DNA of 64,000 nucleotides from Octopus sinensis (Eukaryota): NCBI RefSeq assembly GCF_006345805.1, contig NC_043009.1, positions 44,578,001-44,642,000 on the forward strand, written 5' to 3'. Below the pieces are notes generated by a model. That model saw only the letters and a program-made list of their open reading frames with translations, was not told where the DNA came from and ran no database searches. The translations under genes were made by a program, and so were the position numbers. Positions 1 through 64,000 of the stretch are shown here, piece after piece (within the stretch, counting starts at the first letter, position 1; each line of letters opens with the position of its first letter).

Positions 1-246
1 AAAGAGTTTTGAAAATATGCTTAAAATCTATGTACTGTACTTGGTTTAAATATTCTAAGAAAAATCATAATCCTTTAAACACTCATTGTTACCTCTTTAT
101 GAGCTCACAAGGCTTTTAAGGGAGTACTTTTACCCAGATTAAGGACTCCTTAGGACCAACATCCAATCATACATATCTGTTACATATCTTTGCTTCCCTC
201 CATTCTTTCCTCCTTATCTCTCTGTCTCTTTCACATACTTGTATGT

Positions 247-282
<36 letters not shown>

Positions 283-2025
283 CCAACCAAAGCAATCAAC
301 ACCAATCTCAAAGGGAAAAATGGCATAGATGACTTTGGCAGGATTTGAACTCAGAGCACAGAGAACTGTATGGCATTCTGATATTTTAACAATTCTGTCA
401 ATTCACTGTTTTCAGTGGAGTAAAGGATCATCCACCATCCATTCTTCTCCAGGTTATTGATTATCACCTGCGGTTGTTGGGTCTGTAGAGAAAGGGGTTT
501 GAAATGACTTTGCTGAGGATCAAACTTACAAATCTAGCATGTTACAAACCTTTTATCATTCTTGTGTGTGTTTATGTTCTGAGTTCCAATTCTGCCAAGG
601 CCAAATTTGCCTTTCATCCTTTCAGGGTTGTTAAAATAAAGTATCAGGCAATTACTGGGATTGATGGTTTTGATTAACCCCATCCCCTCAAAACTGCTGG
701 CCTTGTGCCAAAATTAGAAAGAATTATTATTATTATTGAAGCCCTGGACCAACCACCACCACCACCGTGGTGAGATTGCAGAATCACTAATGTGCTGGAC
801 AAAATGCTTAATGGCTTTTCTTCTGGCTTTGCTTTCTGAGTTCAAATCCTGTCTACATCGACTTTGCCTTTCATCCTTTCAGGGGTGGTTAAATAAGTAA
901 ATATCAGTCGAGTACTGGGGTCAATGAAATTGTCTAGTCCCCTTCCTCCAAAATTTCACTACAAGAGGAGTGGATTTCAAGCAAAAGTCAAGTTACCATA
1001 CAGTGGCCTTGCATGGCTGAATGGTTAAGATGCTTGCTTACCAACCACTTGGTTTCAGAGTGCTTTGGGTAATTGTCTTCTTCTATAGCTCCAAGCTAAT
1101 TAAGGCCTTGTGATTGGATTTGATTGACTGAATGTGAAATAAGCTTGTTTTGTGAGTATGCCTGTGTCTGTTTAAATTTTCACTTCTCTGAAAATCACAA
1201 GCTACAAGTGGTGGTGGTGGTGGTGGTGGTGTTGTCATTTCTCCTGTCAACCAACCATCTGCTGGCTTTTGACCTTCAATGACATATGAAATAAGAAAAC
1301 CCTTACTTGAAAAAAAAAGGTAAGGGTTAGTGATAGGAAGGGTATCCAACCATAAAAACGATGCCTACATAATATTTTTTTCTCCATAATGTATATGAAG
1401 AAACAAATATGAACAAAAATATTTGGAAAATATTTTGACTGGGAAATTAGTGTCGGTAGAACTGTGAATGGCAGAACATTCTAAAATTCAAATCCTGATG
1501 ATGGAGCAAGTTTGATTTTTATTCAGCTAGGATTCCATAAAATTATCAGTGACACTATACTAGGACATCATCGTTCCACAAAAATTACAGCCTGTACCAA
1601 ATAGATGAAACTCATTTTTCTGACATAGACCAGGTATGGCAAAGTTCAGTGGTCACGACCTGAGCATGTGGTGAAATATTTTGAAGGAATAAATTAGTGA
1701 ATATTAAGCAACACACACATGCGCACACACACACACACACGCACACACACACATGCACACACACACACAGAGGCTCATACGCATGCACATACACAGGCAC
1801 ACCAGACACAGTAAACTAGACATATACACATTAAATTTGATACCGCATAAGCGTATTTGTTTTAGCTATAAAATATTAGTCACAAGAATAAACCAAACCA
1901 CTAGCTTGGGAAAATTTGGTGAAAAGCAACCCCTGAAAATAATATGCGTACACTTACACTTATAGCAGCTTGTATACACACATAAATACTCACTCACACA
2001 CACATATCTACACACAAGTGTGTGA

Positions 2026-2057
<32 letters not shown>

Positions 2058-2069
<12 letters not shown>

Positions 2070-2750
2070 ACACACACACACACAGAATCACCAGCTTGAG
2101 TCATACATTATTATTTGTCACCGCATTACACCTTTTTGTGAGAGATTTTTACTCACACACACAAGACATCCATAATACTCTATTGACTTCAGATAAACAG
2201 GGAGTTACCCAAAAGGCACTAAAAACTGCTAGGTACCACTTTTTACTGTTGTTGGATATAAGTCAAGGTTAAAGAAACTTTTCATAATTCATAAAAACCA
2301 GTAAGGCCAGTTTATAGTGACAATAAACAGTTCCTCCTCCTGTTTTATGGCATTCTCCTTTTTCCATGCTAGCATTGGTTCACCAAATATATTATTGGGG
2401 CATATTTTACAACCAGATGCCCTTTTTGTTGTTATCCATTATCTGTTTTTGAAGTAAGAGATTTCTTATTTCATATGTCTTTGAAAGAATGAAGCAAGCA
2501 GACAGCTTTTTTGACAGGAGTGACAACATTGCTTGTCGTTGGTGACTTTCACAAAACAGATGTTTTTTTTTAATATTTTATCTGTTTCAGTCTTTGAACT
2601 GTGGCCATGTTAGGGCACTGCCTTTAAAGGGTTTAGTTAAACAAATCACTCACAATACTTAAGCCTGATATTTATTTTATGAATCTCTTTTGCCAAACCA
2701 CTAAGTAATGGGGATATAAACAAATCAACATTAGTTATCAAGTGGCGGGG

Positions 2751-2785
<35 letters not shown>

Positions 2786-3595
2786 CACTCATGCAATATG
2801 CTTCTTTCAGTTTCTGTCTATCAAATCCACTTGCAAGGCTTTTGTCAGCTCAATGCTATAGTATCAGACACTTTGCCTAATGTGCTGCACAGAAGGATTG
2901 AACCCAAGACCCCATAGTTGGGAAACAAGCTTCTCGACTACACAACCATGCCTGCCTCTTCATGGTGAAGCTATAGGAGGTTATTCAGGCACTCAACTAT
3001 GAGTCCACTACATCTTATGTGGAAACAGCTGTAAGCTAGTGAAGTTCATAACATAATATCATTTTTCCCCTGTCATCTCTTTTTCTTCTTATTATTGCTC
3101 TATACTCGTCTAATACTTTGTTCTAAAACATATGCATGTTGAGTTTTACACCAAGTTATTTGTTTCACAATTCCTAAACAACGCACACATCACCACTTTT
3201 CTATGCTTGCATGGGTCAGATGGAGTTTATTGAAGCAGACTTTCTACAGCCAGGTGCCCCTTCTGTCATTAGCTCTCACCTGTTTCCAAGCAATGTAATA
3301 TATTTCCCAATGGCCAGACATGTTCTTGCAGAAGATTGGAACTGAATGATCAAGCTTGTATGAGAATGACACTCACCTATATTTAGCATGTGATACCAAG
3401 ACAAGGGGACACGGACACACCTTTGATGGGCTTACTCTTGTTTCCATCTAACACATCCACTCACAAGGTATTCATCAGCTTGAGACTATTGTAGAATACT
3501 CTTGCCTAAGGTTCTATGCAGTGGGACTGGAGAGGGAAAACTCTTTGCCCTTAAGTCACCTTTGTAACTTTCTATTGATCATGATATATATATAT

Positions 3596-3644
<49 letters not shown>

Positions 3645-4324
3645 ACACACACACACACAGAATCACCAGCTTGAGTCATACATTATTATTTGTCACCGCA
3701 TTACACCTTTTTGTGAGAGATTTTTACTCACACACACAAGACATCCATAATACTCTATTGACTTCAGATAAACAGGGAGTTACCCAAAAGGCACTAAAAA
3801 CTGCTAGGTACCACTTTTTACTGTTGTTGGATATAAGTCAAGGTTAAAGAAACTTTTCATAATTCATAAAAACCAGTAAGGCCAGTTTATAGTGACAATA
3901 AACAGTTCCTCCTCCTGTTTTATGGCATTCTACTTTTTCCATGCTAGCATTGGTTTGCCAAATATTATTGGGGCATTATTTTACAACCAGATGCCCTTTT
4001 TGTTGTTATCCATTATCTGTTTTTGAAGTAAGAGATTTCTTATTTCATATGTCTTTGAAAGAATGAAGCAAGCAGACAGCTTTTTTGACAGGAGTGACAA
4101 CACTGCTTGTCGTTGGTGACTTTCACAAAACAGATGTTTTTTTTTTATATTTTATCTGTTTCAGTCTTTGAACTGTGGCCATGTTAGGGCACTGCCTTTA
4201 AAGGGTTTAGTTAAACAAATCACTCACAATACTTAAGCCTGATATTTATTTTATGAATCTCTTTTGCCAAACCACTAAGTAATGGGGATATAAACAAATC
4301 AACATTAGTTATCAAGTGGCGGGG

Positions 4325-4355
<31 letters not shown>

Positions 4356-5159
4356 TGCACTCATGCAATATGCTTCTTTCAGTTTCTGTCTATCAAATCC
4401 ACTTGCAAGGCTTTTGTCAGCTCAATGCTATAGTATCAGACACTTTGCCTAATGTGCTGCACAGAAGGATTGAACCCAAGACCCCATAGTTGGGAAACAA
4501 GCTTCTCGACTACACAACCATGCCTGCCTCTTCATGGTGAAGCTATAGGAGGTTATTCAGGCACTCAACTATGAGTCCACTACATCTTATGTGGAAACAG
4601 CTGTAAGCTAGTGAAGTTCATAACATAATATCATTTTTCCCCTGTCATCTCTTTTTCTTCTTATTACTGCTCTATACTCGTCTAATACTTTGTTCTAAAA
4701 CATATGCATGTTGAGTTTTACACCAAGTTATTTGTTTCACAATTCCTAAACAACACACACACACACATCACCACTTTTCTATGCTTGCATGGGTCAGATG
4801 GAGTTTATTGAAGCAGACTTTCTACAGCCAGGTGCCCCTTCTGTCATTAGCTCTCACCTGTTTCCAAGCAATGTAATATATTTCCCAATGGCCAGACATA
4901 TTCTTGCAGAAGATTGGAACTGAATGATCAAGCTTGTATGAGAATGACACTCACCTATATTTAGCATGTGATACCAAGACAAGGGGACACGGACACACCT
5001 TTGATGGGCTTACTCTTGTTTCCATCTAACACATCCACTCACAAGGTATTCATCAGCTTGAGACTATTGTAGAATACTCTTGCCTAAGGTTCTATGCAGT
5101 GGGACTGGAGAGGGAAAACTCTTTGCCCTTAAGTCACCTTTGTAACTTTCTATTGATCA

Positions 5160-5162
<3 letters not shown>
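2058..5162 (+). repeat. Tandem duplication of a ~1.58 kb intronic segment (copies ~2058-3584 and ~3632-5162)
   Basis: 'gaatcaccagcttgagtc' occurs at 2085 and 3660; 'ttctattgatcatga' ends at 3584 and 5162. The copies are near-identical by eye. All three boundaries lie in (TA)n runs. Confidence 0.95.
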
Positions 5163-5204
<42 letters not shown>

Positions 5205-5208
<4 letters not shown>

Positions 5209-5496
5209 CCAGTGGTTAGGGCAGTGGACTTGCGGTCGTAGGATTGCAGTTTCGATTCCCAGACCGGGCGTTGTGAGTGTTTATTGAGTGAAAACATCTA
5301 AAGCTCCACGAGGCTCCGGTAGGGGATGGTGGTGATCCCTGTTGTACTCTTTCGCCACAACTTTCTCTCACTCTTTCTTCTGTTGGCCTGCTCACTTAGC
5401 CAGCGGGGTGGCGTCATTTGAAGGCTAAAATCAATGCAAAGCGCATTGTGAGCAGCGATGTGTAACGGCATCTGATAGCCTGGTCGGTCACGGTGA
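5205..5496 (+). mobile_element. tRNA-derived SINE inserted in (TA)n
   Basis: A-box-like 'tggcccagtggttagg' and B-box-like 'gtttcgattccc' head, ~290 bp body, (TA)n on both sides. Confidence 0.75.
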
Positions 5497-5925
5497 TATA
5501 TATATATGAGATTAGCACATAGGGTCTTGTCCCAATGTATTTTGAGAACATCTTTAATTGAAGCAAATAGCTTCTACATTATTATATTGTGAGATTCATG
5601 TCTTCGCATATATTTCCTATTCATCCCAGGTAGATGTACTCCTTCACCTCCTCAAGTTCATTACTTCTCACCACTATTATTCTTATGCTTTATTTTCAGA
5701 CCTCATGTATTTTGTTTCCATAAGGTCTGCTGCTGAACTCTGGGTATCCAACTCTATCTGTATGGTCTGCAAGCAAATTTGCAGGAGTCTAGAAGTTTGA
5801 TTTGTTACTTAGACAAATGTTCTTCATAAAATTCTTGTTGCTTTCTTTGTTTCTTTTTTTTTACACCAATTCTTTTTTTTTTATTTGTTTTTTAATAATT
5901 TATTTTCTTTCTTTATCTATTCTAG

Positions 5926-6013
5926 AGTCACTCAGCCGAGATTACCTCGAAAAAAGCAAGCCTCCATTGCAGATGGCTCTTCATCCTCTGATGAAGATGG
6001 TGATATAGCAATG
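5926..6013 (+). CDS. Probable penultimate coding exon of the GAB/DOS-like gene (VTQPRLPRKKQASIADGSSSSDEDGDIAM)
   Basis: Long polypyrimidine tract with 'ttctag' acceptor (AG 5924-5925) and 'ATG|gtgagt' donor (GT 6014-6015). The 88 bp are 1 nt plus 29 open codons, ending in phase 0, which matches the phase-0 start of exon 9612. Confidence 0.7.
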
Positions 6014-6123
6014 GTGAGTATCACACACACACGCATATTTTACTATTATTTTCATGTTATATAAACACACACATGTAACTACTATTCTTATATCATATAA
6101 ATATACTTGCATATGAGTGTATG

Positions 6124-6154
<31 letters not shown>

Positions 6155-6867
6155 GATAATATAAATAATATATAGATATATGCGTATATACATACATTTA
6201 TGTACTTTTTGTCTGCCAAATTCACATGGTAATTGATTTGTTTGGGGCTGAACCCACTACCATGTGGTTGCAAAGCAAGCTTCTTAACTTGGCAAGGGGT
6301 CTGACCTATGCAAAGATAGAAAAGTGGACATCATCATGATGATAATAATTCAGTGAGACATATTTCCTTTGTTTGGAGTCTTGAGCTCAAATTTCTCCAT
6401 TGACCAATAGAAACTGTTCTATATAATAAACAGAGTGCTCACACACTTTGTCTGGTCAGCGCAATAACTTTAATTACTCAAGGCTTTAAATCTTTATCAA
6501 GGTGAGGTACACATTATTGAACAATACTTAAAGCAACCAAACATGAGGAAGGGAAACAACTCTCTAGAGTTCCAATTTAATTAATACTGAAATTGGCAAC
6601 GTGGTGAGAAGAGGGTTAACTTTCCTTTCTTGAATTTCCTCATAGCAGTGAAATACATCTTGTAATTTTTATGCATACTTATTTCTGCTGTTGTATTTAT
6701 GACTTGTAATTTACTAAGGTACTACTGTTACTTACTCTCTTTTATTTAATATGATGGTCTGAAAAGGGTGCTCTGTTCCCCTTACCACCAGTTGTGATGG
6801 AGTGACAAATTCAGATACACACATCTGTGTATGTCTGTATTTGTCAGACACATATATATACATATAT

Positions 6868-7062
6868 ACTCCTTACTCTTTTACTCTTTTCAGTCATTTG
6901 ACTGCGGCCATGCTGGAGCACCGCCTTTAGTCGAGCAAATCGACTCCAGGACTTATTCTTTGTAAGCCCAGTACTTATTCTATCGGTCTCTTTTGCCGAA
7001 CCGCTAAGTGACGGGGACATAAACACACCAGCATCGGTTGTCAAGCAATGCTAGGGGCACAA

Positions 7063-7095
<33 letters not shown>

Positions 7096-7247
7096 CGACA
7101 GGCTTCTTTCAGTTTCCGTCTACCAAGTCCACTCACAAGGCATTGGTCGGCCCGGGGCTATAGCAGAAGACACTTGCCCAAGATGCCATGCAGTGAGACT
7201 GAACCCAGAACCATATGGTTGGTTAGCAAGCTACTTACCACACAGCC
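6868..7247 (-). mobile_element. Abundant tRNA-derived SINE with CORE-like 'ccttgggcaagtgtcttc' segment and internal (CA)/(TA) microsatellite
   Basis: Head 'ggctgtgtggtaag...ggttcagtc' on the minus strand and a conserved tail. Related copies at ~2580-2955, ~4150-4525, ~18060-18345, ~25615-26140, ~47690-47975, ~49503-49908 (-) and ~59789-60205 (+). Confidence 0.8.
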
Positions 7248-7248
7248 A

Positions 7249-7298
<50 letters not shown>

Positions 7299-7621
7299 CG
7301 GACTTCTTCCAGTTGCCATTTACCAGATCCACTCATGTGGCTTTGGTCAGCCTGAGACCATAGTAGAAAATACTTGCCCAAGGTGTCACACAGTGGAACT
7401 GAACCTGGAACCATGTGGCTGGGAAGTAAGCTTCTTACCACACATCCATGAATATATATAAATAAAATCATCATTTAACAGCAACTTTTCCATGGTTGTA
7501 TGAGTTTGATGGTATTTGTTGAGGCAGATATTTCTACCTCTGGATGCCTTTCCTGTCATCGACCCTCACCTCACCTGTTTCTGAGCAAGCAAACTTCTTA
7601 CCCACACAGCCATGCCTGCAC

Positions 7622-7721
<100 letters not shown>

Positions 7722-8136
7722 TGTGTATATTCCACACAATTAGATATTGATATTGTCTCCTATAATAAGGATTTCTTAATCTCATTTACAGAGCACTACA
7801 TAAATTTATGAGAGAGAAATAATTTGTTGTAAAGTGCCAATTCAGCACTGATTAAGCAAACTAATGATCAAGATCAGGAGAAGCTCTGTCAGTTGGGGTT
7901 CATCATGCATTTGTACATATATGTGCAGGCCTGAGCTGAGTTATATTTTTGAGAAAGACTAGCAGTTGCTCATATATGCAAGTCTCCCATCTGTCTCCAT
8001 GCCATCAGTGTTCACTTCAAGGAAAGGCTGCTGACTTGGGCTGACACATATTAGCACCAATGTCATTACAGGTACTACTGTAAGAACACAGAGCTGGGAT
8101 AGATATATCTATCCTTTTTACCATGGTACACTCATT

Positions 8137-8530
8137 TCATCATCATCATCATTTAATTTCTGTTTTCCCTGCTGGCATGGGTTGGAAGGTTTGACAGAAG
8201 CTGACCATCTGAAAGGCTGTTCGGGCTCCATGTCTGTCTTGACATGGTTTCCATGGCTGGATGCTCCTCCTAATGCCAACCACTTTGCAGAATGTACTGG
8301 GTGCTTTTATGCGGCGCCAGTACAGGTGCGTTTTATGTGGCACCAGCATTTACAAGCCTACAAGATGCTCAATTGGAAAGGGTTGCAAGGAATGGTGTTT
8401 CTATGCAAGGGCAACCATGCTTTTACTTAGCTTGGCATATCTTTTCAAGCACAGCAAACTGCCAGAAGTCTCGGTCTTCTGTCATCCCCTCTGTGAATCC
8501 CAACGTTTGTAGATCCTTTCTCACAAACAT
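8137..8530 (-). mobile_element. Older 3' fragment of an RTE-clade LINE
   Basis: The minus strand encodes FVRKDLQTLGFTEGMTEDRDFWQFAVLEKICQAK*, similar to the C-terminus of the 43.4 kb RTE. It is followed by a 3' UTR and (GAT)n tail. Confidence 0.7.
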
Positions 8531-9307
8531 TGGGACATATTACACTTATCATGAATTGATCTGTGATGACACAGATCAGCAGTCAGTTAAGGATTCTGCT
8601 TGGATTTCAAAAGTGCCTCCCAATAACCACCCACAATGCTCTGCTACCCAGAATGTATTGATTATTGTGTGTTTACATCTCTGTGCTGTGAAGGTGTTAT
8701 TTGGATAAGTTAGGATGGCAACTTGGTCTCGCAACCAAACCCTTTGTTTCTCCCTATATGCTATTCTTCATTTATTGCTGTCCCTTTTGACATGGTGTTT
8801 TATTTTTGTTTATCTATTTTTTTACGAATGAGATACTCATGTTAGACAAGGATATATGTACAACAAAAAATCTCACACAACTCTCGGACAACTCTGCTAG
8901 TCCGCTGCTTTGGCTTGATACTTTTTGACTGGTGACAAAAGGTAAAGTTGACCTTGCAGGATATGAACTCAGATAATAGTATCAGAACAAATACCAGATA
9001 CCATTCTTTCTGTCAAGCAGCTGTCTTTGAGGCTATGTAGCATATAAGTGTACCATGACCTAATAGTCAAAAACATGGGAGAGATGTCCTCTTGTTAGAT
9101 TGCAGTTAGTTGAAGCCCAATTGTGATTGAATAGAGATACCACCATCTGCCTCCTGAGCACATAATTTTCCATTGAAATAAATGCTCTATGTCCTCCTTT
9201 GACCATACTAACACATCCCAATTTGATGAGAAATAAAGTGTTTTTAAAGTTTTCCTCTCTTGTATGCATTCAGTTGCATTATTTGTTACATAAGTATTCA
9301 ATATCAA

Positions 9308-9547
9308 GGCAATATTAAGGCGGCGAGCTGGCAGAAACGTTAGCATGCCGGGTGAAATGCTTAGTGGTATTTCGTCTGCCGTGACGTTCTGAGTTCAAGT
9401 TCCGCCGAGGTCGACTTTGCCTTTCATCCTTTTGGGGTCGATAAATTAAGTACCAGTTTCGCACTAGGGTCGATGTAATCGACTTAATCCCTCTATCTGT
9501 CCTTGTTTGTCCCTTCTATGTTTAGCCCCTTGTGGGCAATAAAGAAA
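9308..9547 (+). mobile_element. Young tRNA-derived SINE with 17-bp target-site duplication, in the last intron of the GAB-like gene
   Basis: TSD 'taagtattcaatatcaa' at 9291-9307 and 9548-9564. Body 'ggcggcgagctggcagaaacgttag...gtcgactttgcctttcatcc' is shared with copies at 27.8, 61.0 and 62.9 kb. Confidence 0.9.
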
Positions 9548-9611
9548 TAAGTATTCAATATCAAAGTTTTCTCTCTGTATATATTGATAACATATATTTT
9601 CTTTTTCTCAG

Positions 9612-9806
9612 ACTAAACAAGGAATGCGTCAGATATTACCAGCACCAGGTAAACCAGACTGCGGAGAGTTGAAATACTTGGACTTAAGACTTGACGACAC
9701 TGCTGAGACCCCAAGTGGACCTCCTCCTTCTTGTGAATATCGGGAGATAGACTTTGTAAAGACCAATGCTTTGAGAAATGTAAAAAATGCCAGGGTGCTG
9801 GAATAA
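9612..9806 (+). CDS. Terminal coding exon of a GAB/Daughter-of-sevenless-like (GRB2-associated binder family) docking protein; FRS2-like not fully excluded
   Basis: Acceptor 'ctttttctcag|' (AG 9610-9611). Translation TKQGMRQILPAPGKPDCGELKYLDLRLDDTAETPSGPPPSCEYREIDFVKTNALRNVKNARVLE*. LKYLDL and EYREIDFVKTNAL match the two SHP2-binding tyrosine motifs and DxxKTxAL tail of GAB/DOS C-termini (family knowledge recalled, not searched). Confidence 0.75.
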   Translation, partial: TKQGMRQILPAPGKPDCGELKYLDLRLDDTAETPSGPPPSCEYREIDFVKTNALRNVKNARVLE

Positions 9807-9941
9807 CGATGATGGAATTTAATAAAAAAAAAAAAAGGGGGAACAGAAAAGCAAAAAAAAAAAAAAAGACAATTGCTGTAGGGTCCTTCAACTGTCATAT
9901 TTTTAAATGTATATATACATATGTATATGTGTGTGTATGTG

Positions 9942-9982
<41 letters not shown>

Positions 9983-11045
9983 TTAACTACAGCTGTTAAT
10001 TGCAGTCGAGGATGACTTGGTAGCATTTCCTATACTTTTGCTAATGGTTTTAGGCCCATGTAGTTGCAATAATGTATATACAGATACACATATATAAATA
10101 TATATATACATACATATGCACACGCACATACAATCATTCATAGAATTATGTATATATACACAATCACACACATGTATTTATACATACTTTTATGTATATA
10201 TACAAATATATATGCACATGCATACACAGATTTATACATACATTCATGTATATATATATAGAAACACACACACACACATGTATACAGATATACATACTTC
10301 AGATTACTTCAATGAGAGGAAAAAAAATATTCCTTTTTTATCATAAAAACTAAAAAAAAAAAAACAAGCAACAAAAATTATCCCACCGAAAAAAGAGGGG
10401 AGAAGCTCAGAAGTGAAACTTTTTTTGTATATTTTCCAAAAAAAAAAGAAAAAAGAGAAAGAAAAGTCATTCTTGATTGAGGACAAGAGAAATAAAGAAC
10501 ATGGTATTACTAATGATAATAATAATAATGATAATAATAATAATATCCTTTTTACACTTTCTTTACATGTTGCTGTTTTATTATTCCTTTTCCTACACTA
10601 TCATCACATCTATTTGTAAAAGAAAAACAGACAAATATTTTTTTGTTTTGAAATTCCAAGAAATGAATAATTGTCCAATTCCAACTTTGTGATGGTAAAT
10701 CTTCAACTGACATTTTATTTTTTTTTTTTTCCCATCTTAATTTTCAGCCAATCCAGTCCACCCCAACAATAACAACTAAATATAAGAACATGCATTCTGT
10801 TTCTGAAACACACACACACACTTCCTTGTTTTTGTTATTTTTTAATGAGTGTATGTCTGTGTGAGAAAAGTGATGAGGGTTTTTAGTGGGGGTGAGGTGG
10901 GGGGGTGCAGTGATCGATTCATTAATGTGTGTGTATTTACACGTATATAGATAGACACGTATAATGAAGTATTTAATATTCACGTATATCTGTGTGTGTG
11001 TGTGTGTGTACATGTAAAAGGTCTTTTGGTGTGTGTGTTTGTATG

Positions 11046-11099
<54 letters not shown>

Positions 11100-11980
11100 C
11101 ATACACACATACACACACACTTAAATTTACAAGTATAGATTTATACACCATCCAACACATACGTCCTTACACAATTACCCACATACATCCAAGTTTTTCA
11201 GAATTATTTTTTATCAAAACCAGCATCATTGTTATCATCATCAGCAGCATCACCACTTATAATTGTCAGTATCTGTTCCTGTTTCTGAGTTCAAATCCTG
11301 CCTAGGTGAACTTTACCTTTCAACTCTGCTAGGTCGATAAAATAAACTACCCTGAAAATTACTAAATTTAAAAAGAATCATTATTTTTAGCTTGTCTGTG
11401 GATGGCAGAATTGTGCTGGTTGTTTTGTTGCAACACTTTATTTTTTTAAGTTCAAATTCCACTAAGACCAATTTTGTCTTTCATCCTTTTAGGATTGATA
11501 AAATTATTTCAAAAAAAAAAAAACCCAATATTCTGAGGTTAATGAAGTTGACTTCTACCTATTTTTTTTTCTTTAGAAATCTACCATTTAAAAGAAAAAA
11601 AAGCAAGCTTCTTACCACACATCCACACCTGTACTATATGAAAGTTATTATTTTTTTTTTTAATTAGAACGATTTTGTTTTTTAATTGGAAGCTAATTAA
11701 AGTTAGGAAGTTTAGGAGTATACAAATATATATGGTTTACATTTAAAAGCATTAGTTGTTTCACTTTCTGCAAATTTAAAAGGCTGAAAAGTATGTCTTG
11801 ACAAATTCCATTGGGCCTGTGCAAGCGATGGCAAAATGGGAATTAGAACAATGATGAGTAGGAGGAGGAAAATGTAATTTAAAATGCAAATGAAATATAT
11901 TTAAATATTTACTTCATATATAAGTGAAATATATTTTTGCATGTGTGTGTGTGTGTATATATATATATATACATACAATA

Positions 11981-12232
11981 TGGAGGCACGTGGCTTCGTG
12001 GTTAGGGTGTCAGTATCATGATCGTAAGATTGTGGTTTCGATTCCTGGACCAGGCGACACGTGTTCTTGAGCAAAACACTTCATTTCATGTTGCTCCAGT
12101 CCACTCAGCTGGCAAAAACGAGTAACGCTGCGATGGACTGACGTCCCGTCCAGCTGGAGAACACATACGCTATTGAAACTGGGAAAATGGGCCCATGAGC
12201 CTGGTTAGGCTTTAAAAAAGCACATTTATTTT
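11981..12232 (+). mobile_element. tRNA-derived SINE (second family)
   Basis: 'ggaggcacgtggcttcgtggttagggtgtc...gtggtttcgattcctggac' head. A closely related copy lies at 53723-53970. Confidence 0.85.
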
Positions 12233-12677
12233 TTTTTTATATATATATATAAATTAAGTTTTGCAACTTTAAATCACATTTTCCTTCACTTGCTTCAGTC
12301 GTAATGATGTGACCATGTTGGGGATTTTTGGTCAATCATATTGACCCCTATACTTGTTCTATCTTTTTGCCAAATCACTAAGTTATGACAGCATAAACAA
12401 GCCTACACTATTTGTGAAACAATGGGAGACAAACACACACATGCATATACATCTTAATTAGTGAATGACGAAAAGCTTTGTTAATGAAAATGATCACGTG
12501 ACTCCCTTTTTTTGTCATTAAATAATTGATATTATGCTCTGTACTGCCCTAACACTTTACTCTAAAGCATAAGTATACTGAATTCTAACAACTGGTTATT
12601 AGTATCCGCTATCCCTAAGCAAATTCATACTATATGTATATATAATACACACACACACACACACACATATATATTAT

Positions 12678-13050
12678 AAATTAAATTAGAGATAAAACCA
12701 CTATTATGCAACTCAAACAGTGATAGACATAAACCAAAACATAAATAACAAATAATATATATTTTTATAAAACATATAACTTATAACTAGATCTCAAAAA
12801 GTATAAAAATGAATGATCAATATATAATATAGTAAGTAAAAAAAAACTACGAACGTTTCATAGCTACAATTAAATTTTAATTATAATTAAGTTTAAATTC
12901 AATTGAAATAAATTCAATTTAAAATTATAGTTAATCTTCAGGTTAATGATAATAGTTACATAAATAAGCAAATATAGTTAAACAATATTTATTTAAAAAA
13001 TAAATAAAATAATAATTTTTCTTATAGAAAAAAACTCCATTAACTAAATT
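12678..13050 (+). repeat. AT-rich interspersed repeat associated with (TA)n
   Basis: 'ataaattaaattagagataaaaccactatta' recurs at ~25797 with a similar continuation. Confidence 0.6.
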
Positions 13051-14584
13051 AGAAACTTAAAGCATTGGCTTCCACACAATTTCTATCTATTGAATCCACT
13101 TACAGACCCATAGTAGGAGATAATAGCCCAAGTTGCCACACAATGGGACTGAACCTGAAACAACCTGGTTGTGAAGCAAACTTCTTAACCACACAACAAT
13201 ATCTCCCCTGGTTATTCTTAAAACATTTTTCTTTTGTGTGTGTCTAAGATTCCAAATCTCTGATATCCAGAACATAAGAATGAAAGTTTTTCTTTAAAAA
13301 TAGGAATAATAAAAGAAAGAAAGGGAGAATTTAAAGAATCCATGCTAAATCCATGAAGGGGTTAATCAATCTCTTTTATTCTTCCCCAAAATGTGTTACT
13401 TTGTGTCAATTAGGATTGTTGGCAAAAATGGTAAACTGTTACAACTTTTTTTTCTGGTTTTCTAATTGTTTTCTTATAGTTTTGTGAGGAAACTGGAGAG
13501 CATCTATCCATGACACTGCTTCTGTATTGCTTTTCAGGGCTTACTAGAATGCCCTGAATGTAATAAGGGTGGAGTCTGTTGAATGTATCCAATGATTAGG
13601 TGGTGGTAGGTGTGAAGGTGATGGATTAAATCTACCCATGAACAAGGGTGGGGTACAGCTTCCATTTACTCAATTTCACTTTCGCACCAATCAAATCACA
13701 GTCAAATCTCTCACAAATCACATTATCTGAGAAAAGAAAGACATGTTAATGTAATTCTGTTACACCCCAAAAAAGATGGCATGGTCACTGGTGGACAGCC
13801 TTTGACCATAAATTTTGCTCAGTCAGGATTAACCTCAGGTTAACAATCCAATTCCACTTACAAGTTTACTTATGTAGAAGACATTTGTTCAAGGTGTCAC
13901 ACAAGACTGAATCCAAAAGCACTTGATTACATAAACTTTATGACTCACCTGGCCCATCTCTGCACTCTTAGACATGCTTAATGAACTTGACTTTTATTTG
14001 GCATAGATTCATGACACTGGTTGAAGGCTATAAATTGTAGAGGTAACATTAATCAAATCAATCATTATTTAATCAATCTAACATCAATCAATCACTAACG
14101 GAAACTGCTCTATCAATTCCGTTATTCACCATTCTTGCTTTTAATAGGTGCATTGACAACATTAATGAAAAAGGTTCACTTAAACATTTCCGAAGAATTC
14201 TGACAATTCATGAACTTAAGTTGTAAGTCACTGCACTTACCGTCATCGTCATTTTATGTCCATTTTCCATGCTGGCATGGGTTGGACAAGTTGTGACAAT
14301 CTGGATCAGCTCTCATTTGGAGTTTCTGCCTTCCTAGATGCATCGACATCCACATTTCACTTATACATGTCATTTGGTAAGGTTATTATGGTTGGATCCT
14401 TCTCAACATCAATCACTTTACAGTGGACTAGGTGCATTTTATTGTAGCACCAGCACTAGAGGAGTTATCTTGCCTCTGCAATATTAAAGAGTTCTCACAT
14501 CTTACATTATCTCTGTTCATTCATCAATCATTTTACAGAGTGCATTAGTGACACCAGCATAGAGAGGTTGGTGACACCCATAAA

Positions 14585-14992
14585 ATTATCAACCATCTTA
14601 CAAACAATAACTCTGAGCACCTTTTCAAACTCCACCCGTCTAACACCCATGGACATATTTACAAAGTCAGAAAACAGCACAGCTCCCATGACTTTAGGAA
14701 ACATTTTTTCACGCTGAGAGTTGCTGAAGCATGGAACAAACTGCTGGCATCAGTTGTTAGTTGTCGGAGCACTGCATCCTTCAAAACTTGCATGCTTTCT
14801 GAGATTCGCCAACACTACACCTGATTTTCTCCCCTCCATACACACACAAGCATGTATCTGACTCGTACATTGTTCGCTTTCCAGACATTTGTACATTACT
14901 GCATATACTTTATATGCACTTTCTGACAAGTTGTGGTGCACCTGAGCACTGTATACAATAATTTCATTATTATTATTATTATTATTATTATA
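14585..14992 (+). mobile_element. 3' end of a CR1/L2-like LINE
   Basis: Encodes ...NTHGHIYKVRKQHSSHDFRKHFFTLRVAEAWNKLLASVVSCRSTASFKTCM..., matching the CR1-type 'TRGH...FFsxRVxxxWNxLP..VV' C-terminal motif. A 3' UTR and (ATT)n tail follow. Confidence 0.75.
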
Positions 14993-15131
14993 AAGGTACC
15001 TCAATGGTATTAACTACCTCCCTCCTTACAAACTGCTGCCTTGCACCTAAATCAGAAACAATCGTCATTATTACTGTATCAGTCAACTATCCCCTACACC
15101 AAATTTCAGACCTTATACTTATATCAGAAAC

Positions 15132-15165
<34 letters not shown>

Positions 15166-18100
15166 GAGTGAGAGAGTAGTGCATGCCATCAAAGTGAAAC
15201 TGGGGTACAAATATACCAAGCCCAATATACCCATCATGACTACACATCTGATAAGGGTATACCAGGCACATGCATCACAGCCATATGTATATGACTTGGT
15301 GATCTCATATCAAGATAAAGAGTGCATGACCCTGCAAGTGGGGACCAGTTAGAATTTTCTTCAGGTCAAGTAGCCCATTCCACTCAAAAGGTCCCTGAAC
15401 AAGGATTCTTTAAGGATGTTGAATGAAACACCCATGTTTCCAGAAGTGAATTATTCAAACCATAAAGAATTCCTGTCAGCACAAAGCTCTGATGCTTCCC
15501 TACTACTTCTGCTCACGATCAGAGATGCACATAATGTCATCATTATTATTATTATTATCAAGGTATCGAGCTGGGATTGATGCAATTAACTTACCCCTTC
15601 TCCTAAAATTACTGGCCTTGTGCCAAAAATTTGAAATCATCATTATTATTATTACTACTACTATTGTGGTTGATGGCAGAACTGTTAGGACACTGGATTG
15701 TGATAATTTGCTAAGTCCCTTTAGATTCTGAGTTCAAACCCCACCATAGTTCACTTTTTCTTTCATCCCTCCAAAGATCAGTATAATAACCAATTATCAA
15801 GTATTGTGTTTGGTTGATTAAATCAGTCACATTCCGTTCCTCAAATTAGTGGTTGTGTGCCTTAATCATTATTATTTTTATTATATTATTATTATGATTA
15901 TTACAATTAAGGTGGTGGATTGGCAAAATCATTAGTTTGGTGGTGGGTTGCATAAAAGATGAGTGGAAAAGAGGGAGATGAGGTAAAATAGGATAACAGT
16001 ATACAAAATGTTGGAGTCCATCTATGAAGCAGTCCTAATACAAGAGGACCTCTAGCTAAAGCCAGTCAAGGAACTCCACAGACTCCAGGATCACCTTGAC
16101 CACTGATAGAGGAGAACCTGCACTTAAGTACAATCAAGGAACCCCACATATCCAGGATTACATTAACTACTGATAGCACAAGCCCATGCCTGACTGTTGT
16201 TCTCTAGTCTACAGGTATATGCTTAGAGTAAGTCTGGTTTCCAGTTTAGGCCCAAGACCAGCAATTCTGAGTATAGTAGGTGTAATCAAACCATCAACCC
16301 CAGTACTTCACCGGTACTAGATTTTATTAATCCCACAAAGATGAAAGGCAAAGTTGACCTCTGTGGGATTTGAACTCAGAATGGAAAGATCTGTAACTCA
16401 TCTAACAATTATATAAGCCAATCATATCTGAAATCTGTCTCTGTCCTCAAATGAACTCCTACTTCACATAACTGAATATTCTATTTTACTCAAACAAACA
16501 AGCCCCCTTTCATTGGTCTTAACTCTTCTATAATTTTCTCTTTATGTCTCATCAATATGCAATGTTATAAAACTTCACCAAATTTCTGTAATACAACCAA
16601 ATAAGTCTATGCCACTGTACCATCGAAATGGTATTTACATTTTCAGTATTTTTATAACAATTTATGGTTATGCATGTGTAGACAACACATGCACACATGG
16701 CCAAACACACACACACACACAAGTTCAACTGTGGTTTTTAGTCAGAACAAGCACAGACCTATATGAAGATAGTGAAGGTGTATAAAATAGTTTAATGAGT
16801 CATACTCCAAAGGTGATCTCCTATACTCTGCACATAGATACACAGACATTCACATACATGTATCTATAAGGGTGTGTGGGTGAGCATATATGTGTGGGTG
16901 TCATGCTGATAAAGTATCTTTGTAAAAATTAATTACATATGAGCAAAGGCTTATACAAAGAATAATGCATATGAGCATACAAATATATGAAAGTGTGTAT
17001 GTAAGCATAACCTATGTGTAAATATATGTAATTACAAGTAAATGAATAATTATATGATATAAGTGTCTATTGAATGCTTGTGCACAACCCTGGCAACATA
17101 TACACACTGGATTCTTTGACCAAATATACAGGAGCTGATTTCATTGTATAATATGTTGTTACCTGAATAGTGATTAACTGTTTGTAATATATGAGAGAAG
17201 TGCTCTTGTAAAACTATTTTCTTCATATTTCCTCCACACATCTTATATTGTGTTACTCCCTCAAGAAATATGTATTTTCTCTCACAACTCTCTCTCTCTC
17301 CTTCCTTCTTTCTTTCCTTTCTCACACACACATTCTCTTGCTACTGTTTCCCAATGTGATATTGGAGAGATACATGTAGCTAGTCATGCAAAGTGTGATC
17401 AGCTCTGTTGAATGAGCATCAAAGACAATGGCGATTCCAGATAAAGGGTCAGCAAAGCCGGTGTGAACAACAAAACTCTACACTAAATGCAATAAAGTAC
17501 TTAGTTTCAAGTCCCAGACTTGCAGTGATCAACTTTACTTTTGTATCCTGCCAAGGTGGAGAGATTAAGTAAAAGTAATGATGTACCAGGAGTCAATTCA
17601 GACATCATCATCCCTTCATCATCATCATCATCATTTAGTGGCTGTTTTCAATGCTGGCATGGGTTAGACAGTTTGACTAGAACTGGTAAGCTGGAGAGCT
17701 GTACTAGGCTCCAGTCTGGTTTGGTACGATTTCCACAGCTGGATGTCCCTCTTAATGCCAACTACACCCAGACTATAGTGGGTACCATTTACATATCACT
17801 GGCACAGTTGCCTTTTACATGCCACCAGCACACACACACATACACATATGACAAGTTTCTTTCACAGTTTCCATCCCTTGTTTCATTGAAAATTTAATCT
17901 TTTGCTTAAATAGAAATGTAATTTTATTATATCAGAGGTTTAAGAGATAGAAAAAGTAACCTCTTTGACTAGGTCCTTAAATCTTTAGATACCAACCTGC
18001 CTGGGACAGCCCTTGGTTCTTTGATACAAACTCTGTCTTAAAGTAATCTAAATTAAATTCTTTGTAAGCCTAGTACTTATTCTATCGGTCCTTTTTGCCG

Positions 18101-21100
18101 AACTGCTAAGTTACAGGGACAAACACAAACACATAAACACACACACACATTATATTATATATATATATATATACACACACACATATATACAACAGGCTTC
18201 TTTCAGTTTCCATCTGCCAAATCCACTCACAAAGCTTTGGTCGGCCCGAGGCTATAGAAGAAGACACTTGTGCAAGGTGCCACACAGTGGGAATGAATCC
18301 GGAACCATGTGGTTGGTAAGCAAGCTATTTACCACACAGCCACTCAAAATTAAATAAATGTAGAATATATATAAACAGAAATATGGTAACAAAATGGCTT
18401 AATTTGTAGGGCATCTATTGCTCATTTAAAACCCTACCAAAAGAAAAGTTCACTTTTCTTTTAAACATGATGCTTTCTTTGTGAAGATGGGTAACCCATA
18501 AAAAGTTTTCCCTTATAACCTTAACATCTATATATATATGTTATTTCTACCAGATGAAAAAATATGTCCTATACAATTCTTCCATGTTTAGTTTCCTCAC
18601 ATGTCTGTGTGATTTATTCAGAATTTTATAATTTATGAATGTGCTAGAAATTATGAAGTACTGACATATACATTATAATCGTTTTAATGACTACTTTTCC
18701 ATGCTTGCATAGATCAGACAATTTATTGATGTGGAATTTCTATGGAGCTGGATGTCCTCCCTGTCACCAACTCTTAGGTAATATTTTCCTCATGTCCAGA
18801 CATGTTTTCATGGAAGATCGGAAATGAATGACACCACTTGCATAACAGTGACACTTGTTTACAACCACCATGCAATGTCAAGGTAAGGAGACAGTAATAC
18901 ACATACAAGCACGTGCACACACACACACACACAACAGGCTTCTTTCAGTTTCCATCTACCAAATCCACTCGCAAAACTTTTGTTGGCCTGGGGTACTATA
19001 GTACAAGACACTTGCCCAAAGTGCCATGCAGTGAGATTGAACCCAAAACTATACATTTAGGAAGCAAATGTTTTACCATATATATCATCATCATGGGTTG
19101 AGACAGCTTGATAGGATTCAATAAGAGGATGACATCTAGTGTCTCAGTTTTGGCATGGTTTCTATGGTTGGATGCTCATCTTAACAATAACCACTTTACA
19201 GAATTTATTAGGGGGGTTTTCCTATAGTACCATTACTATAGAGGTTGCCTTGCCATTAGCAAGTGTAAAGAACCTTCTCAAGCCCTGCCTTGTCACTACT
19301 CAATTTGGTTTAGCATATAATATACATGCAACACACCAAAATGGCCTATCGGTAATAACAGTTTTTCTCTTAGTTCTTGCATTATTTTCTGTTTTACATT
19401 TGATAAACGGAAGCCTTCTACATATTTTACTTAATTTCTCACCTGCATTGCTAAAGTATTTTTTCAAACAGTTATACCAGTTATACCATTTACACACACA
19501 CACACACACAAGATGTAGTTGTGTGGCCAAGAAGCTTGCTTCCCAATTACATGGTCTCAGGTATAGTCACATTGCATGGCACATTGGGCAAGTATTTTCT
19601 ACTATAACCCCAAGTCAACAGAAACTGAAGCTTGTCATATGTGTGTGCATACTCTTGTTGTCATGTCATGTGATGGTTGTAAATGAGCATCACCATCATA
19701 CAAGCATCGTTGTTCATTTCCTGTCTTCTGTGAAAGCATATGCGGTCATGGGAAAATATTAACTAGCTTGGCAAGATGTGAGGGTTGACGATAGGAAGGG
19801 CATTTGGCCATAGAAAATCTGCCTCAACAAATTCCTTCTGACCCAAGCAAGTATGGAAAAGTGGACACTAAATGATGATGATGATGATGTGTTGAAAATC
19901 TTGAAGAATTATATGGAATCACTGTATTGATTTAGATAAGTATTAATATGGATAAGAAAACCCCGTGATATGATTTATGGAAAAGATCATGTTTTCTCCT
20001 CACTCTCCATGTATAAATAAGAATTTATATATTTGTAAAGATTAATTAATAAATGTTCTTAAATTCAATAATTAACAAGTCAAATACATTGAAATAGTGA
20101 CTCAGTATTGAAATATGTATTAATTAATGTAAATTATTATTAATTAGTGGATGACTGTTATTTCAGCATTTTAAAATTAATTGTTCCAAATTTATTACTA
20201 TGTGGCTTTCTTACATTTATTAAATTATACATAATTAACAATGCTAACATAGGATTGTTGTGTCCTCTGTGTGATTACGTGGCCTGTGAGAAACAACAGC
20301 TAAATCTCTCTCACTTACATTTTACTGTTTTGGAAAAGAAACAAATATACGGTGTGGCAGAAAAACCTCCAGTATTTTAGACAGCCATTGGTGTGGCACT
20401 AGTGAAGTTAGTTAGCTGGTAGTAGTGTCTTTGTGTAGCTAATGCTTAACCATTTTCTTTTAGTTACCATTATGGTTTGATTTGGTGCATATCATTTGTT
20501 GAAACACCTGTCAACCTCTAAAATATGCAAATTTTTTATGACACACACTGCATATCCAAGATACATTTTGCTTTGAACAAAAACTGAATAAAAGTTGATC
20601 ACAGCTTGCATTTATTTGAATAATATGTCTTTATAACCAGATATGAGCCAGAGTTTAACTACAACAACAATAGCACTCTAGCTCATGCATTCTGAGTTCA
20701 AATTCTGCTAAGGTCATCTTTGACGTTCATCTCTCTGTCATGAGTAAATTAAAGTACCAATCAAGTACTGAGGTTAGCATAATTGCATATTCCCCGTCTT
20801 GTCACAATTTCAGGCCTTGTACCATGGAAACAAAGGTGGCAAGTTGACAGAATCATTAGTCAAGAAAAAATACTCAGTAGCATTCTTCTGGCTCTTTGCA
20901 TACATAAGTTCAAATCCTGCCTAGGTCTACATTATCTGTCATCCTTTAGGGTTGATATAATCAATACCAGCTGAACATTGAAGTCGATGTAATTGACATT
21001 TCCCTCTCATTAAAATTCCTGGCCTTGTACCAAAATTAGAAAATTATTACTATTTAACTGTATTTGATCAAGGTTAATATGGAGGGGGATATAATAGCAC

Positions 21101-22855
21101 CCCCCACACACACAATTGGCAAACAGAGGAATTATTTGACAGAATTGTTACAACCATATTTCTTTCAGTTCTTGAGATTCTGAGTTCAAATTTCACTGAG
21201 GTCAAATTTGCTTTTCATTCTTCTGGGGGTCAATAAAGTCCCAGTCAGGTACTGGGATTGTTTTAATCAACTAGTCCTTTTCCCCACATTTCTGGCATTT
21301 TGCCTATGTTACCAACAATCATTATCATTTAACAAAAAAAAAAAGAAATCATCATCATAATTATTACTGTGATGTACCCTCACCATCATTGTCCTAATTA
21401 TTATTATTATTGTTAAGGTGGCAAACGGTCAGAATTGTTAGCACACTGGATGAAATGCTCAGTGGTGTTCCACCTGTCGCTACATTCTGAGGTCAACTTT
21501 GCTTTTCATCCTTTCGGGGTTGATAAATTAAGTACCAGTCAAGTACTAGGGTTGATGTAATTGACTATCCCCTCCCCCAAATTTCATGCCTTGTGTATAT
21601 AATAGAAAGGATTATTACTATTATTGTTATGTACCTCCACCCTGTTATTGCCATCATCATCATCATCATCATCATCATCATTATTATTAAGGTAGTGAGT
21701 TGGCAGAATTGTTAGCACTTCATGCTAAGTGCTTAGTAGCATTTTTTTCTATGTTTTAAGTTCAAATCCCACCAAGGTCAACTTTGCCTTTCATCCTTTT
21801 GGGGTCAATGTAATCAACTTGCTCCATCCCCTCAAAACTACTGGTCTTGTGCTAAAATCATCATCATCCTCACCGCCACTATCACCATCATCATTATCAT
21901 CATCATCACATGTTATCCCTCTACATTCTCTGAAAAATTGCAGAAGTACAAAAACAATAGTCAGCTAATATGAATTCCATCCATGCCCTTCCTTCCAAAT
22001 CACAACAGCTTAAAACATTTAAGTATGTTAAACCAAACCATCGGCTCACCATACCTTATTATATATTACTGCTTTAATTTTACCAAGGAGAATATGGGTA
22101 GCCCAGTGGTTAAGTTATACAGCTCATGATTAGAAATTCCTGGGTTCAGCTCTTTCCCTTTGAAGCTGTCACATCCTTGATATTTTGCTACGTCAAGAGT
22201 GAAAATGACCAAGAGATTGTTTGGTTGCAACTACATAGGGACCTAAGACAATAAATAAAAGTATGGTAGAGAGTGCCAAACCTTACTTGTTTGTATGGCT
22301 CGATAATAGCAGTGGGCATTTGTACTCTCTCTTTTCTGTTATCTCTTTCTATTTCTTTTGTTCTTTACTTTTTCTCATATGTATTACTATCTCTCTCTAT
22401 CTCTCATACTTGTTTCTTAAACTTCTTTCAGATTGTGGGGTTCTTTTTCTTTATTGTAAAGGACAAAATCATTAGAGTACTGAACAAAATGACTTGCAGT
22501 ATTTCTTTTTGCCTTTCACCCCTCTGAGGTTGAGAGCATAAGATATCCCAGTTAAGTACTGGGTCAGTATAACTGACTGTTGTACCCTCTCCGACCCAGT
22601 TTCAGGCCCTGTGTCTAAATTTAAAATTATTGTTAGTAAACTGCTAGAGCATTCCAAAACAACAGAAAGATATTGCACATGCGGAGTGGTTGGCGTTAGG
22701 AAGGGCATCCACCCATAGAAACATTGCCAGATCAGACTGGGTCTGGTGCAACCTTCTGGCTTCCCAGACCCCAGTTGAACCTTCCAACCCATGCTAGCAT
22801 GGAAAGCGGACACTATACCAAGATGATGATATATATATATATATGTGTATATATG

Positions 22856-22891
<36 letters not shown>

Positions 22892-23091
22892 CTTTATCTA
22901 AAAGCAGCAGAAATATAACAAAAGCTGTTACTCAGAGTTTCATGTTCCCATTCATGACAAACGGGAACGTGAAACTCTGAGTAACAGCTTTTGTTATATT
23001 TCTGCTCCTGTTAAATAAAGCATATTACTCTACCTCTGGTATTTGAGTACTCTTTTTGCCACCTTGTTTCACATTTATGTGCTTACTCCGG
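22892..23091. mobile_element. Inverted-repeat element with degenerate hammerhead-ribozyme half-motifs (Penelope-like terminal-repeat remnant)
   Basis: 43-bp arms at 22907-22949 and 22963-23005. Each arm reads a 3-bp stem II with GGAA loop, then GAAAC, near-palindromic ACTCTGAGT and a GTA triplet. (TA)n on both sides. Confidence 0.6.
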
Positions 23092-23094
23092 TAT

Positions 23095-23140
<46 letters not shown>

Positions 23141-23261
23141 ATATAGAGGGCATTATTACACATACATGCCACACGCTAAGAGGGACAAGGATAAAATCTA
23201 TATGTGATTTTATCAGGTAATTAGCATGTAATAACCAGTTAAGGTAAAAATTAATAAGAGT

Positions 23262-23619
23262 ACATAATTTTATAAGTATAATTATAAAACTATATTAAGG
23301 GCAACTGGTGAGTGTTTCATCAGGCCAGCTTACATGCTAAAAGAAGATGCCAAATGGCGCTAAACTACCTTGTGTATCATATAAATGTGCGCTGAAAGCA
23401 AGGAATTAAATTAAAAAAGATTTATGAAGAGGTTCAGTTATGTATCACTTGATTTCAGGATTATAGATGAATATCCATTTTCTTTCCTCAATGTGTGTTT
23501 GGGATATTTAAGGTAGTTTAGCGCCATTTGGTGTCTTCTTTTAGCATGTGGCCTGGCATTTTGAAATATTCACCAGTTGCCCTTAATATAGCTTTATAAT
23601 TATACTTATAAAATTATGT
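23262..23619. mobile_element. Foldback/MITE-like element with ~110 bp imperfect terminal inverted repeats
   Basis: Left arm 23262-23371 ('acataattttataag...gcgctaaactacctt') is the imperfect reverse complement of 23510-23619. Spacer ~138 bp. Confidence 0.75.
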
Positions 23620-23633
23620 TCTCTCTCTCTCTC

Positions 23634-23635
<2 letters not shown>

Positions 23636-23685
<50 letters not shown>

Positions 23686-23705
23686 TATATGTATGTATAT
23701 ATATG

Positions 23706-23752
<47 letters not shown>

Positions 23753-23882
23753 GTATGTATATGTATGTATGTATATGTATGTATATATATGTATATATAA
23801 TATGTATATATATATATGTTATATATATGTATGTATATGTATGTATATATATGTATGTATATGTATGTATATATGTATGTAT

Positions 23883-23914
<32 letters not shown>

Positions 23915-23957
23915 ATATATATATGTATGTATGTATATATATGTATATATATATATG

Positions 23958-24016
<59 letters not shown>

Positions 24017-24115
24017 GTATATATGTATGTATGTATATATATATGTATGTATATATGTATGTATATATATATATGTATGTATATATGTATGTATATATAT
24101 ATATATGTATGTATG

Positions 24116-24146
<31 letters not shown>

Positions 24147-24339
24147 ATATGTATGTATATATATATATGTATATATGTATGTATGTATATATATATATGT
24201 ATGTATGTATATATGTATGTATATATATATATGTATGTATGTATATATGTATGTATATATATATATGTATGTATATATGTATGTATATATATATGTATAT
24301 ATGTATGTATGTATGTATATATGTGTATATATATATATG

Positions 24340-24378
<39 letters not shown>

Positions 24379-25128
24379 GTATATATGTATGTATATATGT
24401 ATATATATATATGTATGTATATATGTATGTATATATGTATATATATATGTATGTATATATATATGTATATATATATGTATGTATATATATATGTATATTA
24501 TATATATGTATATATATATTATATGTATGTATATATATATGTATATATATATGTATGTATATATTATGTATATATATATATGTATGTATATATAATGTAT
24601 GTATATATATATGTATATATATATGTATGTATTATATATGTATATATAATGTATGTATATATATATATGTATGTATATATATATATGTATGTATGTATAT
24701 ATGTATTATATATGTATGTATGTATATTATATATATGTATGTATATATATATGTATATATATATATAATATGTATATATATGTATGTATGTATAATATAT
24801 GTATATATATATATATGTATGTATATATATATGTGTATATATATATATGTATGTATATATATATGTATATATATATGTATATATATATTGTATATATATA
24901 TATGTATATATATATATGTATATATATATGTATATAATATGTATGTATATATATATGTATATATATATGTATATATATATGTATGTATATATATATGTGT
25001 GTATGTATATATGTATATATATATTATGTATATATGTATATATATATATATATTATGTATGCATATATATATATATATATACACACACACTCACACAAAT
25101 ATATATATATGTATACATATATGTATGA
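23636..25128. repeat. ~1.5 kb compound (TA)n/(TATG)n microsatellite
   Basis: Continuous TA/TATG units. It explains the 505, 362 and 259 aa Y/I/M/C/V pseudo-ORFs. Confidence 0.98.
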
Positions 25129-25951
25129 ACTGAACTGGCATTGTCAGTTATGATGACGAGTGTTCCACTTGATCCAATTAACTGAAAAGCCTGCTTATGA
25201 AATTAATACGTAAGTGGCTGAGCACTCCACAGACAAGTGTAGCCTTAATGCAGTTTTCAAGGAGATTCAGTATGACAAAGAGTGTGACAAGGCCGGCTCC
25301 TTTGAATTACAGGTACGATACATTTTTGCCAGCTGAGTGGGCTGGAGCAACATGAAATAAAGAGTCTTGCTCAAGGACACCAGATGACACCAGGTATTGA
25401 ACTCATGATCTTACAGTCACGAGCCAAATGCACAAATCATTAAGTCATGCAACTTCATACATATATGTAAATGCATACATACATACACATATCCAAAATG
25501 GAGACAGATTTCCAACAATTTAAAGTGGAATGCATAATAATTGCAATGTATCACATGAAACCAATGATAGTATTGTAAATCCTTAAATTATATATATGTA
25601 TATATATATATATATTCTTTTACTTGTTTCAGTCATTTGACTGTGGCCATGCTAAAGCACTGCCTTTCGTCAAGCTAATCGAACCGCTAAGTAACAGGGA
25701 TGTAAACTCACTAACATCGGTTGTCATGCGATGGTGGTGGTGGGTCAAACACATGCACACAAAGATATATATAAATATATATATACATATATATATAAAT
25801 TAAATTAGAGATAAAACCACTATTAGGCAAATCAAACAGTGAAAAACATAAACCAAAACATAGAAATAAAATTAATTCATATAAAATACAAAATATATAA
25901 AATTGAAAATTTAAATAATTTAAATTTAAAGTTAAAAATTTAAAATTATTA

Positions 25952-25982
<31 letters not shown>

Positions 25983-26821
25983 CGATGGGCTTCTTTCAAT
26001 TTCCATCTACCAAATCCTCTCACAAGGCTTTGGTTGGCCCAAGGCTATAGTAGAAGACACTTGCTGAAGGTGACATGGAGTGGGACTGAACCCAGAACTA
26101 TGTGGTTGGGAAGCAAGCTTCTTACCACACAGCCATGCCTGCGCCTATATACGTATATAATATGTGTGTGTGTGTGTGTGTGTGTATACACACACACACA
26201 TACATACAAAGACAAAAATATATTGATGCATACTTTTACACACAAGCACTTATGTGTATACACAGACACACTACCATCACACACATCCCCACCCTTCTCA
26301 CTCCTCCCCCCACCAAACATACCTAATTCTGTAATGTTACAACCTTGTGTCATTGTCCTAGTGTGTGTGTGTGTTTCTTTTTGTTGCTTTTGTTGGGGAT
26401 TTTTTTTTTTCAGTTGTTTAATATTTCCCAAATCTTGTTTCTTTCATTGATCATCAATAAATACTGTTGGAAGGGGAATTTTTGTTTTATATTTTTTGCT
26501 TGTTTTTATTTCTCTTCTTCCACCCTCACCTTTTTCCAGTTTTTATTTTAGTTATCCATTTACTTATTTCTCAACTGTTCATAGGTATTTTCCTCTTAAT
26601 CAGTGGTTCAATTCATTTGGTTTATTTGTTTCATGTCATCAATTATTGTTAGCATAGGATATGTGTAGTGGTATGGTTAGAAGTTTGCTTTCCCAAGCAC
26701 ATGGTCCAGTTCTACTGCTTGACACCTTGGACAAATCTCTTCTGCTATAACCTCAGGCTGACCAAAGCCTTGTCAGTATATTTAGTTGACAGAAACTGAA
26801 AGAAACTTGTGTATATATATA

Positions 26822-26864
<43 letters not shown>

Positions 26865-26866
<2 letters not shown>

Positions 26867-27200
26867 GTAAATCCTTGAGTATAAATCCGCATTTTTTTCC
26901 CAAAATTTAACGGTCAAAATCCTTAGTGCGTACTATATACGAGGTTAAAAATGAAAACTATTTTCTCAGCAATGTCCAAGTCTCCATTTGCTGTCTGGCA
27001 ATGTTTATTCATATGCATTTTGTGATGTCGGGTGCGAAAATACCTTAAGCTAAGCCTGAAAGCAATGAAGTCATAAAAGAATCATCCATAACTTGCATTA
27101 AGCAACATTTATTAAAATAAAAGTATTCAGAACACAGAATAACATGTAACAAACACAATTTGCAAACATATTTACATTCCCAAATTACAGTTAAGAACAT
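26865..27200 (+). mobile_element. Truncated pogo/Tc1-mariner-type DNA transposon or MITE, left end only
   Basis: Begins TA|ccgtaaatccttgagtataaatccgcattttttt, resembling pogo-family terminal repeats, and sits in (TA)n. No matching right end was seen; the right boundary is approximate. Confidence 0.45.
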
Positions 27201-27778
27201 CACCATTATTGTATTACGCATGCACGGAAGTGTTTGTTCGACTAGGTGCTACAGGTGAGGGTTGGTGACAGAAAGGGTATCTAGCCATAAGAAATCTGCC
27301 TCATCAAATTCCGTTTGACTCATGCCAAGCATAGAAAAGAGGACATTAAAATGAGTCTAGCAGAAATTGCACCAATAATGATTACTTTCCAACTTAAAAA
27401 TAAATTCTTCACCAGAAACCCCAAATGTACCCCTAGAATTCTAACATTTCTCTCAGGTTAGGAATTGTTGACCTAAACATATATCAACATGGTTGTAGTA
27501 AGACTTGAACCCACAACCTGTTAATTAACAATCTATATGTGTTATATAGAGACTTCTGGTATCAGTATAAGACTAGAAATTTGTGAGTGCTATAATTAAT
27601 TGTATTAACCTCATTATACAGCTGATATTTATTTTGCTAACCCAGAAGGCAAAGTCAACTTTATAAAAGGATACCAGGTATTTAGTCTAGCACTCTACTG
27701 TTTGTGCCAATCCACAAGCCTCTGTGATTGTAGAATAGAAAACAATGTTTCCAGTAACCTGAAGGTATAAAAAGCTGG

Positions 27779-28010
27779 AAGGCGGCGAGCTGGCAGAAAC
27801 GTTAGCACGCCGGGCAAAATGCTTAGCGGTATTTTGTCTGCCACTACGTTCTGAGTTCAAATTCCGCAGAGGTCGACTTTGCCTTTCATCCTTTCGGGGT
27901 CGATTAAATAAGTACCAGTTATGCACTGGAGTCAATGTAATCGACTTAATCCGTTTGTCTGTCCTTGTTTGTCCCCTCTGTGTGTAGCTCCTTGTGGTCA
28001 GTAAAGAAAT
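27779..28010 (+). mobile_element. Young tRNA-derived SINE with 16-bp TSD
   Basis: TSD 'aggtataaaaagctgg' at 27763-27778 and 28011-28026. Same family as 9308-9547. Confidence 0.9.
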
Positions 28011-28182
28011 AGGTATAAAAAGCTGGTGTTTTTAAGACCCAATATAAAAAGACAGGGTGGATGTAAATGCTAGATGTCATTCCATCAATCATACTATACA
28101 CTTAGACAAGCAATCTGTCAACAGACAAGTCTGTAGTTTTCTTTAAATGATGCTACTGGTCTTACATCCCCAGCTAGAAGTA

Positions 28183-31100
28183 GCAACTAGATCTCCCTCA
28201 ATCACAGTGTACTGGCTTAAATAAAGAACGATACAATGAACAGAATATCAAAATATCATTATCCAACAGATGGTTTCCCTAATGTTCTGGTGAAGGTGAG
28301 GAAAGTACCCATTTATAGTTGGTCCCAGTCCCCATCCACCCTGTCATAAGTTGAACACCTCTGATGATAGCTTTGTTCAATCAGAACTGACTTTGGGTGG
28401 AGTAAACAACATGTAGAACCCATCAACTGAGGACTTAAAACATTCTAAATGCCATAAATTAATGATAGATCCATTGGAAAGCTAAAACAAACTAGAATGT
28501 TGTTCACAAAAATACATTATATAAACTATAAAAACTCCAAATGATTTAATCTGGTATTTTACCTCTACTACTACTACTACTATTATCACCACCACCACCA
28601 CCTCCCAGGGCCATTTTAGCAGCATTAAAAACTCCTTTGCAAATCAGTGCACTGGGCCCTATAATATGTATTTATTGAAAGCTACAACATATATAGATTA
28701 AAATTCCCCCTAGACCTGTGAGGCTACTAGGCAACTACTCAGTATACTCATGCCTGGAGATAGCACTACTGCCACTACCCCATCTGCTACTACTTTTAGC
28801 AATAAATATTTTTTAGTCTGAAATATTAAAAGGTTTCTTGTTGACTGTCAACAACAATTATTTTTTTTTGCTCTGAAGAAATTTAATTTATTAATTAATT
28901 AAATAAAATCAAAGATAAATCAAAGTAAATTCAGTATCACAAAGGATGTTGTTCATCTTAATTCTTTTGAAACCAACCCACCCAAGGCTATCACCTCTGG
29001 CTTCATAGTACAATGCACTAATCTTTAAAGGTTTCATATGAGAATTAAAAAAGTTTTCTGTTATAATTTTATGTAAGAATTTTAATTTTAGTTTCATTAC
29101 AAATACTAACTTAATAATTGTTTCTGATAAAGATACAGGACCAGAAAGTTATGGGAGAGAGGGCTAGATGATCACCCTCCCTCCCACCCAGTATTTTTAC
29201 TGGTACTTTATTTTATTGACTGTGGGAGGATGAAAGGCATAAATGACATTCGCAACATTTGAACTCAGAACATAAAATGCCACAACTAAATGCTGCAAAT
29301 CATTTTGTCCAATACCCAAACAATTCTGCCAACCTATCACCCTGATGTAAAAGTAAATGATATTTAGTCTGATGATCTACTGACATGATGGCAATGTTTA
29401 ATAGTTCATTAAGCATTTAATTATTTTGAAAATTAAATTAAGCCATGGATAGTTTATGTTGTGAGAAATATGGCCACAAAAGGTTTAATCAAAATATGAC
29501 ATTGTAATTTCTTTCCTGTCATATTGTTGCTTTGTCCCAGGTGAGGTTTGATCAAGCAGACCTATGAACTATCAAAGACATTCCAGTTGTGACCATCTCA
29601 TCTTGTTTATATATCCAAGACTACACTGTCCAATGTATTATTACCTTTCATTCTTCTGGAGGTCTAACTTCATTTATAATATTTTTTAAGATGGTAAGGT
29701 ATGGTCTGAAAGATATATGGCTCCCTAGATTGGTAGTTAGCTCCAAGTTAGCCCAGATTGAACAGACCATGATAAAAGACATTCCAGTCCTTGTTTATTT
29801 ATGTTTGTTGGCTAACATAAAATATCTGGGATTACATTATCCAGTGAGTGAGAGCTTCTATGTGGTGACTCAATCTGCTTGACATAACAGCTAAATATCT
29901 CTCACCTCTCATCCTGCCATGATTTTCTTGTAGATGTTAATACATAGATGTTTAAACTGGGCATTAACCTTATTGATGTCCCCAGTTCAGGAGGACCAAC
30001 ATTTAAAGATGCAACCCTTTCTCTCTAGACTCACCACTAGAAAAATTACTTTCTAAGACATTAAAAGACATTCGATTTTAGTTGCCTTTCTTTTATATTT
30101 TTGTTTAACTGTAGAAGAAAATGGAATGTTCTTAGCTTTTGAAGAACTTTATAGACTGAAATAAAACTGAGTGTGATTGTTGTAACTATGTGAAAATTGA
30201 ACTTTTGGTTTGGGCAAGGTGAGAGAGAGTTCCAGAGAAGTTCAAGATGGAAGAAAGTGGGATTAAGTAAAAATGTTGGCATGAAAGATAGTCAAGAAGA
30301 TGTCAGACACAGTGATATAAATTTATTCTTTGGTGGCATTGCGCTAATTATTATTATGATTATTATCAATATTATTATCATTAATGATTGACAAATGATC
30401 AAAATAAAATATTTTAAAATTTTTTCCAAGAATTATAATGCAATGTCCCAGAATGACCATAGCTGTGATGACTTAACTGACAAAATGAACAAAGATTACA
30501 TAATAATTTTGCTATTTACTTACTGCAAAATTTTTTTTTTTCTTTTTGATCTTTTTATTTTTCATTCCTGACAATTTGGGATATCCTTTGAAAAATAAAA
30601 GATTAAAATCATGGCAAAAATATTTCCAAACTATTTATTTTTAATTTTTTGCAATTCTGAAGAAGAAAATTATTTTGCATGGATTGTGGTTATATTGCAA
30701 CAGGCAAAGACAAAATAAAAAAAAAACTGTCCAAGAAAAAAAATCTGTCCTCATTAGCTTCAAAACATACTGAAAAATTATTTTTAAAATCAACTGCTTT
30801 TTCATTATCAGTTTTTTTCTAAATAAATAAAAATATTAATCTTACAATGCTTTTGTTTTAAATATTTATTTTTAAAATGTTCTCATGTCTTCAACGTTTT
30901 GTTTCTTACTTTCACTAAATAAATGGTAAATCAAGGACTTTTAGCTGCCATAAGTCACAATCAAAACCTTGTTCCATCTATGACACCACCACACTCACGT
31001 TCACTCATATCTCAACACTGATGAAATGTTGGTATTTAGAAAATGTGCTGAAAATTATGAACGAAATTTGAGCTTTATGCATGTGTTTTTTGTTTTATTT

Positions 31101-31209
31101 TTCCAGTTTCACTGGTTTCCTCATATTGTAGGAGAGAGAGAGAGGAGAAATGTTATTAACATACTGATATTTGAACTCTAAAAAAAAAAGAACAATTTTA
31201 ACTCCAGTA
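28183..31209 (+). repeat. Segmental duplication copy A (~3.03 kb), left flank of the satellite
   Basis: Starts 'gcaactagatctccctcaatc' (also at 41294) and ends 'aactccagta' (also at 45736-45745). Collinear with copy B throughout. Confidence 0.95.
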
Positions 31210-34200
31210 TGAACGTGTGAGTGCGCATACGCGTACATGTGCGTGCGCATGCGCGAACGTGTGAGTGCGCATGCGCAAACGTATGCTTACGTATGCGCGA
31301 ACGTTTGCTTGGGCATGCGCGAAAGTGTGCGTGCAAACGCGCGAACGTATTACTACGCATGCGCTAACGCGTGACTGCGCATTCGCGAAAGTGTGACAGT
31401 GCAGACCTTCGCGCATGCGCATTCAGACCATCGCGCATGCGCAGTCAGACATTCGCGCATGCGCAGTCACACGCTCGCGCATGCGCAGTCACACCATCGC
31501 GCATGCGCAGTCACACGTTTGCGCATGCGCAGTCACACATTCGCGCATGCGCAGTCACACTCTCGCGCATGCGCAGTCAGACCTTCGCGCATGCGTAGTC
31601 AGACCTTCGCGCATGCGCAGTCAGACCTTGGCGCATGCGCAGTCAGACCTTCGCGCATGCGCAGTCAGACCTTCGCGCATGCGCAGTCAGACCATCGCGC
31701 ATGCGCAGTCACACTCTCGCGCAAATCTTTCGAAAATTTTCACCCAAAAATTTTCACACTTTCGCGCATGCGCAGTCACACTTTCGCGCATGCGCAGTCA
31801 AACATTCGCGCATGCGCAGTCAGACCTTCACGCATGCGCAGTCAGACCTTCGCGCATGCGCAGTCAGACCTTCGCGCATGCGCAGTCAGACCTTCGCGCA
31901 TGCGCAGTCACACGTTTGCGCATGCGCAGTCACACATTCGCGCATGCGCAGTCACACTCTCGCGCATGCGCAGTCAGACATTCGCGCATGCGCAGTCACA
32001 TTTTTACGCATGCGCAGTCACACATTCGCGCATGCGCAGTCACAGTCGCGCATGCGCAGTCAGATCTTCGCGCATGCGCAGTCACATTTTCACGCATGCG
32101 CAGTCAAACATTCGCGCATGCGCAGTCACACTTTTGCGCATGCGCGAGAGTGTGAGTGCGCATGCGTAAAAATGTGACTGCGCATGCGCAGTCACACTCA
32201 CGCGCATGCGCAGTCAGATCCTCGCGCATGCGCAGTCACATTTTCACGCATGCGCAGTCAAACATTCGCGCATGCGCAGTCACACTTTTGCGCATGCGCA
32301 GTCACAATTTCGCGCATGCGCAGTCAGACCTTGGCGCATGCGCACGCAGAAGGTCTGACTGCGCATGCGCGAGAGTGTGACTGCGCAGGCGCGAATGTGT
32401 GACTGCGCATGCGCAAACGTGTGACTGCGCATGCGCGAGCGTGTGACTGCGCATGCGCGAAGGTCTGACTGCGCATGCGCGATGGTCTGACTGCGCATGC
32501 GCGAAGGTCTGACTGCGCATGCGCGAATGTTTGGCTGCGCATGCGCGAAGGTCTGACTGCGCATGCGCAAAATTGTGACTGCGCATGCGCGAATGTTTGA
32601 CTGCGCATGCGCGAATGTCTGCGTGCGCATGCGCCGAGGTCTGACTGCGCATGCGCGAAATTGTGACTGCGCATGCGCAAAATTGTGACTGCGCATGCGC
32701 GAATGTTTGATTGCGCATGCGCGAGAATGTGACTGCGCATGCGCGAAGGTCTGACTGCGCATGCGCGAAGGTCTGACTGCGCATGCGCGAAGGTCTGACT
32801 GCGCATGCGCGAATGTTTGACTGCGCATGCGCGAAAGTGTGACTGCGCATGCGCGAAAGTGTGAAAATTTTTGGGTGAAAATTTTCGAAAAATTTCCGGG
32901 GAAAATTTTTGGGGAAAATTTTCAATGAAAATTTTCGAAAAATTTTCGGGCAAATTTTCGAAAAATTTTTTGAAAAAATTTTCGTCAAAATTTTCCAAAT
33001 ATTTTTCTGCAATATTTTCGGTGAAAATTTTTCAAAAAATTTTTGGAGAAAACTTTCGGTGAAACTTTTCGAAAGATTTTCCGGACAAAATTTTGGGGAT
33101 AATTTTCAATGAAAATTTTCGAAAACTTTTTGTGAAAAATATTCGTTCAAAATTTTCCAAATATTTTCCTGCAATATTTTCGGTCAAAATTTTACAAAAA
33201 TTTTTGCGGAAAATTTTTCAAAAAATTTTCGGTGAGCGTGTGCGTGCGCATGCGCGAAAATGTGACTGCGCACCCGCGAATGTGTCACTGCGCATGCGCG
33301 AAAGTGTGATTGCGCATGCGCGAGAGTGTGACTGCGCATGCGCGAGAGTGTGACTGCGCATGCGCGAATTTGTGACTGCGCATGCGCAAACGTGTGATTG
33401 AGCGTGCGCGATGTTGTGACTGCGCATGCGCGAATGTTTGACTGCGCATGCGTAAAAATGTGACTGCGCATGCGCGAAAGTGTGACTGCGCATGCGCGAA
33501 AATGTGACTGCGCACGCGCGAAAATGTGACAGCGCATGCGCGAGGGTGTGACTGCGCATGCGCGAATGTGTGACGATGCATGCGCGAATGTGTCACTGCG
33601 CATGCGCGAGATTGTGACTGCGCATGCGCGAATGTGTGACTACGCATGCGCGAAGATCTGACTGCGCATGCGCGAAAGTTTGATTGCGCCTGCGCATGCG
33701 CGAAAGTGTGAAAATTGTCGAAAAATTTTCGTGGAAATTTTTGGGGAAAATTTTCAATGAAAATTTTCGAAAAATTTCGGGCAAAATTTTCCAAAAATTT
33801 TAGTGAAAAGTTTTCGGTCAAAATTTTCCAAATATTTTTCTGCAATATTTTCGGTGAAAATTTACCAAAAATTTTTGAGGAAAATTTTTTGGGATAATTT
33901 TCAATGAAAATTTTCGAAAAATTTTCGCTCAAAATTTTCCAAATATTTTTCTGCAATATTTTGGTGAAAATTTTCAACAAATTTTTGGAGAAAACTTTCG
34001 GTGAAAATTTTCGAAAAATTTTCCGGACAAAGTTTTGGGGATAATTTTCAATGAAAATTTTCGAAAAATTTTTGTGAAAAATTTTCGAAAAATTTTTGTG
34101 AAAAATATTCGTTCAAAATTTTCCAAATATTTTCCTGCAATATTTTCGGTGAAAATTTTACAAAAATTTTGGGGAAAATTTTTCAAAAAAATTTTCGGTG

Positions 34201-37200
34201 AGCGTGTGCATGCGTATGCGCGAAAATGTGACTACGCACGCGCGACTGTGTCACTGCGCATGCGCGAAATTGTGACTGCGCATGCGGCAAGGTCTGACTG
34301 CGCATGCGCGAGAGGGTGACTGCGCATGCGCGAGAGGGTGACGGCGCATGCGCGAATTTGTGACTGCGCATGCGCAAACGTGTGATTGCGCATGCGCGAA
34401 TTTGTAACTGCGCATGCGCGAAGGTCTGACTGCGCATGCGCGAATGTTTGGCTGCGCATGCGCGAAGGTCTGACTGCGCATGCGCGAATGTTTGACTGCG
34501 CATGCGCGAAAGTGTGACTGCGCATGCGCGAAAGTGTGAAAATTTTTGGGTGAAAATTTTCGAAAAATTTCCGGGGAAAATTTTTGGGGAAAATTTTCAA
34601 TGAAAATTTTCGAAAAATTTTCGGGCAAAATTTTCCAAAAATTTTAGTGAAAAGTTTTCGGTCAAAATTTTCCAAATATTTTTCTGCAATATTTTCGGTG
34701 AAAATTCAAAAAATTTTTGGAGAAAACTTCGGTGAAAATTTTCGAAAAATTTTCCAGACAAAATTTTGGGGATAATTTTCAATGAAAATTTTCGAAAAAT
34801 TTTTGTGATGTTGTAAAAAATATTCGTTCAAAATTTTCCAATATTTTCCTGCAATATTTTCGGTGAAAATTTTACAAAAATTTAGGGAAAATTTTTCAAA
34901 AAAATTTTCGGTGAGCGTCGTGTTGCGTGCGCATGCGCGAAAATGTGACTGCGCAGCGCAGAATGTGTCACTGCGCATGCGCAAAAGTGTGACTGCGCAT
35001 GCGCGAATGTCTGCGTGGGCATGCGCCAAGGTCTGACTGCGCATGCGCGAAATTGTGACTGCGCATGCGCAAAAGTGTGACTGCGCATGCGCGAATGTTT
35101 GACTGCGCATGCGTGAAAATGTGACTGCGCATGCGCGAAGATCTGACTGCGCATGCGCGAGTGTGACTGCGCATGCGCGAATGTGTGACTGCGCATGCGC
35201 GATGGTGTGACTGCGCATGCGCGAGAGTGTGACTGCGCATGCGCGAAGGTCTGACTGCGCATGCGCGAAGGTCTGACTGCGCATGCGCGAATGTTTGACT
35301 GCGCATGCGCGAATGTCTGCGTGCGCATGCGCCGAGGTCTGACTGCGCATGCGCGAAATTGTGACTGCGCATGCGCAAAATTGTGACAGCGCATGCGCGA
35401 ATGTTTGACTGCGCATGCGTAAAAATGTGACTGCGCATGCGCGAAGGTCTGACTGCGCATGCGCGAGAGTGTGACTGCGCATGCGCGAATGTGTGACTGC
35501 GCATGCGCAAACGTGTGACTGCGCATGCGCGATGGTGTGACTGCGCATGCGCGAGAGTGTGACTGCGCATGCGCGATGGTCTGACTGCGCATGCGCGAAG
35601 GTCTGACTGCGCATGCGCCAAGGTCTGACTGCGCATGCGCGAAGGTCTGACTACGCATGCGCGAAGGTCTGACTGCGCATGCGCGAATGTGACTGCGCAT
35701 GCGCGAACGTGTGACTGCGCACGCGCGAAAGTGTGAAAATTTTGGGGGAAAATTTTCAATGGAAATTTTCGAAAAATTTCGGGCAAAATTTTCCAAAAAT
35801 TTTAGTGAAAAGTTTTCGGTCAAAATTTTACAAATATTTTTCTGCAATATTTTCGGTGAAAATTTACCGAAAATTTTTGAGGAAAATTTTTGGGGATAAT
35901 TTTGAAAATTTTCGGTGAGCGTGTGCGTGCGCATGCGCGAAAATGTGACTGCGCACGCGCGAATGTGTCACAGCGCATGCGCGAAAGTGTGACTGCGCAT
36001 GCGCGAAATCTGCGCGTGCGCATGTGCCAAGGTCTGACTGCGCATGCGCGAAATGTGGATGCGCATGCGCAAAAGTGTGACTGCGCATGCGCGAATGTTT
36101 CACTGCGCATGCGTTGTGAAATGTGACTGCGCATGCGCGAAGATCTGACTGCCACATGCGCGAGGAGTGTGACTGCGCATGCGCGAAGAATGTGTGGCTG
36201 CGCATGCGCAAACGTGTGACTGCGCATGCGCGATGGTGTGACTTCTGCGCATGCGCGAAGGTCTGACTGCGCATGCGCGAATGTCTGGCTGCGCATGCGC
36301 GAATGTTTGACTGCGCATGCGCGAATGTCTGCGTGCGCATGCGCCAAGGTCTGACTGCGCATGCGCGAAATTGTGACTGCGCATGCGCGAAATTGTGACT
36401 GCGCATGCGCGAATGTTTGATTGCGCATGCGTAAATATGTGACTGCGCATGCGCGAAGGTCTGACTGCGCATGCGCGAGAGTGTGACTGCGCATGCGCGA
36501 ATGTGTGACTGCGCATGCGCAAACGTGTGACTGCGCATGCGCGATGGTGTGACTGCGCATGCGCGAGCGTGTGACTGCGCATGCGCGAAGGTCTGACTGC
36601 GCATGCGCGATGGTCTGACTGCGCATGCGCGAAGGTCTGACTGCGCATGCGCGAATGTTTGGCTGCGCATGCGCGAAGGTCTGACTGCGCATGCGCAAAA
36701 TTGTGACTGCGCATGCGCGAATGTTTGACTGCGCATGCGCGAATGTCTGCGTGCGCATGCGCCGAGGTTGACTGCGCATGCGCGAATTGTGACTGCGCAT
36801 GCGCAAAATTGTGACTGCGCATGCGCGAATGTTTGATTGCGCATGCGCGAGAGTGTGACTGCGCATGCGCGAAGGTCTGACTGCGCATGCGCGAAGGTCT
36901 GACTGCGCATGCGCGAATGTGACTGCGCATGCGCGAACGTGTGACTGCGCACGCGCTAAAGTGTGAAAATTTTTGGGGAAAATTTTCAATGGAAATTTTC
37001 CAAAAAATTTCGGGCAAAATTTTCCAAAAATTTTAGTGAAAAGTTTTCGGTCAAAATTTTACAAATATTTTTCTGCAATATTTTCGGTGAAAATTTACCG
37101 AAAATTTTTGAGGAAAATTTTTGGGGATAATTTTGAAAATTTTCGGTGAGCGTGTGCGTGCGCATGCGCGGAAAATGTGACTGCGCACGCGCGAATGTGT

Positions 37201-40200
37201 CACAGCGCATGCGCGAAAGTGTGACTGCGCATGCGCGAAATTGTGATTGCGCATGCGCGAATGTTTGATTGCGCATGCGTAAAAATGTGACTGCGCATGC
37301 GCGAAGGTCTGACTGCGCATGCGCGAGAGTGTGACTGCGCATTCGCGAATGTGTGACTGCGCATGCGCAAACGTGTGACTGCGCATGCGCGAGCGTGTGA
37401 CTGCGCATGCGCGAAGGTCTGACCGCGCATGCGCGATGGTCTGACTGCGCATGCGCGAAGGTCTGACTGCGCAGGCGCGAATGTTGGTGCGCATGCGCGA
37501 AGGTCTGACTGCGCATGCGCAAAATTGTGACTGCGCATGCGCGAATGATTCACTGCGCATGCGCGAATGTCGTGCGTGCGCATGCGCCAAGGTCTGACTG
37601 CGCATGCGCGAAATTGTGACTGCGCATGCGCAAAATTGTGACTGCGCATGCGCGAATGTTTGATTGCGCATGCGCGAGAATGTGACTGCGCATGCGCGAA
37701 GGTCTGGCTGCGCATGCGCGAATGTTTGACTGCGCATGTGCAAATATCTGCGTGCGCATGCGCGAAGGTCTGACTGCGCATGCGCGAAGGTCTGACTGCG
37801 CATGCGCGAATGTTTGACTGCGCATGCGCGAAAGTGTGTGACTGCGCATGCGCGAAAGTGTGAAAATTTTGGGTGAAAATTTTCGAAAAATTTCCGGGGA
37901 ATTTTTGGGGAAAATTTTCAATGAAAATTTTCGAAAAATTTTCGGGCAAAATTTTCCAAAAATTTTAGTGAAAATTTTAGGTCAAAATTTTCCAAATATT
38001 TTTCTGCAATATTTTCGGTGAAAATTTTCAAAAAATTTTTGGAGAAAACTTTCGGTGAAAATTTTCGAAAAATTTTCCAGACAAAATTTTGGGGATAATT
38101 TTCAATGAAAATTTTCGAAAAATTTTTGTGAAAAATATTCGTTCAAAATTTTCCCAAAATATTTTCCTGCAATATTTTCGGTGAAAATTTAACAAAATTT
38201 TAGGGAAAATTTTTCAAAAAAATTTTCGGTGAGCGTGTGCGTGCGCATTGCGCGAAAATGTGACTGCGCACGCGCGGAATGTGTCACTGCGCATGCGCAA
38301 AAGTGGGACTGCGCATGCGCGAATGTCTGCGTGGGCATGCGCCAAGTGTCTGACTGGCTGCGCGCGAAAATGTGACTGCGCATGCGCAAAAGTGTGACTG
38401 CGCATGCGCAAAAGTGTGACTGCGCATGCGCGAATATTTGACTGCGCATGCGTGAAAATGTGACTGCGCTTGCGCGAAGATCTGACTGCGCATGCGCGAG
38501 TGTGACTGCGCATGCGCGAATGTGTGACTGCGCATGCGCAAACGTGGGACTGCGCATGCGCGATGATGTGACTGCGCATGCGCGAGAGTGTGACTGCGCA
38601 TGCGCGAAGGTCTGACTGCGCATGCGCGAAGGTCTGACTGCGCATGCGCGAATGTTTGACTGCGCATGCGCGAATATCTGCGTGCGCATGCCCGAGGTCT
38701 GACTGTGCATGCGCGAAATTGTGACTGCGCATGCGCAAAATTGTGACAGCGCATGCGCGAATGTTTGACTGCGCATGCGTAAAAATGTGACTGCGCATGC
38801 GCAAACGTGTGACTGCGCATGCGCGATGGTGTGACTGCGCATGCGCGAAGGTCTGACTGCGCATGCGCGAATGTCTGGCTGCGCATGCGCGAATGTTTGA
38901 CTGCGCATGCGCGAATGTCTGCGTGCGCATGCGCCAAGGTCTGACTGCGCATGCGCGAAATTGTGACTGCGCATGCGCAAAATTGTGACTGCGCATGCGC
39001 GAATGTTTGATTGCGCATGCGCGAAAATGTGACTGCGCATGCGCGAAGGTCTGACTGCGCATGCGCGAAGGTCTGACTGCGCATGCGCGAAGGTCTGACT
39101 GCGCGTGCGCGAAGGTCTGACTGCGCATGCGCGAATGTTTGACTGCGCATGCGCGAAAGTGTGACTGCGCATGCGCGAAAGTGTGAAAATTTTTGGGTGA
39201 AAATTTTCGAAAAATTTCCGGGGAAAATTTTTGGGGAAAATTTTCAATGAAAATTTTCGAAAAATTTTCGGGCAAAATTTTCCAAAAATTTTAGTGAAAA
39301 GTTTTCGGTCAAAATTTTCCAAATATTTTTCTGCAATATTTTCGGTGAAAATTTTCAAAAAATTTTTGGAGAAAACTTTCGGTGAAAATTTTCGAAAAAT
39401 TTTCCAGACAAAATTTTGGGGATAATTTTCAATGAAAATTTTCGAAAAATTTTTGTGAAAAATATTCGTTCAAAATTTTCCAAATATTTTCCTGCAATAT
39501 TTTCGGTGAAAATTTTACAAAAATTTTAGGGAAAATTTTTCAAAAAAATTTTCGGTGAGCGTGTGCGTGCGCATGCGCGAAAATGTGAATGCGCACGCGC
39601 GAATGTGTCACTGCGCATGCGCAAAAGTGTGACTGCGCATGCGCGAATGTCTGCGTGGGCATGCGCCAAGGTCTGACTGCGCATGCGCGAAATTGTGACT
39701 GCGCATGCGCAAAAGTGTGACTGCGCATGCGCGAATATTTGACTGCGCATGCGTGAAAATGTGACTGCGCATGCGCGAAGATCTGACTGCGCATGCGCGA
39801 GTGTGACTGCGCATGCGCGAATGTGTGACTGCGCATGCGCAAACGTGTGACTGCGCATGCGCGATGATGTGACTGCGCATGCGCGAGAGTGTGACTGCGC
39901 ATGCGCGAAGGTCTGACTGCGCATGCGCGAAATTGTGACAGCGCATGCGCAAAATTGTGACTGCGCATGCGCGAATGTTTGACTGCGCATGCGCGAATGT
40001 TTGACTGCGCATGCGCGAATGTCTGCGTGCGCATGCGCCAAGGTCTGACTGCGCATGCGCGAGAGTGTGACTGCGCATGCGCGAATGTGTGACTGCGCAT
40101 GCGCAAACGTGTGACTGCGCATGCGTGATGGTGTGACTGCGCATGCGCGAAGGTCTGACTGCGCATGCGCGAATGTTTGGCTGCGCATGCGCGAAGGTCT

Positions 40201-41295
40201 GACTGCGCATGCGCGAATGTGACTGCGCACGCGCGAAAGTGTGAAAATTTTTGGGGAAAATTTTTAATGGAAACTTTCGAAAAATTTCGGGCAAAATTTT
40301 CCAAAAATTTTAGTGAAAAGTTTTCGGTCAAAATTTTACAAATATTTTTCTGCAATATTTTCGGTGAAAATTTACCGAAAATTTTTGAGGAAAATTTTTG
40401 GGGATAATTTTGAAAATTTTCGGTGAGCGTGTGCGTGCGCATGCGCGAAAATGTGACTGCGCACGCGCGAATGTGTCACAGCGCATGCGCGAAAGTGTGA
40501 CTGCGCATGCGCGAATGTCTGCGTGCGCATGCGCCAAGGTCTGACTGCGCATGCGCGAAATTGTGACTGCGCACGCGCAGAAGTGTGACTGCGCATGCGC
40601 GAATGTTTGGCTGCGCATGCGCGAATGTTTGGCTGCGCATGCGCGAAGGTCTGACTGCGCATGCGCAAAATTGTTACTGCGCATGCGCGAATGTTTGACT
40701 GCGCAAGCGCGAATGTCTGCGTGCGCATGCGCCGAGGTCTGACTGCGCATGCGCGAAATTGTGACTGCGCATGCGCAAAAGTGTGACTGCGCATGCGCGA
40801 ATGTTTGATTGCGCATGCGCGAATGTGTGACTACGCATGCGCGAAAGAGTGATTGCGCATGCGCGAACATGTGACTGCGCATGCGCGAACCTGTGACTGC
40901 GCATGTGCGAATGTTTGACTGCGCATGCGCGAACATGTGACTGCGCATGCGCGAAAGTGTGACTGCGAAAGTGTGAAAATTTTCGAAAAATTTTTGTGAA
41001 AAATTTTCGATGAAAATTTTCGAAATATTTTTGGGGTAAATTTTTGGTGAATATTTTCGGTGAACGTGTGCGTGCGCATGCGCGAACGTGTTACTGCGCA
41101 CGCGCGAACGTGTGACTGCGCATGCGCGAACGTGTGACTGCGCATGCGCGAAAATGCGACTGCACATGCACGAATATGTGACTGCGCATGAGCGAAGGTC
41201 TGACTGCTCTTGCCTAAAATTGTGACTGCGCATGCACGAAAGTGTGACTGCGCATGCGTGATAGTGTGACTGCGCATGCTCGAATGTGTGACTGC
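31210..41295. repeat. Higher-order satellite array: ~21-22 bp GTGACTGCGCATGCGCGAA-type monomers alternating with ~90-490 bp AAAATTTT-rich blocks
   Basis: Direct reading of the sequence. Nine main AT blocks at ~32862, 33710, 34538, 35733, 36965, 37862, 39185, 40243 and 40975, plus a stub at ~31723. All AHAQS/RMRS/ACAV ORFs derive from it. Confidence 0.97.
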
Positions 41296-44200
41296 AACTA
41301 GATCTCCCTCAATCAGTGTACTGGCTTAAATAAAGAACGATACAATGAACAGAATATCAAAATATCATTATCCAACAGATGGTTTCCCTAATGTTCTGGT
41401 GAAGGTGAGGAAAGTACCCATTTATAGTTGGTCCCAGTCCCCATCCACCCTGTCATAAGTTGAACACTTCTGATGATAGCTTTGTTCAATCAGAACTGAC
41501 TTTGGGTGGAGTAAACAACATGTAGGACCCATCAACTTTGGACTAAAACATTCTAAATGCCATAAATTAATGATAGATCCATGGGAAACCTAAAACAAAC
41601 TAGAATGTTGTTCATAAAAATACATATAAAATATAAAAACTCCAAATGATTTAATCTGGCATTTTACCACCACCACCACCTCCTCGCCCTCCTCCTCCTC
41701 AATCTCTCAGGGCCATTTTAGCAGCATTAAAAACTCCTAGGCAAATCAGTGCACTGGGCCTTATATGTATTTATTGACAGAAAGCCACAACATATATAGA
41801 TTAAAATTCCCCCTAGACCCGTGAGGCCACTAACTACCCAGTATACTCATGCCTGGAGATAGCACTACCACCACTACCCTATCTGCTATTACTTTTAGCA
41901 ATAAATATTTTTTAGTCTGAAATATTAAAAGGTTTCTCATTGACTGTCAACAACAATTATTTTTTTTGTTCTGAAGAAATTTAATTTATTAATTAATTAA
42001 ATAATATCAAAGATAAGTCAAAGTAAATTCAGTATAACAAAGGATGTTGTTCATCTTAATTCTTTTGAAACCAACCCACCTAAGGCTATCACCTCTGGCT
42101 TCATAGTACAATACACTAATCTTCAAAGGATTCATATAAGAATTAAAAAAGTTTTCTGTTATAATTTTATGTAAGAATTTTAATTTTAGTTTCATTACAA
42201 ATACCAACTTAATAATTGTTTCTGATAAAGACACAGGACCTGAAATTTATGGGAGAGAGGGCTAGATGATCATCCTCCCTCCCACCCAGTATTTTGACTG
42301 GTACTTTATTTTATTTACCGTGGGAGGACAATAGCCATAAATGACATTCACAACATTTGAACTCGAACATAAAATGCCATAACTAAATACTGCAAAGTAT
42401 TCTGTCCAATGCCCAAACAATTCTGCCAACCAATCACCCTGATATAAAAGTAAATGATATTTAGTCTGATGATCTACTGACATGATGGCAATGTTTAATA
42501 GTTCATTAAGCATTTAATTATTTTGAAAATTAAATTAAGCCATGGATGGTATATGTTGTGAGAAGTATGGCCACAAAAGGTTTAAACAAAATATGACATT
42601 GTAATTTCTTTTCTGTCATATTGTTGCTTTGTCCCAGGTGAGGTTTGATCAAGCAGACCTATGAACTATCAAAGACATTCCAGTTGTGACCATCTCATCT
42701 TGTTTATATATCCAAGACTACACTGTCCAATGAAGGGTCCTTCATTTATTATATTTTTTAAGATGGTAAGGTGTGGTCTGAAAGATATATGGCTCCCTAG
42801 ATTGGTAGTTAGCTCCAAGTTAGCCCAGATTGAACAGACCATGATAAAAGACATTCCAGTCCTTGTTTATTTATGTTTGTTGGCTAACATAAAATATCTG
42901 GGATTACATTATCCAGTGAGTGAGAGCATCTATGTGGTGACTCAATCTGCTTGACATAACAGCTAAATATCTCTCACCTCTCATCCTGCCATGATTTTCT
43001 TGTAGATGTTAATACATAGATGTTTAAACTGGGGATTAACCTTATTGATGTCCCCAGTTCAGGAGGACTGACATTTAAAGATGCAACCCTTTCTCTCTAG
43101 ACTCACCAATAGAAAAATTACTTTCTAAGACATTAAAAGACATTTGATTTTAGTTGCCTTTCTTTTATATCTTTGTTTAACTGTAGAAAAAAAAGGAATG
43201 TTCTTAGCTTTTGAAGAACTTTATAGACTGAAATAAAACTGAGTGTGTTTGTTGCAACTATGTAAAAATTAAATTTTTGGTTTGGGCAAGGTGAGAGAGA
43301 GTTCCAGAGAAGTTCAAGATAGAAGAGTGTGGAATTAAGTAAAAATGTTGGCATGAAAGATAGTCAAGAAGATGTCAGACACAGTGATATAAATTTATTC
43401 TTTGGTGGCATTGCGCTAGACCTTGCTCTAATTGCTGAGTCGCTATCAGAACTGGAGGAGAAGTTTCAGGTGTGGAAACAAGGATTAGAATCGAAGGGCC
43501 TCAGAGTCAATCTAGCTAAAACCAAAGTCGTAATCAGTAGGAAGGTAGACAAATCACAAACGCCTTCAGGTAGATGGCCCTGCTCGATCTGTAGAAAAGG
43601 TGTAGGTAGAAACTCTATAAGATGCACCAAGTGTAAGCTATGGACACATAAGAGGTGCAGCAATGTCAAAGGAAGGCTAACTAGGAAGATGGTTTTGTAT
43701 GTGGCAGATGCTCAGGAACAATAAACACTGAAAATGCTCTGAGACCAACTTCCGTCACTTTCCAGGGAGAAAAACTAGAAATAGTTGATAGTTTCCGTTA
43801 CCTAGGTGACCAAGTCAGCAGCGGGGGCGGGTGTGCTGAAAGTGTAACTGCTAGAGTAAGAATAGCTTGGGCAAAGTTCAGAGAGCTCTTACCTCTGCTG
43901 GTGACAAAAGGCCTCTCGCACAGAGTGAAAGGCAGACTGTATGATGCGTGTGTACGAACAGCCATGCTACATGGCAGTGAAACATGGGCCATGACTGCTG
44001 AGGATATGCGTAAGCTCGCAAGAAATGAAGCCAGTATGCTCCGATGGATGTGTAATGTCAGTACTCATACTCGGCAGAGTGTAAGTACTTTGAGAGAAAA
44101 GCTGGACCTAAGAAGCATCAGTTGTGGTGTGCAAGAGAGATGTTTGCGCTGGTATGGTCATGTGGCAAGAATGGATGAAGATAGTTGTGTGAAAAAGTGC

Positions 44201-45745
44201 CACACCCTAGCGGTTGAGGGAACCTGCGGAAGAGGCAGACCCAGGAAAACCTGGGATGAGGTGGTGAAGCACGACCTTCGAACTTTAGGTCTCACTGAGG
44301 AAATGACTAGAGACCGAGACCTCTGGAAGTGTGCTGTGCGCGAGAAGACCTGGCAGAACAAGTGAGTCCATAACCCGTGGCCTTCTACATGGGATGGAGC
44401 CAGCCTACGTATGCATACCTTCCCTTCTTGGGACACAAAACTCTACTTGTGAAGACCTGTTGAGGCAAGTGAGGATCAGAATCGAAATCGATCAATGGAA
44501 ATTGCAGATGTGTTACCAGTGCCGGTGGCATGTAAGAGAACCTTCCGTTTCGCGACCGTTACCAGCGCCGTCCCGACTGGCCTCGTGCCGGTGGCACGTA
44601 AAAAGCACCATCCATTTGTGTCCGTTGCCAGCCTCGCCTGGCCCCCGTGCCGGTGGCACATAAAAAGCACCATCCGTTCGTGGCCGTTTGCCAGCTCTGT
44701 CTGGCACCTGTGCAGGTGGCACGTAAAAAGCACCCACTACACTCACGGAGTGGTTGGCGTTAGGAAGGGCATCCAGCCGTAGAAACACTGCTAGATTTGA
44801 CTGGGCCTGATGAAGCCTTCTGGCTTCACAGACCCCAGTTGAACCGTCCAACCCATGCTAGCATGGAAAACGGACGCTAAACGATGATGATGATGATGAT
44901 TATTATCATTAGCGATTGACAAATGATCAAAATAAAATATTTTAAAATTTTTTCCAAGAATTATAAGGCAATGTCCCAGAATGACCATAGCTGTGATGAC
45001 TTAACTGACAAAATGAACAAAGATTACATAATAATTTTGCTATTTACTTACTGCAAAATGTTTTTTTTTCTTTTTGATCTTTTTATTTTTCATTCCTGAC
45101 AATTTGGGATATTCTTTGAAAAATAAAAGATTAAAATCATGGCAAAAATATTTCCAAACTATTTATTTTTAATTTTTTGCAATTCTGAAGAAGAAAATTA
45201 TTTTGCATGGATTGTGGTTATATTGCAACAGGCAAAGACAAAATAAAAAAAAAAACTGTCCAAGAAAAAAAATCTGTCCTCATTAGCTTCAAAACATACT
45301 GAAAAATTATTTTAAAAATCAACTGCTTTTTCATTATCAGTTTTTTTCTAAATAAATTAAAATATTAATCTTACAATGCTTTTGTTTTAAATATTTATTT
45401 TTAAAATATTCTCATGTCTTCAACGTTTTGTTTCTTACTTTCACTAAATAAATGGTAAATCAAGGACTTTTAGCTGCCATAAGTCACAATCAAAACCTTG
45501 TTCCATCTATGACACCACCACACTCACGTTCACTCATATCTCAACACTGATGAAATGTTGGTATTTAGAAAATGTGCTGAAAATTATGAACGAAATTTGA
45601 GCTTTATGCATGTGTTTTTTGTTTTATTTTTCCAGTTTCACTGGTTTCCTCATATTGTAGGAGAGAGAGAGAGGAGAAATGTTATTAACATACTGATATT
45701 TGAACTCTAAAAAAAACAAAAAAACGAACAAGTCTAACTCCAGTA
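41294..45745 (+). repeat. Segmental duplication copy B (~2.97 kb plus a 1.48 kb RTE insertion), right flank of the satellite
   Basis: Collinear with 28183-31209 apart from the LINE at 43419-44900. Confidence 0.95.
43419..44900 (+). mobile_element. 5'-truncated RTE-clade LINE: RT C-terminal half with PHD-like Cys/His insert, 3' UTR and (GAT)n tail
   Basis: Starts within the YADD motif (D-LALIAESLSELEEKFQVWKQGLESKGLRVNLAKTKV). Includes CSICRKGVGRNSIRCTKCKLWTHKRC, then after a frameshift near 43695 FRYLGDQ...MLHGSETW...GRGRPRKTWDEVVKHDL, with a stop at 44365. Absent from copy A at 30346/30347. Confidence 0.95.
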
Positions 45746-46361
45746 AGACCTGATCTTTCACGAAGCAGTTTTAAATAAACACTGTAAGTCATATAGCCAT
45801 GTATTTTACTATATATCTGTCATCTCACCATCCTTTGTGTGATAAAACATATGTCATCTATTTAAATGTCAGTATATTACACAGGCTGTGTGGTAAGAAG
45901 CTTGCTTCCAAACTGCATGATACTAGGTTCAGTCCCACTGCATGATACCCTGGGCAAGTGTTTTCTACTACAGTCTTGGACCAACCAAAGCTGTGTGAGT
46001 AGATTTTGCACAATGAAATTGAAAGGAGTCCATTGTATGTGTGTGTGTGTTATTGTCTCTTTATGTTCACATTGCTAAGTAGTTGTAAATGAGTATCACC
46101 TTCATGCAGGTGGTGTCTTTTGTTTCCAGTCTTTCACTAAAACATGTCTGGTCATGGAGAAGTACTACTTTGCCTGGAAAAAGGGTTGGTGAGAGGAAGA
46201 GCATCTGGCCGTAGGAAATCTGACGTTAAACCAATAATGATGATGATAATGATGATGATGAGGAGGAAGAGGAGAAGATAAGTGCTATTGAGTAATTATA
46301 AGCTGTTGTCAAGCAAAGCTTGCAATGAAGGTTCAATTCACAACTGAGCTATTTACTCCTA

Positions 46362-46583
46362 CCCTTTTGTTACTGTATTTATTTTGAGATGCTCTGTGTT
46401 TCTTTCAATTAATTTTAAATATAACAAAGAATTTAGTAAAATAACTTAGTTATCATTAAGCTAGTGTTAGGAACATAAATTGTGACTAAGGTTTGGTGGA
46501 AGATTTTAATTCAAAACTTATGAAAACGAGACATTTGTACTACAGAGCCAGAGCCGGTTTTGGCCGGGTTGGTAACGAAAGGG
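46362..46583. mobile_element. piggyBac-like MITE
   Basis: Imperfect terminal inverted repeats 'cccttttgttac'/'gtaacgaaaggg' with TTAA at the right flank (46584-46587); the left flank is degenerate. Related ends at ~55905, ~55970, ~56733 and ~56862. Confidence 0.55.
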
Positions 46584-46959
46584 TTAACTCTTTCAGTTCT
46601 GAATTCACAAAATCACTTTTTTAAACATAAAATACTTTTTAAAGTTGCTTTTATATGAAACTCATGAACCCGGAACCATGTCCTACACCTATAAATGATG
46701 ATGATGGTTTAGTAGAAAAAAAAAACTTAGTACCAAGTTAACCAAGTAATACACAGTGAGATGGAATCAAGAGCCGTCTTGTTGCAACAGGAAACCTCCT
46801 AAGCACACATCCATGCCTGTGTCCACTCAAAACACCCAACAGTTTATCTCAAAGGACTAAACATGTTTACATGTCCCTAACAAATTACATCTTATGCTGT
46901 ATAGGAAAAGGTAAAGTTTTATCAGAATTATGTTTGACTTCAGAGAAACCTATATATAT

Positions 46960-47403
46960 ATCATCATCGTTTAGCATCCACTTTCCATGCTAGCATGGGT
47001 TGGACGGTTCAAATGGGGTCTGGGAAGCCAGAAGGCTGCACCAGGTCCCAGTCTGATCTGGCAATGTTTCTACGGCTGGATGCTCTTCCTAACGCCAACC
47101 ACTCCGTGAGTGTAGTGGGTGCTTTTTACGTGCCACCGGCACAGGTGCCAGACAAGGCTGGCAAACGGCCACAATCGGATGGTGCTTTTTACGTGCCACT
47201 GGCACGGGGGCCAGGCGAGGCTGGCAATGGCCACAATTGGATGGTGCTTTTTGTGTGCCACCGGCACGAGGCCAGATGGGGCGGCGCTGGCAACGGCCAC
47301 ATTCGGATGGTTCTCTTATATGCCACCGGCACTGGTATCACAGCTGCAATTTCCATTGATGTTGATCGATTTCGATTTTGATTTTCACTTGCCTCAACAG
47401 GTC
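46960..47403 (-). mobile_element. RTE LINE 3' UTR fragment inserted in (TA)n
   Basis: Reverse complement of the 44455-44900 3' UTR, including the 'ccggtggcacgtaaaaagcacc' sub-repeats and tail. Confidence 0.9.
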
Positions 47404-47801
47404 AATATATATATATATACAATATATATATTGTAATATCTCAGCAGAATTAGTTATAGCAGTAACATGTAGTAACTCTGTAAAGTGGTTGACATTAATA
47501 AGCAAAATATTGGAGCTCAACATGGTCATCTGGCTCATCAGATACTGGCACTTCATTTGTTTTGACAGGTGTTGCAGTTGATCTGATCAACGGAACAGCC
47601 TACCTGTGAAATTAATCTGGAAGTAACTGAGTACTCCACAGACGTGCATACCTTTAACATATTTCTCAGGGACATTCAGCATGGCACACAATGTAAGCCT
47701 AGTACTTTTTCTATTGGTCTCTTTTTTTTGCCGAACCACTAAGTTACGGGAATGTAAACACACCAGCATCAGTTGTCGAGCGATTGGGGGGGGGGACAAA
47801 T

Positions 47802-47834
<33 letters not shown>

Positions 47835-48545
47835 TATAATCAACAGGCTTCTTTCAGTTTCCGTCTACCAATCCACTCACAAGGCTTTGGTCGGCCCGAG
47901 GCTATAGTAGAAGACACTGAACCCGGAACCATGTGGTTGGTAAGCAAACTACTTACAACACAGCCACTCCTGCGCCTCTGTTGAGAATATGGATAATATT
48001 ACAGGAACCAGTGTATGTATTGGTTTCAAGTTTTGGCACAATGCCAGCAATTTCTGGGAGGGGGATAAATTAAATACATTAACCCCAGTGCTCAACTGGT
48101 ATTTGTTTTATTGACCCTGGAAAGATGAAAGGTTAAAGTTGCCCTTAGCGGAATCTGAACCAGCATATGCATTGCCATTTGTAAGTTGTGAAGTGGCTTA
48201 AGTTTCGATGAGATTCATTCCAGTATTCTTTTAACTGCTTCATGGAGCAGATAATGAAATTCTCTCAGACTTTTCCATAACAGGGAAGAATATCCTGATT
48301 TAATTACAAAGAATAAGTGAAATGAGAAAGGTACTTACATTTTCATGGATAGCTCACTCTTGCAGTAGTGGTGTTGATGTCAATATTGGTGGTAATTTGT
48401 TATTGCTGTCAGCCATGAGAGTATAAATGAAATTCCATTGTAGGGGGAAATATTCTTTTAAAACTGGTATGAATGGTACTAAGCTGATGAGTACAAGGTG
48501 TTTTTCTTATTTGTAAAAGAAGGAAAAACTGTTTGCTGATGTTAC

Positions 48546-48583
<38 letters not shown>

Positions 48584-48589
48584 CAACCT

Positions 48590-49370
48590 GGGCCACAGCA
48601 ACAAAGTCCACCTGCCACACTTGATAGTCCATCACTGCCTCAAGGTCCCGGATACATTCCAGGACAGTGTCTGCAATCAAGTTGTCGATGCAAGTGCGAC
48701 AAAGTTTTCCTCTTCTTACATCACCATGAAGTGGGTTCCATAAGACTGATTTGGATGCCAGGAGTTCAAAGTGGCACACACAGTGACCAGATAGTCACAG
48801 CTGTCTTTGCCTGATCTTCTTGCTAACTTTCAAGCAGTTCTCCATAAAGGCACTTGTTTGTCATATGTTGTTGCCATTTCATATTTAGGGCTCTTGTAGC
48901 ATCCTTATGTAGCAGCCATCTAACCTGTTTGATAATTTCTTTGTCAGTATCCATGTATCACTGCCATATAATAGCATTGATATGACAGTTGCAATGAACA
49001 AATTTGCCTGATCTTGCTGTTATAGGCTTTTTTTAGTTCAGCATGGTTGCAGGGATAACATAAAGGCACTTGTTTGTCATATGTTGTTGCCATTTCGTAT
49101 TTAGGGCTCTTGTAGCATCCTTGTGTAGCAGCCATCTAACCTGTTTGATAATTTCTTAGTCAGTATCCATGTATCACTGCCATATAATAGCATTGATATG
49201 ACAGTTGCAATGAACAAATTTGCCTGATCTTGCTGTTATAGGCTTTTTTTAGTTCAGCATGGTTGCAGGGATAACATTCAATAACACATTTTAAATGATT
49301 TTCTGCACCCAGAACATCTTGCTGGTGATCATGCTTGATGAGAGTGGGATGAAGATCAACTCCTCTCATG
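48590..49370 (-). mobile_element. Degenerate RTE-type LINE of a different subfamily, with an internal 216-bp tandem duplication
   Basis: Minus-strand pieces ...ATVISMLLYGSDTWILTKKLSNRLDGCYIRML... and LASKSVLWNPLHGDVRRGK. 'cataaaggcacttgtttg' occurs at 48843 and 49059. Confidence 0.7.
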
Positions 49371-50879
49371 ATAAAATTTAAGAAAACAAAATTGCAAGAA
49401 AAGCCATGAAAAACATGAAAACTGGTATTGGAATATCAATACTTGCTAGTATACTGCTGTTGTTATCCTGGCGAAACAACCAGGAAATATTTGCAAAGTA
49501 TGTTACTCTTTACTCTTTTACTTGTTTCAGTCATTAGACTGTGGCCATGCTGGAGCACCGCCTTTAGTCGAGCAAATCGCCCCCAGGACTTATTCTTTGT
49601 AAGCCTAGTACTTATTCTATCGGTCTCTTTTGCCGAACTGCTAAGTGATGGGGACGTAAACACACTGCCATCGGTTGTCAAGTAATGTTGGGGGGACACA
49701 GACACACAAGCATATACACACACACATACATATATATACATATATACGACGGGCTTCTTTCAGTTTCCGTCTACCAAATCCACTCACAAGGCTTTGGTCA
49801 GCCCAAGGCTATAGTAGAAGACACTTGCCCAAGGTGCCATGCAGTGGGACTGAACCCAGAACCATGTGGTTGGTAAGCAAGCTACTTACCACACAGCCAC
49901 TCCTATGCCTATGTTGCAAAGAAATAATTCATCATAAGCATCCCTATTGGGTAACAATTCTAGAAGAAAACACAACACATTTACACCACAGAATAGGGTA
50001 GTTAGATGCCATTATAAAGTATAAAGTTGGTGGTAAGTTCACAACACACAAGAACACCTCTGAGAAAGCTAACAAAAATGTACAGAGATAGTATTCCAAG
50101 TGTTGAGGTAAATTTAATAATCTTGAAACACCAACTCAAGGCTCAGAATAAAACATTCTGCCACTGCAAAAAAATATTACAGCAAACTAGGATACAAGTT
50201 TGCTTTTAACTTACAAACTGTATGCAAAGACACTAGGGAGGAAAATATTGCAAGAAGAGTCCCTTCCCAGGGAGATCTAAAACCATTCTGGTTAAATGAA
50301 AGACTCTAAACTGTAAAATGGGTAGACATATCAATATCAACAGTAAAACATACAATTGATGTCAAAACTTTACTCAATGCTGTGGGAAAGCTAAATAATG
50401 GGAATACATCAGGAAGAGACTCCATAAGTCAGCTACAGTTATAAGGCACTGACATTTTATAGATAGTCATTTTATACATGTTTCAATAAACTATGGAAGA
50501 CCAGAGAGACATACTGAACTGGTTTGCCATAACACAAGCAAACTTTGTGGCCAAGAACAAAAACATTGCTTTGACAGAGAATAACATAAAACAAAAGTGC
50601 ATTTTGCACTAAAAAGCCAATATGAGAGTTGCTCTCATGGTAACTGTTTCTATTGCTTATATATATATAAGTTAATTGGCTAATTATATATATACATATA
50701 TATAAGTTAACTGGCTAATTACAGCTGTCTTTAGCAGTTGAGTGTCCATCATTTACAAGACCAAACAAGGTTGAAGTCACATAATCTGGTGGTCTTGGCA
50801 CTGGAGTTAGCAAGGATTTATCTCCCCACTTGAGATATAAACAGGAGTGCATTTGGCACCAAAAATGCCATTATATGAG

Positions 50880-51165
50880 TTGCTCTCATGTTAACTTCCA
50901 CAATAAAGTGTGTTCTAATAGAACATCCACATTTAAGTGGGGATAAATGTTCATGGAACATTCCCATCAATATTTCTTCCAAGTACATACATAACGGACA
51001 TGTGGAGTAAAAAAGAAAAGTCACTTACAGTTATAGAGTTTAGTTGCCCTGCAGGCGTGAACATCTCTTCCAAAGTCAGAGTAAAAGAGAATATCCGTAG
51101 AAAATTCTTTGAAACCTGCAGCTCCTTTAACTGGATTATAAATTTATAAATCCTAGAGAATATAA
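50880..51165 (+). mobile_element. Degenerate restriction-like-endonuclease domain of an R4/Dong/NeSL-type non-LTR retrotransposon
   Basis: Across frameshifts: WNIPINISSKYIHN, LTVIEFSCPAGVNISSKVRVKENI and NLQLL*LDYKF, resembling the WWxxxIxT..HNRPD..VIExSCPxDxN motif. Weaker LINE-like remnants extend back to ~50030. Confidence 0.55.
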
Positions 51166-51585
51166 GATTTTCATGTAGAGACTGGCTAACATGAACTTTA
51201 CACACACAATCTGCAAGTGAAACTGTAAAAATATGCAAGACTTTCCTAAAGTTCAATATGTTATAATAGTCATTCTTATCCAAACTCCAATTATTGATCT
51301 TTTGTACCTTTGTTAGAAACCTATTCCTTTTAGAAAGAATGGTAATAAGTCAAAAGACATACAGACAAAAAGAAAAGAAAACAAACAAATAAAGAAAACA
51401 AAACTCAAGTTACATTTTGGAAGATTTTTATATATAATTTAAAAATATAGATAACAACAAGTGAAGAATTTGTAATATTTAACAACTAAAGAATGGATAT
51501 GAGAAGAAAATGGCCAAGGGAAATGGGACATCTGAAATGGAATATTTATGTTTGTCTGTGTTTATATATGTATATGACAATTATT

Positions 51586-51775
51586 CGGTAGCCATGATAA
51601 AACTCCGAGTTTCGGATGCCGCCATCTCTTCAGTTATCCGGATAACTGAAGAGATGGCGGCGTGGATTTCCACCTTGGTATCCAAGGCATTTTTCCGATG
51701 GCCAGATAACTGAAGAGATGGCGGCATGGATTTCCACCTCGGGATCCGAAACTTGGAGTTTTATCATGGCTACCG
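51586..51775. ncRNA. Candidate type I hammerhead ribozyme(s) in a 190-bp tandem/inverted repeat element (Penelope-like terminal-repeat architecture)
   Basis: 32-bp terminal inverted repeats (51586-51617, 51744-51775). Plus strand: stem I 5' 51699-51709, CTGAAGA 51710-51716, GAAA 51748-51751, stem III ACT/AGT, GTT triplet 51758-51760, stem I 3' 51761-51772. A second compact copy lies on the minus strand. Confidence 0.6.
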
Positions 51776-51777
51776 TG

Positions 51778-51813
<36 letters not shown>

Positions 51814-52805
51814 TGAGTGAGTGTGTGCATTTGTGGTTGAGTATATGTAGAAATTGGAATTCAGGATGAAGTAAGTAAAAGAGAGGGCTTTCTCTCCAGG
51901 AGTATTGTTTTCAGTATTGTTCAATGTGAGAACAAATTGTAAGAAGGAAGATTCAGCAAAATTGGGAGAAATTATCTTTGAAAAGACTCATTTTTATATT
52001 TGAAGATTTGTCTGACAGTTTGTGTTTTAGATTTTCGTTGTTCAATGAATCCCAGTATTTGAAAATTAGCTCTATTCCATAAGTAAAAGTGAGAAACTTT
52101 TCTCCAGGTGCTCTAGAACGAGGTTTTGTTTCAACAACAGCAGCACCACTATCTGTTCTTCTTGGAGAGCATCAGTCAACAGAATTCAAACTGTGTTTGG
52201 GACTTTGAGGAGGAGACCTGCTGACATAAGTCTCCATCATTTACTTAGATCTCTGAGACTATTTGAGAATTAAGTAGTATATTTGCTGTTATAGACTTGA
52301 CAGAATTGGTAGAGATGCAAATATTAGGAGGTTAAATGAAGATGTGTTGTGTGAGATATTGATGTAGGATGAGATGTAAGTGGGGTTGAGGTAATTCTCC
52401 AAGAATCCAGCCATATTGTAATGTGTTGGGGAAACTATGGAAAAGATATGTCAGTACAGTTTCTAGTCGGGTTAGAAAATGATAAATACAAAGGATGACT
52501 TTGGAAGGGTTAGAAATTGAAAGAAATGGAAGGCTTCGTTGTAACCAACTAATGCAGATAGGTGGCATGATACACAAACTGTATCTAACCACCTTCTTTA
52601 TCTTTTGTGAAGAACCTGTACTAGAGGGCATATTATGAATGTCAGAGAGGAGGAGGAAATTGAGGGCAGAGATGCTAGGTTTGTGATTAAGAAGGAATGA
52701 ATTAATGTTAAGGTAAAAGAGTAGGGATCACATGCTTTGGCTTGGATAAGGTGAAAGGGTTAAAATGTAGCACAGTAGAAATCAATTTTACACCTTATCA
52801 TTACA

Positions 52806-53157
52806 GATGAACAGACACATAGAAGACCTCCTTTGATCATGAAAGACCATGGGATTGCACCTAGGAAGTTACCCTCCGAGGCACAAGTTTGAGCAAAGTT
52901 GCTTGGGGAAGGCCAGCAGTTTCCCATGCATTCCAACCTCCCCTCTCCACACCACCAGTGTTATCCAAGGGAAAGGCAAAGACCTATACAGCTTGGCACC
53001 AGTGACATTGTAACTTATTTCTATAGCTGAGGGAACTGGAACAATGTGAAATAAAGAGTCTTGCTCAAGAACACAGCTCACAGCCTGTTCCGGGAATCAA
53101 ACTCACTACCTTATGATTGTCAGTCCGATGCTCTAACCACTGAGCCATCTGCCTTCA
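52806..53157 (-). mobile_element. tRNA-derived SINE
   Basis: Minus-strand head 'gtgaaggcagatggctcagtggttagagcatcgg...gagtttgattcccgg'. A related copy lies at ~25130-25460 (-). Confidence 0.75.
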
Positions 53158-53722
53158 CAACAAAACATACACATAACCTAGTAGATATGTGTGTGTATAT
53201 GGGTTTATAATTTTCATTATCATTATCACCAACACCATCATCTTTCAACTACATCTAGGATGGATGAATGGGTCCCCACTACGTTCAACAATGAGAAAAT
53301 TCAGTTGTTCAATCAACTGAACTACCTGTTCATTGGATAAGTGTGTAAGTGGCAGAGTATTCCACAGAAACATATAGCCTTATCTTAATTCTTTGGCAGT
53401 ATTGATGCAACACAAAATATGACAGCTGTACCTTTTGAATTACAGGTATCCAATGAGCTTCAATGCAGTTTCATTCATAACATATGGGTGAAACCAAGGT
53501 TTTCGAAAATGACATTTACTCAAAATTGCCATGCAGTGGAATTGAACCTGGGACCTCATGGTTGTGTAGCAAACTTCATAACCATTTGACCACACTTCAC
53601 TACAACTAGCACTAGTGTCATTATTGAAAGTATTTACAAATTATTCACAAATACATACACAACCAACAAAGACATATGCATACAAATAAATATCTATATT
53701 TATGCATGTATATTTACACAAT

Positions 53723-53970
53723 GTGGAGGTGCATGGCTTAGTGGTTAGGGTGTCAACATCATGATCGTAAGATTGTGGTTTCGATTCCTGGACTGGGCGA
53801 CACGTGTTCTTGAGCAAAACACTTCATTTCACGTTGCTCCAGTCCACTCAGCTGACAAAAATGAGTAACGCTGCAATGGACTGGCATCCCATCCAGCTGG
53901 GGAACACATACATACGCCATTGAAACCGGGCCCATGAGCCTGGCTAGGCTTTAAAGGGTGCATTTATTAT
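53723..53970 (+). mobile_element. tRNA-derived SINE with 14-bp TSD
   Basis: TSD 'tatatttacacaat' at 53709-53722 and 53971-53984. Same family as 11981-12232. Confidence 0.9.
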
Positions 53971-54348
53971 TATATTTACACAATAGCAAATAAATAATTT
54001 TCAGATTTTTGTTTGCTTGTTAATGAACAATGGAATCATTATCAATTAGTGCCATTAACAATTAAAAGAAATTACAGAAGAAAATGGAGAATTGATGTGA
54101 TAACTTCTAATGATATAAGCAGGACGTTATAATGGTAGTGACACTAGATGGCAGAATTGTGATATATCACTCTGCTTAACTTTGAAATTCTAGTAGAAAT
54201 TTGTTGGTATTTAAGAAAGAAGAATTCCTCTTCTTATAAACACTTTTATTACTATATTTCTGCTGAAACATTTATGTATTTGTTTTGCAAGATTCCTGAT
54301 GTGAAATTGTGTGTTGAAACAGATATTGTAATATTTTGGGACAGTCAT

Positions 54349-54578
54349 TTTTTTTCTGCCAAATAAACACATGCACTGTATATTTGTTCTTCACTTCAGC
54401 TTTATTATGGTTCTTATTTTAATGTCTTTTTTGTTTGAAATCTTTTGTCACATATCACTGAAGAGGTCACAGGATGTGTGACAAAAGATTTCAGGTGAAG
54501 GACACTAAAATAAGAACAAAAATAAATCCCAAGTGAAGAATGACTATATAATGCATGTGTTTATTCGGCAAAAAAAAA
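54349..54578. mobile_element. Inverted-repeat element with a degenerate hammerhead-like core
   Basis: Imperfect arms at ~54349-54456 and ~54472-54578. CTGAAGA at 54458-54464, 6-bp stem II GTCACA/TGTGAC, then AAAAGATTTC with no intact GAAA. Confidence 0.5.
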
Positions 54579-54706
54579 AAGGAAAAAAATCCATCCTGAA
54601 ATATAACACTATCTGTTGAAACACTTGTTTCAATTAATTTTGAAAATAATGAATTTAATAAAATAGCTTTGTTGTAATTAAGTTGGTGTATTTAGAAGAT
54701 ATATTA

Positions 54707-55051
54707 AATCAAATGGAAATTGTAGTTGTGATACCCATGCCGGAGGCACATAAAAAGCACCATCCAAACGTGGCCGATGCCAGCGCCGCCTTGACTGGCT
54801 TCCTTGCTGGTGGCATGTAAAAAGCACCAACTAATCATGGCTATTGCCAGCCTCCCCTGGCACCTGTGCCAGTGGCATGTAAAAAGCACCCACTACACTC
54901 ACAGAGTGGTTGGTTTTAGGAAGGGCATCCAGCTGTAGAAACACTGCCAGATCAGACTGGAGCCTGGTGCAGCCTCCTGGCTTCCCAGACCCTGGTTGAA
55001 CTGTCCAACCCATGCTAGCATGGAAAACGGACGTCAAACGATGATGATGAT
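54707..55051 (+). mobile_element. RTE LINE 3' UTR fragment nested in a piggyBac-like MITE
   Basis: Matches the 44500-44900 3' UTR with (GAT)n tail. MITE-like sequence continues on both sides, with 'ttaa' at both junctions. Confidence 0.8.
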
Positions 55052-56003
55052 TAATATGAAATTTTGATGGAAGATTTTTATTTAGATCACTTTAAAATGA
55101 AGAATTTGTATGATAGAACTCAGGGTGATTTCAGGAGGGTTGGTATCAAAGAACAGAAAAAAGAAGAAAAAGAATGTTTTCAGCAGCTAATGTTGTGCTA
55201 ATGAAGGAACTTCTCAGTGGTTGCTTCACATGCAAGAGATAGCAACCAAATCACCCTCATATCATACTCTACTGTCTTAAATAAGAGCATATTGAATAAG
55301 GTGGTCCTGAATGCATTGTACCATGGAAAAACCTGGACGGCCATGGCTAAACTGCCTCTTATTTGTACGTCAGCTTGATTAGAACTGACCCCGATGCTAA
55401 ATAACTACAATAACATACTGGCCATTCTTCACGGCAATGCCATTACGGTCATTATTGCCGGGCACAGCTGATTACACCACCTGTTCTGGGATATGCGACC
55501 CACTTCCCCCTCCCCTTACATCTTCTGCTGCTTTACCCCTGACCTCTTTTTCCCATTTTTTCTGATCTCACTCCTTTTGTTTCTTTGTATTTAAATGTTC
55601 TAATAATATAAAAATGTCTTTTTCGATTAAAAAAATAATGAAAAAAAAAAAAAAGAATATGATGCTTATGTAGAGCACCAAAAACAAACAAGAATAATAG
55701 AATTAAGTAGATTATCCAACATGGATGAAGAAAATAACAGGGGAGGTTTAACTCATTTCTTACAATATTTCTACTGAAATATATATAATTTGCTTCAATT
55801 AATTATGAAAATAATGAAGAATAGTAAAATAACTTTGTCATTATGAAGCTATCATTTGTAATGTATATTAAAATATTTTGATTGAAGATTTTAATTTACA
55901 TTACTTTAACCCTTTTGTTACCACATTTCCGTTGAAATACAGTAGATATATTTTAATAAATTTTGTCGTTAATCCTTTTGTTACTGAATTCCTGTAAAAA
56001 TAC

Positions 56004-56554
56004 TGTGGTGTTATGAGCTGTGATGAGCTATGTGGTGTTGGTGGAGGGGATTGCAGATGAGGTAAATGGAAGTGAAGACTACAAGGGCCGGTGGAAGAGC
56101 CACGGGGGCATGTGTGGGCAAAAAGCATATGGGGCAGTTGGACAAGAGACAGGAGCGTGCAAGGACATGTTTTTTTTTTCGACAGTGATCGCTCATCCCG
56201 CCTAGGTCAACAGGTATGGTCTCTGTATTTCTTTCTCCCATTTTCTTCTTTTTTCTGTTGTCTTTTTCCTCCATCACACTATAAGCTATTTCGGTCCATA
56301 ACAAAAAGAAGCAAAGAAGGAGAAAGAAATACAGAGACCATACCTGTTGACCTAGGCGGGATGAGCGATCACTGTCAAGAGAAAAAAACATGTCCTTGCA
56401 CCCTCCTGGCTCTCATCAAACTGCTAAACATGCTTTTTGCCCATGCATGCCCCCGTGGTTCTTCCACCAGCCCCTGCAGTCTTCACTTCTGTTTACCTCA
56501 TCTGCAATCCTCTCCACCAACACCACATAGCTCATCACAGCCCATAACACCACA
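56004..56554. repeat. Long inverted repeat with ~235-bp arms (56004-56238 and 56319-56554) and an 80-bp spacer
   Basis: Arms are reverse complements, roughly 90% identical by eye, with long perfect runs such as 'ctgtca/cga...gatcgctcatcccgcctaggtcaacaggtatggtctctgtatttctttctcc'. Embedded in a piggyBac-like MITE. Confidence 0.9.
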
Positions 56555-57294
56555 AACACCATAACTACAATGCCTTTGTTTTAATTGATTTATGGTAATA
56601 ATGAAGAACTTAGAAAAATAACTTTTAATATGGAATTTTAATGGGAACTTTTTATTTACTTCACTTTAAAATAAAAAATCTGGTATCTTAGTTCTATGGA
56701 TGGTATTGGGTGATTTGGTATCAAAAGGGTTAAGCTGCTTTTTGGAACATAAATCAACATGAAATTTTAATGGAAACTTTTTAATTTAGGTCACTTTTAA
56801 ACATGAAGTATATATCACAGAACCAGGGGTGGTCTCAGGTGAGTTGGCATCAAAAGGGTTAAATAAATAGGATTGTTATTTATAAATTCCATTATAAAAT
56901 ATTTATACACTTACATAGCTAAAAGGCCCCAAATAGGGTGGTCTGCTCCAAGCATTATCTTTTAGAGCAGCATTATAGGTGTTTTTTTAAGAGGTGCTGA
57001 AGTTGGGGATTTAATAAATGCAGTGAAGTGGTAATGGGTGAAAGATGTGATGAAGAGGTGTGAGGGAGAGGTAGAAAGAAGGATGAATGAGAGACAAAAA
57101 CTCCACTGAACCCAGCTGACCTCAGCGATTAACCAGTTTATATTCATGCTTAAAGAACTTTTTGAATCACCCTGTATAAATATATTTATGTATATGTGTA
57201 AGTAAACATATGTATGTATATACATATGTATGTGTGTGATATATATATATATATACCACTGCAAGAAGAATTAATGTTTATAACTGGATGTTTA

Positions 57295-57381
57295 TTAATT
57301 CACTTTCGATAGTCCAGAAAGAACGACTGTGACTATTGTTAGACCGAATGCTAAAAACAGGATTAACATGTTTTTGAGTCC
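57295..57381 (-). CDS. TMEM144: TMEM144 terminal coding exon (GLKNMLILFLAFGLTIVTVVLSGLSKVN*)
   Basis: Acceptor 'atatttcag|GGA', 87 bp, phase 0, in frame with the preceding exon. Resembles the TMEM144 C-terminal helix (GxxNyLlL..AF.I...G....LSK). Confidence 0.85.
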   Translation of the reverse strand, partial: GLKNMLILFLAFGLTIVTVVLSGLSKVN

Positions 57382-58089
57382 CTGAAATATAGAAGAGAGA
57401 AAATGGTTAACTTCAGGTGAAAAAAAAACAAAAAACTTATTCTATACATTTATTGTTACATTTGTAGTTGTTGTTGTCGACTTGATAGAAGACCACAAGA
57501 TTATCCACCATCTTCATAACACCAACTTTGGCCACCCTTTTTCAATACGATATCTACAACCCACGTAGTTTTAATGTCCCCCTTTCCATGCTTGAGTCTA
57601 TTAGGGCAGATTTTCTATGGCTGGATGCCCTTCCTGTTGCCACCCTCATCTATTTCCAAGCAAGGTAATATTTCTCCATAGCCAGACATGCTATTGCAGA
57701 ATATTGGAAATGAATGACACCACTTGTATGAGTGTGACAATCATTCTACAACCATTACACAAGGTCAAGACAAGAAGACACAAACAACACATGCATAGAC
57801 ACACAGACATATATATACATTAAATGAACCTTCCTTGGTTTCTGTCTAGCACATCCTCATGTTATATTACCACACACACACACACATTCAGTAGTATGCT
57901 TTACCAGACATCTTAATATTTGACTGAGGTAGTTGCAAGCTTAAAATTCAACTCCAATTTGAAAACTGTGCCATAATTGTATTATCCACATAGGGACAGA
58001 CTAGATTCTTACTAACTTGGATCATATATTATTAGAAATAATCACAAAACCAATTATTGATATTTTGAATGTATTATTTAATACATATT

Positions 58090-58905
58090 GGAAAACCTGG
58101 GACGAGGTGGTGAAGCACGACCTTCGAACTTTAGGTCTCACTGAGGAAATGACTAGAGACCGAGTCCTCTGGAAGTGTGCTGTGCGCGAGAAGACCCGCA
58201 GGACAAGTGAGTCCATAACCCTTGGCCTTCTACTTGGGATGGGCCAGCCTATGTATGCATACCTTCCCTTCTTGGGACACAAAACTCAACTTGTGAAGAC
58301 CTGTTGAGGCAAGTGAGGATCAGAATCGAAATCGATCAATGGAAATTGCAGATGTGTTACCAGTGCCGGTGGCATGTCGATACTCTACTTGTGAAGACCC
58401 GTTGAGGCAAGTGAGGATCAGAATGGAAATCGATCAATGGAAATTGCAGATGTGTTACCAGTGCCGGTAGCATGTCGAAACTCTACTTGTGAAGACCCGT
58501 TGAGGCAAGTGAGGATCAGAATGGAAATCGATCAATGGAAATTGCAGATGTGTTACCAGTGCCAGTGGCATGTAAGAGAACCTTCCATTTCGCGACCGTT
58601 GCCAGCACCACCCCGTTTCGTGTCCGTTGCCAGCCTCGCCTGGCCCTTGTGCCGGTGGCACATAAAAAGCACCATCCGTTCGTGGCCGTTTGCCAGCTCT
58701 GTCTGGCACCTGTGCGGGTGGCACGTAAAAAGCACCCACTACACTCACGGAGTGGTTGGCGTTAGGAAGGGCATCCAGCCGTAGAAACACTGCCAGATTT
58801 GACTGGGCCTGATGAAGCCTTCTGGCTTCACAGACCCCAGTAGAACCGTCCAACCCAAGCTAGCATGGAAAACGGACGCTAAACGATGATGATGATGATG
58901 ATGAT
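58090..58905 (+). mobile_element. 5'-truncated RTE LINE (ORF end plus 3' UTR) in a TMEM144 intron, with an internal 98-bp triplication
   Basis: KTWDEVVKHDLRTLGLTEEMTRDR is near-identical to 44245-44365. 'ttgtgaagac' at 58291, 58389 and 58487. (GAT)n tail. Confidence 0.93.
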
Positions 58906-59104
58906 ATATTTCAAGTAGTTATGTAACAACAATTTGTTATGTGTCACCCTCATCAGTCAATTACAAACAAAATATTTGCCTCTAATCAACTAATGAGGAT
59001 GATACTTATGTAGCAAATTGTTACATAACCCCTTGAAGCATATGTATTAAATAATGCATTCAAAATATCAAGGCTTTACTCTCATTCAACACAGCAGCTG
59101 CGGG

Positions 59105-59275
59105 CTAGAAGAGACCTTGTGGCAGGTCTGCACCAGATGGTCGAATGTAATTGGGAAAGATCTTCAGAGGTTTGACATTACCTTGGAGGATACAGAGAGG
59201 CTGGCATGGGACCGTCAGCAATGGAGAGCACTGATGATGCCTCTGAGACCACTAATCTGTGATGACCACAGCTGC
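59105..59275 (+). mobile_element. Old RTE-type LINE C-terminal remnant
   Basis: Encodes ...TRWSNVIGKDLQRFDITLEDTERLAWDRQQWRAL, resembling the RTE 'RW...D...A.DR..WR' C-terminal motif. Confidence 0.6.
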
Positions 59276-59950
59276 ATCAAGTAAGAGCATGAAGCCAAGA
59301 AGAAGCCAAGTGTGTGTGTGTTGGCTGGCCCAGGGTTATACTAGAAAATATTTGCTCAAGGTGTCACAAATTAGGACTGAACCCAAACCATGTGATTGGG
59401 AAGTGAATGTCTTAACCACACAACCATGCCTGCACCTTATAGAATGCCAAATTCCATAATCTATTGTGTCATAGAAATAACGTGCTAAAGCTTCTGTCTT
59501 TTAGCAGGGCATGTTAGCTTCATATAGTCAATACTATCCCAAATTGTCTATCAAAATGCAGGTATGGCAGTATGGTTGAGAAGTTGAGAAGCTCCTGTGT
59601 GTACATAGCTCGGAATGGTCAAAGCTGGAAGCCCTTTCATCAAAGGTCTACTCAGTTAAGTTTGAACTAAAACTAAATAACATTAGTAACAGTAACAACA
59701 AACATAGCAGTTGGTTATTAACTTTCTAAATGACAGACTCATCCAAGCTGAGCAAATATGAAAAAAAAAGTTTTAAAAAACAAAGAATCAGACATGGGTG
59801 TGTGGTAAAAAGGTTTGTTTCCCAACCACATGGTTTTAGGTTCAGTCCCACTGCATAGCACCTTTGGCAAGTGTTTTCTACTATAGCCTCAGGGTAATCA
59901 AAGCCTTGTGAATGGATTTGGTAGGTGGAAACTGAAAGAAGCCCGTCATG

Positions 59951-59985
<35 letters not shown>

Positions 59986-60271
59986 AAGTATGACTGTGTC
60001 AGTGTTTGTCTCCATCACCAATTGACAACTGGTGTTGGTGTGTTTACATCCCCATAACTTAGTGGTTTGGCAAAAAGAGACTGATACAATAAGTGCCAAA
60101 CTTTAACGTAAAATAGTACTGGGGTCGATTCGTTCGACTGAAATCCTTCGAAGTGGTGCCCCAGCATGGCTGCAGTCAGATGACTGAAACCAGTGAAAGA
60201 CAAAAGATAACCATAACAAAATAAAAAAATAAATAAATAAAAAAAAAACATTAAAAAAAATTGTAGTTTAC

Positions 60272-60543
60272 CTTAATTTCTTTGAAGAGCAACACTCCCC
60301 ATGCTGAGGCAATCAACATTGGCCCCGATGTGATAATGGGGAAGGAGACTGGTTCCAACAGAACGGCATTGGCCACGAAAAAGCAGGCCGTGGCAACACC
60401 CCACATTATTCCTGATATGATCCCTGGGAGAATAGCTTTAGGGTAAACTACTGGTTTGTTACGCATGAAAATAACATAGATACAGAAATACACTGATGCA
60501 GTCAAGTAAATCCCACAGTAATGAGCGAAAACATAGTCCAAAC
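60272..60543 (-). CDS. TMEM144: TMEM144 internal coding exon (transmembrane protein 144)
   Basis: 'ttttttttctag|gt ttg gac tat' acceptor and 'AAG|gtaaac' donor; 272 bp. LDYVFAHYCGIYLTASVYFCIY...PGIISGIMWGVAT...VSFPIITSGPMLIASAWGVLLFKEIK closely parallels the TMEM144 family sequence (LDYVFAHFSGIF...VSFPIITAGPG..AAMWGIFMFKEIK). Confidence 0.95.
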
Positions 60544-60570
60544 CTAGAAAAAAAAGAGAAATAAATAAAT

Positions 60571-60955
60571 CATCATCATCATCGTTTAACGTCCGCTTTC
60601 CATGCTAGCATGGGTTGGACGGTTCAACTGGGGTCTGGGAAGCCAGAAGGCTGCACCAAGCTCCAGTCTGATCTGGCAGTGTTTCTACAGCTGGATGCCC
60701 TTCCTAACGCCAACCACTCCGTGAGTGTAGTGGGTGCTTTTTACGTGCCACCGGCACAGGTGCCAGACGAGGCTGGCAAACGGCCACGATCGGATGGTGC
60801 TTTTTACATGCCACCAGCCACAATCGGATGGTGCTTTTTACGTGCCACCGGCCATGAATCGGATGGTGCTTTTTACGTGCCACCAGCATGGAGGCCAGTC
60901 GGGGCGGCGCTGGCTACGGCCACATTCGGATGGTTCTCTTACGTGCCTCCAGTTA
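60571..60955 (-). mobile_element. RTE LINE 3' UTR fragment ending ~26 nt upstream of a TMEM144 splice acceptor
   Basis: Reverse complement of the RTE 3' UTR. The (GAT)n tail starts at ~60571 and the acceptor AG is at 60544-60545. Confidence 0.9.
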
Positions 60956-61038
60956 TGCTAGGTGCAGGTGTGGCTGTGTGGCAAGAAGTTTGCTTCCCAA
61001 CCACATGGTTCCAGGTTCAGTCATTCTACATGGTACCT

Positions 61039-61267
61039 ATTTCTTTACTACCCACAAGGGGCTAAACACAGAGAGGACAAACAAGGACAGACAAACGTAT
61101 TAAGTCGATTATATCAATCCCAGTGTGTAACTGGTACTTATTTAATTGACCCCAAAAAGATGAAAAGCAAAGTCGACCTCGGTGGAATTTGAACTCAGAA
61201 TGTAGCGATGGGTGAAATACTACTAAGCATTTCATCCAGCGCGCTAACGACTGCCAGCTCACTGCCT
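61039..61267 (-). mobile_element. tRNA-derived SINE with 15-bp TSD nested in a CORE-like SINE
   Basis: TSD 'ttctacatggtacct' at 61024-61038 and 61268-61282. The host SINE head is at 60963-61038 and its body resumes at 61283. Confidence 0.88.
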
Positions 61268-62349
61268 TTCTACATGGTACCTTGGGCAAGTGTCTCCTAC
61301 TAGAGCCTTGGACTGACCAAAGCCTTGTGAGTGGATTTGGTAAACGGAAACTGAAAGAAGCTTGTTGTGTATATATATAAATGGCAATTTCTGTCTTTGT
61401 CTGTCTGTTACCATTTTCTTGCCCAAACCAGGGAACCAATTTTCACCAAACTTTGTATACATGCTGAACTAACATCCAGTTCAATTATAGGCAAATTGGA
61501 TTTCAATTTGAATCAATAATGGACCAACTATGGGAGTTGGGATATTACATGATAAAACGAGAGGGGTGCAAAAGTGTTAGGTTGAGGAAAATGTGGCATA
61601 ATGAGGGTGACTGATATCAGGAGACAGGAAGAGATCGACACAGGGAAAGTGAGAGACAGACAGGGACACTTCCATATATATAAAAGAGAGTTTGTGTGTG
61701 TGTGTATGTTCCTTATGCATTAAAAAATTGAGTCACTAATGTTGACGTATGGGGTATCAAAAGATTCAGGAATCATATGACTACCAAATAGACTTTATTT
61801 TCATTTACAAAAACTTTACATTATAATCTTTTCTGTAAGTCAACTATCATAAACATTTTATACCATGACGACAACGTCACATTTTCTATATGAGTGTGTA
61901 CCTTAATAGACATCCATTTCTCTATCTGTTATGACGAAATACAGTCACTCACTCTCTTGCTCTCTCACATGCCCATGTATATATACAAAAAAGATGTATG
62001 CATGTGTATTTATGTATGTGTATATGAAAGACATGTGTAAGACAGAGAGAGAGTGTCACTTACATATAGATGACAACACACACCTTCACTCACTCTATCT
62101 CTTCCTCTCTCTGTCTCACACACACACGTCCAGTTCATATATATGTTCATACATCATTCACTTTCTACTATCTTTCATTTTCTGCTCTCACTTCAAAGCA
62201 AATGTCGCAGTTTAACTTTCTCTTCTCTTTCAATTACTGTTCTCTTCAAAGCATAAAGAAATTAAAAATTTATATGGAAATTAATGAATACATTTGAAAA
62301 CTGAGTTGCCGATTTTTCTGAAGAAAAACAGCTTTTTTTTTTCACCTAC

Positions 62350-62447
62350 CATTAGGACTGGCACCAGAATAATGATCTTGAATATAGATAGCTGGAACAA
62401 AGTTGAGACCATACAAGCATCCAGAACCAATTGCTAAAACAGTACCT
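62350..62447 (-). CDS. TMEM144: TMEM144 internal coding exon (GTVLAIGSGCLYGLNFVPAIYIQDHYSGASPNG)
   Basis: 'ttcttcatttcag|' acceptor and 'AAT G|gtaggt' donor; 98 bp = 1+96+1, splicing in frame to the 60543 exon (G|GT = Gly). Matches the TMEM144 'G..LAVISG.LYGS.FVP.IYI.DH' segment. Confidence 0.92.
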
Positions 62448-62872
62448 CTGAAATGAAGAAAACAATTGGATTACAGAAACATGAAATATTCAACTGGTGT
62501 CATCATCATCATCATTTAACATTCACTTTTCTCTGCTTGCATGGATTAGACAGAATTTGCTGAGGCAGATTTTCTGAAGCTAGATACCATTCCAGTTGCC
62601 AACCCTCACTCATTTCCAAGCAAGGCCAGACATGTTTTACTGTTTATCTTCTGTAATTTTGCATCCCAACCTGGACCATCTTGTATTTTTGTCCTTTTTT
62701 TTCTTTCAATGCTTCCTTCTTTATTTAAGATGTGTGTGATTCGAGGGAGATTTGGTGACTATTTCTGATACATTGAGCTCCTACCGAGAACAACCATCAT
62801 TGGCTTGAACTGATATATTAACTATCATAGCAGCTATTTTACTTGCATGTTTAATTATTTCATATTTATATA

Positions 62873-63108
62873 TATTTCTTTATTGCCCATAGGGGAGCTA
62901 AACATAGAGGGGACAAACAAGGAGAGATAAAGGGATTAAGTCGATTACATCGACCCCCCAGTACCTAACTGGTACTTATTTAATCGACCCCGAAAGGAAG
63001 AAAGGCAAAGTTGACTTCGGCGGAATTTGAACTCAGAACGTAACAGCAGTTGAAATACAGCTAAGCATTTTGCCCGGCGTGCTAACGATTCTATCAGCTC
63101 GCCGCCTT
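62873..63108 (-). mobile_element. tRNA-derived SINE (same family as 9308-9547)
   Basis: Reverse complement of 'aaggcggcgagctg...gttctgagttcaaattccgccgaag...aataaagaaata'. Confidence 0.85.
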
Positions 63109-64000
63109 TACATATTCATAGCAGAAGAGAAATGGATGTTGTGATGTTTATGCCTTTCCCTGGAACATTACCTACAGGAATTATATGGAGTTAATACAAA
63201 CAGAATCAAAACTGGTTCGAAAATGACATTAATACTAAGAAAGCTCAGAGCTGTGGATTAGGATAAATGATGGAACATCAAGAAAAATCACTTGCGGTAT
63301 TCACCTGCAGTCATTTACCTTTTGGGTTCAAATCTAGCTGTTGCAAAAATTCACCATTTCATTTTCTTGAGTTTAAATCCTACAAGAGTTGTTTCCCCTA
63401 TCAACATTTGGCCTTGTATCAAGTCATCAATTTGGATTGACGAAATCGTTAGAGTTCTCAAGAAAATGCTTTGTGATGTTCATGCTATGGCTCTTTACGA
63501 AGAGCCATAGCATTTATGTTCGAATCTCACCAAGATCAACCTTGCCTGGTAAACTTCTTGGGCCCAATAAAATAAGTTCCATCCAATATCATACATTTAT
63601 ATATGTTATATATTGTTCAAAATTCACAGTCATGTACTTGTGTGAGAAATCAATATGATAAACACTAAAGGTAAATTACTCGAAACGTTGAACATTATAT
63701 TAAACAAGTGCGATCATGTGAATTTTTAAAGAATTATTCTCTTCTCTGCCAAACAGAGTTCGCACCCCCTACTTCCATTAAAATACAGCCTAATAACCTC
63801 ATGTCGATGTTATATAGCATTACATCTTTTAATTGGCATTCACAGCTGGCTAAAGTGGTGACATTAAGCCTTACCTGGATCTTAAAAGAGGATCCGTAAC
63901 CCATGGCTTTTATTGAATATATATGTGTATATATGTATAAACACACACATATACACATCCAATGAGTGAGAAGATGCTTGTACAAGTGTACAATAGATGA

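What the first reader, a model, noticed from the sequence alone, without database searches (positions are those of the whole stretch)
31210..41295. 10 kb higher-order satellite built from roughly 300-350 NRF1-type palindromes
Seen: nearly every monomer contains TGCGCATGCGC(G/A), spaced about two helical turns apart. Monomer variants (aggtct-, atgttt-, aattgt-, acgtgt-, gagtgt-) recur in ordered runs. GC blocks start and end with stereotyped monomers, giving a ~0.8-1.4 kb higher-order period with more diverged array ends. Established: YGCGCAYGCGCR is the site of the NRF1/Erect-wing/P3A2 family, binding is blocked by CpG methylation, and alternating purine-pyrimidine CG-rich runs favour Z-DNA. 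Inference: this CpG-dense island in an AT-rich genome could act as a methylation-switchable transcription-factor sink, boundary or enhancer between two convergent genes. The monomer count is an estimate.
Basis: partly seen in the sequence, partly recalled or inferred. Interest (0 to 1): 0.8.

Follow-up and report, generated by a model that had tools for sequence, protein, structure and literature searches.

The report
Octopus satellite of NRF1-type palindromes
A 10 kb stretch of an octopus genome is a real tandem array of about 340 copies of a 22-base unit, each carrying a perfect binding-site consensus for the NRF1 family of transcription factors; it has kept its CpGs while the DNA around it has lost them, but whether any protein binds it or it does anything remains untested.

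Summary
Window 31210-41295 holds about 336-344 units of 22 bp. There are 266 exact GCGCATGCGC and 256 sites matching YGCGCAYGCGCR, with none outside the array and 0 expected by chance. The units form a statistically real higher-order pattern of 0.7-1.3 kb, and the array ends are more diverged.

- The spacers between GC blocks are nine blocks of a second repeat built on AAAATTTT.
- The first ~1 kb is inverted.
- The array sits exactly at the joint of a 3 kb direct duplication (28183-31209 and 41294-45745).

The host is an octopus. The array has CpG o/e 1.76 and shows no excess of CpG transitions. Its flanks have o/e 0.09-0.38 and do show CpG decay. This points to a germ-line-unmethylated, fast-turning-over satellite.

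Variation is confined to five spacer positions, which fits a protein reading the other 17 bp. An NRF1/Ewg dimer is the best candidate, but array edges decay freely and nothing here tests binding.

"Two convergent genes" is not supported: I found one TMEM144 exon 19 kb away. No prior description was found. I file it as a new member of a known kind (a satellite carrying a transcription-factor motif), of moderate interest.

The parts
28183..31209 (+). U: left copy of a 3 kb direct duplication. It ends exactly where the array begins.
   Evidence: blastn against 41294-43418 (93.4%) and 44884-45745 (97.2%). Overall identity 96%; CpG o/e 0.09.
31210..31396 (+). Diverged left edge of the array: about 8 old monomers of GAACGTGTGA type in + orientation.
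   Evidence: TRF gives 22 bp x8.5 at 73% matches. Core mismatch 0.113/site.
31397..32344 (-). Inverted segment: about 43 monomers in reverse orientation. It includes a short inverted AT-block remnant at about 31715-31760.
   Evidence: TRF consensus CAGTCACACCTTCGCGCATGCG. Lower-case code strings. Best inverted pair is 31720-32044 against 32574-32898, 92% complementary.
32245..32445 (.). Orientation switch point (centre about 32345-32352). The single strand folds into a hairpin of about 95 bp.
   Evidence: DNA fold -108.9 kcal/mol, z -16.2. Arms are 80-92% complementary and lose register after about 300 bp.
32349..32864 (+). GC block 1: 22-bp monomers in + orientation.
   Evidence: TRF 23.5 copies at 87%. 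Code string CDISAQAPALBHUELM.AAABK.
32867..33221 (+). AT block, long form (AAAATTTT repeat).
33238..33695 (+). GC block 2.
   Evidence: TRF 20.8 copies
33714..34187 (+). AT block, longest form (474 bp, with internal extra units).
34204..34539 (+). GC block 3.
   Evidence: TRF 15.3 copies
34542..34916 (+). AT block, long form.
   Evidence: 98.3-99.2% identical to the blocks at 37866 and 39189
34928..35735 (+). GC block 4.
35739..35904 (+). AT block, short form (166 bp).
35928..36960 (+). GC block 5.
36969..37135 (+). AT block, short form.
37145..37860 (+). GC block 6.
37866..38224 (+). AT block, long form.
38230..39185 (+). GC block 7.
39189..39544 (+). AT block, long form.
39560..40245 (+). 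GC block 8.
40247..40412 (+). AT block, short form.
40425..40964 (+). GC block 9.
40965..41061 (+). AT block, truncated and diverged.
41065..41295 (+). Diverged right edge of the array: 10 monomers, several with decayed cores.
   Evidence: core mismatch 0.11/site
41294..45745 (+). U': right copy of the 3 kb duplication. It starts at the last bases of the array and is interrupted by a retroelement insertion at 43419-44883.
60254..60604 (-). Context only: an exon of a TMEM144-family transporter gene, the nearest recognisable gene.
   Evidence: Pfam PF07857, E 1.1e-35, profile positions 205-310 of 332

Best explanation
This is a lineage-specific composite satellite in an octopus genome. The 22-bp unit has 17 nearly invariant bases (TGACTGCGCATGCGCGA, with the palindrome GCGCATGCGC at its centre) and a 5-base variable patch. 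Runs of 15-47 units alternate with blocks of a second repeat made of AAAATTTT motifs spaced about 12 bp apart. Together they make higher-order units of 0.7-1.3 kb.

Shown: the array lies exactly at the joint of a 3 kb tandem duplication. Its edges hold old, decayed units. Its interior consists of recently duplicated kilobase units, and one piece was duplicated in inverted orientation.

Inferred: it grew from sequence at the duplication joint. It is kept in flux by unequal exchange and replication slippage, helped by the fact that every core can pair with every other core on a single strand.

Shown: its ~1000 CpGs have not decayed, although the flanking DNA is among the most CpG-depleted possible.

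Inferred: it is unmethylated in the germ line, that is, it behaves as a very large CpG island. The 17 conserved bases are what is being kept, most probably because a protein reads them. The best candidate is a dimer of the NRF1/Ewg/P3A2 family, whose consensus YGCGCAYGCGCR is matched by about 256 units. About 60% of units also carry an overlapping E2F-like GCGCGAA. If so, the locus is a dense docking array for a methylation-sensitive factor, with sites 2.1 helical turns apart. I regard any effect on neighbouring genes as a by-product until it is shown otherwise.
For: Structure: searches give the period, counts, HOR and chance expectation.

Joint of a duplication: 28183-31209 against 41294-43418 plus 44884-45745; exact boundaries, no array beyond U'.

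Turnover: AT blocks of paralogous units are 98.2-99.4% identical, while the adjacent GC parts are 86-97% identical with many unit gains and losses. U and U' are 96% identical, so the interior is younger than the duplication. Edges are decayed. For the inverted duplication. Direct-repeat stretches also fold better than shuffles, z -4.9.

No CpG decay: the core CpG positions C8, G9, C14 and G15 are 97.8-99.7% conserved, no less than non-CpG positions. Of 49 polarised private changes, only 5 are CpG transitions, against about 4.5 expected if all sites and changes were equally likely. Transitions to transversions are 19:30.

Contrast: U and U' have CpG o/e 0.09 and 0.14. Only 5 of their 13 CpG positions are shared, at 4% overall divergence.

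Constraint pattern: only positions 1, 17, 19, 20 and 21 are strongly variable. Each carries 3-4 alleles at appreciable frequency, while ten core positions are 95-99.7% fixed. Private changes run at 1.6/site in the core against 3.1/site in the otherwise conserved spacer positions.

Factor: the NRF1 DNA-binding domain is 60-70% identical between human and arthropods or an annelid.

Precedent: NRF1 binds CpG-island tandem-repeat TERRA promoters (PMC6468625).

A second array with the same palindrome at the same 22-bp spacing but an unrelated spacer exists in another public assembly (P0243).
Against: No binding, chromatin or methylation data were available.

Array edges lose their cores as fast as other positions (0.11/site). 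So there is no sign of selection on individual sites, and interior conservation may be nothing more than recent amplification of one good copy.

The interior is young (1-2% divergence between AT blocks), which limits the power of the CpG-decay argument.

The depletion of private changes in the core is marginal (16 observed against about 22 expected, my estimate p~0.03-0.05). The low transition/transversion ratio suggests that some 'private changes' are assembly errors or conversions.

Conservation around the palindrome is asymmetric (TGACT on one side, GAA on the other), which a symmetric homodimer does not explain.

In O. bimaculoides, satellites are reported as relatively more methylated than other repeats (PMC9476566).

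An octopus NRF1 orthologue was not identified by name among the 120 listed hits.
Confidence: 0.45

Rival explanations
1. Inert, young satellite. A GC-rich 22-mer that happens to contain a palindrome was amplified recently by unequal exchange. It is packaged as heterochromatin (possibly methylated), binds no specific factor and has no function. The intact CpGs and cores reflect youth and homogenisation only.
For: The interior is young: AT blocks are 98-99.4% identical. Edges decay in the core as elsewhere. Self-pairing cores favour slippage. Satellites are the relatively more methylated repeat class in O. bimaculoides (PMC9476566). A palindromic GC core could be favoured by the amplification mechanism itself.
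Against: Variation is confined to five clustered positions, each with 3-4 alleles, while 17 positions stay nearly fixed. Under neutrality, recurrent hits should not avoid 17 of 22 positions. With the roughly ten-fold CpG excess seen in U/U', 1-2% divergence should already have removed roughly 10-20% of core CpGs (my estimate). About 1-2% are changed. The same core at the same 22-bp spacing with a different spacer is seen in another assembly.
Confidence: 0.3
2. The array is a regulatory element in its own right: a methylation-switchable NRF1 sink, an insulator or boundary, or an enhancer or promoter acting on the neighbouring genes.
For: About 256 consensus sites in 10 kb. CpG-island character inside CpG-depleted DNA. 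NRF1 is methylation-sensitive (established knowledge). Precedents exist: NRF1-bound tandem-repeat TERRA promoters and CTCF-bound DXZ4 (from memory).
Against: No gene was found within 19 kb, and only one was found in the window. [quoted passage not shown] The fast structural turnover of the array is unlike a conserved regulatory element. A single 10 kb locus is small as a sink unless many such arrays exist, and that could not be tested.
Confidence: 0.12
3. The array is the internal part of, or cargo of, a mobile element whose 3 kb terminal direct repeats are U and U' (LTR-like). Alternatively it arrived by integration of a circular U+array molecule.
For: The layout is direct repeat, array, direct repeat, with precise ends. 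Satellite arrays are known to form circles (from memory).
Against: U starts GCAAC and ends CCAGTA, so there are no TG...CA termini. The 5 bp outside the two ends differ (AAGTA against AGACC), so there is no target-site duplication. No ORF of U that I scanned hits Pfam. There is no further copy of U in the window apart from an embedded SINE-like piece.
Confidence: 0.05
4. The inverted kilobase makes the locus a hairpin-RNA or small-RNA source if it is transcribed, or a fragile palindrome.
For: Near-perfect hairpin of about 95 bp at the switch point, z -16. The arms continue for about 300 bp at 80-92%.
Against: There is no evidence of transcription. Only about 10% of the array is involved. Rfam has no match.
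Confidence: 0.05
5. Assembly artefact: a mis-joined or collapsed long-read assembly, or a false palindrome from a chimeric read.
For: Satellites and inverted junctions are classic trouble spots. The low transition/transversion ratio of private changes (19:30) hints at some base errors.
Against: The variant order is rich, non-random and internally consistent. The inverted arms are diverged and out of register rather than identical. There are clean unique junctions on both sides.
Confidence: 0.04

Closest known systems
NRF1 / alpha-Pal / Erect wing / P3A2 binding site (YGCGCAYGCGCR)
   Same: About 256 units match the full 12-mer consensus and 266 carry the exact 10-bp palindrome. The site contains CpGs whose methylation blocks NRF1 (established knowledge).
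   Different: Known sites are single or paired, and lie in promoters. Here there are about 340 in tandem at fixed 22-bp spacing, far from any recognised gene. Binding is untested.
Human subtelomeric TERRA promoter repeats (CpG-island tandem repeats bound by NRF1; Diman et al., as reviewed in PMC6468625)
   Same: A CpG-rich tandem repeat that acts as an NRF1 platform.
   Different: Those are subtelomeric, under 1 kb, made of longer units (61/29/37 bp, from memory), and demonstrably promoters. This array is interstitial, 10 kb long, built from a 22-bp unit with HOR, and has no known transcript.
Satellites carrying a protein-binding box (CENP-B box in alpha satellite; CTCF sites in the DXZ4 macrosatellite; GAGA factor on AAGAG satellite; from memory)
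   Same: A conserved short motif inside an otherwise variable repeat unit, with higher-order repeats, decayed array edges and homogenised interiors. DXZ4 binding depends on hypomethylation.
   Different: Different motif, factor, unit length and host. No centromeric or X-linked context is known. Genomic copy number is unknown.
Vertebrate-type CpG island
   Same: GC 0.50 and CpG o/e 1.76 over 10 kb, set in DNA with o/e 0.09-0.38.
   Different: It is made entirely of tandem repeats, is not at a recognised promoter, and sits in an invertebrate with a sparse gene-body methylome.
GC-rich mollusc satellites (e.g. SSUsat of Spisula subtruncata, PMC5537241, seen only as a search listing)
   Same: A GC-rich satellite in a mollusc genome, with methylation studied.
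   Different: A different species and sequence. I did not read that paper. No NRF1 motif is known to me there.

Membership tests
NRF1/Ewg/P3A2 binding site | Sequence match to YGCGCAYGCGCR | tested here: met
   504 strand matches (about 256 sites), 0 expected
NRF1/Ewg/P3A2 binding site | Bound by the factor in vitro or in vivo | not testable with these tools
   Needs EMSA, DAP-seq or CUT&RUN
NRF1/Ewg/P3A2 binding site | Host encodes an NRF1-family protein with a conserved DNA-binding domain | tested here: inconclusive
   397 PF10491 proteins at E<=1e-20. Arthropods and the annelid Helobdella are 60-70% identical to the human domain. No entry among the 120 listed is named as octopus.
NRF1/Ewg/P3A2 binding site | CpGs of the site unmethylated where bound | tested here: inconclusive
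   Indirect only: no CpG decay in the array against strong decay in U/U'. The young age of the interior limits the power of this test.
Satellite DNA with higher-order repeats | Head-to-tail monomers of constant length | tested here: met
   22-bp period; 276 spacings of exactly 22 bp
Satellite DNA with higher-order repeats | Monomer variants recur in a fixed order | tested here: met
   49 repeated 4-grams against 0.1 in shuffles; code strings
Satellite DNA with higher-order repeats | Homogenised interior, diverged edges | tested here: met
Satellite DNA with higher-order repeats | Many copies or loci in the genome; listed in a repeat library | not testable with these tools
   No octopus assembly or repeat library was available. 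Scans of the metagenome, prokaryote and viral collections gave 0 hits.
CpG island | Length >200 bp, GC >=0.5, CpG o/e >0.6 | tested here: met
   10 kb, GC 0.499, o/e 1.76 with the AT blocks included
CpG island | Unmethylated in vivo, at a promoter | not testable with these tools
   No methylome or transcript data
LTR-type mobile element (U and U' as terminal repeats) | TG...CA termini and a target-site duplication | tested here: not met
   U starts GCAAC and ends CCAGTA. The outer flanks AAGTA and AGACC differ.
LTR-type mobile element (U and U' as terminal repeats) | Internal coding region (gag/pol) | tested here: not met
   The interior is only the array. Its ORFs have a 22-aa period and no homologues.
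Z-DNA-prone tract | Alternating purine-pyrimidine run rich in CG | tested here: met
   TGCGCATGCGCG is a 12-bp perfect alternation and occurs in 182 units. Actual Z formation is not testable.

The most novel reading that the evidence does not exclude
Arrays of GCGCATGCGC at a fixed 22-bp spacing are a recurrent, constrained architecture. The same core and spacing with an unrelated spacer occur in another assembly (P0243). In octopus such an array would be held free of methylation inside a methylated, CpG-depleted domain. It would work as a high-capacity docking platform for the NRF1 orthologue, acting as a reservoir, a nucleosome-excluding boundary or a promoter of array transcripts. The A4T4 blocks would set the chromatin spacing.
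Probability: 0.15. Interest if true: 0.75.

Novelty: new member of a known kind. Interest (0 to 1): 0.45.

Why it matters
If the octopus NRF1 orthologue really occupies about 340 phased sites, this would be a natural, extreme example of a transcription-factor array. It would be a test bed for how a methylation-sensitive factor, CpG density and tandem repetition interact in an animal with a sparse gene-body methylome. The locus also shows, base by base, a satellite born at the joint of a tandem duplication. The sharp contrast in CpG decay between the array and its flanks is a ready-made assay for germ-line methylation boundaries in cephalopods. If the array is inert, it is simply one more lineage-specific satellite.

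Tried and rejected
- Translation of an array ORF against the 5.8-billion-protein index: no hit.
- Exact look-ups of an array ORF and of the LINE ORF: not on record.
- The pattern of three palindromes at 22-bp spacing in the metagenome, GTDB-genome and viral collections: 0 hits each. These hold almost no animal DNA, so the result says nothing about other cephalopods.
- Library-wide phmmer with an array ORF: only weak hits to translations of other tandem repeats, one of which (P0243) shares core and spacing.
- Rfam over the whole window: nothing.
- Eight literature searches for the motif in tandem repeats, NRF1 in cephalopods, and octopus satellites: no prior description.
- Global autocorrelation of the array: uninformative beyond 22-220 bp because of indels. 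Self-megablast was too degenerate to define units. The monomer-type code and the AT-block alignments worked instead.
- Coding reading rejected. The period of 22 is not a multiple of 3. All three minus-strand frames are open only because the unit lacks stop triplets on that strand. There are no homologues.
- LTR-element reading rejected (no termini, no target-site duplication).
- Perfect-palindrome artefact rejected.
- Search for flanking genes: 20 ORFs scanned, and only the TMEM144 exon and the retroelement RT/PHD piece hit Pfam. A packed six-frame scan was prepared but not submitted.
Full report
WHAT IS THERE

The window is AT-rich eukaryotic DNA (GC 0.29-0.42 in most kilobases) with many dinucleotide microsatellites. 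Between 31210 and 41295 the GC content jumps to about 0.5. Tandem Repeats Finder reports 22-bp arrays over the whole interval.

The palindrome GCGCATGCGC occurs 266 times exactly and 322 times with at most one mismatch. Every one of these lies inside the interval. Of the distances between neighbouring cores, 276 are exactly 22 bp. The 12-mer consensus YGCGCAYGCGCR gives 504 strand matches (about 256 sites) against 0.00 in 100 dinucleotide-preserving shuffles. I recognise 336 cores, and 7.57 kb of GC blocks divided by 22 gives 344 units.

THE UNIT

I aligned 324 units in register. This set misses almost none of the array, so it carries little ascertainment bias. The consensus is GTGACTGCGCATGCGCGAAAGT.

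- Positions 7-16 (the palindrome) are 95-99.7% conserved.
- Positions 2-6 (TGACT) are 86-98% conserved.
- Position 18 is 97% conserved.
- Strong variation is limited to positions 1, 17, 19, 20 and 21. Each of these carries three or four alleles at appreciable frequency; for example position 20 has A108/C31/G92/T93.

HIGHER ORDER

I coded units by spacer type. This gives recurrent ordered strings such as ACDINSAQAPALBH, BH(F/U)ELM, GRWD and JHFEJ, in blocks that open with G-(V/Y)-(K/J) and close with ABK or AAXT. Repeated 4-grams of types number 49, against a mean of 0.1 and a maximum of 4 in 500 shuffles.

The GC blocks are separated by nine AT-rich blocks, 2.5 kb in all, whose starts are 718-1323 bp apart. 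These blocks are not junk spacers. They are a second tandem repeat built on AAAATTTT: 131 copies in the array, against 0 of the reverse arrangement TTTTAAAA. There are 35 perfect GAAAATTTTC palindromes, and the motif centres alternate 11 and 13 bp apart.

The blocks come in a long form (355-375 bp, one of 474) and a short form (166-167 bp). Copies are nearly identical: 98.2-99.4%. The GC parts next to paralogous AT blocks are only 86-97% alike, with many unit gains and losses. So the 22-mers are reshuffled faster than the kilobase units are duplicated.

Both ends of the array are old. TRF gives 73% matches at 31211-31396. Core mismatch is 0.11 per site at both edges, against about 0.02 inside. 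Both edges share the GAACGTGTGA variant.

First, units in 31397-32344 are in reverse orientation. The best inverted pair, 31720-32044 against 32574-32898 at 92%, includes the start of an AT block, so a piece of the array was copied in inverted orientation. The switch point folds as a hairpin of about 95 bp (-108.9 kcal/mol, z -16). However, the arms are only 80-92% complementary and lose register after about 300 bp. This argues against a chimeric-read artefact.

Second, the array is bracketed by a direct duplication. Segment 28183-31209 matches 41294-43418 (93.4%) and 44884-45745 (97.2%). The right copy carries a 1.46 kb retroelement insertion with a reverse-transcriptase/PHD piece. The left copy ends at the first base of the array, and the right copy begins at its last two bases. 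There is no array before the left copy or after the right one.

The layout is therefore X-U-array-U'-Y: the satellite sits at the joint of a 3 kb tandem duplication. An LTR-element reading fails, because there are no TG...CA termini, no target-site duplication and no coding interior.

HOST AND NEIGHBOURS

The retroelement ORF has its best named relatives in Octopus vulgaris (90% over the aligned part) and O. bimaculoides (68-69%). The window is therefore from an octopus.

The only recognisable gene piece is a TMEM144-family exon at 60254-60604 on the minus strand (E 1e-35). Nineteen other ORFs, including ten from the left flank and U, gave nothing except the retroelement. 'Between two convergent genes' is thus unsupported.

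CpG BEHAVIOUR

The array has CpG o/e 1.76. The left and right flanks have 0.25 and 0.38, and U and U' have 0.09 and 0.14. From the CpG count published for O. bimaculoides, I estimate a genome-wide o/e near 0.5, so these flanks are unusually depleted.

U and U' differ at 4% of sites, but only 5 of their 13 CpG positions are shared. Five of the differences are CpG-to-TpG/CpA changes. So CpGs next to the array mutate roughly ten times faster than other sites, which is the signature of germ-line methylation.

Inside the array the four CpG bases within the palindrome are 97.8-99.7% conserved, no worse than non-CpG bases. I polarised 49 private changes, taking singleton units that lie one step from a type with at least three copies. 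Only 5 of them are CpG transitions, about what uniform mutation would give. Transitions do not exceed transversions (19:30).

With 1-2% divergence between the youngest paralogues, a ten-fold CpG excess should already have removed 10-20% of core CpGs (my estimate). That has not happened. The simplest reading is that the array is not methylated in the germ line. The caveats are the youth of the interior, homogenisation, and possible base errors.

The published methylome says the following. Fewer than 10% of octopus CpGs are methylated. These are mostly in gene bodies, with the same pattern in hatchling and adult brain. Satellites are relatively more methylated than other repeats (PMC9476566). 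This neither confirms nor excludes my reading, and it speaks against a tissue 'switch'.

IS THE PALINDROME UNDER CONSTRAINT?

For constraint:
- Recurrent multi-allelic variation is confined to five clustered positions out of 22. My rough estimate is about a 2% chance of such clustering.
- Private changes hit the core at 1.6 per site, against 3.1 per site in the otherwise conserved spacer positions. This is marginal.
- A library-wide search turned up P0243, from an unnamed 165 kb ENA contig. Its 22-residue period AHA-LCTY-R-ACA-MYLS-RMR-YVLI is the three-frame translation of GCGCATGCGC every 22 bp. It has the same register as the window's AHA-QSDL-R-ACA-VRPS-RMR-SQTF, but an unrelated spacer.

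Against constraint:
- At the array edges, where homogenisation does not reach, cores decay as fast as anything else.
- The conserved flanks are asymmetric (TGACT against GAA). A symmetric NRF1 dimer does not explain this.

The GAA side creates GCGCGAA(A). The sequence TTTCGCGC, the E2F consensus as I remember it, occurs 51 times. The relaxed TTSGCGC occurs 208 times. All of these are in the array. This is a lead, not a test.

WHO COULD READ IT

The NRF1 DNA-binding domain (PF10491) is 60-70% identical between human and arthropods or the annelid Helobdella. From established knowledge, human NRF1, sea-urchin P3A2 and fly Ewg recognise the same palindrome, and CpG methylation blocks NRF1. No hit among the 120 listed is named as octopus, so the host factor is inferred, not shown. 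NRF1 binding to CpG-island tandem repeats has a precedent in human TERRA promoters (PMC6468625).

MECHANISM I COMMIT TO

A satellite arose at a duplication joint and is expanded and scrambled by unequal exchange and slippage. The single strands of even direct-repeat stretches fold better than shuffles, z -4.9. The array behaves as a giant germ-line-unmethylated CpG island and is probably decorated by an NRF1-family dimer every 22 bp (2.1 helical turns).

- Structure and history are shown.
- Hypomethylation is inferred from mutation spectra.
- Binding is inferred from the motif and the conservation pattern.
- Any regulatory role is speculation.

My confidence by step is about 0.9 for the structural and evolutionary account, about 0.6 for hypomethylation and about 0.4 for NRF1 binding. 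For the whole statement it is about 0.45. The main rival is an inert young satellite (0.3).

COMPARISON AND NOVELTY

In kind, this is a satellite with a protein-binding box and higher-order repeats. Alpha satellite with the CENP-B box and DXZ4 with CTCF are comparable, and the closest case by motif is the set of NRF1-bound TERRA promoter repeats. What is particular here is the near-perfect NRF1 consensus in about 75% of 340 units, the partnership with an A4T4 repeat, the CpG-decay contrast with the flanks, and the visible birth site.

I found no description of it in eight full-text searches. I could not consult a repeat library or any cephalopod assembly. I therefore file it as a new member of a known kind, of moderate interest (0.45). 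It would be more interesting (0.75) if binding, hypomethylation and cross-species conservation of core and spacing were shown.

Noticed in passing
window 2027-5205: A second tandem duplication: 2027-3628 against 3601-5205, 98.7% identical, period about 1574 bp. There are (TA)n microsatellites at both outer ends and at the joint (2027-2070, 3584-3645, 5162-5205). This is another case in this window of a simple repeat sitting at a duplication joint.
   Followed up: partly
P0243 (protein from an unnamed 165 kb ENA contig); P0255 (Logan contig of 968 bp): P0243 has a 22-residue period that is the three-frame translation of GCGCATGCGC every 22 bp, in the same register as the window's array but with an unrelated spacer. 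P0255 has a short stretch about 75% identical to the array's translation. The organisms are unknown.
   Followed up: partly
window 31210-41295 (AT blocks listed in parts): The AT blocks come in lengths of 166-167 bp and 355-375 bp, close to one and two nucleosome repeat lengths. They contain 131 AAAATTTT and no TTTTAAAA, a polarity known (from memory) to matter for intrinsic DNA bending.
   Followed up: no
window 31210-41295: The conserved GAA after the palindrome creates GCGCGAA(A). TTTCGCGC, the E2F consensus as I recall it, occurs 51 times. The relaxed TTSGCGC occurs 208 times. All are inside the array. The conserved TGACT on the other side remains unexplained.
   Followed up: partly
window 28183-31209 against 41294-45745: Identity between the two copies of the 3 kb duplication rises from about 93% at their left ends to 99.4% in alignment columns 2500-3000, near their right ends. 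This suggests gene conversion or a composite history.
   Followed up: no
window 23634-25126: A 1.5 kb imperfect AT/ATGT-type microsatellite. In 24001-25000 the GC content is 0.12 and the GC skew is +1.0, meaning no C at all on the plus strand.
   Followed up: no
window 43323-44903, 46942-47403, 54735-55065, 58090-58912, 60555-60950: A retroelement 3' part (RT/PHD, best named hits in octopus) is followed by a GC-rich SINE-like tail with 62-63 bp internal tandem repeats (GTGCCGGTGGCACGTAAAAAGCACC...). It recurs five times in both orientations. A 98-bp x3 repeat lies at 58282-58573.
   Followed up: partly
window 60254-60604 (minus strand): An exon of a TMEM144-family sugar-transporter-like gene (Pfam PF07857, E 1e-35, profile positions 205-310 of 332). 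Its 3' end must lie towards the array.
   Followed up: partly
window 48843-49277: A 216-bp unit repeated twice at 98% identity.
   Followed up: no
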